DNA from: Schmidtea nova | Lineage: Eukaryota | DNA: 64,000 nucleotides | Direction: 5' to 3' | Assembly: GCA_044892505.1 (NCBI GenBank) | Contig: CM097883.1 | Coordinates: 278,070,001-278,134,000 of the forward strand | In this document: one piece after another, positions 1 to 64,000 of the stretch | Layout: the number at the start of each line of letters is the position of its first letter | Position numbering within the stretch: the first letter of the stretch is position 1 | Position numbers and translations under genes: made by a program | The notes under the pieces: model-generated | What the model saw: the letters and a program-made list of their open reading frames with translations, nothing else | Database searches by the model: none | Told to the model about the DNA's origin: nothing

Positions 1-1302
1 GTGAATGTAGGTACATTGATTTACATACTCATCCCAGTCGTTTTGATTTTTGTTTACAAAAACTGATAACCTATTTAATAGTGTGCCATTAAATCGTTCA
101 ACTAGGCCATCTGTTTGAGGGTGATATGCAGTCGTATTTATTTTCTGTATGTCAAAGATATTTGCTAGTCTTTGAATTATTTCACTCATGAAATTCTTTC
201 CTCTGTCTGTGAGTAACTTCTTTGGTGTCCCAATTCTAAATATTATTTTTTCTGTTAATAATTTGGCTACTGTTTCTGCGGTCTCATCTTTAGTCGGAAA
301 AGCTTCTGCCCACTTTGTAAAATAATCACTGAAGACTAAGATATGTCTGTTACCTTTAATTGTGACGGGTAATTTGCATAAAAAATCCATAGCGCATAAT
401 TCCATTGGCGAATTTATTACCGGTATTGGATGGAGTGGGGCTTTTGTTCTTGTTCCCGTATTTTTTCGAGTGGCACATATTGTGCATGAGTTACACCATT
501 GCTTTACATCATTTTTAAGATTTTCCCAATAGTATTTTTGTAATAATCTATTAGCTGTTTTTCTAGCTGAAAGATGTCCTCCGAGTGCACCATCGTGATA
601 TTGTAATAAAAGTATTTGTTTCAACTTCTGTGGTACTACTATAAGTTGTTTACCTGTAATATCTTCCATCATTAATACATTTTTGCTTAATTTAAATTTG
701 TTATTACTTCCTTTAATAACTTCATCTCTTACTTTACTAAGTTCAGAATCGTCTATTTGTTCTTGGTATATATCTATTGGATTTTCAGCCACCACGGCAA
801 AAATTTCTAATACGCTTAATTCTGGTATTCGTGATAATGCTTCTGCGTTTTTGTTTATTCGACCAGGTTTATAAATAATTTTTACATGCATATCTTGTAT
901 TTTCATTGCCCATTTTAGTAATCTACTTGATGTATCTTTATGTTTCCATAATCCTTCTAATGGTTTGTGGTCCGTTCGTATTAATACTTCTGATCCATAT
1001 ATGTATTGCTTGAATTGTCTAAGTGCGAACATTATTGCATAACATTCTTTTTCTATAGTTGAATATCGGGTTTCCGCACTTTTTAATGTTTTACTTGCAT
1101 ATGCTATGACATAATCTTTGCCCTTTTCCTCTTCCTGACCTAAGACTGCTCCTACAGCTTTTCCACTAGCATCAGTCATAATGATGAATTGTTTTGTGAA
1201 ATCCGGGTATCTTAATATTGGAGCTGTTACTAATTTTTCTTTGAGTTGCTCAAAAGCAATTTGTTGTCGTTGCGTCCATATTTTTTGTGACTTTCCATTA
1301 TC
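1..1302 (-). CDS. RNase H and integrase, in the same frame as the polyprotein, after a single TAA at 1303-1305
   Basis: Manual translation continues in frame without stops to base 1: WTQRQQIAFEQLKEKL, ILRYPDFTKQFIIMTDASG, RTDHKPL, HDGALGGH...CNSC (HHCC), AMDFL, LLTDRGKNF, YHPQTDGLVERFN (DDE). Confidence 0.92.
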
Positions 1303-4300
1303 TTAATTTATTTTTTGTACTATTTGTGTTTTTCTCCCATCTTCTTTTGTTTTCACTCCCTTTGTTAATTCAATTAATGGGGCTGCAATTTTAGCATAAT
1401 TTTCTATGAATTTTCGATAGTATCCTGTTAAACCTAAGAATCCTTGTATTTCTTTTACATTTTTTGGAATAGGAAACTGTTGTACTGTTTTAATCTTATC
1501 TGGATTTGGAATGATGCCATCAATTGATACAATATGTCCTAAATATAATGCAGACGATTCTGCCCATTTACATTTGGTAGGTTTGATTTTTAGTTTAGAT
1601 TTTCGAAATCTTTCTAATACATTTTTTATGTCTTGAAGATGTCCTTCGAATGTTTTTGATGCTATCAGTATGTCATCCATATAAACGGCACAGTGTTGAA
1701 CATCTATTAGTATGGTGTTCATCAATCTTTGAAATGTTGCTGGTGCATTTACCATCCCGAATGGTAATCTTAAAAATTCATATAACTCATCTTCAATCAC
1801 GAATGCTGATTTTTCTATATCTCCTTCTTCTATTTGAATTTGCATATATCCCTTATTTGCGTCTATAACTGTAAAATATTTAGCACCTCTAAGTTTATCA
1901 TATTGTTCTTGTGCTTTAGGGAATGGATATGAATCTTTAACTGTAACTTCGTTTAATTTTCTATAATCGATGCACATCCTTATCTCACCATCTTTCTTTC
2001 TAACTGGTACTATAGGTGATGCCCATTGTGAAAAACTTTGTCTAATTACTCCTGCTCCTTTTAATTCGTTGATTTGTCTTTTTATTTCTTCCCTAAGTTT
2101 ATAAGGAGTTACATAAGGTCTTTGTTTTAATGGTCTGGCATTTCCTGTATCAATTACATGTTTTATAATATCGGTATCTCCTAGGTCAAATTCATGTTTG
2201 GCAAAAACATCATTATACTCATCAATTAAGGTTTGTAACTGTTGTAGTTGTGTTGCGGTCAAATAATTATTAGTTATTTTAATTTTATCATAGAATTTAA
2301 TATTATTTTTTGAATTTTGTTCGAAGCTCTTTTCGAGGTCATTTCCCATGATGTATAATTCTCCTATTTCATGTTTGTTCAAATCACATTTAGATAATTG
2401 TCCCAACTTTGTACCTTTATGAATTTTAACCTTTTTATTCTCAAAGTTTGCAATTCTTACTGGGATTACACCTTTCTTTGGCATTACACATTCATTTGCT
2501 ACCATAATATTGTTATTTTTTGCCATGTTAGTATTTGGTTCGAAAACGTATGTATCTTCGCTTTGAACATTTACCTTTATAGGTATAATATTATCACTTT
2601 CGTATTCCAATTCAAATTCCTCCATTGCGTAAATGTTTATATCACTTCGGTGGGTCTTATTTATCTTTCTTTTTATTTTATTATCTGATAGATCTATTAC
2701 ATACCCTTTCAATTTTTTAAGGATGTCTATACCTAGTATACATTTTCTATGGCATATATTTGCTACCCTAAACACATGGTTTATTCTTTGATTTTCGAAA
2801 TGAACTGTAAGTTCGATATTTCCTCTGATAGGTATTGTGTGTGAAGAAAGGGATACTAGTTCATCATTTGTCGGTCTAATGTTTTGACGTTGTTGTTCAG
2901 TTAATAACTCATTTTCTATTAATGATGCTGCTGCACCTGTGTCTACTAACGCATTTATAGTTTGATTATTTATCTTTATTTGAGTTCTTGGTCTCATTCC
3001 ATTTGCTTCTTCTCCTTCTTCTATTCCATAGCATCCATATATTCTTTTAGGTTTTTTTGTGAATATATTACCACTATGTTTTTCCACAGGTATTTTGACT
3101 TCAATCTCGTTTTGTAGACTTTTCAATTGCTCCATATGTATAATGTATGGTCCCCCTTGTGGTTGTTCAATGTTTTCAGACTCACTTGTATGATTATTTT
3201 CTTCATTTACATTTTCGTCCATTAATCTGTCTTCTTCCGTTTTTCTAATTATCCTTTTAATATCTTTATCATGTTTTGCTGTTATCAAGTATTTCGCAAC
3301 AAATGGACATAAACAAGCCAACATTTTGAATGAATTACCAAATACCTGCCTTAATTGTCTAAGTGATACTAATGATGAACATATCATTTTCAGTAATGCA
3401 ACTGAATAGTAAATGCCAAGTATAGTTGAGAATGTGTTACCTAAGATTGCAAAATATCCCCAAATACTATATAAAACTTTGTAAACTACCTTTTTAAAGT
3501 GTTCTTTTGATAGAAGTATATCAAAGTTATATTTTCCATCATGGCTGTTCTCTATTATTTTACTGGCGATAACTGTTAATACCTTTTCTTTTTCATTGGG
3601 AAATAATAAGTGTTTTCTTGCGCTTTCTATAGCTTCTTTTGAATATAACCCATTGCTATCAAAATCATTTACTTCGAAGAATTCGAGTTTTTTATCTAAT
3701 TCTGTCATTTCTAGTTTCAAAGGTGTTATTGCTACCTTCTTATCTGACATTGTTATCCATGTTTCATCATCTAGTTGATATAAAGGATCCAATAAATTTG
3801 TACATTTATCAATCTTCTTTGGTGTATAGTTTTTGTCTGTTAGTATTCGTGTAATTGGTTGTAGGTAAACTCTTTCTCCTTTATATATGACAGGTAATTC
3901 GTTTGTACATTGTTTGTTTGTGGCTAGTGCTACACTGACTGGTTTACATTGAAATGTTTGTATGACTTCCCCTACAACTCTTGCAAAAGCGCCTCTTTCT
4001 GAAAAAAGCATTGGGGCCATTAAGTCTGGGTTTGTGATAGCTAGTACCATCTTTGTTCTTAAGATTTCTCGATTAAGCTTACAATCATTTATAATAGTTT
4101 CCTGGTATACTCTATCTAGTTGCATTAGTTGGTGATGGTAAAAGTAATCTATCTTATTATTAAAGTAGGATGAAAGTTTGACATCGTATTTATTGACTTT
4201 TAGTTTTGCATCTTTTATTTCATCTTTGCTTAGATATATACCCTTATAATTGGTCTGTATTATTGATCTCCCACACTTAACACTTTCTCCTTTGCTTACA

Positions 4301-7300
4301 AATCTCATTGCTTCTCCTGAAGATTCTGTCATGTATATCGTTGGTGTATCTTTTTCTTGAATTACTATTGTCTTTCTTTTTCTATCTTTTATTTTTGTTG
4401 ACTCTGAGTTTGTAAATTGTTTGCCTCTTATAGTCATGAATTTTAGTGATTTTAATTTGGTCAAAGGACATTCATACGAATCGACTTTATATATTACAAT
4501 TGATTCTCCGGTATCACAACTTATTTCTTTTGATGTACAGAATGGGTATGTCATCATCTTTTGTGTTACGCTATCGAAAGATGCCTTAAATTGTCTAAGT
4601 TCAACAATATATTCTCTTCTCACAACGGCATTTTTTATAGTATGTCCCCATATCTTGTATTCTCCACCTTGACAATATCCACCATGTGAAGACCATCCAA
4701 CTACATCAACTCGTTGTTTTACACGTGCACCTATCTGTGCTTTTAATTCAATTTCATGTATTTTTATCTTTTTTGATTGAAATGCATGTTCACATTCTTG
4801 TGGAGTTATCGTAATAGTATCCGGTGTAAATGAGGGCCTTAAGATTGTCCGCGCTATGCTGTGACATACAAAAGCCTCTTCTGAATATCTTATTATACAT
4901 TCTCTCGCTTCGGTATGTATAAAATCTGATTCCTGATACACATGATATAATCTAGGTTCGGTTGTAATTAAGTTAATCGGGTTCGCTTCTGGACAGTTTT
5001 CTATATCTAATAGTGAATATTTTTGTCCCCATTTCGGGTTCTGACAGTCGTATGCTATCATGCCCGTACACCCTTTTAATATACTTAATAATATTGCTAT
5101 CATCACTATTATTGTGGATATAAATGATTTATGATCACTTTTCCCTGATTTCTTCGTCGTTTTATCTATTATTTTCTTCAATTTTCTTTCAATTTCTTTG
5201 TCATTAGTACATTGTTGCTCTGCGTTTATCTCCATTGATTCATCTTTTCCTCTTAAGATTTCCCATCCTCCATTTGCATGTATCCAAGGTATCGCATTAT
5301 TTTGTAACTTTGTAAATATCCTTTTAGCAATTTTACTTAATTTCTTTGGTTTCATCTTCAGAACATCTTCTGATTTATAAATAAGATACGCAATTGCTGT
5401 TATAATTCTATTTTCATCAATTCCAGTAGTAAATAAAATATCTAAAACTTCGCCTTCATCCGCTTCTTGCTTTGTTAATCCTTTAATCTCTGACTCTATA
5501 ACTTCAATTTTTTTATATATATTAATAATAAATGATGGAGATCCTATGTGTTCATATACTTTAGGATACATGATTTTTATTAACTCTACTAGTACATCAA
5601 CGTCCTTATCTTTCGTTGACGTTTTGTTTGCAATTTCTTTCAGTTTTTCAGCAATGTTATTATTCTTTAATTTTGGGAGTCTTTTTTCCTCCAACGTAAA
5701 GGTCATTATACCTCCTATAGCTCCTCTCGCGGTCTCTTCCTTATCTTCTTTGTCTGGGCTTAGTTTTGAAATTTTCTTGTTGGCTACTCCTAAACCACTT
5801 TTTATTGAAACTGTTATGACGTTATTTTCACTGGCGTTTATCCCATAATCCATTAAACAATCTTCGTTTTGCATCTTCATCCCAGAAAAATGCAATATTA
5901 TCTCATCATTTATTCCTAGATCGGCATACCAATTTGCTCTGGCTATTTGTTTCATCTTTTTTACCTTTGTACACGCATGTACCCCTTGTTTATGGACAAT
6001 TATTCTAGGTGTATCTTTATCATTTGTTTCTAATGTAATTTCTAGTGGCTCCTGTAATCTTTCATTTTTTCGAACATAATCGCTATAACATTTCAACATC
6101 TCTTTAATTTCAATTTCCAATTCAAATAATTGGGTTAATCTTTGTTTCTTTACTAATAATGGTATCAAATTTCTCAGATTCTCCAGATTTATTCCTTCCA
6201 CATGAATTTTATTTAATATTCTCAAAACTTCATTATCATCAACTAGATAATTTCTCAAAGATTCCTCTAATTCCTGTCTCAAAGTATTCTGTCTATCTAA
6301 TTCTGCAAAAAACTGTTCATCTCTTTCTCTTTGCTGTCTCAACTCTTCATTATCTATCTTAACTTCATTTGTAAAAGTTTTGAATTCGTTTATCGAAACA
6401 TTAATTTTATTTCTTTCGATTAATCTCTCATATTTTGTTTTAAATTCTTGTAATTCATCTCTCAGCATCTCAATTTCATTATTCGACTCTTTAACCTCCA
6501 TACTATTTATTTGTTTAATTTCAGGCTCTTTCTTAAATTGAACTCTATTTGGAGATTCGACTCGTGCATTTTTACATGCTTTTGCCATATGGCCATATTT
6601 CTGACAGTTGAAGCATCTTATTTCTCCGCGAAAATTAACTTTATCTCTCCCATCGTTACTAAACGGACTCGATCGTCTATCTCTATCAAAAGTTTGTCGA
6701 GTGGGACTCATTCTCCGTCCTCTATAATTGTTTCTATTTATTTCGAAATTGTTTCTATTATCACTATTTCTATTTTCGTTAAATCGATTTGTTCGAGTAT
6801 ATTCGAAATAATTACTCCTGTTGCTTGGATTATCATTAAAACGATTATTTCTATTGTACCCACTATTTCTAAAACGACCATCTCTATTATAGTTTCCTCG
6901 ACCCCTACTATCTCGATTATAATAATTATCTATATAATTCCCCACATAAGTATTTTTATCATTAAATTCCAAATGATCATTATTTCGATTATTCGATCTG
7001 CCTCTCGGACTATTAAATCTATTATTGTTGTCAAAACTACGACTCGGACTTGGACTAGTCTTTCTCCTATTTTTAACATAATTCAAATATAGCTGCTTCA
7101 TCTCCTCCCAAGGAATGTTATCATCTTTATCGTTTGACTTGGTTTTTCCTTTTTCAATTTCCTGAATTTCTACTGCATCAATCACAGAACTAAATCTATC
7201 CCTCTGTATTGCTTCAATTCTTCGTGCCTTTTGTACTAACTCATTTAAATTCTCATATTCTACCATGATCAAAGATTTGTATAAATGTTTTTGGATACCA

Positions 7301-7773
7301 TTCCAAAATTGATCCTCAATTAGTCTTGTAGTATGTTCTCCCACACCAAAGGCTTTTCGAGCTAATTCAGTTAAATTATAAACATACTCTCCAATTGTTT
7401 CTCTGCTCCCTTGATATCTATTTCGAAATTTTTGTACATTTATCTTTTGTAAATCTCGCTCGATTACTATTTCACCTCTCAAATTATCAACTAAATCTTC
7501 CCAATTTCTACCCTTACACTCTAAATTATTATATGCTTGTAATGCATACCCCTTTAAATATAACGGTATTCTTCTTTTTAATTCATCTCTTGTCCATCCA
7601 CAAGCTTCTGCACACTGGGCAATTTCATCGAAAAAATCATCAAATTTTTCAGGTTCGTCCTTATAATGCTCTATGGGTAATGTTTTTATCAAAATGTTAC
7701 GGTTATTATTATCCTCATCTCTATTTTGCCAAATATGTCTTATATTATCATTATTTTCATTATTTTGCGCCAT
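1303..7773 (-). CDS. Gag-Ubl-Bcl-2-like-Env-PR-RT polyprotein (first ATG at 7773; ORF track starts at an upstream TTG, 7797)
   Basis: Capsid-like RIPLYLKGYALQAY; knuckle CFNCQKYGHMAKAC (~6575-6616); Ubl-like LHFSGMKMQNEDCLMDYGI (~5843-5900); BH2-like WIHANGGWE (5260-5286); hydrophobic signal FISTIIVMIAILLSILKGCTG (~5060-5125); Cys-rich ectodomain; TM (~3365-3480); protease ALVDTGAAASL (~2925-2955); RT YMDD (~1673-1684). Confidence 0.92.
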   Translation of the reverse strand: MAQNNENNDNIRHIWQNRDEDNNNRNILIKTLPIEHYKDEPEKFDDFFDEIAQCAEACGWTRDELKRRIPLYLKGYALQAYNNLECKGRNWEDLVDNLRGEIVIERDLQKINVQKFRNRYQGSRETIGEYVYNLTELARKAFGVGEHTTRLIEDQFWNGIQKHLYKSLIMVEYENLNELVQKARRIEAIQRDRFSSVIDAVEIQEIEKGKTKSNDKDDNIPWEEMKQLYLNYVKNRRKTSPSPSRSFDNNNRFNSPRGRSNNRNNDHLEFNDKNTYVGNYIDNYYNRDSRGRGNYNRDGRFRNSGYNRNNRFNDNPSNRSNYFEYTRTNRFNENRNSDNRNNFEINRNNYRGRRMSPTRQTFDRDRRSSPFSNDGRDKVNFRGEIRCFNCQKYGHMAKACKNARVESPNRVQFKKEPEIKQINSMEVKESNNEIEMLRDELQEFKTKYERLIERNKINVSINEFKTFTNEVKIDNEELRQQRERDEQFFAELDRQNTLRQELEESLRNYLVDDNEVLRILNKIHVEGINLENLRNLIPLLVKKQRLTQLFELEIEIKEMLKCYSDYVRKNERLQEPLEITLETNDKDTPRIIVHKQGVHACTKVKKMKQIARANWYADLGINDEIILHFSGMKMQNEDCLMDYGINASENNVITVSIKSGLGVANKKISKLSPDKEDKEETARGAIGGIMTFTLEEKRLPKLKNNNIAEKLKEIANKTSTKDKDVDVLVELIKIMYPKVYEHIGSPSFIINIYKKIEVIESEIKGLTKQEADEGEVLDILFTTGIDENRIITAIAYLIYKSEDVLKMKPKKLSKIAKRIFTKLQNNAIPWIHANGGWEILRGKDESMEINAEQQCTNDKEIERKLKKIIDKTTKKSGKSDHKSFISTIIVMIAILLSILKGCTGMIAYDCQNPKWGQKYSLLDIENCPEANPINLITTEPRLYHVYQESDFIHTEARECIIRYSEEAFVCHSIARTILRPSFTPDTITITPQECEHAFQSKKIKIHEIELKAQIGARVKQRVDVVGWSSHGGYCQGGEYKIWGHTIKNAVVRREYIVELRQFKASFDSVTQKMMTYPFCTSKEISCDTGESIVIYKVDSYECPLTKLKSLKFMTIRGKQFTNSESTKIKDRKRKTIVIQEKDTPTIYMTESSGEAMRFVSKGESVKCGRSIIQTNYKGIYLSKDEIKDAKLKVNKYDVKLSSYFNNKIDYFYHHQLMQLDRVYQETIINDCKLNREILRTKMVLAITNPDLMAPMLFSERGAFARVVGEVIQTFQCKPVSVALATNKQCTNELPVIYKGERVYLQPITRILTDKNYTPKKIDKCTNLLDPLYQLDDETWITMSDKKVAITPLKLEMTELDKKLEFFEVNDFDSNGLYSKEAIESARKHLLFPNEKEKVLTVIASKIIENSHDGKYNFDILLSKEHFKKVVYKVLYSIWGYFAILGNTFSTILGIYYSVALLKMICSSLVSLRQLRQVFGNSFKMLACLCPFVAKYLITAKHDKDIKRIIRKTEEDRLMDENVNEENNHTSESENIEQPQGGPYIIHMEQLKSLQNEIEVKIPVEKHSGNIFTKKPKRIYGCYGIEEGEEANGMRPRTQIKINNQTINALVDTGAAASLIENELLTEQQRQNIRPTNDELVSLSSHTIPIRGNIELTVHFENQRINHVFRVANICHRKCILGIDILKKLKGYVIDLSDNKIKRKINKTHRSDINIYAMEEFELEYESDNIIPIKVNVQSEDTYVFEPNTNMAKNNNIMVANECVMPKKGVIPVRIANFENKKVKIHKGTKLGQLSKCDLNKHEIGELYIMGNDLEKSFEQNSKNNIKFYDKIKITNNYLTATQLQQLQTLIDEYNDVFAKHEFDLGDTDIIKHVIDTGNARPLKQRPYVTPYKLREEIKRQINELKGAGVIRQSFSQWASPIVPVRKKDGEIRMCIDYRKLNEVTVKDSYPFPKAQEQYDKLRGAKYFTVIDANKGYMQIQIEEGDIEKSAFVIEDELYEFLRLPFGMVNAPATFQRLMNTILIDVQHCAVYMDDILIASKTFEGHLQDIKNVLERFRKSKLKIKPTKCKWAESSALYLGHIVSIDGIIPNPDKIKTVQQFPIPKNVKEIQGFLGLTGYYRKFIENYAKIAAPLIELTKGVKTKEDGRKTQIVQKIN

Positions 7774-7953
7774 TCTATATACTATTCGGTTTCTCAAATT
7801 ATAAATTATTTCGGGTTGATTATCAATGTTATTTCACTATTATCTCAAAAATTTAATGTCCAATAATTTTTATATTTATAAATAATCCCAATATACAATA
7901 TCCCTCTGATCTCAATTTCTATCCCCCAAGTTGATTTATTCACTTTAATTTAG

Positions 7954-7971
7954 TCCCGGTTCGCGGCACCA
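7954..7971 (-). other. Primer-binding site, most like tRNA-Phe
   Basis: Minus strand reads ...CTCAACA-TT-TGGTGCCGCGAACCGGGA: 18 nt starting TGG, 2 nt after a CA LTR end, resembling the complement of animal tRNA-Phe 3' ends as I recall them. Confidence 0.75.
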
Positions 7972-7973
7972 AA

Positions 7974-8202
7974 TGTTGAGGTTCCCAGAATCTCAACTTG
8001 GTATCTTATATAAATAAATAAGATAACACTGGTTCAAAGAATTTATTCAAATACAACAAATACAAATTACCTAAAAATTATTATAGATTCACAATGTTGT
8101 TCCTATAATGTGTAAATATATATGTATGCGTGTGTATGTGTGAATGCCTTCTGAGCTCGATATCTTGTATGCTCGAAATTATTATTTCAATAGTCGATAA
8201 CA
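7974..8202 (-). repeat. Candidate 5' LTR (~230 bp)
   Basis: TGTT...AACA termini. The PBS-side boundary is firm; the distal boundary (8202) is inferred from terminal symmetry only. AATAAA on the minus strand near 8043. Confidence 0.55.
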
Positions 8203-9229
8203 ACTATGAAATTCTTCTTACGCAAAGATTTTATGGGTGATTTAACTGAAAAATCAGTCAGTTTATATACTAAATTTTAAGGCACTTAATCTGTCAATAA
8301 TGATTGTTATTTTGCCTCTTGAGTTGATTGAATTTGTTTTTGAAAATAGAGTTGTTTTCAAAACAGAATTGTTTTCAAAATTATTTTTTAACCTTGAGAT
8401 ATTATTTCATTTTTCTGACCTTGTAGGTCAGAAATATAATTTATTTAAACAAACAGTAATTTATTTATTTTTAATTTATTTAAACAATCTGTATTATTTA
8501 TTTATTTTATTATTATTATTATTTATTGAATTAAAATATTAAAATATAAATGAAAATATAATCCATTTTCCAAATAGTTAAAAATTAATTTACATAAAAT
8601 ATTTTCAACACAAAATATTTTTTCAAAATTATATAAAATTTTGTCCATCACCATAAAAATGTCAATAAATGTTCGCAATATCACAAATGATAAATTGTCA
8701 TGCTGATAAATTGTCATTACAAAAATTAATTGTCAACAATATTTTATTAACAGAAACAAAATAAAATTATCCCATAAAAATAAAAATTGCCAAATAGTCA
8801 TCACATAAAATATTATCATATAAAATCACTAAAATCATAATGTCATTGAATTTGATATTTTCCATTGATTATTGACTTGTCATTGCCATCTGATCCACAT
8901 GTATATTTATCCTGTATCTTCCATTTCCTACTGTATAATGTTTTAATTTTAAAACCCTTATTCTACGCCCATCTTCTAACAATAAATCAAAAACAAAAAC
9001 TCGCCGGTGTTTGTTAGTCTTAATTTGTAACGAGTTCTTTGTTTTGTTATTTGAATTTGCCACGTTGTTTGCAATAATTTTAAGCGCCTCTCTCAAAGGA
9101 ATTTTTGTTTTGAACATTCAAGTTTAGTTGGTTCTCGTTTACAATTTTTTGGAGAATGAGTAAGTGAATAATCAATTTGCATACTTTTGATGCTTCATAA
9201 AACTTTTCAATTTAGTTTAGCCACGGACA

Positions 9230-10683
9230 AGGTTTTTAAAAAATCTTCTACTCAAGAACGAAAAGTCCCAGATCAAAGAAAAGGAAACAAGCGAAAGTTC
9301 AAGGAAGAATACATCGAATATGGTTTCGTAGCAAAAGAATCAGATGATTCTCAAGTTCCTTCTTGTTTGCTTTGCAACTCAACCTTATCGAACGAATCTC
9401 TTGTCCCGAACAAACTGAAGCGACATTTGGAGAAAGATCATCCAGCGCAAAAAGACAAACCATCATAATAATTCGAAAAGCTTGCAGTTGAGATAAAACA
9501 ACAATCGGAAAAGCTTGTCAGTATTTGCACCGATGGATGTCCTTCAATGCACGGGGAAAACATAAGTTTTGTAACTCGTGCGCGTCAACAAAATCCCAAT
9601 ATCGTCCCCGTCCACTGCATGATTCATAGAGAAAGTCTCGCATCCAAATCATTGCCGAAAGATTTGCAGTCTATCATGATTCAAGTTGTTCAAATAGTGA
9701 ACTTCATCAAGTCCCGACCACTCCAATCACGACTCTTTGCACAGCTTTGTGAAGCAATGGACTCCGATTACGAGTGCTTACTTTATCATACGGAGGTCCA
9801 CTGGCTTTCAAAAGGAAAAGTTCTTAAAAGACTTGTACATCTCAAAATAGAAGTGGTTTCTTTCCTTGAAATTGAAGATAAAGATTTTGGATTCCAACTG
9901 CATGACGAAATCTCGTGGTTGAAGGTTCAGTTTCTCCGATTTATTCGATAAACTGAATTCGCTGAACATGAGTCTTCAAAGACGATGCGAGAACATCATC
10001 ACATCTTCATTGAAGTTGAATTTATTTATTGAGAAACTGTCCTTGTGGTAAAGCAAAATATCGAAAGGAATATTCGACTGCTTTTCATTTGTTAACGAAT
10101 CTCAAGATAAGAAGAAAATTAGCAATGAAATTTTGCACACTCTTAGTGAACTCCAATCGTCACTTCAATACTATTTTCCATCACTTGACATCGACGAATT
10201 TCCTTGAGTGATCATTCCGTTTGCCATCAGTGAAGTCAATTTGACGACCGAAGAGGAGGAGCAGCTGATTGAATTGAGAAATGACAAATTCTATCAAACA
10301 ACGTTCACGAACAAGACTTTGGAAGAATTCTGGCTTGCATTTATGAAAAATTATCCTTTAAACCAGTTTCAAAGCAGTCAAAATTCTGTTGCCATTTTCA
10401 TCTTCATGGTTCTGTAAAATTGGCTTTTCTGCATTAACTGAAATCAAGTCCAAGAAGCGAGAGAGACTTCTCAGAATTGCTGATGAGATGCGGGTTTGCT
10501 TGTCAACTTGGGAGCCGCGATGGAATATGATCTGTTCCCTTAAGCAGGCACAGCCATCACACTGAATTAACATGTACAAAATGAAATCATTTAAATAAAA
10601 TAACTTTAAAATATTTTGGTGTGTCGCGAAAATTCTCGGATATTTTTAGTGTGTCGTAAACCAAAAAAGGTTGAGAAATACTG
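9230..10683 (+). mobile_element. Decayed, internally deleted hAT (Buster/Charlie-like) transposon
   Basis: BED finger CLLCNSTLSNESLVPNKLKRHLEKDH; SICTDG; HCMIHRESLASK; C-terminal SNLEPRW..LKQAQPSH; right TIR aaggttgagaaatactg ends at 10683. No left TIR seen. Frameshifts and stops present. Confidence 0.88.
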
Positions 10684-11236
10684 CGTGAGACGGTCTTATC
10701 AATAACTCTATAAATAATTTATGAATTATTTTACTTCATTATTAGTTTCAGATTGATCAATTTTATATTATAAAATTATAAAATGGCCATAGAAAAAGCT
10801 CCATCAAAAATTGGGAATTAACTCTATATGAAATGCAGCTAAACCTCAACCATGGTAAAAACAATCAAAACGAAATAACAACAACGTCTGTGTGCGCGGT
10901 GCTGATAATTTAATGTGGTCTAGAGTTGAAGTGCGCACACAGACGCGAGAACGGAATCTTGGAACTTAGATATATTTGATGAAATTGTGATTTTGGAATT
11001 TTGGATTTTAATTGAAAACCATTTTAATTGTTTTGCTGAACTATTTAATTGGTTTTTTTTTGGGTTGGATTTAAAAATGGCTGAGTAAATTTTAAGTGAA
11101 TTTAAAAAAGGAATATTTGAGATTGGGTTTTTGTCACAGTTTTTGTTCGGTTTTATCTGTGCTTTTGGGATGAAAATAATGTTGTAATTTTGATGAATTA
11201 ATAAATCGAATTTTGGATTTAATTTATTGATTTAAA

Positions 11237-12055
11237 ATGCTTAATGAAGAATTGGCCGAAGACAAAGATTCTATTGATAATGAATTGTTACGAAATGTGG
11301 TCAATAAAATCGAGAGCTCTCTTATGGATGATTTAATTAATGTGATGTCTTCGCGAGATCCAATTATTTCTGATAAAGTGCGATCTTCAGTAATTGTAGA
11401 AAAGCTACAATTTAATTCACCGATATCTGACAATAATTATTGGTGTGAATTGAATGTTGGTTGAACACCTCTTACAGAAAAACTCAAAAATTCTCCAATT
11501 TGTAAACTTTGTTATAATTTTCGAACGGGCATTATGTCCAATCCCAGACTCATTCTTGATGATATAGAAGATGGATCTGAGGGAAATGATACTAATAAAA
11601 CTGATGATATAATATTGATGCTCGTAAATCGAAAAGACAATTTAATCACTTCTTTCCAATCTCAGTTCGACCAATGGCCAAATTCGTATAAAGACAGACC
11701 ATATCTGAGGAAAATGATCAGTAAAAGACGCAAGGATTATCTAAAATTATGCGCCTCGAAAGAGGACTTGTCTCTGTCACGATTCTTAGAGAGTTTTGGA
11801 GAGGCAATGAAGTCAATTCCAAGGACTGTTTTTCTTTCAGAGCTTCTAATCAGCGTCAGGACACTTTTAGAGGATCCTCGTCAAATGGATAAGCCACTAT
11901 TATTCAAAACCGATCCAAGTGGGTTTGTAGCTGGTCATCGAGCTGTTGCTGTCGGTGGAAAACAATTGGAAGCTAAAAGCTATGGGGAAAAGAAGCTTCG
12001 TAAAAATACAGAATTTTCAATTGATGAGAAAATCAATCGGAGCTGGACGCGGTGA
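11237..12055 (+). CDS. Two orphan ORFs (75 and 173 aa) of unknown function, possibly TE-derived
   Basis: Protein-like composition, but no recognisable motif. Truncated or overlapped by the gag-pro remnant at ~12050. Confidence 0.25.
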
Positions 12056-13873
12056 ACCACCTTCATTAAAATATTTTAAATTCAATTTTTCAGCAATCAT
12101 TTTAGATAAAACGCTTATTTTTGCTCCTGTGTCAAATAATGAATTAAAAGTCGCATTATTTAATTTAACATCATTAAATGGTCTACCATCTACCTTACAA
12201 TATCCTATATCAAATATATCTTTAATAACATTTACACTCGGTAATTTTAACTTTTTATTAAATATATTTAAAATGCAATCATTTTTATAACAATCACTCA
12301 CAAATATACTGTCATTCTCATTTTGTTCATTATTACAATTATTAATTAAATAAAAATCATAATAAGATTTTTGATTGGGGAAAAAATCAACATTAACATT
12401 ATCAAACAAACCATCAACTAAACAATCATTACATTCAACATTTAGGGTCCTCAAAAATTTATCATTGCTTACATGTGATTTATCGCTCCTAACATATCCC
12501 CTCTGCTCGGAGCTTTGGCATTTCCCGATATCTCTGACTGTCCATCACAGTCTCTCGATTCATCATCATCTACTGCAGCCACGTGATCTCCATTGTTTCG
12601 ATCATTTTCTTGATTAGAACTTCAATTGTATCGATTGAAATTTCCATTGTTTTGATTCGAAGTTCTTTGAAATCTCATCTCGTAGTGATGTTGTTTCTGA
12701 AAACATTGAAAACTTAAATGACCTGCTTTTCCACAACCCGAACAACGAGTATTTGGGCATTCCAGACTAACATGACCAATTTCACGGCATGCGTAACATT
12801 GCATTTTTGAATATTGATCTGAATTTCGATTTTGATAATTGTTTCCATTTTGAGGTCTTCCACTGAAATTTCTACTGAAATTCCTTTGATAATCTGATCG
12901 TCCTTGAAATTGATTTCTTTGTAATTTTTAAAATTCATTTTTCTTATCAATTTGATTTCGTTGATTTCCATAACTATTTCTTTTTTTCATTGGAATTGTA
13001 TTGACCGTTTTTCACAATTGACGCGTAAGAGCCTTTTCCAACGGCTGAAACTTGTTGTATCTTTGATTTATCTTCATCCAATTTCTGTAAAATTCTTTTA
13101 ATATATTTATTTGCCGTTGGACCTTTCTGAACTGACTCTCCATCATTTCTGAAATCTTCTTTCGATAATTTTACTTTCAGCAAATCTTCCGTCATTTCAT
13201 ATCTTTTTATTTCACATTTTTCTTCTTCATTATTAAGACAATGCTTTAGGAAGAATGTTGTCAAATTTAACATTGTTAGCTTGTGCTTCAGAATTTTCTG
13301 AACACCTTTCTCAATTTTGCTAATGTATGTTTATGCATCATCTTCTCTTTTTCGATAATTTAGCAAATTTTCCAAATCCTTAGCTAAATCCTGGTTTGCT
13401 TCGAACGCTAGTCTAAGCCTTTTCACATAATCTTCTTCATCTGGAATCTTGTCATATTTGTTGCGGCAATTTTCGTCCAGATAAGCTTGAACAATTACCT
13501 TTATTTGATTATTGTCTAACTGAATAATTGAAAAATATGATTCAATCTTCTCAATAAATTCTTCCAAATCGTCTCCAATTGAATAGATTTTCGGCTATGG
13601 GAGAATCCGTAATAATTCCTGAGTTGAAAGCGTGGTCGCCATGTAAAGAATAAGAATGACTTTTGAAGTTCTTAAACTTTATTTAAGAAATTTTGGTACT
13701 ATTTATAGTACCCTGTGTGCCGACACCAGCACAATCAGCAAAGCTTCTTGGGAAAATAATAAATAATGATGTCATCTAAGGGCCCAGTCAATCAGGCATA
13801 ATCAATCACACATGCAGGCATGACACAATATATAATAAGGGTTAGGGAAATCAAATATCCCATTATAATTACA
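12050..13873 (-). mobile_element. Decayed LTR retrotransposon remnant (LTR-PBS-gag-protease)
   Basis: Gag N-terminus (EEFIEKIESYF); two CCHC knuckles (CYACREIGHVSLEC, CSGCGKAGHLSFQC); protease LFDTGAKISVLS; multiple stops and frameshifts; candidate LTR 13642-13873 (TGT...ACA). Confidence 0.85.
13631..13641 (-). other. Primer-binding site, tRNA-Arg(TCG)-like
   Basis: TTTACA|TGGCGACCACG directly abuts the LTR end; an 11-nt match to the complement of the tRNA-Arg 3' end as I recall it. Confidence 0.6.
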
Positions 13874-14204
13874 TCACAAGTATGTTTGTGGTAATAATTA
13901 GGTATGTAAAAGAACCGAAAATGAAATATTGTCACAGTTCTTCTTTCGACCACTCATGGATCTGATAAATCTTGGATGTAATCATGGATATGATGTAATT
14001 TTTTCGAGTATCCACCAATTGTACTACAGTACTATAGTTGCTTAACGACAGGAAGCCAGTGGTAATATTAATGTTCGCGGTTGTAAATTAACCCTAAAAC
14101 ATCGTTTTACTCAGTGGTAATCTATCAAATATAAACTCATCGGTAACCTAACAAATATTTGAATTTTAATATGGGTTTATTTCGCGTTTTGCATCAGAAT
14201 TTAA

Positions 14205-14437
14205 CCCTTTCGCACCGACTTTCCGCTAATGACACTATGCTAAATTTATATATTGGAACTTGTTAATATTGACCTAAATATGAAATATTCTCATTTTTGT
14301 AATCGTGGCGCTTCTGAATATCCTAGAAAGTCCTGGGATAATAAGTCCCAATAGGCTTTGAAAATTGCTTTGAAAATATCCCAGTAGGATCATGATGAAA
14401 GTTTCTGGGACGTATTGTCCCAATAGGGGCGAAAGGG
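14205..14437. mobile_element. piggyBac-type MITE (233 bp)
   Basis: TTAA-CCCTTTCGC...GCGAAAGGG-TTAA; internal repeated tccca/tggga motifs. Confidence 0.85.
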
Positions 14438-14846
14438 TTAAATGAACTTTTTTTGTTTGATCTTTTGGGTTTTCAATGATTTAAAACAATCTTTGCTTTT
14501 TTTTGTGTTGAAATTAAACTTTAGTTACAAAATTATATAACTTAAACAAATAAAAGTCACAAGATGATAAATTTGAGAACATAAATTTATTATAAAATTA
14601 TTGATGTTTTATTCTTTTTGCATTTTTAGTCGATTTTTAACGTTTTCTGTGTAATCTTTTAATATTCAAAGTTGTTTTAATATACGAATTCTAAAATTCT
14701 TTATTTTAAATTTATACATATTTTAAATTTAAATAATCATAATTTTCATTATATCATTTTTCGTTATCTTATCATATATTTAATAAATAATTTATAATTA
14801 TAAAAATTAAATACATAATAATTGTTTTCTTTTTTTAGGTTATAAG

Positions 14847-16741
14847 ATGTACAAAAGAGTAAACCTTCATTCAAAATTATCTCCTTTAAGCAGATTTTTA
14901 TTTTCATTTTATAAGTGTATTTCCATGACAACTTTTAAATCTTACCCTGAAGATTTTAATCACATTTTGAAGTCAATGGGAACAAAATTTAATATTAGAC
15001 AAATTGATGAAATGCTGTCATCATGCGAGGAACATGTCGATGTTAAGCATCTAGTCCCAGGTTGCCCATTAAAAGAGATTTACATAAATCAATTACCAGC
15101 AAATACTAAAGTCGAAGATAGATGGAATGTTGGAGTCAATCAGGTAACTTGCAAATGGCTTGCTCAAATGGTTTTTCAATTTAAGTCATTTCCTTAATAA
15201 AGTATATTATAATTATAGCTAAAAATCATAATGTTTAATATTAAAATTTATTTTATATTAAATCATTATTGAGTTTGTTTTTGTCCTAACATAATCAAAG
15301 TTTTCTTAAAAGCAATTTCATTTATAATAGTAAATTTCTTTAAATAATGTATGAATTCGTGATAAATTCTATTATAATTTTTCCATTTTATAGATTTCTA
15401 ACTCACTTTATGAAAGAAATATGTTCAAACAAAATCGTGTAATATGTATAACGAGATGAGAATAGGCCCAGTTAAATATGATACCACGTAAATACAATAG
15501 TCTTTACTAGTACACAGTCTTTATTAAATTTTTGAGATTGATCATTCATTGCGATGATCCATTGAAAAAAATGCTTTTACAGTTATTCATTTCATTACTT
15601 TCCAATAAAATACACTTTAAAGATAAATAATTATCTACTTAGTAAAGCATTAAAACAGATTTGGTAACAGCTCTTTAAACACATTCACAATCGAAAAATG
15701 AAAACTTTAATGTTAGACACGAAAATCAAACCGATCCCGAAATGGAAATTGCGGAAAGAAATGTGTTAATTTGAAAATCGTATAAACCGAGGAACAAATG
15801 TATAATGTTGAAAAAGGACGTACTTTATTCACTTTTATGACTATTTCAGAATTCTATTTTTCAATAATGATCTCAGAACAATTATTTTGAATCGTATAAT
15901 AAAGTTTAATCAAATTATTTTAGGAGTACTGGAAAATAATAAATTATTATTTAACAGCATTTTAAACATTGATTTTATTTAAAAAATAAAGGTGCACCGG
16001 AAAGTATTGAATTATTTTCAAAAAATATAATTTAAATCTATAATTTAAAATAATCTGAATTGAAAGGCCTGACATGGGAGTTGATAAAACTCATTTAAGA
16101 TATTGCATATAGTTTTTGTTTTGCCAGGAGATGTATTGAAGGTCAACAAATGCCAACGTGGGTTTAGAAAGTTTACATTTGGTGATTTTAATCTTTCTGA
16201 TGGTGAAGGTTCCCGAAGGCCATCCAAGCTGCACGATGACTTGCTTACATAATTAGTTGAGTTTGATCCACGTTAAAGCATACATGAATTATTGGATAAG
16301 CTCAAATCATCACAGTCAATCGTTCAGGAACATTTAAAGAAGATTGTAAAGGCGAATATACTTGGTACTTGACTTCCTCACAATCTTTCCGAAAACAATA
16401 AAGCACAGAGACGAACAATTTGTAACGCTTTGTTAATCAGACAAAAATGAGTTGTTTTTGCATTTTGTTGTTATCAGTGTAGAAAATTGGGTTCTCTATT
16501 CAGATATTAAATGGAAAAAACAACTGCAATTTTTTGTAAAAAACAATATTTTTTATTTTATATATATATATGACAGAGCACTACATGCAATAAATAAATT
16601 CAATAAAATTAAAAATTGATCATATTTATAGGTTTACTAGATGTAACTCGCGAAAGTAAAGTTATATACTGACTCTTTAAATATATATTTCTTATGGATC
16701 AGGAAAATTCAATCATAATGTAATCAGTTTGGATAACTTAT

Positions 16742-16824
<83 letters not shown>

Positions 16825-19800
16825 AATACGAAATATAAATTTCATAATTCCCCACAAAAGTCAACATATGTAATTACTGTTGTCCGTAACTTTTGTATTA
16901 TATTATTTTTAAGATAAATTTTAAAATTATATTAATATTAATTTTACTTATTAATAAGTAATAATTTTCTAATTAATTTTTAGAAATGCAATCGTCATTC
17001 AATAGTGATTTTTCAGCTATTAATTATATAATTTATATTTTTAAACATAAAATAATACAAAAGTTACGGACGTCGTACAATTGTAATTATATATGTTGAT
17101 TAGTGATACGTAATCGCATGTGAAAAATCCAATAAAATTTTTATTAATCTAATTAGTTAAACTCTCAAAATGATATTGTATTTTGCATATTGCATTTTCG
17201 GATTGAATAATTGGATGATCAAAGCCTCGCAATTTATTTGTTAATAATAATTTTGAAAATCTTAAGACAATATTTTACAAAATGGAAATATCAATGCGCT
17301 TCATTCATGTTTTATTATGCTTAATAATATTACTCTTCCCGGTCTTTCTAGCATGATTCCGAACTCGTGTTAAAGAGATGAACCGCACCTTATTCAATTT
17401 CTGGCATGACCAAATTGCGTGACAGATTTATTGCTGAACATGTCTTTGTGGGGATACAATTAATATGTAAATAATTGTGTGTTAAACTATGGATATATAG
17501 CTTTTCATTAAATGGATCACTGATGATGTTCACACTATCGATCTATCATTAACAGATTACATTAATTATAAAGGAAAATATGCAAAATTAATTCCCCAGT
17601 CTGCTGGTCGTTATCAAACAAAAGGATTTAGAAAAGCACAATGTCCAATTGTTGGGCGATTAATATGTTCTCTAATGATGCACGGTCGAAATAATGAGGA
17701 AAGGATCAAAGCAAACAATATCCTAAAACATGCATTAGAACTGATTTATTTGATGACCCGAGAAAATTCAATCCAAGTGATGGTTAACGTAAATGTTACA
17801 ATTTTGTTTGACAAAAAGAATACCGCTTTGGTGCTGTTTGCAATTCACCCACAAGCTATGGCGGCAATTCGAAATCTTGATGCCTGTTTCCTGCGGGCAA
17901 ACAAATGCATTTACACATATCAAAAATCAATGTCATCCAATTACCAACGGAGGAGGCCAATCACGCAAATACCACAGTGTTGAACTTTAAAAGACTTAGA
18001 AATTATTTTAACATTAGTATTTTCACTATTTTTAAAAATAAATTTTCTAAAATTTCTAAAAACCTGAGAAAACGGTGAACCAATATTATCATTCAAGTTA
18101 ATTTTCTTACATTACATTTTTTTCAGCATTTGTTCAGTTTATTGAATAAGTTTCTTTATTACTTGGAAATCTATTGAACTGAAATAATTAGGTCGTACAA
18201 ATATTATGCGTACGTTGCGCACTTACATATTATGTCGTGATCCCTCAACTTATCCATACATATCTGTACGCGAAATATCTCAAATTTAAAACTCCCTATC
18301 TACACGCGCGTTCGTAATATATGAAGGGTTTCTAATTCTGAAGTATCTTAATGACAATGAAGTATGTCGAAAAAATAATTTATGCAGATTTTTTAAAATA
18401 TTTCATTTGTTCATTATAGGTAGATGGGAATATTTCTAGCTTATTGGTGGGTGTAGTAGATGGGCATTCGGGCAAGGATTGTGCTCAACTTGTCAATAAA
18501 GCGGGATTAGAATATATAGCTGCGTCTTGTTTAAATTCAGAAAAATTAGATATTTCTCTTAAAGTTTTTTTTCTGATAAACTAATTGTAATAATCGGCAA
18601 ATCTATAGGAATATAAAGATATTTCCCACTATACAATTGTGCGCCGTTTTCATCCGGCTCAGTGGGAAAGTTTAAATGATTCAGTTAAGTCTCACTTTAT
18701 GAAATCGCTTTTGGTTTATATGGAGGAAATGCTTGAAGATAAAAATAGAATCGGTATAAAAATTTAGGACCTGCGCAAAATTGATCTTTTTCCTGTTATA
18801 GTTGTACCGGAATTAGCCATGAAAAATTCTTTAATGCGCTTAGATAGAGATATGTGCATTCCGAATTGTAAAGAGGATCTTAAAAATTGGTTTAAAAGTC
18901 GTCCATTATTAAGACTTTCTCTTAGTGGAGCTGTGGCATTATTTATGAGATTATATTGGCTTGGGGAAGAAGGGGAGAAAAATCCAACTATTCACGTGGC
19001 AAACATCGGTGATTGTGGGGCAGTTTTGGCTAGTTATGATCAAGGTGGTTACTATTTATACTATATTATAAATTATCTTATTTTTACATTAATTTTTATA
19101 ATGCTCTCGCTGAAATATGTTTTTTTCTTAGGAAACCATTGAAAATTATTAGATTTTAATCTTAGTATATTGTTATATCTTTTCAATATAAAATGATAGA
19201 TAATTACTGCCATCAGCGGCCTTATCGCGATTAATTCATCTCTTGAAATCTATCGCCCACCCATTGAAAGAAAGTTGTGAGTCTGCGATGACTCATCATT
19301 TACTATTGAATACGAAGTCAATTGCATATACATCCATGAAAAAAATTTTAAGTCAAACCTTCCCATAGACAATGACGCGATGACTCACATGTTACTTTAT
19401 ATCAGCGGTTCCCAACCTTTCTGGTGCTGTGATCCCATGATAACATTTGCCAATTTGTGGCGACCCAAAATAATAAAATTAATAGGGTTGCACTTCAGTT
19501 TGTGGTGTAAAATAAATAAACCAAACTTTAATTAATTAAATAAAATTAAGATTCTAATAAAATTTAAAAAAATTTAAATTAAAAATAAAATTAATTAAAA
19601 ATAAAATAAAATAATAAAATTAATAATAATGATAATTAATAATAATTAATAAAAATATAAAAATAAATAATAAAAATTAAATTAATAAAAAAAATAAAAT
19701 TAAAAAGATTCTAATTAAATTAAGATTCTAATTAAATAAAATTAAGATTCTAATAAAATTTAAAAAAATTAAAATTAATAAAAAAAAATAAAAAATAAAA

Positions 19801-22800
19801 AAATGAAATTAATAATAATGATAATTAATAATAATATTAATTAATTAATAATTAATAAACAATAAAATTAATAAAAATAAAATTAAAAAGATTCTAATAA
19901 AATTAAGATTCTAATTAAATTAAGATTTTAATTAAATTAAGATTTTAATTAAATAAAGTTAAGATTCTAAATAAAATTAATTAATCAAAGTTTGGTTTAT
20001 TTATTTTACACCACAGGGTTGCACTTCAGTTACAGCATTTTTGCAGCCAAATATTATGATAATTATGTTTCTGCGACCTCTGGCAAACTGTCACGCGACT
20101 CCAAGGTTGGGAACCACTGCTTTATACAGATATTATGGCACAGATTTTTTTCCAAGACCCCTTTTAGTGGGTTTCTCAGCCATAGCATGTTGCATGCCTT
20201 CAGTTGACGTACTAAAATTTCAGGAATAATTTCAGATGCAGCTCCAACATGAATTTCATCATAAGGCGATAAACCTTCATACCCCTCTCTACCATCACCT
20301 ATTTTTAAATGCAAATGGCCTGTATATACGAGTTCTTTAATTTCTGGAATTTTATTAATATTCAAAATAGATTTATGAACAAGTTCTTTAATGTGATCAA
20401 TTCCTACAACGACTCCTTGGTTGCCAAGCCTTTTCATAAAACGAGCAGTTAAATATCCGCTACCTGTACCAATATCAAGAATTCTAGCACCCGGCTTCAA
20501 CCTAGGCAGAATTTGTTCAAGTGCTACTGCATGCATGTGTGGAGCACTGATAGTTACACCAAAACCAATCGATTTTGGTGAATCGTCATCAACAAAATTT
20601 GCACGATCAATCGATAACATTAAATATTCTACCTCATCCGAATGAATATACTCGTCATTTTTTTAAACGTTGGGTTAAATCAGCTTTTGAATTAAATCCA
20701 CTAAGAAATTTAAAAATAGTTTGGCTAAGGAAAAAAATAACTATTAATCGACTATTTGAAATCATTTATTTTGACGAATGTTAACACGTTTTCTACCATT
20801 TTTAAACTTCAGAAAAAAAGTATTTAATCTAAAAGAAATATTAAAACAAACACCATCTTTTTAAGTAAATAAATGTAAATGTAAATAAAAAATAAATAAA
20901 ACTCAAACAACTCAGAAACGCCAAATCAGCCAATATCACAACCAAGTTATCAAAAATATAAAGTTTTTAGAAAATCTTCGATATCGACTTTCTAGACCAC
21001 TACACCCCTCCCCCCTAGACAAAGACATGTTACTATTTATAGACAAAGATACTTACAATTTTTTCCAAGTCGCTATGACTCATCATCGAAAACTTATATA
21101 AGCCAAGACAAAAACCCATTGTTTAAATATAGTTTTGGCTCCATTTTGATAAGTTTAAACAAAGACTTATATTATTATTATTTTATAAATATGTTTATAT
21201 GATGTGTGTTAGTCATGTTTTCACAGACGCTTAGACTATAAATAGTAACATCTCTTTGTCTATTGGAAGGGATAACATAATATCTTTAGTAACATATAAG
21301 TTATCGTGAGGGAGGGTCTTCAACTAAAATAAATTTCTATGCCAAATATATATAGTCTATATATAGTAACATGTCTTTGTCTAGGGGGTTGACTTAAAAA
21401 AATTTTCATGGATGTATATGCAAATGGCTTTGATTTCCATAGTAAATGATGAGTCACCGCGAACTCACAACTTTTTCCATGAGTGTAGCTGCAAACACAC
21501 ACAATCAGGCTTGTTTTTATGTGGGTTTAATTGGCCAAAAATATTTCGGCACAGCCTTTATCAAGTGTGTAATACACCGTGTTTCAATGGCGTTTCTCAT
21601 CTATAATAATCAGTACCTTATCCATTGCTGTTTAACTGAATCGTAGCATTTATTATGTCGTAGACAGAGATAGAAAAAAAAATAAAATTACACACAAACA
21701 CAAAATATAGAAAAAAACAGATGTAAACTTTCAGATGCGTTTTTTGTTTTATTCTCTAATCTCATTCAATATTTTAATCAACACAAAAATTGTAAATTAA
21801 AATGGCCGATAAATTTTTTTAAATGAATCTGAGGAATCTACCTTGGGTTTTCATGAAAATGATGACATATCATCGTAAGTAATATAATTTAAAGTTAGAA
21901 TAAATTTATATTTTCAAAGATTTTCAGAAAATTCAATGGAAACAATTCCATTTCATGAAGATGACGAAATATCTTCGTAAGTAATTTAATTTAAGTTACA
22001 ATAAATTTTTATTTTCACAGAATGTCAGAAAATTCAATAGAAACTATTCCATTTCGTGAAGATAAATTGGAATATGATATCACTTATATTTATTTATTAA
22101 AATATTTACAATGATATTAGCCTTTCAGATATTACATGTACCTCTAGATACTGCATTACATAGGATACTCGAAAAAATGTTCGAAAATGGTTAGTTGAAA
22201 TAATATTTATTTAAAAAGTTAATGGACTTTTATAAGATTTCAGATATTGATAAAGGCAGAATAATAAGTGCAATGGAAATTTACTTGGAATATCAAAAAG
22301 TTCTATCAGAAAAATAATTTATATTTATAAAAAATATGGCCACCTACCAATGTACAAAAGAGGTGGCAGTAAGCCTCAAATTTCTGAAGAAACCGGAAAT
22401 AATTTATTGGATTTTGTGGAAAACAATTTAGGTGCATCCTTAGAGGAAATGAGAAAATTCCTCAACCAAATCAATTGCAATGTAGCAAGAGCGACAATTT
22501 TTAGGTTTCTGAATAGGAATATAATAACATTATAAAAATAAGGCCATGTGTAGCTGCTCGAAATTCAGACCACGTCCTCGAGTTAAGGTTACAGTATGTA
22601 ACTCGCTTTTTAGACGAAGCATAACAAGACAAAAAATTAATTTACATTGACGGGTGTGGATTTAATTCATGGTCAGGCCAGAATCTGGGAAGGAAGAAAA
22701 AAGGGGAAAGAATTTATTAGATAGTACCAACTAACCGAGGCTCAAATATGTCACTGGCTCTTGCAATTGGCTTAAAAGGACCAGAACATCACAAATTAGT

Positions 22801-24518
22801 AGTTGAATCTTTCAAAAAAGAAACTTACCAACTTTTCATTCAAGAATTAACTTCGAAATTTGATGGTACAGGATATCATTTAATACATGGTAATGCCTCG
22901 ATACATGGTGGAGCAATATCCGAAAACAATTTCGTTAATAATTTACCACCATATAGCCCTTTCCTTAATCCAATAGAAAGTGTATTTATCAAAATCAAAT
23001 GCAGTTTACGGAAAACTATCTCCCTATCAAATGGCTTTTCCACAATGTCTTTTCAAGACAGATTTGGTTTGGTGAAAAATACTCTAGAGAAGGAATTAAA
23101 TAAGGATGATTATAAAGACTTTGAAATTTTTTTCATTCATATTCGCAGATTTTTTTTCTAAATGGTTTAAAAAACTTGAAATCTTTGGAGATTAATGTAT
23201 TTAATAAATAAATTTTAGTTTACAATGTATTTTTACTTACTTTTGATGTGAATAATTCCAAAAAATCATAAAAAATTAACTAAAAGTAATTAGAAATGAA
23301 ATTAAAATTGTTGATAAAAGATAACCTTTTAAAGCTTTTAAAATGACCTCATGTCATTTCGAGATCAAAATAAAAGCCTTAATAGTTATTCTAATAAATA
23401 AAAAATAAAAAAAATTTTTAAATGAATGATAACCGTGACTAATTACCCTGGACGCTTCTGACTCACTAGTATTATAGGTGAGAAACGCCATTGAAACACG
23501 GTGTACGCACTTAATAAAGGCTGTGCCGAAATATTTTATACTTATTCAAAGAAATTTTGATCTATAGTCATCCATTATGGGAATTATTGATATTAATAAT
23601 AATAAAAGTAATAATAATAATAGCAATAATAATAATAATATAATAATGATAACAATAATAATGATAATAATATTAATAATATAATAATGATAACAATAAT
23701 AATGATAATAATATTAATAATAATATTAATAATAATAATAAATAATAATCAAAAAACGTGGCAATGATTTAATAATAGAAAAACGCCAACTCAGTAAATT
23801 CAACATAAACGCGATATATTTCGATTGTTTAACAATCTTCTTCAGGCAGCAATCAGGATAATCAATAAAAAAATAGAAAATATGCAATATCTAAACAAAA
23901 TAGCTAATAATAATCATCTCCATAATATATCAAAATTTAATTTAAAATTATATTTGTTTTTGTGAACATTTTAATTTTTTTTAATTTGTAAATTGTAGGT
24001 TGAATTTAAAAATTTTATTTTATTTTTTTAAAAAATGTTGATCTATGAAAACTGTTGTTTGCTTATTAATTAATTTTTAAAATTTCATGTAATAAAAAAA
24101 TTAAATTAAATTTTGATATGGTATGGAGATGATTATTATATGTTAATTTGTTTAGATATGTCATATTTTCTATTTTATTATTGATTGTCCTGATTACTGT
24201 CTGAAGAAGATTGATATACAATCGAAATATATCGCGTTTATATTGAATTTACTCAGTTAGCGTTTTTCTATTAATAATAAGAGATACACATAATAATATA
24301 AGAGATACACACAGATATAATAATAATATAAGAAATACACACTTGATAAAGGCTGGGCAAATATTGTGTTATTGTTTATTAAAAAAATTTTGATCTATAG
24401 TCAGCATTATGAGAATTATTGATAATAATAATAAGATACACACTTGATAAAGGCTGTGCCGAAATATTGTGTTATTGTTTATAAAAAAAATTTGATCTAG
24501 TCATTATGAGAATTATTG

Positions 24519-24569
<51 letters not shown>

Positions 24570-27500
24570 TAATAATAATATTAATAATAATAATAATAAT
24601 TGTAATTATAATAATTATTTTAATAAACGTGGCAAAGATTTAATTGATGAAAAACGCCACTCAAAAATTTCACGATTTATTTCGACTGAGATTTTGAAAC
24701 CAAGCATATTTGATTTTTTCACATAACCTTAATTGCGATAACTAATATTGGGCACTTCTTTCGATCGAAATTTTCAAGAACTCGAGTACCGAGATGAAAG
24801 ACAGTCTCTCCAATCTTTTTGGCATTACACCCATTACATATAAATTTTAACGACATCTCTACACAATCCAATTGTAGTTTTCCATTTTTTAACAAACACA
24901 CTACGTATTTTGTACGAACTGGAGACAATCCTATAGTTTAGACTACCTGTTCTGACAACTCAACACGAAATCAAGATATTATTGTACATGATCATCACAT
25001 TGTCTAACACTAGAATACATTGCCTCAGGTCATTGATAGCAGCAACCGAATCAGGATAATCCATCACAATATCAAATATTGATTCAACTCGCGTATCGAA
25101 AATAATTCTATGAAAGAATTCACTAGACAGAACGGAATTGAGATTTCCATTTTTAAATGTCTGTGGAAATAGACTCGGAATGACTCTTCTTTCAATTATT
25201 GGTGTTTTCTTGTCACAAATCTTCTCCAAAACATTTACATTATATTCAGTATTATATAAAGCCAATATTTTTCTGATATAATCCTTCAAAACTTCAATAA
25301 ACATGTTGATAAATATATTTTCTATGGGAATAAGGCATGAATTCATTGCATTAAACACACTTTCAAATAGAACGAAATAATTGTGATTCGAATTCTTCTC
25401 CATCAGATCGATATTTGTAATATTCAATTAGCAAAAAACTACTTTCCAATGTAATTACCAATAACCATTCAATTTTATCAAATAATTGAAGAAATTCAAA
25501 ATAAAACAATTACCAATTGGATTATTAAAACAATTCAAAATAATCAATAAAAATCAATTAGAAAATCCATTTAATTCAAATTTAAAAAGATCCCAAATAA
25601 TCCAACTACCAATTGGACTATTAAAACAATTCTGATTTTCAGAATTCAATTAAATTTCTTGAATAATAGCAAGAAAAATTCAATAAAACCACGAACGCGC
25701 ACACAGGCGCGAAATAACCATTAATTTAGCGATGCGCACACAGGCGCTGATAAAGCCACTTAGCAACTGCAGCGCACACCGGCGCAAACAAACCAAAAAC
25801 TACCAAAGCCCCGCGCACACAGACGCACAAAGGGCAGACAGCCAAAATCACAGCTCCGCACACACAGGCGCGAGCAGATAGCCAAAGTTTGCTACATGCA
25901 AACTTTGGCTGAAACACTACCCAACTGCTTATCAATCTTGTTGTCATAATCTTTAAACCCCTCCGAATCATAAATTCAGGCTCTCTACATTATATTATAT
26001 ACCAACCAAATTATATCTGCATATATTGGAATCCTTAGGATTATTGGCACACTTGTTCAAACTCTTCCTCGCCATCAATGGAAGCCGTTTTGCATAACTT
26101 TGATCGATAAATCATTCAATTAATTCATCAACACTTTTTACCGAATTCCTTGATGATAATTTCCTTGAAATATATTTCATTAGTTTAGTGTTTGCGTATA
26201 TATATATATATATATATATATATTCACATAATTTAAGTTTTTGATCTGATAAGATAAAATTGCTTACCTTTTAAATTTGAATTATTTTCTTATAATATTC
26301 AATGTGCCACATAAAACACTCGTATTGGGTTCGTTCTAATATGTTATATATGTAAACTATGGTGGTTAAATGATCTTAAAATATTAATAGGGTTTTTCTT
26401 CTATCTCATATATTATTATATATTGATTTTGACAGTTATCCTATATTTATTGGAGTCCCGATAAATGTATCAGGTGAACTCACTTTGTCCACAATAGTGA
26501 TTTATTTTAATTTTATCATTAGAATCAAATAAAATGGTCACGAAAACTTTAAATACTCCTCATAATTTCTCAAATGAAAACGAGATTACTCGTTTGATTG
26601 AACATCATCGTGAAGATGACCCTGAACAATTATTCCGAGACAATCGTTTGCTCGGAGAGTTGATGCCAAGTCGTTCATTTGGTGATGTGCGTTATAAATG
26701 GCCACAAGAGTGGCTGTGTGAATTAGACGCTTACATAAAAATGCCAGGAAACCTATCGAAATGTCCGACTCCATATACCAATCCTCCATATCTCACTGCA
26801 GAACCAGAAGTTTACAAATATGTCGTAAGTTATTATCATCTATGATTTACTAACTGCCTATAAAACCAGTCGGATGACGGTGGCATTTTTTGAGTATATA
26901 TAAAATCTGATATGGCGCGATGGACCTATAAATATATACAGGGTGTTGATAAAAAGGTGGTACGAAATTTTACGCATGCAGTTTTTATGAAAACAAGCAT
27001 AAAATTCTATACACCAAAGGGCATAAATTAAGGGCCAGACAGGCAAAATTTAAGGTATCTATAATAACAAATTATTTTATATATAAAAAAAATACACATA
27101 CCTACTGCAGATCAGGACAAAGATAAAAAGCAGTCATAAATTACGGGCCTATACTATAGAAAATAAGAAAAATAAATTAGGTCGAAAAAGCACACTTACA
27201 CAACACACTAAAAACCTATAGTGAAAAGTACAAACACATGGACATAATTTAAGAGACAGTCTTTAATTAAGGATTTTAAAATTTTAAAAAATCAAGATTT
27301 ATGAAGATATTTCAGAAAATTTTTTGGAATCAACTGTACTATTTATCGGAGAGGATCAAGAAGAAATGTAAACTTACAATTATATTAAAAAAATTTCAAA
27401 AAAAATATTTTTAGAAATGCAGAAATTAAAGCTATAATGCCTCAAATGGCTGAAACTGTAGAAAAAAACATCGAATTTTTATAGATAATCGAACATGACA

Positions 27501-30500
27501 AAAGAAATTACTAAAAGAAGTAATGAAACGGCGTGAAAATTATGAAGAATTCGGCAGGCAAATTTGTTTTGAACCTAAAATTATTAAAGACTTAGTGTCG
27601 AGGTAGAAAAAACTGGCATTCTTACAGCAGGGAAAAGAGGCAGATAAAATGTTAGCCTAATAATATAAGAAAATGGAATACAATGAATTGATTGTGTGGA
27701 CCACAATTATTGGACTACTTTGGAAGAAATGAAAAGCTTCTTGGATACAATTAGCTGCAATGTATACACAAAAACAATATCCAAATGTTTAAAAGGTAAG
27801 CTGATAAAATTATAAAGACTTACTTTATTCTGTATTTTATAAATATCTAAAAATATCTAGATAAAATAAATTGGTATTTAACTTAAAATATTAAATAAAT
27901 TTAAAATATGCTAAAATAGCTTAAATACATAGCTAAAAAATTAAATATATATAAAAGCCTTATCACTGTATGTGCCTGTAACGCTGACCACATTGGACAG
28001 TCTACTTACTATAGTAAGTATATTAAAATTGAAATTTATTAATTTTTTATTAAAATAAATTTATTAAGTTTATTTATTATCAGCGTTACAGACACATACA
28101 TACGCTGACTACATTAGACAGTCTACTTACTATAGTAAGTAGATTAAAATTGAAATTTTTTGAAATTTATTAATTTTTTATTAAAATAAATTTATTAAGT
28201 TTATTTATTATCAGCGTTACAGACTGTAACGCTGATAATAAATAAACTTAAATAATTTATTTTAATAAAAAATTAATAAATTTCAAAAAATAACTTACAG
28301 ACACATACATACGCTGACTACATTAGACAGTCTACTTACTATAGTAAGTTGATTTATTATCAGCGTTACAGACACATAGATACGCTGACTACATTAGACA
28401 GTCTACTTACTATAGTAAGTATATTAAAATTGAAATTTATTAATTTTTTATTAAAATAAATTTATTAAGTTTATTTATTATCAGCGTTACAGACACATAC
28501 ATACGCTGACTACATTAGACAGTCTACTTACTATAGTAAGTAGATTAAAATTGAAATTTTTTGAAATTTATTAATTTTTTATTAAAATAAATTTATTAAG
28601 TTTATTTATTATCAGCGTTACAGACTGTAACGCTGATAATAAATAAACTTAAATAATTTATTTTAATAAAAAATTAATAAATTTCAAAAAATAACTTACA
28701 GACACATACATACGCTGACTACATTAGACAGTCTACTTACTATAGTAAGTTGATTTATTATCAGCGTTACAGACACATAGATACAGTGACAAGGCTAGCA
28801 CGGGATAAAGCCTAGTTAAAAAATAAATAAGAAGATAATAAATACCAACTGCCTGTATTAAGTGTCTTCTGGTCCTTAATTACAGACTGATGGTGTAGCA
28901 ATGTGTCTTAAAATGAATCCGTTAAAAGTTAATAAGAATAAGAATAATTAACTTGAAATTAAAATAATAATAACAAAATTTAAGTAAATTTAGATATAGG
29001 TTGAACGGACGGATGGACAGTGGCATTTTGTATATATGATCATAATACAATGTTGGTTACAATCTATCAAGTCTATTTTAAAACCTTTAAAAAATATTTC
29101 TGCCTAAAAGATCTGTTTTCCTTACGTTCCACAGTTTTCTCTAGAGCTGACAGCAATAAATGCGTACAACAAACAATTTGAAATCATGCATCTAAAATGA
29201 TTATTCAAAAGATAAATGACCTCAAAAGAATGGAAATTCTCTACCAACTTCAAAATATATAATTCAAATCATTAACGTGGTTGCCTTGAAATTCTCCTTT
29301 ATAACCGGAAAGCGGTAATGATTGGAATAGCTGACATATTAATTTATTTTGAAATATTACAAAAAAATTCCAATTTCATTTATTTGCATTCTTTCAAGCT
29401 ATATATCAAAAGGTTTTCAATTAATTTTATATTCAATTGAAAACATTTTGATTTGAAAGAATGAAAGTTATCGGAACTCTAAAATTATTAAAAATGGAGA
29501 AGATTAAAGATTTTAGTGATATGGATTCTAATTATTAGTTAGATTTGATTTATGCCTATTTATCTACTTTAACTGTCATTAATCAGGTTAATGTCTTTCT
29601 CTGTATCCCTCTTAATCCCTCCTAACTAAAAGTAATGTTATTTAATTGAATCAATCATATAAGCAAAAATTTTCCTTGATGGATTGGACAATTTTTTTTC
29701 AAAAAAATTACTAAACAAATTTTTTGCCTTAAGGAAAATTGTAAATATTTTGCTGAAAAATTTAACTAAAAATATTGGAATACACACCCATATTTCTCCT
29801 AAAGGTAGTGGTTGATATGTCATTGGTTTTCCTCCTAAATTCCAAATATTCAACAATTTCTGCTAGATTCGTTCATAAAGGCACCCCCATCTTATTGCCA
29901 GTTTAGAAATATTTTCTGNNNNNNNNNNNNNNNNNNNNNNNNNNNNNNNNNNNNNNNNNNNNNNNNNNNNNNNNNNNNNNNNNNNNNNNNNNNNNNNNNN
30001 NNNNNNNNNNNNNNNNNNNNNNNNNNNNNNNNNNNNNNNNNNNNNNNNNNNNNNNNNNNNNNNNNNNNNACACTGTCTTATTTAAAATTCAGAACAAAGA
30101 ATCAAATTAGGTCTTATTTTAAGGTCCATATTTTCTAAATAAATATAATTTAATTACAAGTTGTCATTTATTCAAATATAGTCGTGCCATCTAACTCTCC
30201 AACATCGTCCCCATTATTATTCTCTCTCGTCACTGGTTGAATTATCGGTTCTTGTTTGATATTTCCCCCCACTTAAAATTAAATTATAAAATAAAAATAT
30301 AAAATATAACATACGCAATTTAAATTTATTTAATAAGTAATAAAATAGTTGTGTATAGTATTAATTCAGCAAGACAAATTTAATTGTAAACCAAATTAAT
30401 TGCGTCAATAATACGCTCAAAGGTATCACCTCCAAATCTTTCTCTCCGCATGAATTCTTGCAAATAAGTATCGAGTAAATCAGAACTCGTTCCGCATTCT

Positions 30501-31930
30501 CTTTTATTTCTACGCTTAGCTCTCATCCACATATTCTCCACTCTTTGCGTATTGGCGAAAGTGACGGGATCAACGAAATTAATTGAATGGTTTACTGTCA
30601 AGTGATTATATCCTTCCAAACCGATAGTATTGTAAGCTGCCCTTAGATCGCTTACAATAGTTGTTCCTGGGGCGATCCTACCACGTATTATTGTCAGTAA
30701 CGTCGCTGCATCACGCCGAGGAACACACAACAGAAAACATTCTTTTTTAGTGGAATCGATGCCACCGAAAACCCATTGTTGCCTGGGCATTCGTCCCACA
30801 TTATATTTTCTTTGCACGAATAAAGATTCATCAATCTGAACTACGTGTCCTTCACCACCAATCACCGAATTTTCCTGCATTAATTGCAGCGCGCAAAGCT
30901 TGCGCAAATACGATTTCCAATCCACAATTGCTTGTGAGTGCCAGCCCAATTCACGACGAATCTTTTTGAAGGAACACTCCTCGTATGCCCAATAGTAGAT
31001 GAAAAACAGGATTTCTTTGATATCGAGCTTTGAAGCCTCAAAGAAAGTCCCGCCACGAATGCTTAATTCTAGACGGCAAGGCCGTTTACAACGCCAGCGG
31101 AAAGGGAAGTTGGTCTTAGTACATGCTACTAAGTCTTTTTGTTGCCCACAAACAGTGCACAGTTTATTCAAGGGTATCAATCCCAATTCTTGGCAAAGTA
31201 TTAGTGTTGACAGCGGAGTCCGTGTTCGCTCAAATAGATTGTTTGCATTCATAGGTAGATCAATAATTCTATTATAAAAACTTTGAATTAAATAGGTAGA
31301 TCAATAATTCTATTATAAATTTAAATTTAAATTATTTGACAGTCCAATTAAGTGGGGGGAAATATCAAACAAGAACCTTATCTGGGATTCTAATGCTTGT
31401 AACACCATTGAGCCAAATGTGACTATCTNNNNNNNNNNNNNNNNNNNNNNNNNNNNNNNNNNNNNNNNNNNNNNNNNNNNNNNNNNNNNNNNNNNNNNNN
31501 NNNNNNNNNNNNNNNNNNNNNNNNNNNNNNNNNNNNNNNNNNNNNNNNNNNNNNNNNNNNNNNNNNNNNNNNNNNNNNNNNNNNNNNNNNNNNNNNNNNN
31601 NATCAAAGAGAACAAATATCGACTTTATAAATAACTCAACATTACAATTAAATGTTTCTTTTGTTTTAGTTAGATCCAATGAAAGATAAATTCATAATTC
31701 TCGCAACAGATGGGCTTTGGGATGCATTAAGTCCAGAACAAGTAGTAGATGTAGTTGTAAAATGTCCACCTGATCAGAGTCCAGCTACTCAATTGATAAA
31801 GCATGCCTTGTCAGGTTATTCATCCACCAATTATATCGATGTTCATAAGTTGTCTATGCACCTGGCATTAACTCCTGGCATTGCTCGCTATTTCAGGGAT
31901 GATATTACCGTTATGGTTTTCAAGCTCTAG
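14847..31930 (+). CDS. PDP1: Pyruvate dehydrogenase phosphatase catalytic subunit (PP2C family); exons 14847-15143, 18420-18563, 18609-18753, 18802-19044, 26523-26824, 31670-31930 (463 aa)
   Basis: Motifs [77 protein letters not shown]. All introns are GT-AG with matching phases and the total length (1392 nt) is in frame. Confidence 0.92.
16050..16440 (+). mobile_element. mariner transposase remnant (N-terminal HTH region) in PDP intron 1
   Basis: Degenerate [43 protein letters not shown]...STV-like HTH segment with stops. Confidence 0.7.
16744..16820. repeat. (TA)n microsatellite; shorter ones at ~26200-26222 and ~34120-34166
   Basis: Direct reading. Confidence 0.98.
17501..17790 (+). pseudogene. 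RPS5: Truncated 40S ribosomal protein S5 (uS7) copy
   Basis: [82 protein letters not shown]. The C-terminal half is missing and conserved residues are altered. Confidence 0.88.
19403..20119. mobile_element. hAT (Buster-type) MITE containing a nested foldback insertion
   Basis: TIRs CAGCGGTTCCCAACC / GGTTGGGAACCACTG; 8-bp TSD ctttatat/ctttatac (7/8). Confidence 0.88.
19501..20015. repeat. AT-rich foldback insertion with 29-bp perfect TIR, flanked by a 16-bp direct repeat
   Basis: TIR TGTGGTGTAAAATAAATAAACCAAACTTT; direct repeat GGGTTGCACTTCAGTT at 19485-19500 and 20016-20031. Confidence 0.85.
20133..20710 (-). pseudogene. PCMT1: Intronless protein-L-isoaspartate O-methyltransferase copy, frameshifted at both ends
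   Basis: [54 protein letters not shown] +1 slip lies in an A7 run near 20660, the GGRL.LPVG motif is missing, and the C-terminus shifts frame. Confidence 0.85.
21575..23503 (+). mobile_element. Full-length but inactivated Tc1/IS630-like DNA transposon
   Basis: 34-bp TIRs CACCGTGTTTCAATGGCGTTTCTCA(T/C)CTATAATA with TA on both sides. HTH region, IYIDG(C)GF, and [12 protein letters not shown]. The second catalytic D is mutated (IHGNASIH) and stops are present. Confidence 0.9.
23811..23848 (-). ncRNA. Minimal type I hammerhead ribozyme (PLE-type)
   Basis: GC-CTGAAGA-A-GATTG TTAAA CAATC-GAAA-TATA-TC-GC: catalytic core, stem II, palindromic ATATAT stem III, AUC cleavage triplet. Confidence 0.75.
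24198..24236 (+). ncRNA. Minimal type I hammerhead ribozyme (PLE-type)
   Basis: TGT-CTGAAGA-A-GATTG ATATA CAATC-GAAA-TATA-TC-GCG. Confidence 0.75.
24625..24900 (-). mobile_element. Penelope-like GIY-YIG fragment plus pLTR end
   Basis: [25 protein letters not shown] is homologous to the GIY-YIG ORF at 50348. It is followed by the pLTR terminus and a (TTA)n tract. Confidence 0.75.
24960..25427 (-). pseudogene. ANAPC2: Internal fragment of anaphase-promoting complex subunit 2
   Basis: [35 protein letters not shown] matches the APC2 signature (RIEELFSIVRDFPDSRPAIEDLKYCL). It stops just before the RLLHPG motif; no other APC2 exons were recognised. Confidence 0.8.
25695..25875. repeat. Five spaced copies of GCGCACAC(A/C)G(G/A)CGC
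   Basis: Copies at ~25697, 25735, 25772, 25813 and 25857, about 40 bp apart. The same motif forms a 13-bp inverted pair at 10885-10897 / 10933-10945. Confidence 0.8.
27300..27830 (+). mobile_element. Degenerate relative of the 21575-23503 Tc1/IS630-like transposase
   Basis: [16 protein letters not shown] resembles [16 protein letters not shown] at ~22440; heavily interrupted. Confidence 0.6.
27955..28815 (+). mobile_element. Non-autonomous Helitron-like element with an internal tandem and inverted repeat array
   Basis: ~401-bp tandem duplication; six copies of CTTACTATAGTAAG; two long AT-rich hairpins centred at ~28223 and ~28624; subterminal inverted repeats; 3' end GCACGGG...CTAG|T at 28812-28815. 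Confidence 0.65.
29919..30069. other. Assembly gap (others at 31429-31600, 33186-33339, 51213-51587)
   Basis: Runs of N. Confidence 1.
30247..31377 (-). mobile_element. Merlin (IS1016/IS1595-like) DNA transposon, apparently intact
   Basis: ~29-bp TIRs GGTTCTTGTTTGATATTTCCCCC(C)ACTTAA flanking one ORF; TTATC on both flanks. Confidence 0.92.
30380..31252 (-). CDS. Merlin/ISXO2-like DDE transposase (290 aa)
   Basis: N-terminal Cys motif (CTVC...WRC), [46 protein letters not shown]; uninterrupted. Confidence 0.93.
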   Translation of the reverse strand: MNANNLFERTRTPLSTLILCQELGLIPLNKLCTVCGQQKDLVACTKTNFPFRWRCKRPCRLELSIRGGTFFEASKLDIKEILFFIYYWAYEECSFKKIRRELGWHSQAIVDWKSYLRKLCALQLMQENSVIGGEGHVVQIDESLFVQRKYNVGRMPRQQWVFGGIDSTKKECFLLCVPRRDAATLLTIIRGRIAPGTTIVSDLRAAYNTIGLEGYNHLTVNHSINFVDPVTFANTQRVENMWMRAKRRNKRECGTSSDLLDTYLQEFMRRERFGGDTFERIIDAINLVYN

Positions 31931-34117
31931 AACCTTATGTTCATTTTGTTAAATTGTGAATATTATTTCTTCGAATTTCAGTTTATTATTAATCTAAAGA
32001 AAATATTTTGTAAAAATTTTAGTTGCTTCTGTGAGTTATATTTATTAATTGTTAATATCGATTAAAAATATTTATTATATTGATATATAAATTAAATATA
32101 TTTTTCATGTTATTATAAACTTAAAAATAAATTTATTATTTACCTTAGTTTGTGAATATTATTGAATATTATTAATAATATATGTCGAAGTATGCAAACA
32201 CGGATATAATATTGCTACTACTTTCAAATGGATCTTACATTTAATACTTGCCGTTAGGCATTTGTGTTTACTAGTTTCGTGATTTATTCACAAATATTCC
32301 AACCGGTTTTTCTACTATTGTTTTACTCAGTAGATCTACTGACGCAATTTAAACAAAATCATCTTAGTTTCCTAGTTAGTTTATTTGGATTTATTTTTGA
32401 GTTTACTAAATTCAATATGAATACCATTTTCTGGTCATGAATGGAATTTCGATTTAAAAAATACCGTACTCTTATTCGAACTTTCATGCTGGATGTGGAT
32501 AGTTTAGAGTTCAAGGTAAACATTAAATTGGAAGAAACAGAACAAAGGTTTCACACATGTTCAATATGTAATATCAATAGAATATCCATTTTATATTTAC
32601 CTTGAGAACATGTCATTATTTGTTCAAAATTTTTAAAAAACTCTGATAAGTGTGAATCGTATAAACTCCATCTATAGAAGAAACAAAATGCCAGATTCTA
32701 CAAGAGGGATTCAAAAATTCACTACCAAGATGACCTTCCGAAACTTTTTACATCAAAAACTACAAACCGTCCATCAACATTCAATTCGCATAAAAAATAA
32801 TGTTTAAAAAGAAAATTAAAATAAATTTTTTTCATCCAATAAAGTTTTTATAAAATAAATAATTAAGGTTACTATTTAGGATTAAGTTAATATAACGATT
32901 GTAATACACACCTGATAAAGGCTGTGCCGAAATATCGTGTAATTATTTAAAGAAAGTTTGATCTATAGTCGTCCTTTATGGAGATTTGGCTTGCATGGGC
33001 AATACAATGTATTTGTTAACTTGTATCTGCATTGCTTTCTTTGTTAATCAGGCTTGCTTACAATACACGGGTTAATATTGCACATGGATCGCATTGTGAA
33101 ACGGGTTAGGAAAATAAATATAGATTACGTTTTTAATTTGTTTTTTGATCCCTTGAAGGTTTGAGGATATGACCACCATACTCACNNNNNNNNNNNNNNN
33201 NNNNNNNNNNNNNNNNNNNNNNNNNNNNNNNNNNNNNNNNNNNNNNNNNNNNNNNNNNNNNNNNNNNNNNNNNNNNNNNNNNNNNNNNNNNNNNNNNNNN
33301 NNNNNNNNNNNNNNNNNNNNNNNNNNNNNNNNNNNNNNNATTCTAATGTTTTTGTTAAGTTGCATCTGCATTACAATGTCCTTGCTTAAATTAGGGTAGA
33401 AAGTTTTATCAAATACACACACAATCGAGGTTATGATACTCTTCTATCAATTACATTTGTTTGACATACATATTATATAGTTTTAAAAAGTTGAACCTTG
33501 GACCCTTCACTGGCTGACCATCCACCTTCTAGGATACGACAATTATACTCATCTGTCAATTACATTTTTCTGATATGCATATTAAAAGGTTTTAAAAATT
33601 TGAACCTTAGACCCTTCGAGGGTATGACCTTTGAACTCAACTTTGAATTACCTTTAGTTTGATATATATTATGATATACTATATAGTTTTAAAGATTTTA
33701 GACCCCTTGAAGGTTTGAAGGTTCAGCACCCACCATTAACCGTCGAAATTATGACCATGATACTTACATCTCAAATGCCTTTTGTTTGATCTGTATATTA
33801 TGAGGTTTTCAAATTTTTGAACCTTGGACCCTTTGAGAGTATGACCTTCGAACTCAGCATCAAAAGTCCTTTTGAATGATATATAACTTGTATATTTGAA
33901 AAACTTTTAAATTTGGACACCCCTTTTAACATTTTGACCGACCATAAACCTTCGAGGGTATTACCATCATACTTAGCTCTCAATTACCTTTCGAATGATA
34001 TATAACTTGTAAGGTTTAAAATTTTGAAGGTTTTGGACCCTTTGAGGTAGTAGCACTAACCATAGACCTTCGAAGGTATGACCATCATACTTAATTCTCA
34101 ATTACCTTTCGAATGAT

Positions 34118-34173
<56 letters not shown>

Positions 34174-34389
34174 ATAAGGTTTGAAAAAAGTTGAAGGTTT
34201 TGCACCCTTTGAAGGTTCAGGACCCTTCATAAACCTTCGAGGGTATGACTATTGTCTAGACCTCTCCAAGACCTTTTGAATGATACCCGTGTTTTAGGGT
34301 TCGACCTTATTTGACCTTTGGAAATTTGAAATTAGTCATCGCGATGAGCTATAAAGAAAAATTTTCTAACCCCGGAGTGGTTGAGTCAT

Positions 34390-35090
34390 CATGTCTTTGT
34401 TCCTGGCTCCACACTTCTACCTACTTTTAACTACTGCAAATATTGTTTCTCTCAAGTTTATTTCTTTTTGGCTAGTATTGATATACTGATTTGAAATCCT
34501 TGACAATATATCAGCATTAGCATTTGATTTTCTTGTTCGATATTTGATTTCAAAATCATGTTCTTCTAAAGCTATCGACCACCTAATCAATTTACTTGCT
34601 GCATCTCGATGTTTCATCAACCATTGTAACGTATTATGGTCCGTATAAACAATGAATTTTCGACCTACTAAATACTGTCGAAACGTTGTTATTCCATATA
34701 CTAGAGTTAGAGTTTTCTTTTTGATTGTTGAACAGTTTTTTTCATGCGGTTTCAACGATCGACTAGCATATGCGATTACATGATCTTTTCTCCTTCAACC
34801 TTTTGTCCTAATACAGCTTCCAAAGCAAAATCACTTATATCTGTCATCAAAATAAATGACATAGTAAAATCCGGGCATCGTAATATTGGATTCATCATTA
34901 ATTTTTGTTTGAGTATAACGAAAACATCCTGCTGAGCTTTGCCCCACACGAATTTGGTGGTCTTCTTTAATAGCATTGTTAATGGTTGAGCAACATGTGC
35001 AAAGTTTCTAATAAATTTTCTGTAGTAGCTTGCTTATCCGAGAAATTGTCTAATATCATCAACATTTTTCAGAGTTGGATAATCTTTGAT
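34390..35090 (-). mobile_element. Isolated gypsy RT-connection/RNase H fragment
   Basis: FVWGKAQQDVFVILKQKL, PILRCPDF, LMTDISD, KFIVYTDHNTLQWL, LIRWSIALEEHDFEIKYR, NADILSR; frameshifted. Confidence 0.85.
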
Positions 35091-35636
35091 TTTCAATTAA
35101 ATTAATTAATTAATTGTTGGGTTATTAATGTGTAGTTGGTAATATCTGACTCCTGTCTTCTCTTTCAATCGCGAAAATAAATGAAACCCAACACAATAAC
35201 TTTATATTATTTTTCAAATAAACAACAACACTTTTTATCACAGAAAGTTACTAATGCTCTGCACTCTTCCGCGTGAGGGTAGAACACCCAATGGGATACC
35301 TCCCTCTCTGGCACGCAAGAAGAGAAAATTCAACTTCTACCTTTGGTTTTTCTACACGCTTCCTCCAAATAGCTTCTAGTTGTTTGAAAAATTCTGTTTA
35401 CTCTTGAAATTTATCTTCGACCACTTTGGCCTCGAAAAATTAGCTTTGACCAACTGGCGCGTGATGAAATTTTGACTTGCCTTTTATAGTAATTTTTCGA
35501 TTGTTTCTGTCACACCTTAATGGATCTGTCAATTACAAAATTAATTTGGAGTTGCCGCTAAGTGGATTTGCGGCTTCTTTCCCAGGGACACCCTTCAATT
35601 TTCCATTAACTTTAATTAATCGATTTGCTGATGCCC

Positions 35637-35714
35637 CGGGTTTCCCATATCGCTCGGGTTTCCCACATCGCTCGGGTTTCCTACTAGCTCGGGTTTCCCA
35701 TTAGCTCGGGTTTC
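35637..35714. repeat. About 4.5 tandem copies of a 17-18 bp unit (CGGGTTTCCCAYATCGCT-like) within a possible LTR-like segment (~35115-35900)
   Basis: Repeat read directly; the LTR assignment is tentative. Confidence 0.75.
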
Positions 35715-35938
35715 TTATAGAGTAATTAATTATTTTAATTAATTTGTATTTTCTAAATATTTCATTCTGGGGACCCCTTTTTATTTTTTTATACCCATAT
35801 TTGAATTGGTCTCATCATTTAGCATCCTCCCATACCAGTTTCCCCTCTCAATTTTTATTTTGAATTTTTATAAATTTTTAATTAATGTTTGCACATTAAT
35901 TATTATTTTTCCAATTTTCGTATCTTTATCTATTTGCA

Positions 35939-37344
35939 CGACGCCGGCTTAGGAGCGATGCAGATATGCCAAATGCATAGGGCGGCATGATTAATGGGCG
36001 GCAAATTGACCAACATTTGTGTTATGTTTTTTAAAATTTTATTTAAATAATTAAAAAAAATATTAAATATTAAAAAATGTTGTAATTTATATTAATGATT
36101 TGACTGATTTTAATAGGAATTTGTATGCAAAATATACATAAGGCTTGATATCTGTAATATTTTGCATATCTTTAGCTGTTTCCAAGTTTTCCCTTCGATA
36201 TGGTTTGAGTTTGAGATAAAAATTTTAGGCATTCAAATAGTTTTTTGAAACTTGATTCATTTAATTCCTAATTTCAACAATATCGTTAGTGTTTCATTTT
36301 ATATTTAAATATCATATCTTTATTTTTGTTTATGTTGTGAGTATTTTTCAAACATTCGCAATAGCAATATATTTAATTATATTTTACATAATTGGTATTA
36401 ATCAACATTTGCGTTAGGTAAGTACAAATTTATATTTAATTCAAGCATTACATTTTCAGTTTTTTAATTGAATTTAGTGTAGAAAAAATAAAAAATTCTG
36501 TAATTATGGATAAGAGAAAAAAACTATCTGGTGCTGAATATCTTAAGCGAAAAGCTGAAAAAGAGTTGTCCATGAGAAAGTAAAAAGGTAGTTTGACAAA
36601 ATTTCTAAGCACTACACCTGAAGTCGAACCATCAAGAATATCTTCTGATTGTACTGTGAGTCTGAATATGGACACCGACGTAAGTAATGAAAATGGTAAT
36701 GTTAAAATTGAAAATGAGGTATATCCAATAAGTGAAACTATTACCAGTGAAAATAATAACACTGGACCAAACGAATATTCACATATCGGGAAATGGCCAG
36801 AAAATACTACACCAATAACCGATTTACTGGTTCAAATTGGACCGGTGAGAATTATAGACTATATCTTTCCTGTATCTATTGATAAAGGTGGAAATAAAAG
36901 AAAATTTTGCATCGAAAATTATTTTAGAAAACTCCCTAATGGAGAAAAATACAATCGTGATTGGTTAGTATATTCAAAATCGAAAGACGTTTTATGCCAA
37001 AAATTTAGATGAAGAGGAATTAATTGACAGGTTTGCAACTATAAAGGCTCGAAAGATTAGTTTTTAACTCAACATACTAACAGCAGTGAGTATATCTTAT
37101 GATTTGGAAATTTCTAGAAGATTAGATTACTAAATTATGATTTTCTTTTTTTATTGGTTTTATTGTTAATGGATTTAATGAATTCTTAAATATTAAATAA
37201 AAGTAATGCACTTTTAAATATTAAATAAATATATTTTTTCATACATTTTTCTCATTATTTTTTTTATTAAAAAGTTTAAAAAATAATATTGGGGCGGGAA
37301 AATTTATATATGCACAGGGCGCCACAACTGTTGAGCCGGCGCTG
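35939..37344 (+). mobile_element. Internally deleted non-autonomous hAT (ZMYM1/TTF-type)
   Basis: Perfect 8-bp TSD TATTTGCA (35931-35938, 37345-37352); imperfect 13-bp TIRs. The transposase N-terminus (RKKLSGAEY; NRDWLVYSKSKD) is joined directly to the extreme C-terminus (DEEELIDRFATIKARKISF*). Confidence 0.9.
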
Positions 37345-38149
37345 TATTTGCACATAGTTTTTGTGATTTTTAACTTTATATTTCAAGCCTGTTCAGGCAA
37401 CCCCAACATAATTAATTTAATTAATTAATTAAACAATTAAATAATTTATTGGAAAAGAGAAAAAATAAAAGAAAATAGAAATCAAAAATCTTAAAGGATT
37501 AAGAAAATAACAATAACTGAAAAGATAGAATGAAAACAATTAAAACCGAAAAAACCGCCAAATGTAACATGAAACTAAAGGAAAAAGAATAAAAATAGGA
37601 ATTTAATTAATTAATAAAATTAAATAGGAAATATTAACAAAAAGAAAAGAAATAATTAATAGGAAACAGACAATATTAAATTACATAAAAAATCGGTTTA
37701 GTTAACCAATGAAAAGCTAAATCGATTTTGATTGGCTTCTTGAGCGCAAAAATTAGTATATAAAAGGCACTTAAGTCAGTAGTAAAAATCCACGTTTTAT
37801 CAGCAACACTTAAATTGCTATCATCTTTTATTAGCAGCATATTTTCATTTACAACGCTTTTCCAACACACTCGTATTATCATCTGAACTCTATTTGTGTC
37901 ATCAGCAATTTTGATAGCGAAATTTTGGAAAATCGATGTTAGTATTTTGGTTTAGTCAATAAATATTTATGCTTATAATATGGTTTTTGATTTTGTTTTT
38001 ATTTGGTTTAAACTTATGCTTAGGAATGTTGCCTTGAGAGTCAGGACGGCATGAGTTGCCGGCCCTCAATTTAGCGCCTCGAGTGTGGGATAGATGGTGG
38101 AACTACTGAAGGGCAAGGTAGTAAAATGATAAAACGATTGGGCAGCGAA

Positions 38150-39332
38150 TGTTAGAATACTGCGGTGACAGGGGTTCTTCTATATTGTTATCTGTTACAA
38201 AATACATCGGAAATCAATTACTGGTACCAGTGACCCTTTTATGATAATTTATTATAGAGAATTTTTATCCACGTAATTACCAATACCAGTAGTTCTCTTT
38301 ATACGAAAATTAACGATGAAGGGTGATTTAGTACCATTAACATCCTAACGTTAATACTAGATTCGGTAGTTCCCATTACATAATTCGAATAATTTATTAG
38401 CGTCCGTAATTATATCATATTTTCTAAAAACTAGTAATAATAACGAACGATATCAGCAGTTTTCTGTCTGCGAATCAGTCAGAGATACCCACTCTTATCC
38501 CGATAGTCAGGGAAATTTTACAGTCATGTAAGTCAACCCATTCCAGTGTAGTGACGTAATCAGATGATAACCGGGAAAATCATGCAATGCGTCGATAGAC
38601 CCGTGAAGAGCAACAAAAGATTCCTAAAATCGGATGGATTAAATTACAGCAATTAATTGTTAAATAACTGTCTCGAAATGAATTCCCTTGTGTTGAGTAA
38701 ATATAGTTGGGATTATCACTAAGCGGAGAGATGAAATTCTCGGAAAACAGGTAAAGCGAGCAGCATCCATTAGTGAGCGGTGATGTTTTGCGGCTAACAC
38801 TAACTAGTAATTTCTGTAGGGAGGGAATGACCTTATTCAAAACACTTAGCAATTTCCACTAATGGACGATGCCGAGTCGCGTGAGTAGAAGGGAAAATCC
38901 GTCTAGATTTCGCTAATGGATTTTACATTAGTGGGAACAGGTGCAATCCATTAAGCAAATTTAGTGAGGGAAATGACATCGGGGAAAGTCTACTTAAGGT
39001 TAATTGAATTTATGGAATTTTTTTCCATTGACGAACACGGTATGATAATAACAATATTAATTCACATTTTTAAATAAAATTTAAATTTGTTTTTATGTTT
39101 CTCCCGATGATAGTAAATGTAAGTTATTGTAATTGTTAGCTTAGGGGTAAGGAAGTTATTAATTCGGAAAATTAAAACAAAATTAAATTAGCAAGTATAA
39201 CATAAATTAAAATTAAAATCTACAATAAATATTTATGTATACGTATATCACTATTTGTTAACCTAGATTACATCATGTTTCCGGTTCCAGGGAGTGAAAG
39301 CAGAGTCCACCTCAATAACCCAGAACGTTACA
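38150..39332 (-). repeat. Possible 3' or solo LTR
   Basis: Minus strand GGGGTG|TGTAACG at 39332 resembles a PPT-LTR junction. The left boundary is guessed and there is no partner copy in the window. Confidence 0.3.
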
Positions 39333-40323
39333 CACCCCAAGGTTAATGACAATCATCTAATCGTGGCTATGCCACTTAAGACCATTTCCCACGGAATTGG
39401 CCATCGAGATATCAGAGCAACATCAAGTGGCGTTCGCAAATACCGGAGCCATCCCTTCGTTTAGCCTTTTCCGGGATAGCTCCGATGAAATAATCTGGCA
39501 TTGAAGCCAGGAATGGCCTATTAACCTTGAGCGACAGTACTCAACCGCCATGCCGAAGTACTTCATCAAACCGCCCAGTGAAATTCCTGGCCGATTCAAG
39601 ATTCAATATTCAGGGACGATTCCTCAGGAGGAATTTCGGAGAATGGGGAGCTTCGTATTTAGCCCTGATCCGTCTACAGAAAACACGGACTACCTTTTCA
39701 TCCCTTCGGAAGCCTACTGACGAGAATTTTGGTCGATTTTTTAGTTTGCATGTACATGTATACGTAGTTTAATTAATTTTATTGGTTAGTGGCATTTAGT
39801 TTATGAGTGCGAAAGAGAGTAGGTTCCGCTAGTAATTAAAATTGGCATTGAGTTAGACGATAATGGGACCAAAATGTTACAAAAGTTGTGTCATGTGCTA
39901 AGGAATTTAATAGAATTAATAATCGGTCTAATTATTACAGACAAAACCAATGTTTTATAGGTGAGGAGGGAGTTAGAGCGAGAAACAGTTAATATTAAAA
40001 GGATCCAAAGACGGGAGTAAGGGTTACCCGAGATTGGTTAAATGTTACCAAAAATCGTTGTTAATTGTTATGTTAAATTGGATTAAATATTTAGTTAGGA
40101 AATGAATTCAGTTGACATGAAAAGAGAGGTTATAGGTAAACTGTAAGTATCGAATCGAGAGTAGTTCTTGTAAAGGAGCTTACCTGTCGATTCGCATTCG
40201 GCTGTCATGCACAATACCAACGTATAGGGTATTTAAGGATGCATGGGCAGTAGGTTTTTTTTATGTGTGTATTGTGACCCTAGAAAGTAAAGATACATGA
40301 GAAGAGTGATGGGAATTTGTTAA

Positions 40324-43300
40324 TTAAAATCTCAACATACCAACACCTCTTTGGAATGTCGCTGGTACATCAGTTAAACCAAATTGTAAAAAATTAAATT
40401 CATAAAAACCTTTTCCATCTGAAAACGCTCGTTTTCCTTTATCTGTCTCTTTGAATCTAAATTGATTGTAGCCTTTGTTTAAATCAATAACAGTAAAATA
40501 TTGAGCTTCTCCCATTTTGTAAAACATTTCTTGAGGAACCGTCTTTCTTCTTGACCACGACAATAGAGTAAGAAAATGGTGAAAAACTGTCTCTAATAAT
40601 ATTAAATTCTTTCATAGCTTTTATTTGTCTATCGCTTTCGTATTGATGTGCATATGGAATTCTGTATGGCCGTAATTTATTTGGAGTTTTGTCAATTATT
40701 GGAATTTCATGCTCAATTATAGGAGTTACTTCCAAATCATACTCATGTTTCGCAAAAATATCTTGATATTTTCTCAACAATTTTGTAGATTTTTCTATTT
40801 GCTCTTGCGTCAACTCTTGACTGTCAACTTGGGGTTCCTTGTATATTTTGATATTTTTTAGTAATATTTTATTATCGATTTTTAAGATTTTTGTTAGCTT
40901 TCCCAATTTCGTTTTTGGTTTTAATGACACTTCTTTGTCGTTATTATTAGTGATATAAACCGTAATAAACTGATTTTGAACTTTCACTATTTCGTAGCAC
41001 ATTGGAGTATCTTATTTTTCAATCAATTTGTCACTTGGTTGAAATATAAACTCATCATCTCGAACTCCCATTGTATTCACATAACAAATAACTTCCTCTA
41101 AGGTGGAACTCTTAACGTTTGATTTAGAAACACGTCTCCCGTTTCATGAATGACTTTTACCGTTTTTCCTACTAATAGATTTCCAGTTTTCAAATCAATA
41201 GAGATTCCTTCCAATTGCTCCAACGCATCCATTCCTACCAAACACATTACTGGGCTATCTTTCCTTATTAGAGCATCATGGACATTTTCTTTATTTCCAA
41301 TATTAAATTTTACTCTGATCTGTTCAATGATATTTTACTTGTTTTTTGTCATTGCTCGTACTACTTCTTCTGCACTTTTCATCCGTGCTCTTTCCCATGA
41401 ATTTAATAATTTATCTGATAATATTGTATAGCTTGAGCCTGAAACTTGTAATGCTTTGACTCTATGTTTATTTACTTGTATCCATGTTCTTTGCTGTCTT
41501 CCTTTATTTCCAATTGTCATTAACGCATAGTTCCCTGGTAATCACAGCATGTTTCTCTTTTCAATTTCTGCACTAGTTGTTGCGATTTGCTCATTTGCTA
41601 ATTCAATGTTTTCAATTGGTCTCATTACCTTTAACTTCTCTACTGGATAGATTGGTGCTGTTGGCAGAAAAGTCTTTGGAATGCATAATCGACTGAAAGT
41701 GTTTGTTCCACTCGCTTGTGGTATTGATTGCAATAGATCTAGAATTTTCCCGCACATCATTTAATTTAATTTTTACTCTTTTTATAATAATATATTGGAG
41801 GTACTTTTACTTTATCTCCATTCCCCTTTTCGCTGTCCGAACTCGAATCAATGTCTTTTCCATTTTTATTGAATCGTAATTTTCCATAATACTTTGCCTA
41901 TAGTGGAATAAATAGTCTTTTTTATTACTAAAATAACTAGTAAATTTAATATCCGTAGTATGTATTTTGACTTGAGTTTCTTCAAGTCTTTTTTTGGATA
42001 CATAGATTCCTTTGTAATTAGTCTCATAAACTGTTTGACTCCACTTATTCACTATTTGTTTTTGAATAAATCTCAAACTATTGTCTAATAATGTTGACAT
42101 CAGTACGACTGCAGTTTTCTTTGTTCTCAATGGAGTAATTCTAGGTGTCATATCTGGTTTTGCCTCCCCATTCAGATTATCCGGCCTTTCTCTCAACTGC
42201 TTATCAATCATTTCATTAAAACTCATTGTTTTTAAATGTATCAGATTACATAGGTTTGTCTTGACTTCATACGCCATAATTAATTCTCCCGTTTGACAGC
42301 TAGCCTGCTTCATATTACAGAATGGGTGCGTTTGTAACTTGCCTGTATCATCATCAAAGGCTCCTTGGAATTCTCTCAATTCCGTCAAATACTCTTCCAT
42401 CACCACAAACTTATCAATAATTTCTCCATTTATTTTGTATGGTTCTCCTTTACAATCACCATTAGCTCTTATCGTCCCTTTTTCGATAATTGTTTCTCGT
42501 GTCGTATGATTTAATTTAGCCTTCAATTTAACCTCGGGTCTTATTTTCAATTCCCCCTTTTGTAACACAGCCATACAATTTTCTGGGTTTATATTAACTG
42601 ACCTCGGGATTGAATACATCTTAATTAATGATATATGACTCCATTTACCGCAATAAAATACAAAACTCGTTCTTTTAACAATGTACTCTCTTACCATTGC
42701 ATGTTTAAAGCCTGATTCTTGTAATACGTGATACTTTGCATCATTTTCTACTGTTAGACTCATCAATACATTCTGTCATGTCCCCATCTTCCCCATTTTG
42801 GTTTGAGAACAGTCATTTGCGATTAGATAGGTTGTTTGCGTCGTAATTGCACATAATATTATGATCATAAACACTATACATGGAAGTTTCATGGGTTTGC
42901 TTCTCAGTAACCCTCTATAACTTTCTCTTCTTTCAACTAATGGTTCAGTGTTTTGTTTAACTAATTTCTCCCAGCCTCCATTCTTCTTTATCCAAGTATC
43001 CACATGTTTATACAATAGTTTGCTAGCCTTTTTAATAATTTAGTCTCGTTTTTACATCTCTCAGTAATTGTATGTTCAGATTACAAACAAAATATAGCTC
43101 ATAATTATCAATACTATATCTTTGTCCATTTCTCTTGACATCATATCGGTTATCACACTCTCATCACAGAACTCCATATTTTCTTTTGCGTATCTCAATA
43201 CAACACAAAGTCTCTTTTTTAATTTTTTTGCAATTTTTCTCACGTATAGTTCTGCTTGTATTTTCTCTGCTGATTTACCATACACTTCATTAACTAGAGC

Positions 43301-46300
43301 ACGTACAACTTTCTCAATTTCTTCTTAGTCATTCTGATCTCTCTCCTCCTAGAGTGTCTGTATTATTCCACATCTCATTTCGTATAAACCTTTGCGTTGT
43401 TTTTCTTCCGTAGTATTAGCAATCACCATTTTTGTCATATATGCCTTCAGTTTTTGTTACTTTTTCATCAATATTCTGCTCAGTTTCATGTTCTACTTCA
43501 TCTTCTCTCATTTCTTGTTCCTCTTGCATTTCATCATCATTATCCATTATCTTAGCTCCAAAATCCGGAAATTCAATTTTAAAACCTTTTTTCTACTCTT
43601 TCTGACTTCACTTGCTTTACTGCAATTATATCATTAATAAAATTTTGTAGAGGCTCTTGATCCGTAAAGAATTCATCTCCATCAAGCTTTCGTGGAACAC
43701 AGCGATAATCAAATAAATATTCATCATCATCTAATTCAAAACCTTTATACGTTAACACATTTATTCTATCATTACCCATAATTTATGCTGCCCTTCGTCA
43801 TATTTTGCTTACTTTCGTACACCAATGTTTGTCTGTATATTCTACTCCTCGATCATTTATCTTTAAAAATAATACAAATAGCTCTATAAAAATTCCTTCT
43901 CTAAATTCTTGTTCAAATTTTCGAATAAGAGTTTTTATTGTTTTACTATATTCGTTTTCCGAATTCACATAGGGTCTAACAGAGTCTAGAATTTTTAATT
44001 TGTCTTCCTTTTTTGAGTTCTAAATTCAAAATATTATTTAATTTATTATTAATGTCATCTGTACTTTCTTTAAACAATGCTTCGATTAATTCAAATCTGG
44101 TTCTGTCAAAATCATTTGTTACTGTCTTCTCATTGGCGATCATACTCATTAATTGCATTTCATTTTCAGCACCATGAATTAGTCCACAATCTACCAAATA
44201 TTCGTCGTCTTCCAGCACTCGACCCATAAATCCAAGTTTCACTGCCCAACTTTCACACTTGTGCATTACCTCTCTCTTTAGTTCATGCACTCTCTCGTAT
44301 GCTTCGATTTTATAGTTGGAGTTTGTAACATTTAAAGGATTCATTTGGATAAATATATGATCTAACAATTTATTTTCCGTTAGGATTGGCCAAATATTTC
44401 CATATGGTTTTTAAATATATCTCGTTTATCCATGCTCGCTTTATGAAATTCTGCACAAAGTTTAATAACGGTTTTATTTTTTGTCAGACTCAAAGGTATT
44501 TTAGTTAGCTTTGTTAACAATTCTGAGAATTTCTGAGAATTTATGCTTGGTTCTGCAACTAACTTTCTGATCTTGGCAATAATTACAATACTCCTTTCAC
44601 TTTGCATGTCAGCTTTAACCTTATTACTTGAAACTTTATCTGATTCTGATTCGCCTTCACTCAACTCTTGCCCCGTCATCATGTCGGTGTCTGCTTCCTC
44701 ATCTGATTCAAATTTTGCTATCAGTTTATTCAGTTTTTGATTCAATTGTTTAACATTGCTCTCGATCTTTTCTTTGAAGCTATCTTTCTGAACATAAGTT
44801 ACATTATTATTTGATGAGTTTTTGTCCTGAAATCTTATTGTTCGCTTTAGAATTGGCCTTTGAAATTTATTAGCATTCCTGGGACCGGATCTTGCAATGT
44901 GTCCATAATTTCTACACAAATGGCATTGAATTTGTCCGTTCAAATTTGTATTGTCTCGCTGTGGCGATGGTAAAGTTGATAGTGATCTTGATCTTGAAAA
45001 ACAATTTCTGGAAACATGTTCTTTCTTACCACAGAGATAACATTGCACCTAATCAAAATTTGATTTAACATCAGGAACTACTTTCCGAAAATTTGTTTCC
45101 ATATCATTTTTAAGCCAATCTTGGGTTATTCTCCTTGGTATACTCTCAGAATTATTTTTAAACCAACACTGATTTTCATAATGGCCAATCATCTTGCAAT
45201 TTTTACACTGAATAACTCTAGATCTCTCAGCGCCTTGAAGATTACGGCTTGATCTATTTATATTGACCTCGATTTTCCATTTGGGTGATGGGCTTTTTGA
45301 TCGTTGGAATTTATTTTCTGGCTCTCAATTGTTTTGGGTTGGTGTGATTGATCTTTCACTTTGAGCTGGAAAAATCGCGAATACATCAGATTAGTTTTTA
45401 GTGCTCTTTAAATTTAATTCAATTATCATTGTTTTTTAACTAATTCATCAAAATTATCATAATCTATGCAGCATAATGCCATTTTTATCTCCTTATATTT
45501 ATTCCTGACAAAAATTGGTCTTGGATTAGCTCTTGCATTTGTTGGGCTAGACCTAGTTGTTTCGAATTTTCTTCAAATGATTTGCTTGCGAGGGTCGATA
45601 AATGATAAGCAAATTCGCTCAGTTTCATTCGGATTTTAAACTCTGCTATAAAACCTTTGGCGCATTAATATTTTGATCTCCTCCAATATATTTTGTAGCT
45701 AAAGCGTATTTTAATTTTGCCCAATCATTACCGATTAATTTTTTATCAATCTGTTGCCAAACCTCTCTAGCTGCTCCTTTAAGATATAACGATAATCTCT
45801 GAATCATAATCACTTGAGAACACCCGTACGCCGTTGCATACATGAAGTAATCGCTCATAAAATCAACAAAAATAGCCGGATCTCCTCCATTTATTGTTCA
45901 ACGGATAATCTTTGACAATTGGCAAAATCATTATTTTCTTAAACAACTGAAACTGGCAAATCTTCACTACTCATTATGGGTTGCTTTCTACTTTTGCTTC
46001 AAAAATTATACTGACTCACTTTAATAATTTATTTTCTCATATTACACAAAATCTATATTTCAAAATTATTACTACAATCAATAATTTACCTTGTCACAAT
46101 TTCGTTGAATAATCTTTTCCTTTATCACAATTTATTTTCACTCCTTTTTCAATTAATTTTTATTCATTAATCCTCCAACAACTTTGATTACGTCGGGCTC
46201 ACCAAATATTTTGGGTTATAGGGTTGTTGGTGAAATGTAAATGTTACCAATCAAATATTTGACTCCAAAGCGTGCATTATTTGTTCGACAAAATAACAAT

Positions 46301-47552
46301 TCTAAGACAATATAAACCTTTATTGATTATCACAGTTACACGAATTATAATAGCACGATCGATTCAACACTCAAATAGGCAATTATACAGAGCTTATTGC
46401 AACACTTCGTGAGGAATAGATCCAAGCGTATAATAACCAAATACTCTAACAATTACTAGCCAATGATCGACTCAACAATTGGGTAAATTGCTTTCAATTG
46501 CCTTTGCGCTTTGACTTGACTTTATCAACTACACTCTAACTCTTTTATTCAATCAAAATTTCTTTATTCTGTCCAATTAAAATTAACTCGATCTCGGTTC
46601 TCCGCAATACAAATTTAATTCTTCAATCGTTTTCCAATTATCGCACAACTTTCTAATTCAAATTTTAGTTACCACTTCGCTCTCCCTACTTTTCGTCCCC
46701 AACTTTGCTTCTCCACTTTGCATCTGATTTAGTTCAGATGACTTTTACTTTTATAATTCGCCATCGTCCGGTACTCCTGATACTTAGCCTTTCCCACTAC
46801 TGTCTCTGGCATTTTCCATTTCCTTTTTTCAATTCCAATGTTAGCCCTGACCGCTCGGCACTCGGGATAATTTATTTTTTCCATTTCTGCTTCTGGTATT
46901 TCCCATACTTTTTTATAGTTCCCATGTTATCTTTGAAAGCTGTCAAGATACCGATTTTGTTTTCCAATTTCTGAATTCCTTTCTGTTTTCTTGCACTTAT
47001 TAATTAAAAGTGACCTTTCTCCGCTTTGTTGTTGAGTTTCTTTTCTTTTATTATTCCTTCCTCATTTTTTACTTTTTTGCTTTCCTTTTTTTCTTATCCG
47101 AACTTCAGGATGACATCTCAATTACCATATCGGTTTCCCCCAAGTTATTCAAATTGTCTATTATATTATTTGTTATTTAGGTATCCTCGACAATATGTTA
47201 ATTTTTTCTAATTTCTAATTTTATTTTCTAATTGCTTTTTTATGTCATGTTTGTTTTTAGTGCGTATACTTAATGCGCTTTTGTTAATTTTAATTTTTAA
47301 ACGTGTTTTATTTAATTATTTCTGTGTTTTATGATTACTATGTTTTACTTGCTCTTTTAGCTCATAGGATTTTAAATTTACTTCTAGCGCGCTCTCTACG
47401 TGCTGTGTTACCGCTTCATTTAAACAAATCTCAGTTTTTGCACAACAGTATTAATGGACATAGTAGTGAGGTCATTGTCAGGAGTGACGAAGGTTTAAAG
47501 ATTATAATAACCTTAGTAACGTAGAATTTAACAACCCACCTATACACTAACA
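40324..47552 (-). mobile_element. Second, decayed env-type gypsy element: Gag(3 CCHC)-Ubl-Ubl-Bcl-2-like-signal-Env(partial)-PR(mutated)-RT(partial)
   Basis: RLSLYLKGAAREVW; knuckles at ~44890-45215; GFMGRVLEDDEYLVDCGL and YKGFELDDDEYLFDY; WIKKNGGWE (42968-42994); LPCIVFMIIILCAITTQT; env 41807-42830 homologous to element 1; VKALQVSGSSYT; FTVIDLNKGYNQ. Many frameshifts. The LTR (46207-47552) is tentative. Confidence 0.88.
46187..46204 (-). other. Primer-binding site, tRNA-Trp-like
   Basis: TGGTGAGCCCGACGTAAT, 16/18 to the complement of the animal tRNA-Trp 3' end as I recall it (TGGTGACCCCGACGTGAT). Confidence 0.75.
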
Positions 47553-47823
47553 GTTCAATTGACTTGAGAGTTTGCCATTAAACCGTCACAAACAATAATA
47601 TCTACATTACATGGATATTTTAATAATCATATTTTTAGTTATTTATTTTTTTATATTTTTAATGTGTAATTACTATGGTGAAATTAAATTATAAAGTTAT
47701 TAAATATTAAATAATGTCAAATATATTAATTTTTACAATTTACATATTTCATGAATTAAACGGGATAACATTATGTTGTTTAAATAGACTATTCTAAATA
47801 TTTCCCAAACATATTTAGATAAA

Positions 47824-50800
47824 ATGACTTGGGGTTTCAAAACGTGTGGCCCAAATGAGGCAATGGTTATTTCGGGTTTGTAATTGATTTTGAAATGCTT
47901 TAATTAACTTATATTTTATAGGTATGTTTTATGGAAAACCTCATTTAATTTCTGGTGGACGAGCATTCGTTCTACCTCTAATTCAACGAGTTGACAGGTG
48001 GTTTTGTTTTTTAAAAGTAATTTTAATTTTTTTATCTAGAATATCTCTTAACATTATGACTTTAAAAATTGAAAGCCCTAGAATCTATACTCAGCTCGGC
48101 GTTCCAATTACTGTCACTGGAGTTGCGCAGGTTTATTTCAATTACTAAATGCATCATAAAGTGAATTGTTACAAAATAAATTACTTAAATTGAATTAACA
48201 TGTTATTTATTAAATTCAAAATTATTTTTTTATGATTGTAAATTAAATTAAAATTTTTATAGATTTTACGATATTATTTTAATATAATTTTTTGTGTAAA
48301 TATTTTAATTTAATTAAATGTGTAATGAACTTGTTTGCTCTTTAAGTAACCATCAACAGATTTAAATGATCATCAAAACACACTTTGCTAATAGATAAAT
48401 TGTGATACTGTAGAAATATAGATTTATAGAAATAGAAGATTTATAGAAATTTAATGTTAATTAATTATTTTTATTACTTGATTAAATATTGCTGTTAAAT
48501 TATAATATTTGATTAATATTGTTTTTTGTAAATTTATATTTATCCTTTTAAATTCTAAATTTTAATGATGTTAGAAATTAAATCTAATGTTGTACAAATC
48601 TAATGTTGTACAAATCTAATTTTATAATATATGTAAATGTTATATTATGTAATAAATATAAAAAGCTATAATTAAACTAGCTGATACTGCTTGGCGTTGC
48701 CGGGGATACAATAAAAATTGTTTTAAATATTTTTCACTGAAGTGCATTTGAATAGACAATATTCTTTATTTTTCTGGAGCCAACATAATTATATTCTTTG
48801 GATTGTCAATTCTTGAAAACAGGAACTTTCCAAATTGATTCCACAATCTTTAAGCAGATTCATGTAATTCCTTGGGATTTGTTTATGGATATTGCAAAAG
48901 CTAAACGAACTGAAAATTGTAGCTTCTTGAAATGAAATGGCAATTATGTCGGAATGAATGAAATTCTTGGAATGAACACATCTGCTTCTTTTGAACAACC
49001 GGTTAGAATTGCTGCTTAAAATGTCAAAGTTCTTAACACAGAGTCTTGTATCTCTGTACAATTTTGGAGGATCCATATTTAGAAGTGGCATGATAGGAAC
49101 ATTAATTTTGAGTTCCAAATTATGAGATGGGTTTCAGTAGGTTCCACTGAATACAGAAATTCAACTTGATAAAACAGATTGAATAGGACTCGTGACATTG
49201 TAAATGGATTTGTATTGTTTAGTAGCAGGGCCAGTGCAAGGTACCTGGCGCCCCTAGACAAAGAAAAATTCATGCGCCCCTTATCAATACGTATACTTAC
49301 ATATACACATGCATCGCCAAACATAATATAGACCAGCGTTTCCCAAAGTGGGTTCCGTGGACTGATAGCAGGGGTTCTGCGAACTTTTTGTAAATAAATA
49401 ATATATAAATAAAGATTAATAAATAATTCTCGATCCAATTTAAAATTCTTTTTCAATTCCATTGATATTGCCTTCAAAAATGCATTTTCATTCTATTTCA
49501 TATGTGCCAATTCCATTTCATTCACTATATAAAAACTAGATCTGGCAACATTTGCATTTGGTTTTTGTAAATAGGGTTCCGTCAAAAATTTGAAATCAAA
49601 AAGGGTGCCGCGGTGAAAAAACTTTGGGAAACGCTGGTATAGACAAATATAAACAAATTTGGTTTAACCGCCCTACCTCTTTGAACGAGCGTGACTCGTC
49701 GTCAAAAAACTTCCCCGATCGCAACAAGCCGAGTGACGCTCGTTCATACAACAAAAGACGTTACCTAGACCCACAAAACGAGCGTTAGTTGTTCCTTGTA
49801 GTTATCTAGGTACCTAGTATGTTACATTGATATATCCTAATGATCAATAATATATTGTACAATAATATATTGATAATAATATATTGTACTTTTTTTATAG
49901 TTCCCAACCCCTGACTTTTAGGTAATATTTGGTGTGTATGTATTTATTATATAAAAGGGTTTTACAACCTATTATTGTCAAAATGACCATAACAAATATT
50001 ATTATCTTGTTTACAACAAAAAAAAACCTGATGATTTTTTTACCTACCTAGTGGAAAAAACCCAAAGTCAGGGCGGTTAAAGAAAAAAATTGAACTAACA
50101 AAAAGTTATTTAAATTTCAATGCAAAGGAAAATTTTTACAAATATTTTCATTAACTCTTTTTTAAGCATCAATAATTCATTAACATACATAACCTTATGA
50201 TTAGTAAGTTTTATTTTACAGTTCAATCTTTTCAGAGTGAGTAAGGAGTGCAATCGGCAGAAAACGTACCGGTACGTTCATACTCTGGGAAGTGAAGTCA
50301 GTCGTGAACGTACGAGTACTTTCATATTCTGAGAAGTGTAGTCAGCCGTGAACCCGAAATATGTGTTGGTATTGCCTTATTCTGAGGGCTTCAGAGAATT
50401 TAAGCATAAGATTCTCAAACATGTAGACAAGGATCAATTTAGGATTGTTTCTACGTCTTGCAAAGTTAGCAGTATGTTCACTAGTAAATGTCCAACGCCA
50501 ATTGGTTTGTGTTCTGAGCTCGTGTATCAATTTTCATGTAATGGGTGTAATGCCACATACATTGGAGAGACTGGCCGTCATCTCTGCACCCGAGTTCTTG
50601 AGCATTGCCGACCAAAAGGATTGACTAATATTAGTGATCATTTTAGGAAATGTGTCAGTGATAAAACAGGTATCTCTGATTTTAAAATTATTTCAAAAGG
50701 TTTAAGTAATTATTGGGAACGAGTAACTTGTGAGGTACTGTTGATTAGATATTTAAATCCAAAAATAAATGATCAAGTTGCCCGTTCCACGGATATTTTG

Positions 50801-53800
50801 AATGTGTTTAAGTAACCGAAGGTTGAATGTTGCGAATTGTGTTTGTGGTATAATTATGTTCGTTTTTTGTAAAAATTTTAATTTTTTTAAAATTTTTTTT
50901 TAATTTGTAAATTTTATGTTGAATGTTAAAATTTTATTAAATTTTATTTTTTAAAATAATACGTATGTTCTATGTAAAATGTGTGTTTTTTAATTAAATT
51001 TAAAAAAATTTTATGTGATAAAATAAATTAAAATTTTGATATAGTATGGAGATGATAATTATTGATTAATTTGATTAAATTTAGCATATTTTCTATTTTA
51101 TTATTGATTATCCTGATTGCGGCCTGACGAAGATCGTTATACAATCGAAATATATCGCGTTTATGTTGAATTTACTGAGTTGGCGTTTTTCTATTATTAA
51201 ATCATTGCAACGNNNNNNNNNNNNNNNNNNNNNNNNNNNNNNNNNNNNNNNNNNNNNNNNNNNNNNNNNNNNNNNNNNNNNNNNNNNNNNNNNNNNNNNN
51301 NNNNNNNNNNNNNNNNNNNNNNNNNNNNNNNNNNNNNNNNNNNNNNNNNNNNNNNNNNNNNNNNNNNNNNNNNNNNNNNNNNNNNNNNNNNNNNNNNNNN
51401 NNNNNNNNNNNNNNNNNNNNNNNNNNNNNNNNNNNNNNNNNNNNNNNNNNNNNNNNNNNNNNNNNNNNNNNNNNNNNNNNNNNNNNNNNNNNNNNNNNNN
51501 NNNNNNNNNNNNNNNNNNNNNNNNNNNNNNNNNNNNNNNNNNNNNNNNNNNNNNNNNNNNNNNNNNNNNNNNNNNNNNNNNNNNNNAAACATTTAGTCAG
51601 AGGAATGACAATGATTTTCTCAGCAAAGATTTTCGATTCGAGGTTCAATCCACTACAAACAAACTGTCATTTCTTGGACAAACATAAGCAATCTTTCGCA
51701 TTTCATAGACATAGTTTCAGTTAATACTGAGAAGCCTAATTCTTTCAAATAATAAGTTGCAAATTGCAGCTAAACTTTCACTGCTTTTAAGCTCAATTCT
51801 GGATTCAGTTTTTTTAGCGAGATCCAAACTTCACAAACCTTAACTTGAAAAAAACCTAAATTTCTGCTCCAAATCCCTTTTCAGAGATATCAACTGCTCT
51901 TCTAATGTCGATAATCCCTTGGCCTTTAATTTTCAAACAAATTCAAAATCCAATAATATTTTTCTACGTTAAGAGATGGAAAATACGCCTTCATCGAATT
52001 TTGAAGATTGTTTAAAGTCAGTTAGATATCTTCAACAATCATTTTTGTCAGTCATAAAAAATTGTTCGAACTTGTTGACTAGTAATTGTTTTTCACAAAA
52101 ACCAAGTTTTTTCTCAAATAAATTCCATTTTTCCTTGACAGTCACGAGATTCTTGTTAGGTCCTTAGAGGCTTTTGTTGAGTTCGTTGAATTTTTCAAAC
52201 AAGTCAGATAGAAATTCTACTTTAAGCCACAACAATTCGCTATGAACATCGAATTCCAGATCCACATCTTCAGTTACTAAGAATGAGATAGATTTCAACT
52301 TTAAGTGGCATATGCGTTAAAATATTTCCCTTTGACAGCCAGTGCACGTCTGTGAAATAGCAAATTCTGATAATCTGAATCCATTGCCTCACATAGCGCA
52401 GAAAACATTTGTCATCGAAGTGCGTTGGCCTTAATAAAATTAAGAATCTTGATAACTTGATTCATAACAAACTGAAATTTTCAAAACTCCTCTGTGTATC
52501 ATGCAATGGACAACCAAACCAGAAGAATTGATCTCAAGAACGAGAGCAGTGAATACTTTGTAATTTTCTAACATACTTGGAGCACCGTTCATAATTCATC
52601 CATTTAAGTTTTTTTTGATTTAATATTCTCTTTAAGCAAGTTGTAGACATCGTGGTCTTTTGGTGTTTGATTCAACTTTGAACAAAACAAAATTTGATTG
52701 TTTATTTTTCCGTTTCTTATGGTTCTGATGAAAGCAATAAGTTGACCTATACTGCTGATGAATTTTGATTCGTTAATTTGGAGAGTCCATAAACATAAAT
52801 GTGGATCATCTATATTAGCAAATAAATCTTGATTGTAGATAATTGACATGTCTTGAATCCGTCGCGATATCGTTTTGTTAGACAAACTAATCTTCTGCAT
52901 TTGAATATGAAGCTCAGTGCCAAGCAATCTTATAGCTGGCAATAGTTGTTTTTTCTGGAATTTTACTAAACACCTGGTGTCAGAGCTCATAATCCCGTGG
53001 AACCCCATTTGAGAATAACTGCTCTAGCCATCACTGCAATAGCAGGAGTTGAATATTTATTTAAATTTTAATGTAAAACAAAAAATAGTTAAAATTTAAG
53101 GAGTTTAAATTAATTTAACAATAACTAAAAAGTAGCGTGCTTCTAGTAATCTACCTTTTCTAGTTACTTGCGATTTGAGGGATGTTTAATTATAATTAAT
53201 AAATTAGTGATGCGGCCATTGCTTATTTAGGTAAAAATTCAAAGTTCTAATAAAGAAATGTTGGCTACAGCCTGTGAACAATTTCTCGGTCGTTCAGTCC
53301 ATCAAATAATGGATGTTGCTAAGGAGACATTAGAGGGTCATCAAAGAGCCATAATGGGTAACATGACTGTTGAAGAGATATATATGGATAGAAAGAAATT
53401 TTCGAAACACGTTTTTGAGGTAGCCTCATCAGATTTGGTTAACATGGGAATTAGTGTTGTCAGCTACACTTTGAAAGATATCCACGATGATGAAGTTATT
53501 TGATGATTATTAAGCTGCACATTTATTTGCTGCTTTTCTTGAAGGGCTATTTAAAATCGTTGGGCTTAGCCAGAACAGCTCAAGTAAAACGAGATGGAAG
53601 AATTGGAGAAGCTGAGGCACAAAGAGACGCAGGAATTAAACAAGCCAAAGCAGAAGAAGCCCAAGTAGCAAGTAAATTAGCAAATGAAACGCAAATCGCC
53701 CAAGCGCAAAGAGATTTTCATTTGAAAAAAGCCGAATTTGACAAAGAAATAGAAACGAAAAAAGCTCAATCTCAATTATCGTATAATTTACAAGTATTTC

Positions 53801-54478
53801 ACTAATTATTGTGATTTTCTTAATATATCGATTCATTTATCGGTAGGCTGCCGTTACCAAGCAACAAATAAAGGAAGAAGAAATGCAAATAAAAGTTGTC
53901 GAAAGAATTCAGCAGGTTAAATTGCAGGAATTGGAAATTCAACGCAAAGACCGAGAATTAGAAGCCAGAGTTAGAAAACCTGCCGAAGCTGAGGCATATC
54001 GATTGCAAAAGGTTGCCGAAGCAGAAAAGCTTCGTATAATAAAGGAAGCCGAAGGAGAAGCTGAAACAATTCGGTTGAATGGCGACGCACGAGCTTTTGC
54101 CATTGAAGCCTTAGCCAAGGCTGAAGCTGAACAGTTGGAAAAGAAAGCCGAGGCCTGGAAAGATTATGGAGTGATGAATTTTCTTATTCAATTTTCATTA
54201 ATATTAATCCAATTTGGTTTTAGAGCGCAGCAAAACTAGAAATGTTCCTTAACACCTTACCAAAACTAGCTGCCGAAGTTGCTTCTCCTCTGTCTTCTTG
54301 CAATAAGATTACCATGGTATCGTCAGGTTCAGGAGATTTAGGAGCGAATAAAGTCACTGGAGAAATAATTAGCATTATGGAGACTTTACCGAACCTAGTT
54401 AGAGGAATGACAGGATTTGATATTGCCAAGGTAATTGGAATGGATTTTAATATTGTTTAACGCTTTTAGGACAACTGA
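47824..54478 (+). CDS. FLOT1: Flotillin-1; exons 47824-47875, 47922-47997, 48040-48130, 53231-53494, 53545-53793, 53847-54170, 54224-54430, 54470-54478
   Basis: [102 protein letters not shown] introns are phase-consistent. Confidence 0.95.
48677..49210 (-). mobile_element. Helitron 3' remnant (PIF1 helicase C-terminus and CTAG end) in the flotillin intron
   Basis: [36 protein letters not shown]; VFIPRI; [16 protein letters not shown]; terminal CCCCGGCAACGCC...CTAG|T at 48677-48680. Confidence 0.85.
49334..49636. mobile_element. hAT MITE (303 bp)
   Basis: TIRs CAGCGTTTCCCAAAG / CTTTGGGAAACGCTG; TSD atatagac/gtatagac. Confidence 0.88.
49668..50076. mobile_element. TTAA-flanked (piggyBac-like) MITE
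   Basis: TTAA-CCGCCCT...AGGGCGG-TTAA, plus an internal 17-bp inverted repeat TGAACGAGCGT(G/C)ACTCG near the left end. Confidence 0.65.
50348..51212 (+). mobile_element. 5'-truncated Penelope-like element: GIY-YIG endonuclease (to 50815) and pLTR
   Basis: [29 protein letters not shown] ... [20 protein letters not shown]; the downstream pLTR contains a hammerhead and runs into an N gap. Confidence 0.9.
51121..51159 (+). ncRNA. Minimal type I hammerhead ribozyme (PLE-type)
   Basis: GGC-CTGACGA-A-GATCG TTATA CAATC-GAAA-TATA-TC-GCG; one C-A mismatch in stem II. Confidence 0.7.
52290..53040 (-). mobile_element. hAT (Buster/SCAND3-like) transposase remnant
   Basis: [46 protein letters not shown]; frameshifted. 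Confidence 0.82.
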
Positions 54479-54589
54479 GTACTCCTGGTAACCACATATC
54501 TAAAATTTATATCTAAAGTGCTTATTGGTTTATAAAAATAAATATTATATAAATGCGTCTATACTAGTGATTTCCAAATTATTGACATG

Positions 54590-54800
54590 TGATTAACAAT
54601 ATTAAAACTTTATTAAATTAACTCTAATTATATTAAACTTGATAAGTTAATTAAATATCTAGTTTATTATGCACAAAAATCAATGATAATCCTTAAAGAA
54701 AATGAAACGGCCGACAAGCTTAGTGACGGTATACAAAAAATGACTCAATTAGATAATTAGAATATCTTTAAATTTTCTTGTTCGCGAGAAACTCTATGGG
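54590..54800 (+). repeat. Dispersed repeat, second copy at ~57570-57915; a different dispersed repeat pairs ~17090-17345 with ~55975-56220
   Basis: Shared runs such as aaaatcaatgataatccttaaagaaaatga(a/g)acggccgacaa, and cgtaatc(g/a)cat(g/t)tgaaaaatccaataaaa. Confidence 0.8.
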
Positions 54801-57800
54801 CAGTCGATAACTTTGCAAGTGTGCCACGGATAAAATTACAATTCAAAATGCAGTAGACTCTCGCTAATTCGTATTCGGTGACTACGGCAAATTTTGTGGT
54901 AAATATCCGAAATGATTATCGATAACCTATTGAAAACATCTAGCTATGATCCGAAACATTCACTGTTTTGTAAAAAATTAGATTCTGTCATTGGAAAAGT
55001 TAAAGATGAAAGCGAAGGAAAAGGTTACAAAGAATAATTATTTTCAGAGATTAAATATTAGTCTTCTAAGTAGCAAGGGATCTATGGAAACAAAGAAAGT
55101 AAAATTAAACATTTTAAACATCAGTCGTACCTCGACTGTTATAATACCGATAAGACGTTATATCAAGCAACTATTTTTTCATTACCGAGGCATCATCTGT
55201 AACAAATACCACAAGTAAAACGAGAGTATATATATATATATAGGTTAATGTACATTTCAAGGTTAATGTACACATTTAACTACAAGATTAGGTAAATGTA
55301 AATATAACATACAGCTACCGATTATTTTATTACCATATTTACTTTAATATTAATATCAATAATTTCCATAATGGTAAGACTATAGAAAAAAAAGTTTGAT
55401 CTATAGTCTTACCATTATGGGAATAATTGATATTAATATTAAAAAAGGATCAAAGGTGAAACAAAATGATAATTATGATAATATTTACTTTAACCTAGAG
55501 GTAATGGTAAAAGTGCAAATGTGTTATATTTTACGTAAACTAATGAGTTTTGAGACTTGCTGTTTGAATAATTACATTTTATTTATGTTTCATTCTATCT
55601 TGGGTAATTATTTTCTTTATCTCGTAAAAATAAAGAAAAAATAATAATAAATAATTAAATAGTAAACTAATAAACAAATTCAATAAAATAAAAAAGGAAC
55701 CTATAAAAACAAGTTTTTAATGTAACTCTTTCTTTTTCGCATGTTCTCGGTTAATTTTATTGTTGTTTCATTGTTTGGTAGTTTCTTGGCAACAGTAAAT
55801 TGAAAAATCACATTGTTTCAAAATTTTTCAATGAATAATTTGTGGGCCACCACGAGTCTGTTCGCAAATTTTCAGATCGATTGGATATCGGGAAGTGGGT
55901 TAAAATCGATCCAAAGTTTGACAAGAAAACAAAAAGAAATTGAAAGTTAAAAGAAAGAGTTAAAAAATCGATCATATTTATGTTTACGTAATCACATTTG
56001 AAAAATCCAATAAAACAATTCTGGTAAAATTAGTTAAATGCACGTATATTTATTTTATAATCTTATGATTATAATTATCAAAGCCTCACAATTCACATGT
56101 TAGTATTAGTTGAGAAAATCCTTAGATAATATTTTACAAAGTGGAAACATCAATGCACTTCTTGCATGCATGTCATATTATGTTCAATTATATTACTCTC
56201 CGCTCTTTCTGGAATGATCAAAATTTGATCATACTCAGTTAGGGATATTTAAATAACTAATTTATTAATAGCATATTGTTTTATAAGTAATCAATATTAT
56301 CAAATAGTAAAAGTATTATAAGTATAAATGCTGGCACGCATAATTGTCTTTATTATTTAATTGATTAATTCGCCATTTTAAATCGTTGTTCGAATAAGAT
56401 AAAATTATTACGCGATCATTTTTATTAGAATATAATTTAATATCAATTAGAATCAATAATTAACATACTCTAAATTAGTGAACGTCCAGAAATAATTTTG
56501 CTTACGACGAACTTTGAATCAGTAACTTTGGTTAGAAGACATTTAAATAATTTGGCATGGAAATCCATAATGATAGAGAAGACTTTAAGGAATATCTTCG
56601 TAAAGTAGATAGAGCCCAAAGAGTATTTACCTCACGCCATTGAATAAATAAACAGTGATCACAAGAATTGAGGTAGTTTTAAATCACATGAGATAATGCA
56701 TTATTATTAAAATAAAGATCTTTTCAAGGATTTAGTAAATAACTATTACATAATGCGTTAAAAATAAATTTGTCTGATAATTCAGAAATAGACAGATTTA
56801 ATAGCTCAAACTACGATCTCTTTAACGAAATTTGGTTTAAAAATAAATACTAGCATTCTATCAGAAAAATTAAAATGAATTTTTATTTAAATTTTGAAAT
56901 TGATCATTTTAAATTTAAATGTTTAATTAATAATAGCTAAAAATTTAATTATTTTTATTTTCAGTTTTTATCAACTTTTTATCTTGAAATTAATTTAGAA
57001 CATGACAGTTCGAGCTACTTAATATTTCAAACAGAATTTTCGATTTTGACAAGATTAGTTATCGCAAATTTTATTCATCGTTTATCCGATTTTCTAGTCG
57101 AAATAATTATACGAATAAATTTTATTATTTATTTTACTAATTTTTATATTGATTGTATTTTTATTAAATAATTTATTCATTTCGTATTTATTTAATTATT
57201 TAGTTTTCCTTTAATCAAATTTACACTGTTAATTATAATTTGTCGTTGTATGCAATAAACTGTTTTCTTATTTAATGTGATTAATAATATACTTATTGAA
57301 TTTTATAATATATCCTTTGTTATGAAAATAAAAATTTATAAATCATTGTCTTATCTTTTCGATTTGGAAACATTTATATACGATATTGCCCCGTAAATTA
57401 TTTTAAAATATTAATGCAACCCTTAAAATAACATTTCTAGTTTATTATTTAAAAAAACTTTTATCAGAGTTTTAATAAGTAATGAAACTAGACTTTTGTA
57501 GTTAGAACTCTGGTTTATATTTTTTCATTTTGTATTTTTTTTTTAAATTCTCTTAAAATTATTCACACGTGATTAACAATATTGAAACTTTATTAAATTA
57601 ACCCTCATTATATTAAACTTGATAAGTTAAATTAAATATCCCAAATTGTGAAAATAGTTTTATTTTAACTAAAATCCATTTTCGGAATAACAGTTGTCGG
57701 ACTTACATAAAAAATTTGAATAGGTCCCCAGGAGAAGGTATTTCAAATATAAAAGTTAATTATGCCCAAAAATCAATGATAATCCTTAAAGAAAATGAGA

Positions 57801-59163
57801 CGGCCGACAACCTTAGTGGTGGTTTACAAAAAAAGGACTCAATTAGATAATTAGAATATCTTTAAAGTTTCTTGTTCAACAAATGCAGATCGCGAGAAAC
57901 TCAATGGGCAGTGTAGGATTTAGTTAATAATTAGACACGGTGTAAAATACTACGAAGAGACTAAATACAATAGGGATGAGAAGAAAAATTTAGGTTGCAA
58001 AAATTAGAGTTCGAGAAAACAGACAGAGTCCAAAGTCAGTGAGAATAAAAATTTAAAAAAGAAACGAAGCCATAACGTGCTTTAATAGTAATAATTACAA
58101 AGATTAGTTTTTCTTTCCTAAAGCATTATCATGTAGTTCACCGTTGGTAACCTTACCCATATTTAATAATTGATTAACGATTGCTTGTGATTTGTATTAC
58201 AGACGAAATAAAGTTATTTGTTAGGTTCAAATTGTTGGTCAAAGGGACGCGCGGAGTTATTCGATTGAATTCTAACTGTAACATTTTAAAATTTAACCCA
58301 ACACAGTCTAATATTATCAAATAAACGTTTACGAAAATCTTGATATTATTTTAGAAAAACAAATACAGCAATCCTTCCCACAACACGGTAGAGTCGTTCC
58401 ACGTTATGGGAAATCGCGTTGTAATTCCGTATAACGCGCTATGTCCAAAGGATTCAAGTTTAACTTTAAAATAAGTTGATTTAATGACAATTCAATTGAA
58501 ACTATATTCAAAAGTATTAAATATATGCAAAATGAATGATAAACTGTACCAATTATTATGTATTAATTTATAGTGCAAAAAACTCCATGCATTATGTAGG
58601 AGTAAACGTTGTATCATACGAGGTATATGAAGTCAAAATTAAGTAATACCGTGCTATAGGAGGGATTACTGTACGTTATTTTAAACTATTTAATATCTTT
58701 TGATTTATTTATTCTAATTGAAATTTTACTATTTCCGAAAAGATGATAGATTAAAATTTTGAAATTTCTTATTTTCTACTCTTTATAGTAAGACCATCTA
58801 ATTTATTAGAAATAATAATAAACAATAAAATAACATATTTTTCAAAAATTAAAAAGTGAAACCAAAAACTTTATTCATACCCACTATCTTAAACAAAATC
58901 TTCCTTATAGAGTTGGAATCTCTTCCATCCATACACCGTTCGAAATAAACAAATTAATACTGATAGAAACAAATAACAAATAATAATGACTCAACTGACA
59001 AAATCAAAATAATAATAATAATAATAGTAATAATAATAATAATCGAACATTAACAAAGTTTTAACTATTTTTTTTAGAATTTTTGAAATATGAAGGCGCG
59101 ATCGCGATAAAACGACCTCAGATATATAATACTGTCAATTCGAAAAATTAAAAACAAACGAAA

Positions 59164-62100
59164 TTAATTTGCAGCGACTTTACTGCCAGTTTGTTGTTTA
59201 GGAAGCCCTTGTCCCATATCATTGACTATAACATTTTGATTTTTATGAGACTGCAGAACATTCATGGCTTCTTCTATTTTTGTTGTCAGGGAATCTTCTG
59301 ATTCCAGCATATGAAGCAATTCAGTATTATCAATTTCCAGGAGCATGCCAGTAATTTTACCAGCTAATTCTGGATACATTCTATGCACTAATGGATACAA
59401 TCGTTCTCCGAGCATTTGTTTTTGTTCAGCAATCGGGGCGGATGCCAAGGTGGAAATGGTCAAGGGTTCTAGGTTTCCTGACACCAGTTGATTTGGGCCA
59501 TTGTTAATTGGTCTATTTACGTTTTGATTTCCAGAAATTACAGATTGGCCAGTAATCTAATAATATGTTCGATAATGGAAGGTGGACAAATTTTAAACTA
59601 TTAAAACTTTTGTTCATAAATTAAATGTAACTTGTAAAAAACGGCTTACATAACTTGCGCCGCGCCTAATGATTTTATCTGGCACCTTGACACTGAAATA
59701 AACAACTAGTAAGTAGACCCCCTGAGGTAAACCTCATGCAACAGTTTTCTGTGATTATTCTAAATATCATCTTGCCAAATTTATCGTAGGACAACCCTTC
59801 TTTTCCCTCCTCAATATTTTCCAATACTTGTTGTATTAATGGTTATTGATTTTTTTAAAATATAGATTATCACGAAAATGTATCCTTAATTTTGGGCCAG
59901 CCCTTGAAAACATACAAAAATTCTTAACCGCCCCCAGATCAATGTAAGTTGAGCATATCTGTTGTAAATATGGAAAATCCAATAATAATAAATATTTCCT
60001 AAAATTGATCAAATTTTAAATAAAAACTTTTAACTTCAAGCAAACTCTCCATAAAAATCAATTACAAGCAAGATTCCTTAGTGAAAAAATTTAAAAGGAA
60101 AATATCTTTAATCTTATACAAACTAAACTAGATGGTGGCACTTGATTTTATTTCTAAATTATATTAAATATCATATATATTATGTGTAACAGGGTTAAAA
60201 CTCCGAGTGCAACCGGGTAATAATGCTAGTGTTTATATCAAAATGAACATTTACTATTATTTAAGAAAGTTATTTAATGTTTATAAGATTAGCAAATTTG
60301 AAGCCATTATGCACTTTATTTTTCATTTCGTCTTATAAGCCTCCGATTCTCAATCTGTGTTCAAAATTCCTTGGGTTTTTATAAATTTTATATACACTAA
60401 AAAGATTTAAACTGATTTTTAAACAAAATTGTTTGTTTGTTATCATTTTCAACGTTTCTAAAGTGAGAGGAGTTATGAAGAAAGTAAGAAGTATGCAAAA
60501 GACAAAAAACTGGAAAACAAAAATAATCTCAAGTACCAGAGAAGGGCAATCTATAAAAGGAATAAACTACAGTTGTGCAATCAGAAGAAAATTAGTAGAA
60601 GAGACAAAGTTAGTAGAAGTGAATTAATAAGTGGAAACGAATTCGTAGAGAAAATAGAGAAGAATTTTGGAGGTAGTAAAACGAGTTACTTTCTGATTTA
60701 TTGAGTTCAAGCTAGAAGTAGCGAATAATAACAGAGGTATTCTTCACAAGATGTCGTAATAAGCACTGTATATAACCTTGTGGTGATATTGAATTGGTCT
60801 ATATCATTGTAAATCTGTGTAACCATTTGTGATAATCAATGAAGGTTTATATTGTCTGAAAATTGTTAGTTTTTTGGATCAAATAAAGCACATTTGGAAT
60901 CAGAGAGTTAATTGGTAACTTTATACTTCAGTAACAACCCAACATTTATTTCAAAAAATGTAAACCGAAATTTGAATAAATCATAGAAGTCTTTTAGTGC
61001 TATGCTTTTAGTACATAAAATCTTTAAATGGTTTATTGAAAATAGCATCCTAGGGTTTTAATTGACCACCCCAGAAAAGGTTCTGGGAATGCCATTAAAG
61101 ACTTTAAAGATTTAAATTATTTATATTGTAAACAAAAGAAGCAACTTCAGAAATAGTTAAAAGTTTTTGTAATTAGAAATATATTTACGTTAAGTTTTAC
61201 TTTTTTTATAAATCGATTAAGTTTATTTATTAGAGAAAATTCGATTTGGCCAATGGTTGCTGTTATTAATTGAACAAAGGATTCACGCAAGCCCTTACAA
61301 GCAATGTCTATGACTAATGAAATGATACAATCAAGTTTAGAGATTTGGTTTGAGAAACATGTGAATACGAAAAAAAAGTTCGTAAAATTTTATTAAATTT
61401 CTAATTTCAACTTGTAAAATTGTAACAAAACTATTTTATTGGGTTTCAAATATTACATTAAGCTCAATAAAATACTGCAAAACGCATACTATTTCTTTAT
61501 ATTTAATAACCTGTCAAAGTAACCGTTTAATTTTTGGAGAAATTTATTTGATGGCACTCACTATTTATTTGAACAGCTAGTAATTAATATATAATTAAAA
61601 GCTGTTACCAGATTCTGCATCTTATAAAATGTAGTGTAGGATGAAAACCATATTCAATAATATAATAGAGCAAAAATTGTTTCAACTCAGTAATCACTTC
61701 AAAAAATATGTACGCTTTTAGTCAATATCTAAAATACCTACTAAAACAATTCCAGTAATAACAATTATGCGGTAAGGTTGAAAAGTCCTTAGATTCGTAT
61801 AGGAATTATAAAGTTAGAACAAAGTTCCTTTATATTTGATCATTGGTAATTTTTAAAAAAATGTTTGATGCAGTGCAATTTAGAAGGGTAATTCGATTTT
61901 TAATTTAAAAAAAAAAAAAAGAAAGAGATTATTCAACATATTGAAGAAGCATGTCGAGGCTCTTTCAATACTAACAAGATATAATTGGATTCGGGAGTTT
62001 ACATCTGATAGAAAGAGTGATTTTAACAGTAAAAAACGCGAAAGATCTGTAGAGATTGGTGGAGAAAACATTGCGAAATCGAAGTAAATTGTGTCTATAA

Positions 62101-64000
62101 GATTAGGAAAATCGCACAAATGGATTTGTTTATATAACTAAATTAATATCCAGCTTATGTTGTATCAATTGAGGATCAGGAAACTGTGTAGCAGGTTTGT
62201 TTCGCGGTATTTAACGGCAGAGATAGACGAAAAGTTGCTTGTGAAAACAGCTTTTTCCTATAGGATCACATTGAATAATGCTTTCTGGCAAGTATTGTGA
62301 CAAAGGATGAGACACGTTTGAGCTTCTACATACCCGAATGTAAAGGAGAAAGTGGATATTACCGGGAGGAAGCCGCTAAAATTGATTCGTTCAGGTAGTT
62401 CATAACCTAAATGTGATGTCGAGGGTATTTTGTGATTTTAAAGGTGTTTTGAAGGTTGAGTTTACTAGCTGCAACAATAACCACTTTGATCACTTAAGCC
62501 AGAGACAGTCGACACAAGCCACAAAACGTGGACTCTATGGTAACACTCCAATCTAAACGTCTTATTAAACTCAGGAAGCAGTAGCAAAACGTGAATTTGT
62601 ACAGTTGGCCCATCCACCATCCACCTTAGAACTTGCACCCAGTAATCTTTGGTGGTTCAATAAAAATATTTGAAGGAAAATATTTAAACCAAAGCAAGAT
62701 TTTGTGGGATATGTGGAGAAATTTCTTGTGTAGAAGGAACAAGAATTCCTCGAAATGGCTTTCAAATCAATGGTGGACCGTTGGTGAAAGCGCATCAGTG
62801 TTAATGGAAGCTGTGTTAAGAAATGAATTCTACACATCAGTATTGTTGATGATAATGAATTAAGTTCCACTAACTTTATTATTTCTACGCATGACTAAGG
62901 ACTTTTAGTCTTGCTACTTATCTATTAATGCAATAATATACAATCATTTTACTTCGAAATGAATAAATTGTAACAATTATTATTTGGAAAAATCCTTATA
63001 ATTGATAAAAAATATTTAGAAACAATTGAAATAAAAATAAAATTTTTAATAATCTATAATAACTTGTCTAGCAGGCTGATTGGGTGGTCTTTGTTGACTA
63101 ATATTGCTAGCTTGAGATGTGATCGGCATTTGAACACCGGTGATTGGGCGACTATTTTGCGGAGCAGATTTCACCGTATTTGCCACACCATTCATCATGA
63201 CATTAGATGCCGAAACATTTGCATTATTACTCAACATAGGCCGTTGATTTGGTAAAATTGAGACCTGTCGAATTTGATTTGACTGCATTCCCATTGTGTT
63301 ATTCTGAATTGGCACCGATGAGCCTTCCATGTTACCGAAGTGAGCATTTGCCAATTGTCTCATATTGCCACTGTTAAACTGCAACTGGCTTGGGTGCATT
63401 CGATTAGACCAACGATTTTGTGGTGGCATAAATGCTGCACTTTGAGTATAAACGCGTGGCGTAGAAGCATTTGGTGCAAAAGCATACGGTAAAATAGATG
63501 GTCCACCAGGAGGTCCACCAGACAAAAGGGTGTTAACTGAGACTTGGCTGGGATAACTATTGCGATGAGGATTAACTCTTTGCATATATTGAGATGCAAG
63601 GTGGGCTTTGCGATCCTCTTTCCGTTGAGCAAGTGCAACATAAAGCGGTTTACTTCCACAGATTTTCCCATTCATCTCCGTAACGGCTTTTGTGGCTTCT
63701 TCGGGATTCGAAAAACAAACAAAACCAAATCCCTTTGATCGATTATTGGAATCAGTCATGACTTTTGCGCTAGTTATATTGCCAAACACTACAAATTCTT
63801 GTTTCAATCTCGTATCATCGATAGAATCATCGAGATTTTTAACGTAAAGATTTACGCCTTGAGTGTATCGAGAACTTCGCTCAGCTCGCTGTTTTTCAAA
63901 ATGCGAACGCAATTCATCTAATCTTTCATTTTTCTTTTGAGCTCGACCGACATATAGTTGACGATCTTTAAACATTTTCCCATTTAGAGCTTTCACAGCC
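59164..64000 (-). CDS. PABPC1: Cytoplasmic poly(A)-binding protein, 3' part; exons >64000-63064 and 59556-59164
   Basis: [66 protein letters not shown] (RRM3/4); MLLE domain [27 protein letters not shown]. An intervening small exon cannot be excluded. Confidence 0.96.
60200..60229 (+). mobile_element. Helitron-type 3' terminus
   Basis: CCGAGTGCAACCGGG hairpin-like segment followed by CTAG|T. Confidence 0.5.
61770..62560 (+). mobile_element. mariner remnant in the PABP intron
   Basis: Degenerate [12 protein letters not shown] and [18 protein letters not shown] (WVPHEL / IVTGDEKW region). Confidence 0.65.

Follow-up and report, generated by a model that had tools for sequence, protein, structure and literature searches.

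How would a particle assemble if its capsid, envelope and enzymes were all made on one chain threaded through a membrane? The question is raised by a locus in a 64,000-nucleotide stretch of the Schmidtea nova genome (the window), where a first-pass annotation had read Gag, Env and Pol in a single frame. The arrangement as such, whose novelty that annotation implied, is not new, because it is in print both for the planarian element Burro (PMC6431247) and for the GAG-ENV-POL errantiviruses (PMC13524379). Alone it adds little; the interest of the locus lies in the assembly problem.

The locus holds a Ty3/gypsy provirus of 12,839 bp (~12.8 kb) on the minus strand, with LTRs of about 1 kb that differ at one base. 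The 5' LTR (7974..8981, minus strand) is 1,008 bp long and has TG..CA ends; its partner, which differs from it at one of 1,008 bp, is found beyond the window's left edge (L021:6143-7150, minus strand). A 4-bp target-site duplication adjoins the 5' LTR (8982-8985), and a 4-bp duplication was found in all six family copies checked. The primer-binding site (7954..7971, minus strand) matches, over 18 nt, the 3' end of the host tRNA-Phe(GAA) plus CCA; searches for tRNA-His as the primer were negative. TG..CA LTRs, a tRNA primer site, a short target-site duplication and the Pol order PR-RT-RH-IN are those of Ty3/gypsy (Metaviridae) elements.

An open reading frame runs from 7833 to 1303 on the minus strand (2,176 aa stop to stop, or 2,156 aa from the methionine at 7773). 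Followed from 7773 to position 1, the frame contains exactly one stop (1303..1305, minus strand), located between reverse transcriptase and RNase H; RNase H and integrase are therefore not on the same chain as the upstream domains in this copy. Many sister copies lack the stop. The element extends left past the window edge, where 382 more aa of the frame come before ORF2 and the 3' LTR. A genome search gave 82 scored Env matches, 46 at 97% identity or above and 36 at 89-90%; 20 of the former and 14 of the latter sit in frames that are open for 2,973-2,993 aa, and this recurrence of full-length open frames excludes chance or an assembly artefact. The single frame of the first-pass annotation thus holds in its order, its quoted motifs (on the minus strand) and 20 of the 46 near-identical copies, and fails for the window copy, which is stopped. 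We conclude that this copy is a recent, retrovirus-like insertion, now broken by a stop, from a multi-copy compact Burro-like family.

The domains follow one another in the order Gag, ubiquitin-like, Bcl-2 fold, signal peptide, class III Env, TM, PR, dUTPase-like, RT, RH and IN. A Pfam scan of the polyprotein returned zf-CCHC, Monjiviricetes_fusion (PF24664), RVP, RVT_1, RT_RNaseH, Integrase_H2C2 and rve, and no MATH, BIR or ankyrin family. Gag (6019..7773, minus strand, as for every feature below) comprises a capsid-like N-terminal part, an R/N-rich region, a single CCHC knuckle (6574-6615; zf-CCHC E 2.6e-4) and a coiled coil; a match to PNMA is weak (E 0.025), and dN/dS is 0.04-0.08. At the border between Gag and cargo an A_AAA_AAY heptamer occupies an equal position in families A and B and in both C copies, but was rejected as a programmed -1 frameshift site: codon usage alone gives it a chance of about 64% for R-K-N, and downstream structure is absent (z +0.2 to +1.4).

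The cargo begins with a weakly supported ubiquitin/SUMO-like domain (5794..6012; dN/dS 0.15) that has no C-terminal di-Gly; PF11976 matched in one of five members (E 0.0024) and PF00240 in two of five, and model confidence is low. A reading of this domain as a host-deubiquitinase cleavage signal was dropped because the RGAIGG of family A is missing in B, C and D. The Bcl-2-fold domain (5242..5595) retains BH2 (WxxxGGW) and has a degenerate BH1: the W and G of the NWGR of canonical pro-survival Bcl-2 proteins are missing in all eight element copies, whereas INWGRI was found in two of the nine non-element matches read. Its Pfam score is below the cut-off in the window copy (E 4.5e-4) and above it in a sister family (E 1.9e-7), and its predicted model matches Bfl-1 (Z 8.6, rmsd 3.7, 112 aligned). 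When the cargo region was compared with long proteins, none of 2,962 candidates matched. The identity of the cargo had no place in the first-pass annotation; nor had the in-frame stop, the membrane protein after integrase, ORF2 or the minus-strand orientation.

The internal signal peptide (SP1, 5062..5124) has a predicted cleavage site before MIAYDC. The strongest hydrophobic segment, residues 884-902 (5124-5068), lies immediately upstream of mature Env, and small residues occupy -3/-1 in all five subfamilies (by eye); SP1 likely serves the Bcl-2 domain, too, as a tail anchor. The Env ectodomain that follows (3454..5061) is 536 aa long, contains 14 cysteines and matches Monjiviricetes_fusion at E 3.9e-87. 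Its motifs are all in order: AYDC (~5058), SLLDIENC (5016), ITPQEC (4809), GEVIQTFQC (3972), CTNELPV (3909) and LQPITRIL (3864). In an alignment of 10, 13 of the 14 cysteines are invariant in all covering rows, and a dN/dS of 0.05 indicates purifying selection, with constraint equal to that on integrase. Foldseek searches with the Env model gave herpesvirus gB (E 6e-9) and GP64 as the best PDB matches, and a chuvirus glycoprotein (E 2e-26) as the best match in a viral library; the model is a monomer of middling quality (mean pLDDT 59.5), with TM-scores to these targets of about 0.3-0.4. It supports a predicted class III (gB/chuvirus-type) fusogen fold. Env is followed by a region (3004..3441) containing TM1 (3367-3441, residues ~1445-1469), a second, borderline helix of hydrophobic or amphipathic character (3277-3345) and a predicted cytosolic tail. 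The signal peptide, Cys-rich ectodomain and TM helix claimed at first pass were thus all recovered, and the proposed class III fusogen agrees with the model. As in HSV/gB-type GAG-ENV-POL elements, Env stands between gag and pol, and a predicted gB-like ectodomain with conserved cysteines stands between signal peptide and TM.

Pol opens with an aspartic protease (2701..2994; LVDTGA; RVP E 3.8e-9), followed by a weak dUTPase-like region (2374..2634; PF00692 E 0.028) positioned as in Burro. The reverse transcriptase (1519..2106) carries YMDD, and its closest solved structure is Ty3 RT (4ol8, E 1.5e-59, against E ~1e-32 for foamy-virus Pol, a measure of similarity only). RNase H (892..1278) matches Pfam at E 1.4e-37, and integrase (1..636) has its Zn finger at 460-636 and its core at 118-411, the frame running on to the left of the window.

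There, in the same frame as integrase (L021:8855-9526), lie a second signal peptide (SP2), an FN3 fold, a stalk, a TM helix (TM2) and a tail. A second signal peptide, FN3-fold ectodomain, TM helix and tail are predicted after integrase in all eight long-ORF elements; a ninth element, broken into three ORFs, is left out of these comparative counts. Two BIR-carrying giant elements were also dropped as comparators, having no long Pol ORF. The ectodomain model (pLDDT 74.5) has irisin as its top Foldseek match (E 4e-3) and aligns with fibronectin (VIA Z 8.8, rmsd 4.0, 92 aligned), scores close to the level that ordinary beta-sandwiches reach; the model points to an FN3-type beta-sandwich at the level of fold only. 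dN/dS is 0.40 in the FN3 domain, 0.06 in SP2 and 0.09 in the tail. Pfam and PDB sequence searches for homologs of the module yielded nothing meaningful, a search of 1.8 billion proteins gave two matches, both repeat or TM artefacts, and all Atlas matches, including FNDC5/FNDC9, were below 0.9 and serve as a lead only. The second ectodomains of families A-C and of family D do not align with each other, and the common layout may therefore conceal two separate captures.

With a second predicted membrane protein at the end of the frame, the polyprotein likely makes four passes through the ER membrane. From Env to the end, the four segments of lowest energy are SP1, TM1, SP2 and TM2 in all eight long-ORF elements (on an approximate scale), and the net charge upstream of SP1 and SP2 is +2 to +5. 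In family D the 326 aa of the second ectodomain carry 6-8 N-glycan sequons, whereas the 1,333 aa of Pol have 5-6; in families A-C glycosylation lends no support, since Env there has no good sequon. Hydrophobicity and flanking charge support the first-pass proposal of signal-in/TM-out as the best reading in all eight elements. A counter-indication is the second hydrophobic helix after TM1, also present in all eight (approximate dG +1.6 to +3.5; TM1, -1.2 to +1.2); if it inserts, Pol is luminal. We consider it probable that the element is a compact Burro-like Ty3/gypsy retroelement with one frame of about 2,970 aa, encoding Gag, cargo, class III Env, Pol and FN3+TM, whose product likely makes the four-pass chain.

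On such a chain, SP1 would insert so that its basic N-side faces the cytosol, and signal peptidase would cut before MIAYDC. Env would enter the lumen until TM1 halted transfer, PR, RT, RH and IN would fold on the cytosolic side, SP2 would resume translocation and carry the FN3 domain into the lumen, and TM2 would leave in the cytosol a basic tail ending in a PDZ-ligand-like motif. Cleaved SP1 could stay as the Bcl-2 tail anchor and keep Gag membrane-bound, with Pol tethered between TM1 and SP2 until released by the element's own protease. Capsid, enzymes and envelope would collect on one membrane because SP1 would anchor Gag and TM1/SP2 would tether Pol; enveloped particles might then bud and move between cells. 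Flavivirus, alphavirus and HCV polyproteins likewise use internal signal peptides and stop-transfer helices to distribute a single chain to cytosol and lumen. The likeness is one of analogy only: their fusogens are of another class, and replication here is by reverse transcription.

The membrane protein after integrase serves as an internal check on topology and as a candidate partner for the gB-like fusogen; herpesvirus gB depends on helper glycoproteins. An extended version of the proposal, which we regard as doubtful, is two-glycoprotein entry from the one four-pass chain: a gB-type fusogen before Pol and, after integrase, a captured FN3 protein for attachment or as a decoy, with the PDZ-ligand-like tail directing budding towards a junction or pole of the cell and the Env signal peptide anchoring the Bcl-2 fold that holds Gag. 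The Bcl-2 fold, the FN3 protein and the ISG20-like ORF2 (L021:7038-8720, left of the window, also broken in the window copy) are likely accessory factors for host manipulation or attachment.

The same element could, alternatively, make the full polyprotein as a minor product and decouple its ratios by spliced or internally started messages giving extra Gag, or Env or FN3 protein alone, so that no 1:1:1 stoichiometry would hold. Capsids require far more Gag than Pol, a demand that single-ORF elements often handle by splicing or turnover, and upstream of ORF2 all six elements inspected by eye have CCAAT/TATA-like boxes and a short intron-like stretch, so that at least one subgenomic RNA is likely. 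However, no splice donor is conserved near the gag start across families, a conserved frameshift signal was not found, and no stretch of suppressed synonymous change goes beyond the shuffled minimum (0.64, null mean 0.65). We judge this explanation unlikely.

Quite improbable, in our view, is that Env serves budding into internal membranes or cell-cell fusion inside the animal, with no free particle, and that the FN3 protein and Bcl-2 fold promote host-cell survival or adhesion. A high genome-wide copy number is consistent with replication in a stem-cell lineage, Burro1's IAP domain is reported, in a study cited by others, to have a pro-survival role, and Env lacks usable sequons in families A-C and any R-x-K/R-R site. 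The furin site, though, is reportedly not always conserved in the HSV/gB-type errantivirus Env class (PMC13524379), and constraint equal to that on integrase, with 13 of 14 cysteines kept across diverged relatives, argues against purely internal use. That Env ends in two TM helices, leaving Pol of the full-length chain luminal and active Pol to another message or to incomplete insertion, is highly improbable: the second stretch is conserved in all eight elements and recurs in the free-standing glycoprotein P0007, but it is weaker than TM1, contains Lys/Arg and is flanked on either side by basic residues, and the polarity of SP2 fits a signal peptide only if integrase is cytosolic.

GAG-ENV-POL elements are described in flatworms, nematodes and bryozoans and reported to be non-monophyletic (Chary and Hayashi, eLife 2026, PMC13524379, in the portion available). 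Smed_errantivirus_3 of that paper shares with our element the Ty3/gypsy Pol, an Env of HSV/gB type, and the gag-env-pol order, and 168 of 245 residues in Env domains I/II are identical (~69%, by eye), visibly nearer than elements 1, 2, 4, 5 and 6. The same portion mentions no cargo, post-integrase module or ORF2 for the Smed errantiviruses, whereas all three occur here; it gives no tRNA for the six Smed elements and three copies of element 3, whereas our element has a tRNA-Phe site and no fewer than 46 close copies.

The giant planarian LTR elements Burro/GYPSM1 carry env between gag and pol without a change of frame, along with the same cargo, and, in the Burro section of the review, share our element's domain order through IN and the dUTPase-like position (Arkhipova and Yushenova 2019, PMC6431247). 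Here too an in-frame ubiquitin-like domain (weak) and BCL-2 precede Env, and a weak dUTPase-like region separates PR from RT. Burro elements are described there as exceeding 30 kb, with an ORF of 4,873-5,140 aa, 2-3 CCHC knuckles, MATH, BIR and ankyrin, whereas the window element has 12.8 kb, 2,973 aa, one knuckle and no Pfam match to MATH, BIR or ankyrin; at 12,839 bp and 2,973 aa it falls short of giant size and is therefore Burro-like, not one of Burro1-4. An FN3/TM module following integrase is not mentioned in that section, and the review poses as an open question whether Burro-like elements are true proviruses spreading between cells. A compact, recently active, many-copy family in RNAi-tractable animals would make this question easier to address than does a 30-kb Burro.

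Nematode endogenous retroviruses (NERVs) reportedly have gag, env, pro and pol, in that order, in one continuous ORF that includes an RNA-virus glycoprotein, and their extra ORFs are said to differ from those of the window element. Their hosts are nematodes, in place of a flatworm, and their env-pol order is given as flipped (Sacco et al. 2022, J Gen Virol 103:1739, via a citing paper). What looks new is the post-integrase FN3/TM module together with the ISG20-like ORF2, neither found in the literature searched; for the FN3 module, term counts in the available text of PMC13524379 and PMC5408684 gave no report, and Sacco 2022, Lee 2026 (Dev Cell), Grohme 2018 or supplements may describe the module or ORF2. 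The bdelloid elements Juno and Vesta (Rodriguez et al. 2017, PMC5408684) also have, downstream of pol, an ORF for a 3'-5' exonuclease, as well as a dUTPase between PR and RT. Their exonuclease is a DEDDy ORF3, whereas ORF2 here, alongside Env, is ISG20-like (DEDDh type). Families A-C, including that of the window copy, have lost the catalytic set (D-x-E, D, H, D) of ISG20/REX4-like DEDDh exonucleases; in family D, both aligned copies have the ExoI D-x-E as well as the ExoIII H..D motif.

The Gag-Env-Pol frame lies on the minus strand and runs from a methionine at 7773 to the left edge of the window, with one stop only (1303-1305). The first-pass annotation had proposed that Env sits between Gag and Pol in a single frame; all of the motifs that it quoted are present there, but the stop interrupts the window copy. 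This stop is private damage of that copy, because many sister Env matches lie within uninterrupted frames of 2,973-2,993 aa: 20 of the 46 matches with at least 97% identity, and 14 of the 36 with 89-90% (own genome, 1.25 Gb; 3,705 candidates, 82 matches scored).

Including the left neighbour stretch (L021), the full element spans 12,839 bp. Its LTRs, each 1,008 bp with TG..CA ends, show a single mismatch to one another; all six copies checked are flanked by a target-site duplication of 4 bp; the primer site (7954-7971, minus strand) is an 18-nt match to host tRNA-Phe(GAA); and the nearest solved structure to the element's RT is Ty3 RT. The element is therefore a young insertion of Ty3/gypsy type, and its family has been mobile recently. 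Its closeness to published Schmidtea elements makes a dugesiid planarian the likely host. Among copies of this family, A (stretches L022-L031), LTR length ranges from 1,008 to ~1,730 bp and within-copy LTR pairs are 98.5-100% alike. The tRNA-Phe(GAA) genes form a long tandem array with a 240-bp unit in stretch L123 (G000:C1, ~566.9 Mb), and their pattern has 2,706 genome-wide matches. Further families share the same plan: B (2,960 aa), C (3,029-3,038 aa) and D/E (3,359-3,367 aa, with four CCHC knuckles).

The novelty first implied for this arrangement is not supported. According to PMC6431247, Burro polyproteins contain Ubi2/SUMO-like, BCL-2, Env, PR and dUTPase-like domains, which that paper presents as the first case of an env lying in frame between gag and pol, and PMC13524379 reports GAG-ENV-POL elements of gB type from Nematoda, Bryozoa and Platyhelminthes. 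The Env segment of Smed_errantivirus_3 given there is identical to the window's Env at 168 of 245 residues, counted by eye. Burro1 function and expression are cited in PMC13465017 and PMC8532177. It is well supported that the element belongs to the flatworm GAG-ENV-POL elements as a compact, Burro-like form distinct from Burro1-4; the arrangement is real, and its headline already known. Apparently undescribed are a post-integrase membrane protein, the four-pass topology implied by this second membrane protein, the tRNA-Phe primer and an ISG20-like downstream ORF (ORF2). The literature searched yielded no account of an FN3 membrane module downstream of integrase, which does not prove that none exists.

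Cargo and Env were modelled together with AlphaFold from 15 sequences (mean pLDDT 59.5; 80-90 in domains I/II). The PDB matches are herpesvirus gB and baculovirus GP64 (best E 6e-9), those in a viral library chuvirus-type glycoproteins (best E 2e-26), and VIA aligns 250 residues to HCMV gB (Z 9.3, rmsd 4.9). These model-based matches support the class III, gB/chuvirus-type fold suggested at the outset; global TM-scores to the targets are low, as expected because the model is a flexible monomer. In an alignment of 10 rows, 13 of the 14 cysteines in the ectodomain do not vary in any row that covers them, and comparing Env of family A with that of family B gives a dN/dS of 0.05, the same as for integrase. 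No R-x-K/R-R site was found in Env, nor a good N-glycan sequon in Env of families A-C. Relatives P0003, P0004, P0008 and P0009 have the signal-Env-TM layout in common; P0003 and P0004 retain Bcl-2-like sequence upstream of the signal, P0009 joins Gag straight to Env without cargo, and P0008 has two protease-like domains downstream of Env.

Within the cargo, a Bcl-2 fold spans residues 727-844 (Pfam E 4.5e-4 in the window's element, above cut-off in family C), and Bcl-2 proteins account for 20 of the 26 best-ranked VIA matches (best Z 8.6). BH2 is retained; BH1 has lost its W and G in all eight elements, which makes canonical BH3 binding doubtful. The Env signal peptide (SP1) ends 52-67 residues downstream of BH2, close to the usual tail-anchor position of Bcl-2 proteins. 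The ubiquitin-like domain (residues 588-660) is weak: PF11976 matches one of five members (E 0.0024), and the 59 PDB matches of its profile are ubiquitin-like, but with single-domain E-values of only 0.04-1. This domain lacks a conserved di-Gly. Its dN/dS is 0.15, and that of the Bcl-2-fold domain 0.32.

Past integrase, the long frame that starts with Gag (ORF1) continues with a second hydrophobic signal (SP2). A domain of ~90 aa comes next, then a stalk rich in P/T/K, a strong TM helix (TM2) and a basic tail, a layout found in 8/8 long-ORF elements. Positions -3/-1 of SP2 hold small residues in all five subfamilies (by eye). The model of the ~90-aa domain (pLDDT 74.5) is a beta-sandwich of eight strands. 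Almost all of its best matches are FN3 domains, from irisin, Dscam, fibronectin and cytokine receptors, at modest scores (Foldseek E 4e-3, VIA Z 8.8). No sequence homologs of it were found, and it could not be aligned with the longer ectodomain of the D family. Downstream of TM2, KYKWKRQRYRS is identical across families A, B and C. The ORF1 C-terminus (L021:8855-8950, minus strand, and relatives) is T-x-V in six of eight elements (STLV, ETFV) and STLC/SILC in the other two, resembling a class I PDZ ligand.

An approximate insertion-energy scan picks SP1, the Env TM helix (TM1), SP2 and TM2 as membrane segments, and positive charge lies upstream of SP1 and SP2 and, in families A-C, after TM2. 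The signal-in, TM-out topology originally proposed gains from the ranking of SP1 and TM1 and the charge before SP1; its weak point is a borderline helix downstream of TM1 (dG +1.6 to +3.5). Given segment ranking and flanking charge, Gag-cargo and Pol would be cytosolic, and Env and FN3 luminal. The polyprotein would then be cut by signal peptidase and the element's own protease, SP1 may double as the Bcl-2 anchor, and budding could follow. On stoichiometry, for which a 1:1:1 ratio of the products was first proposed and may or may not hold, searches for a frameshift signal or synonymous-site constraint, and for a conserved splice donor near gag, found none.

ORF2 runs into the 3' LTR (L021:7038-8720, minus strand; also L023:3263-4858 and L093:4090-5535). 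In the D family it is ISG20-like, matching ISG20L2 (E 5.8e-7), with ExoI and ExoIII motifs present. Its homologs in families A-C have lost the catalytic residues, yet dN/dS is 0.17-0.25, so that a pseudo-nuclease is likely. Rotifer LTR elements with exonuclease ORFs are described in PMC5408684. In six elements (e.g. L023:~3050-3265), the sequence separating ORF1 from ORF2, read by eye, has CCAAT-like boxes that recur, along with a TATA-like box and, just upstream of ORF2, a brief GT..TTTTAG stretch. These suggest a candidate internal promoter with a small intron.

Elsewhere in the genome, two ~25-kb elements (stretches L107-L111 and L112-L116) have LTRs of 4.1-4.3 kb, a 399-aa BIR ORF and other ORFs, one ending in EETFV as in the D-family tail, without a long Pol ORF; they are possibly non-autonomous Burro-like elements. 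Genome-wide, the scored BIR matches number at least 150. The window itself holds a decayed D-family copy (~34,400-45,900, minus strand) with Gag, cargo, Env, PR and RT in pieces (41-76% protein identity by piece), RH at 34.4-35.1 kb and an LTR-like stretch at 35,115-35,936. Also on the minus strand are a further retroviral protease fragment (12,017-12,544) and an IS1595/Merlin-like transposase (30,380-31,300; E 1.6e-13); a broken hAT-like transposase remnant, seen by eye and without a Pfam match, lies on the plus strand (9,200-10,000). Host-like pieces, all on the minus strand, comprise a protein-isoaspartate methyltransferase (20,063-20,662; E 3e-45), an ANAPC2-like sequence (24,960-25,427) and an RRM protein (63,046-63,999).

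What the first reader, a model, noticed from the sequence alone, without database searches (positions are those of the whole stretch)
5255..5665. Bcl-2-like domain embedded in a retrotransposon Gag-Env-Pol polyprotein
Seen: between the Gag knuckle and the Env signal lies a ~135-aa helical segment with three motifs in Bcl-2 order and spacing: IAEKLKEIANK (BH3-like, cf. LRRIGDE), ILFTTGIDENRIITAIAY (BH1-like, cf. LF.DG.NWGRIVA) and PWIHANGGWE (near-canonical BH2, W..xGGW). Established: Bcl-2-fold proteins are used by large DNA viruses (herpes, pox, asfar) to block apoptosis or innate signalling. As I recall, planarian Burro elements carry an anti-apoptotic cargo, but of the BIR type. I know of no Ty3/gypsy with a Bcl-2 fold. 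Inference: this is a captured vBcl-2 that protects cells during particle production, or a Bcl-2 fold reused as a membrane or matrix module. BH1 lacks NWG, so a canonical BH3-binding groove is not guaranteed.
Basis: partly seen in the sequence, partly recalled or inferred. Interest (0 to 1): 0.92.

Follow-up and report, generated by a model that had tools for sequence, protein, structure and literature searches.

The report
Bcl-2-like domain in a retroelement polyprotein
A retrovirus-like mobile element in this AT-rich animal genome really does carry a divergent copy of the cell-death regulator Bcl-2 between its capsid and envelope parts, but the same arrangement has already been noted in the 'Burro' elements of planarian flatworms, so this is a further example and not a discovery.

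Summary
Window 5248-5664 encodes a helical domain of about 140 aa inside a gag-env-pol Ty3/gypsy polyprotein. Its best and only consistent match is the Bcl-2 family: Pfam PF00452 E 2e-4, and PDB hits that are all Bcl-2 family. Three other divergent copies keep the same BH1-BH2 register: one degraded copy in this window and two environmental contigs. A low-confidence AlphaFold model still retrieves only Bcl-2-family folds.

Caveats: every Pfam score is below the curated cut-off. BH1 has lost its Trp and Gly.

The domain follows a ubiquitin-like segment. It precedes the hydrophobic segment that starts a mononegavirus-type Env. After signal-peptidase cleavage this would leave a C-terminally anchored cytosolic Bcl-2-like protein (inferred).

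The claim of novelty fails. Arkhipova and Yushenova 2019 report a BCL2-like motif in planarian Burro-2/-3/-4, preceded by a Ubi2/SUMO-like motif and followed by an in-frame mononegavirus-like Env.

Verdict: real, a new and compact member of a known kind, with function untested. Interest 0.35.

The parts
1..7773 (-). Element A: gag-env-pol polyprotein gene, from its first ATG to the window edge, where it is cut inside integrase. It has one in-frame stop in pol and is otherwise open.
   Evidence: One reading frame is used throughout. The part beyond the stop is open for 434 codons and is 48% identical to the RNase H-integrase of relative P0004.
6568..7773 (-). Gag, with a CCHC zinc knuckle at 6574-6615.
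   Evidence: Pfam zf-CCHC E 2.6e-4. Gag aligns with the gag of P0002, P0004 and P0005.
6028..6510 (-). Charged, leucine-rich stretch read as a coiled coil (by eye only).
   Evidence: Sequence. No tool test was run. Most of it is absent from P0004 and P0005.
5788..6006 (-). Ubiquitin-like segment (weak evidence).
   Evidence: Pfam ubiquitin E 0.092. In a profile with the L001 counterpart, 32 of 33 PDB matches at E<=1 are ubiquitin or Ubl proteins, with single-domain E 0.06-0.9. The AlphaFold model is low-confidence (pLDDT 39.9), with element order strand-strand-helix-strand-(helix)-strand-strand.
5248..5664 (-). Bcl-2-like helical domain, aa 712-850.
5623..5655 (-). It is the first helix of the model, at the position of alpha1/BH4, not BH3.
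5386..5439 (-). BH1-like segment (end of one helix, loop, start of the central hydrophobic helix). Arg is kept; Trp and Gly are lost.
   Evidence: Alignments to Bcl-xL and T. suis BCL-2. Four-copy alignment.
5260..5289 (-). BH2 motif (Trp, four residues, Gly-Gly-Trp).
   Evidence: Trp, Ile and Gly-Gly-Trp are kept in 4 of 4 copies.
5068..5124 (-). Hydrophobic segment with a basic flank upstream. It is the signal/anchor that starts Env and, by inference, the membrane anchor of the Bcl-2-like product.
   Evidence: It is one of only two strongly hydrophobic 19-mers in the polyprotein. In P0113 the Pfam Env model starts at this segment.
3166..5067 (-). Env: class III fusion glycoprotein of the mononegavirus type, with its own membrane anchor at 3367-3423.
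   Evidence: Pfam PF24664 Monjiviricetes_fusion E 3.9e-87.
2701..2994 (-). Aspartic protease.
   Evidence: Pfam RVP E 3.8e-9.
1528..2004 (-). Reverse transcriptase.
   Evidence: Pfam RVT_1 E 1.5e-35.
1..1278 (-). RNase H and the start of integrase, running off the window.
40348..45030 (-). Element B: a degraded, distant relative of A (about 28% identity over the Bcl-2-like end and Env) that still shows BH2, the hydrophobic segment and the start of Env.
   Evidence: At least 7 in-frame stops lie inside aligned stretches (4 in the Ubl/Bcl-2 region, 1 in env, 2 in pol), and there are at least 4 frame changes. Much of gag and parts of env and pol are not alignable.

Best explanation
Window 5248-5664 (minus strand) encodes a genuine but divergent Bcl-2-family domain of the cellular, multi-BH pro-survival type. 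Together with an upstream ubiquitin-like segment it forms an accessory module, inserted between Gag and Env of a compact gag-env-pol Ty3/gypsy element of the kind described in planarians as Burro.

Shown:
- The homology signal.
- Its conservation in four divergent copies.
- The domain order Gag, CCHC, Ubl-like, Bcl-2-like, hydrophobic segment, mononegavirus-type Env, PR, RT, RNase H, IN in one frame.
- The absence of the module from otherwise collinear relatives.

Inferred:
- The hydrophobic segment after the domain acts as the internal signal for Env, with its basic flank on the cytosolic side.
- Cleavage behind it would leave the Bcl-2-like domain on the cytosolic face of the ER membrane, held by a C-terminal anchor. 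That is the topology of cellular tail-anchored Bcl-2 proteins.
- The domain would either stay fused to Gag or be freed by the element's protease.
- Its most likely role is to keep the expressing cell alive while the element's proteins accumulate.
For: - Pfam Bcl-2 (PF00452) is the top hit for three independent copies that are only about 26% identical to each other, always at profile positions 35/36-100. Element A scores E 2e-4, P0113 7.7e-5 and P0007 0.013.
- phmmer against the PDB: all 60 listed hits are Bcl-2 family. The best is T. suis BCL-2 (6V4M), E 0.0018, bias 0.0.
- A three-copy profile improves this to E 4.9e-5, with 109 sequences at E<=1. All 60 listed are Bcl-2 family.
- AlphaFold gives eight to nine helices. 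Foldseek on that model returns only Bcl-2-family chains in the top 50 of the PDB, aligning 135-165 columns with target-normalised TM up to 0.57.
- The named top hits among viral proteins are viral Bcl-2 homologues.
- BH2 is kept in 4 of 4 copies.
- The polyprotein has only two hydrophobic segments, one on each side of the Env ectodomain. A basic flank precedes the first.
- P0004 and P0005, about 36% identical across env-pol and 27-28% in gag, lack the whole module.
- The literature reports the same order, Ubi2/SUMO-like, BCL2, Env, PR, in Burro.
Against: - All Pfam scores (16.5-23.6 bits) are below the curated cut-off of 31.4.
- The model is low-confidence (mean pLDDT 55.7, pTM 0.43), and no Foldseek match reaches E 0.001.
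- The BH1 positions aligned to Trp and Gly of Bcl-xL are never Trp or Gly (0 of 4 copies). The Arg is kept in only 2 of 4, with Lys in a third.
- No BH3 signature was found.
- Only four copies are known, and two of them are broken.
- No Burro sequence could be compared directly, and the host species is not identified.
- Nothing here tests processing, topology or any effect on cell death.
Confidence: 0.6

Rival explanations
1. The fold is Bcl-2, but it is reused for something other than binding BH3 helices. One option is a membrane-proximal, matrix-like link that holds Gag at the membrane where Env is inserted. Another is a modulator of signalling or autophagy, as in the groove-less Bcl-2-fold proteins of poxviruses (established knowledge).
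For: - The Trp and Gly of BH1 are lost in all four copies, and no BH3 signature is seen.
- The domain is translated in one chain with Gag and sits directly before the only N-terminal membrane segment.
- A ubiquitin-like segment precedes it. Burro elements carry several ubiquitination-related motifs.
Against: - The closest matches are cellular pro-survival proteins (Bcl-xL, Bcl-2, A1, T. suis BCL-2), not groove-less viral folds.
- BH2 and part of BH1, which line the groove, are the best-conserved columns.
- T. suis BCL-2 itself has Ser in place of the BH1 Gly, so that loss is not disqualifying.
Confidence: 0.28
2. Chance resemblance: a helical, lysine- and isoleucine-rich spacer of an AT-rich genome that happens to contain a Trp...Gly-Gly-Trp string.
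For: All scores are below Pfam's gathering threshold. The model is low-confidence. The word-indexed protein searches found nothing.
Against: - Three copies about 26% identical to each other each hit the same family in the same register.
- The profile E-value improves when the copies are combined.
- HMMER reports bias 0.0.
- No family other than Bcl-2 appears among 60 listed PDB sequence hits or 50 fold hits.
Confidence: 0.07
3. A passenger without function: a recently captured host fragment that is carried neutrally and is decaying.
For: The domain is missing from most relatives. BH1 is degenerate.
Against: - It is kept, with BH2 intact, in four lineages that have diverged to 13-26% identity in this region.
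- In element A it lies in a frame open for more than 2,000 codons in a genome of about 30% G+C.
Confidence: 0.05

Closest known systems
Burro / GYPSM1 giant Ty3/gypsy elements of dugesiid planarians (Jurka 2007; Grohme et al. 2018; Arkhipova and Yushenova 2019, PMC6431247)
   Same: - One polyprotein with Gag and CCHC knuckles.
- A Ubi2/SUMO-like motif directly before a BCL2-like motif.
- An in-frame Env with hits to mononegavirus fusion glycoproteins, followed by PR and RT.
- An AT-rich host genome.
   Different: - Element A has no BIR, MATH/TRAF, ankyrin or dUTPase hit at E<=1.
- Its polyprotein is far shorter: about 2,600 codons are in the window before it is cut inside integrase, and the complete relative P0004 has 2,871 aa, against 4,873 aa for Burro-1 ORF1.
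- Direct sequence comparison could not be made.
Cellular multi-BH pro-survival Bcl-2 proteins (Bcl-xL, Bcl-2, A1/Bfl-1; Trichuris suis BCL-2 A, PDB 6V4M)
   Same: - BH1-BH2 register and spacing.
- BH2 identical over nine residues to T. suis BCL-2.
- The Arg of BH1 is kept.
- A hydrophobic segment C-terminal to the domain.
   Different: - It is embedded in a retroelement polyprotein.
- The Trp and Gly of BH1 are lost.
- No BH3 signature.
- The C-terminal hydrophobic segment lies 45 residues after BH2 and doubles as the Env signal.
- The Pfam score is below the cut-off.
Viral Bcl-2 homologues of large DNA viruses (gammaherpesviruses, iridoviruses, African swine fever virus, poxviruses)
   Same: A host-type Bcl-2 fold carried by a virus-like genome. 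These are the named top fold matches in the viral structure library.
   Different: - Those are separate genes of DNA viruses. This is a domain of a reverse-transcribing element's polyprotein.
- The fold matches are weaker than to cellular proteins.
GAG-ENV-POL Ty3/gypsy 'errantiviruses' of Nematoda, Bryozoa and Platyhelminthes (eLife 2026, PMC13524379; Sacco et al. 2022)
   Same: Env of the class III type placed between gag and pol.
   Different: That paper describes the Env of these groups as HSV/gB-type and mentions no Bcl-2 or ubiquitin-like domain. Here Env matches the Monjiviricetes fusion family and an accessory module precedes it.

Membership tests
Bcl-2 family (Pfam PF00452) | Score at or above Pfam's gathering threshold (31.4 bits) | tested here: not met
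   22.3 bits for the isolated domain of A, 23.6 for P0113 and 16.5 for P0007. It is the top family in A and P0113 and a close second in P0007, always at profile positions 35/36-100.
Bcl-2 family (Pfam PF00452) | BH2 motif (Trp, spacer, Gly-Gly-Trp) at the alpha7-alpha8 turn | tested here: met
   Present at aa 837-846 and identical over nine residues to T. suis BCL-2. Trp, Ile and Gly-Gly-Trp are kept in 4 of 4 copies.
Bcl-2 family (Pfam PF00452) | BH1 motif with Asn-Trp-Gly-Arg at the alpha4-alpha5 turn | tested here: not met
   The aligned positions read Asp-Glu-Asn-Arg in A. Across four copies Trp is 0/4, Gly 0/4 (Ser in 2, as in T. suis BCL-2) and Arg 2/4 plus one Lys. The flanking hydrophobic pattern is kept.
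Bcl-2 family (Pfam PF00452) | BH3 helix (alpha2) with the Leu...Gly-Asp signature | tested here: not met
No such signature occurs where alpha2 should lie (about aa 731-758).
Bcl-2 family (Pfam PF00452) | Bundle of about eight helices around a central hydrophobic hairpin | tested here: inconclusive
   The model has eight to nine helices but a mean pLDDT of 55.7. The Foldseek top 50 in the PDB are all Bcl-2 family, with TM 0.38-0.57 on the target, rmsd 5-14 A and best E 4.6e-3.
Bcl-2 family (Pfam PF00452) | C-terminal membrane anchor | tested here: met
   A hydrophobic 19-mer at aa 892-910 with a basic upstream flank. It is also the start of Env, so its origin is ambiguous.
Bcl-2 family (Pfam PF00452) | Binding of BH3 helices and an effect on cell death | not testable with these tools
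   No data.
Burro-like gag-env-pol Ty3/gypsy elements | Env of mononegavirus type in frame between gag and pol | tested here: met
   PF24664 E 3.9e-87 between the knuckle and PR, in one frame. Compare.
Burro-like gag-env-pol Ty3/gypsy elements | Ubiquitin/SUMO-like motif directly upstream of the BCL2-like motif | tested here: inconclusive
   Pfam ubiquitin E 0.092. Ubl proteins dominate the weak PDB hits. The model is unreliable, though its order of elements fits a beta-grasp fold.
Burro-like gag-env-pol Ty3/gypsy elements | BIR, MATH/TRAF and ankyrin motifs; giant size (over 30 kb) | tested here: not met
   None of these families is hit at E<=1 in element A. The polyprotein is of ordinary length for this clade. 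The total element length is unknown because the window cuts it.
Burro-like gag-env-pol Ty3/gypsy elements | Sequence similarity to published Burro-1 to -4 | not testable with these tools
   No Burro sequence was available in any collection I could reach.

The most novel reading that the evidence does not exclude
The Ubl plus Bcl-2 module is not a peculiarity of giant planarian elements. It would be a mobile cassette shared by a wider clade of compact, env-bearing retroelements, including copies seen only in environmental assemblies. In this reading, its placement directly before the Env signal is a general device that turns any upstream domain into a tail-anchored cytosolic protein. The domain would retain a working BH3 groove despite the degenerate BH1.
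Probability: 0.25. Interest if true: 0.6.

Novelty: new member of a known kind. Interest (0 to 1): 0.35.

Why it matters
Host-derived Bcl-2 genes are a hallmark of large DNA viruses. Their presence in reverse-transcribing elements is documented only as a motif annotation in planarian Burro elements. In the literature I could search, no structural or functional study was found.

This copy is nearly intact and compact. It places the domain in a simple architecture in which the likely membrane topology can be read from the sequence. Collinear relatives without the module give natural comparators. That makes the question of what a retroelement gains from a Bcl-2 fold easier to approach descriptively. 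It does not change what is known in kind.

Tried and rejected
Searches and tests that gave little or nothing:
- Word-indexed protein searches with the domain, both within the whole polyprotein and alone, found nothing.
- The exhaustive representative search found a single relative, P0113.
- A metagenome scan with the BH2 pattern gave 27 pattern matches but no relative.
- A profile of the four copies found no Bcl-2-like domain in P0001-P0006 or P0008. P0002 is collinear across the region, but only 18% identical there.
- An exact look-up of the window's polyprotein found no record, so the host was not identified. Rfam and tRNA scans of the window were empty.
- No LTR could be delimited for element A. 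Its 3' end lies outside the window, and the upstream DNA has no second copy in the window.
- The ubiquitin-like segment folded alone gave an unusable model, so no fold search was run on it.
- Grohme et al. 2018 itself is not in the paper library. Its content is cited through the 2019 review.

Full report
**Observation**

The interval lies on the minus strand, inside a frame that is open for more than 2,000 codons. The plus strand is closed by stops, and the interval as written is one base out of frame. I count residues from the first codon of that frame. The positions below are, except the hydrophobic segment, which is.

| Feature | Residues | Window bases |
|---|---|---|
| CCHC knuckle | aa 395-408 | 6574-6615 |
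| BH1-like motif | aa 787-804 | 5386-5439 |
| BH2 motif | aa 837-846 | 5260-5289 |
| Hydrophobic segment | aa 892-910 | 5068-5124 |

**Is it more than chance?**

- Pfam Bcl-2 (PF00452) appears for the whole polyprotein at E 0.0039.
- It is the top family for the isolated 190-aa piece: E 2e-4, 22.3 bits, profile positions 36-100 of 100.
- phmmer against the PDB returns 66 sequences at E<=10. All 60 listed are Bcl-2-family proteins.
- The best of these is 6V4M (E 0.0018, bias 0.0), which shares the BH2 string over nine residues. 6V4M is BCL-2 A of the nematode Trichuris suis (PMC7456325).
- Every score is below Pfam's gathering threshold of 31.4 bits. Taken alone, the domain is only a candidate.

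**Independent copies**

The exhaustive search of 1.84 billion representatives found one relative. This is P0113, a 205-aa fragment from a JGI metagenome that holds the Bcl-2-like end, a hydrophobic segment and the first residues of Env.

The search with the whole polyprotein found eight gag-env-pol relatives. One of them, P0007 on an ENA contig, L001, begins inside the same domain.

The window itself holds a degraded relative, element B at 40348-45030. It keeps the Trp, spacer, Gly-Gly-Trp motif, the hydrophobic segment and the start of Env.

These copies are 13-26% identical to element A in this region. P0113 and P0007 each hit Pfam Bcl-2 in the same register, at E 7.7e-5 and 0.013. A three-copy profile improves the PDB match to E 4.9e-5. 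It gives 109 sequences at E<=1, and all 60 listed are Bcl-2 family. Agreement between independent, divergent sequences is the main reason I accept the homology.

**Fold**

AlphaFold2 on a five-row alignment gave a low-confidence model (mean pLDDT 55.7, pTM 0.43) with eight to nine helices between aa 712 and 879.

Foldseek with this model returned only Bcl-2-family chains in the top 50 of the PDB: Bcl-xL, Bcl-2, Mcl-1 and a fowlpox homologue. The alignments span 135-165 columns, with target-normalised TM up to 0.57 and best E 4.6e-3. In the viral library the named top hits are viral Bcl-2 homologues, with weaker scores.

This is consistent but not decisive.

**Motifs**

- **BH2:** Trp, Ile and Gly-Gly-Trp are kept in 4 of 4 copies, and the preceding Pro in 3 of 4.
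- **BH1:** the positions aligned to the Trp and Gly of Bcl-xL are never Trp or Gly. The Gly position is Ser in two copies, as in T. suis BCL-2. The Arg is kept in two copies and is Lys in a third.
- **BH3:** Extrapolated from the Bcl-xL alignment, BH3 would lie some 20-30 residues further downstream, and no Leu...Gly-Asp signature is seen there.

**Anatomy of element A**

The order along one frame is:

1. Gag with the knuckle.
2. A coiled-coil-looking stretch.
3. A ubiquitin-like segment.
4. The Bcl-2-like domain.
5. A charged linker.
6. The hydrophobic segment.
7. Env (PF24664 Monjiviricetes_fusion, E 3.9e-87).
8. PR.
9. RT.

The evidence for the ubiquitin-like segment is weak. Pfam ubiquitin scores E 0.092, ubiquitin-like proteins dominate the weak PDB hits, and the model is unusable.

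Pol carries one in-frame stop. The same frame then stays open for 434 codons, through RNase H into integrase, to the window edge. That part is 48% identical to P0004. Element A is therefore a young, nearly intact copy, cut by the window.

Element B has at least 7 in-frame stops inside aligned stretches: 4 in the Ubl/Bcl-2 region, 1 in env and 2 in pol. It also has at least 4 frame changes and large unalignable parts.

**Distribution of the module**

P0004 and P0005 are about 36% identical to A across env-pol and 27-28% in gag. They pass from gag to Env within about 30 residues and lack the coiled coil, the Ubl and the Bcl-2-like parts.

P0001-P0003, P0006 and P0008 show no Bcl-2 signal with Pfam or with a profile of the four copies. 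P0006 was tested with the profile only.

The module is therefore an accessory cassette of one sub-lineage.

**How it probably works**

The polyprotein has only two strongly hydrophobic segments, one before and one after the Env ectodomain. The first is preceded by a cluster of basic residues. In P0113 the Pfam Env model starts at that segment.

By the usual rules of membrane insertion (established knowledge), I infer the following:

- Gag, the Ubl and the Bcl-2-like domain stay in the cytosol.
- The first segment directs Env into the ER.
- The Env anchor brings PR-RT-IN back to the cytosolic side.
- Cleavage behind the first segment is plausible. Small residues sit at -1 and -3 in A and in P0113. 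It would leave the Bcl-2-like domain tail-anchored, like cellular Bcl-2.

Whether the domain is freed from Gag is unknown. I rate a pro-survival role as the most likely function, at about 0.4. Reuse of the fold for membrane tethering or for another interaction is second.

**What is known**

Arkhipova and Yushenova 2019 (PMC6431247) describe the planarian Burro elements. They report:

- A BCL2-like motif noted in Burro-2, -3 and -4 (Grohme et al. 2018).
- A Ubi2/SUMO-like motif just before BCL-2.
- Between BCL2 and PR, an Env with hits to mononegavirus fusion glycoproteins, in frame between gag and pol.

That is the order found here. The window's composition of about 30% G+C fits such a host, but I could not identify the species.

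The 2026 survey of env-carrying gypsy elements records GAG-ENV-POL elements in nematodes, bryozoans and flatworms. It does not mention Bcl-2. A search for later work on the Burro BCL2 motif found only the 2019 review.

**Verdict**

The domain is real. The claim of novelty is not. Element A differs from Burro-1 in lacking BIR, MATH, ankyrin and dUTPase hits and in being much shorter. I file it as a new, compact member of a known kind. Interest is 0.35.

**Limits and disclosures**

- There were no cellular Bcl-2 sequences of the host and no Burro sequences to compare with.
- The alignment is shallow.
It was not sent anywhere afterwards.
- An early notebook entry holds the bounds of the long frame as a tool printed them. 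I wrote it before I knew that one bound is a break, and I have left it unchanged.

Noticed in passing
window 40348-45030 (-): Element B, a second, distant and degraded copy of the same kind of element. It has at least 7 in-frame stops and at least 4 frame changes, but still shows BH2, the hydrophobic segment and the start of Env.
   Followed up: partly
window 34474-35093 (-): A third, short RT/RNase H fragment of a gypsy-type element, in two frames.
   Followed up: no
window 5788-6006 (-); L001 7072-7299 (+): A ubiquitin-like segment directly upstream of the Bcl-2-like domain. It is conserved (31% identity) in the ENA relative and matches the Ubi2/SUMO-like motif reported before BCL-2 in Burro. 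It does not end in Gly-Gly in either copy.
   Followed up: partly
P0004, P0005 (relatives from ENA assemblies): Collinear relatives that go from gag to Env within about 30 residues and lack the coiled-coil, Ubl and Bcl-2 module. They are natural comparators without the cassette.
   Followed up: partly
P0001, P0002, P0003; L001 12777-14612: The longer relatives (3,036-3,771 aa) carry three protease-like stretches each. P0003 has C2H2 zinc fingers between Env and PR. L001 has a gene with a weak ankyrin hit downstream of the element's protease.
   Followed up: no
window 22748-23161 (+) and 30380-31252 (-): ORFs with DDE transposase domains (DDE_3, E 1.6e-7; ISXO2-like, E 1.4e-13). These are other mobile elements in the same window.
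   Followed up: no
window 11534-12055 (+), 20063-20620 (-), 24960-25427 (-), 63046-63996 (-): Host-gene exons: a proteasome subunit (weak), protein-L-isoaspartate O-methyltransferase (E 1.9e-42), an ANAPC2-like TPR and an RRM protein. The window is ordinary eukaryotic chromosome, not a viral contig.
   Followed up: no
window 27981-28280 / 28382-28681; 54576-54740 / 57556-57833: A 300-nt direct repeat at 99% identity, 401 nt apart. Also two 80-nt repeats at 91% identity about 3 kb apart, possibly the ends of a small element.
   Followed up: no
window 19514-19909, 23504-23746, 24437-24628: Short-period tandem repeat arrays, with a related unit at 55413-55521.
   Followed up: no
window 29919-30069, 31429-31601, 33186-33339, 51213-51586: Runs of N (852 bases in all). 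I left them as they are.
   Followed up: no
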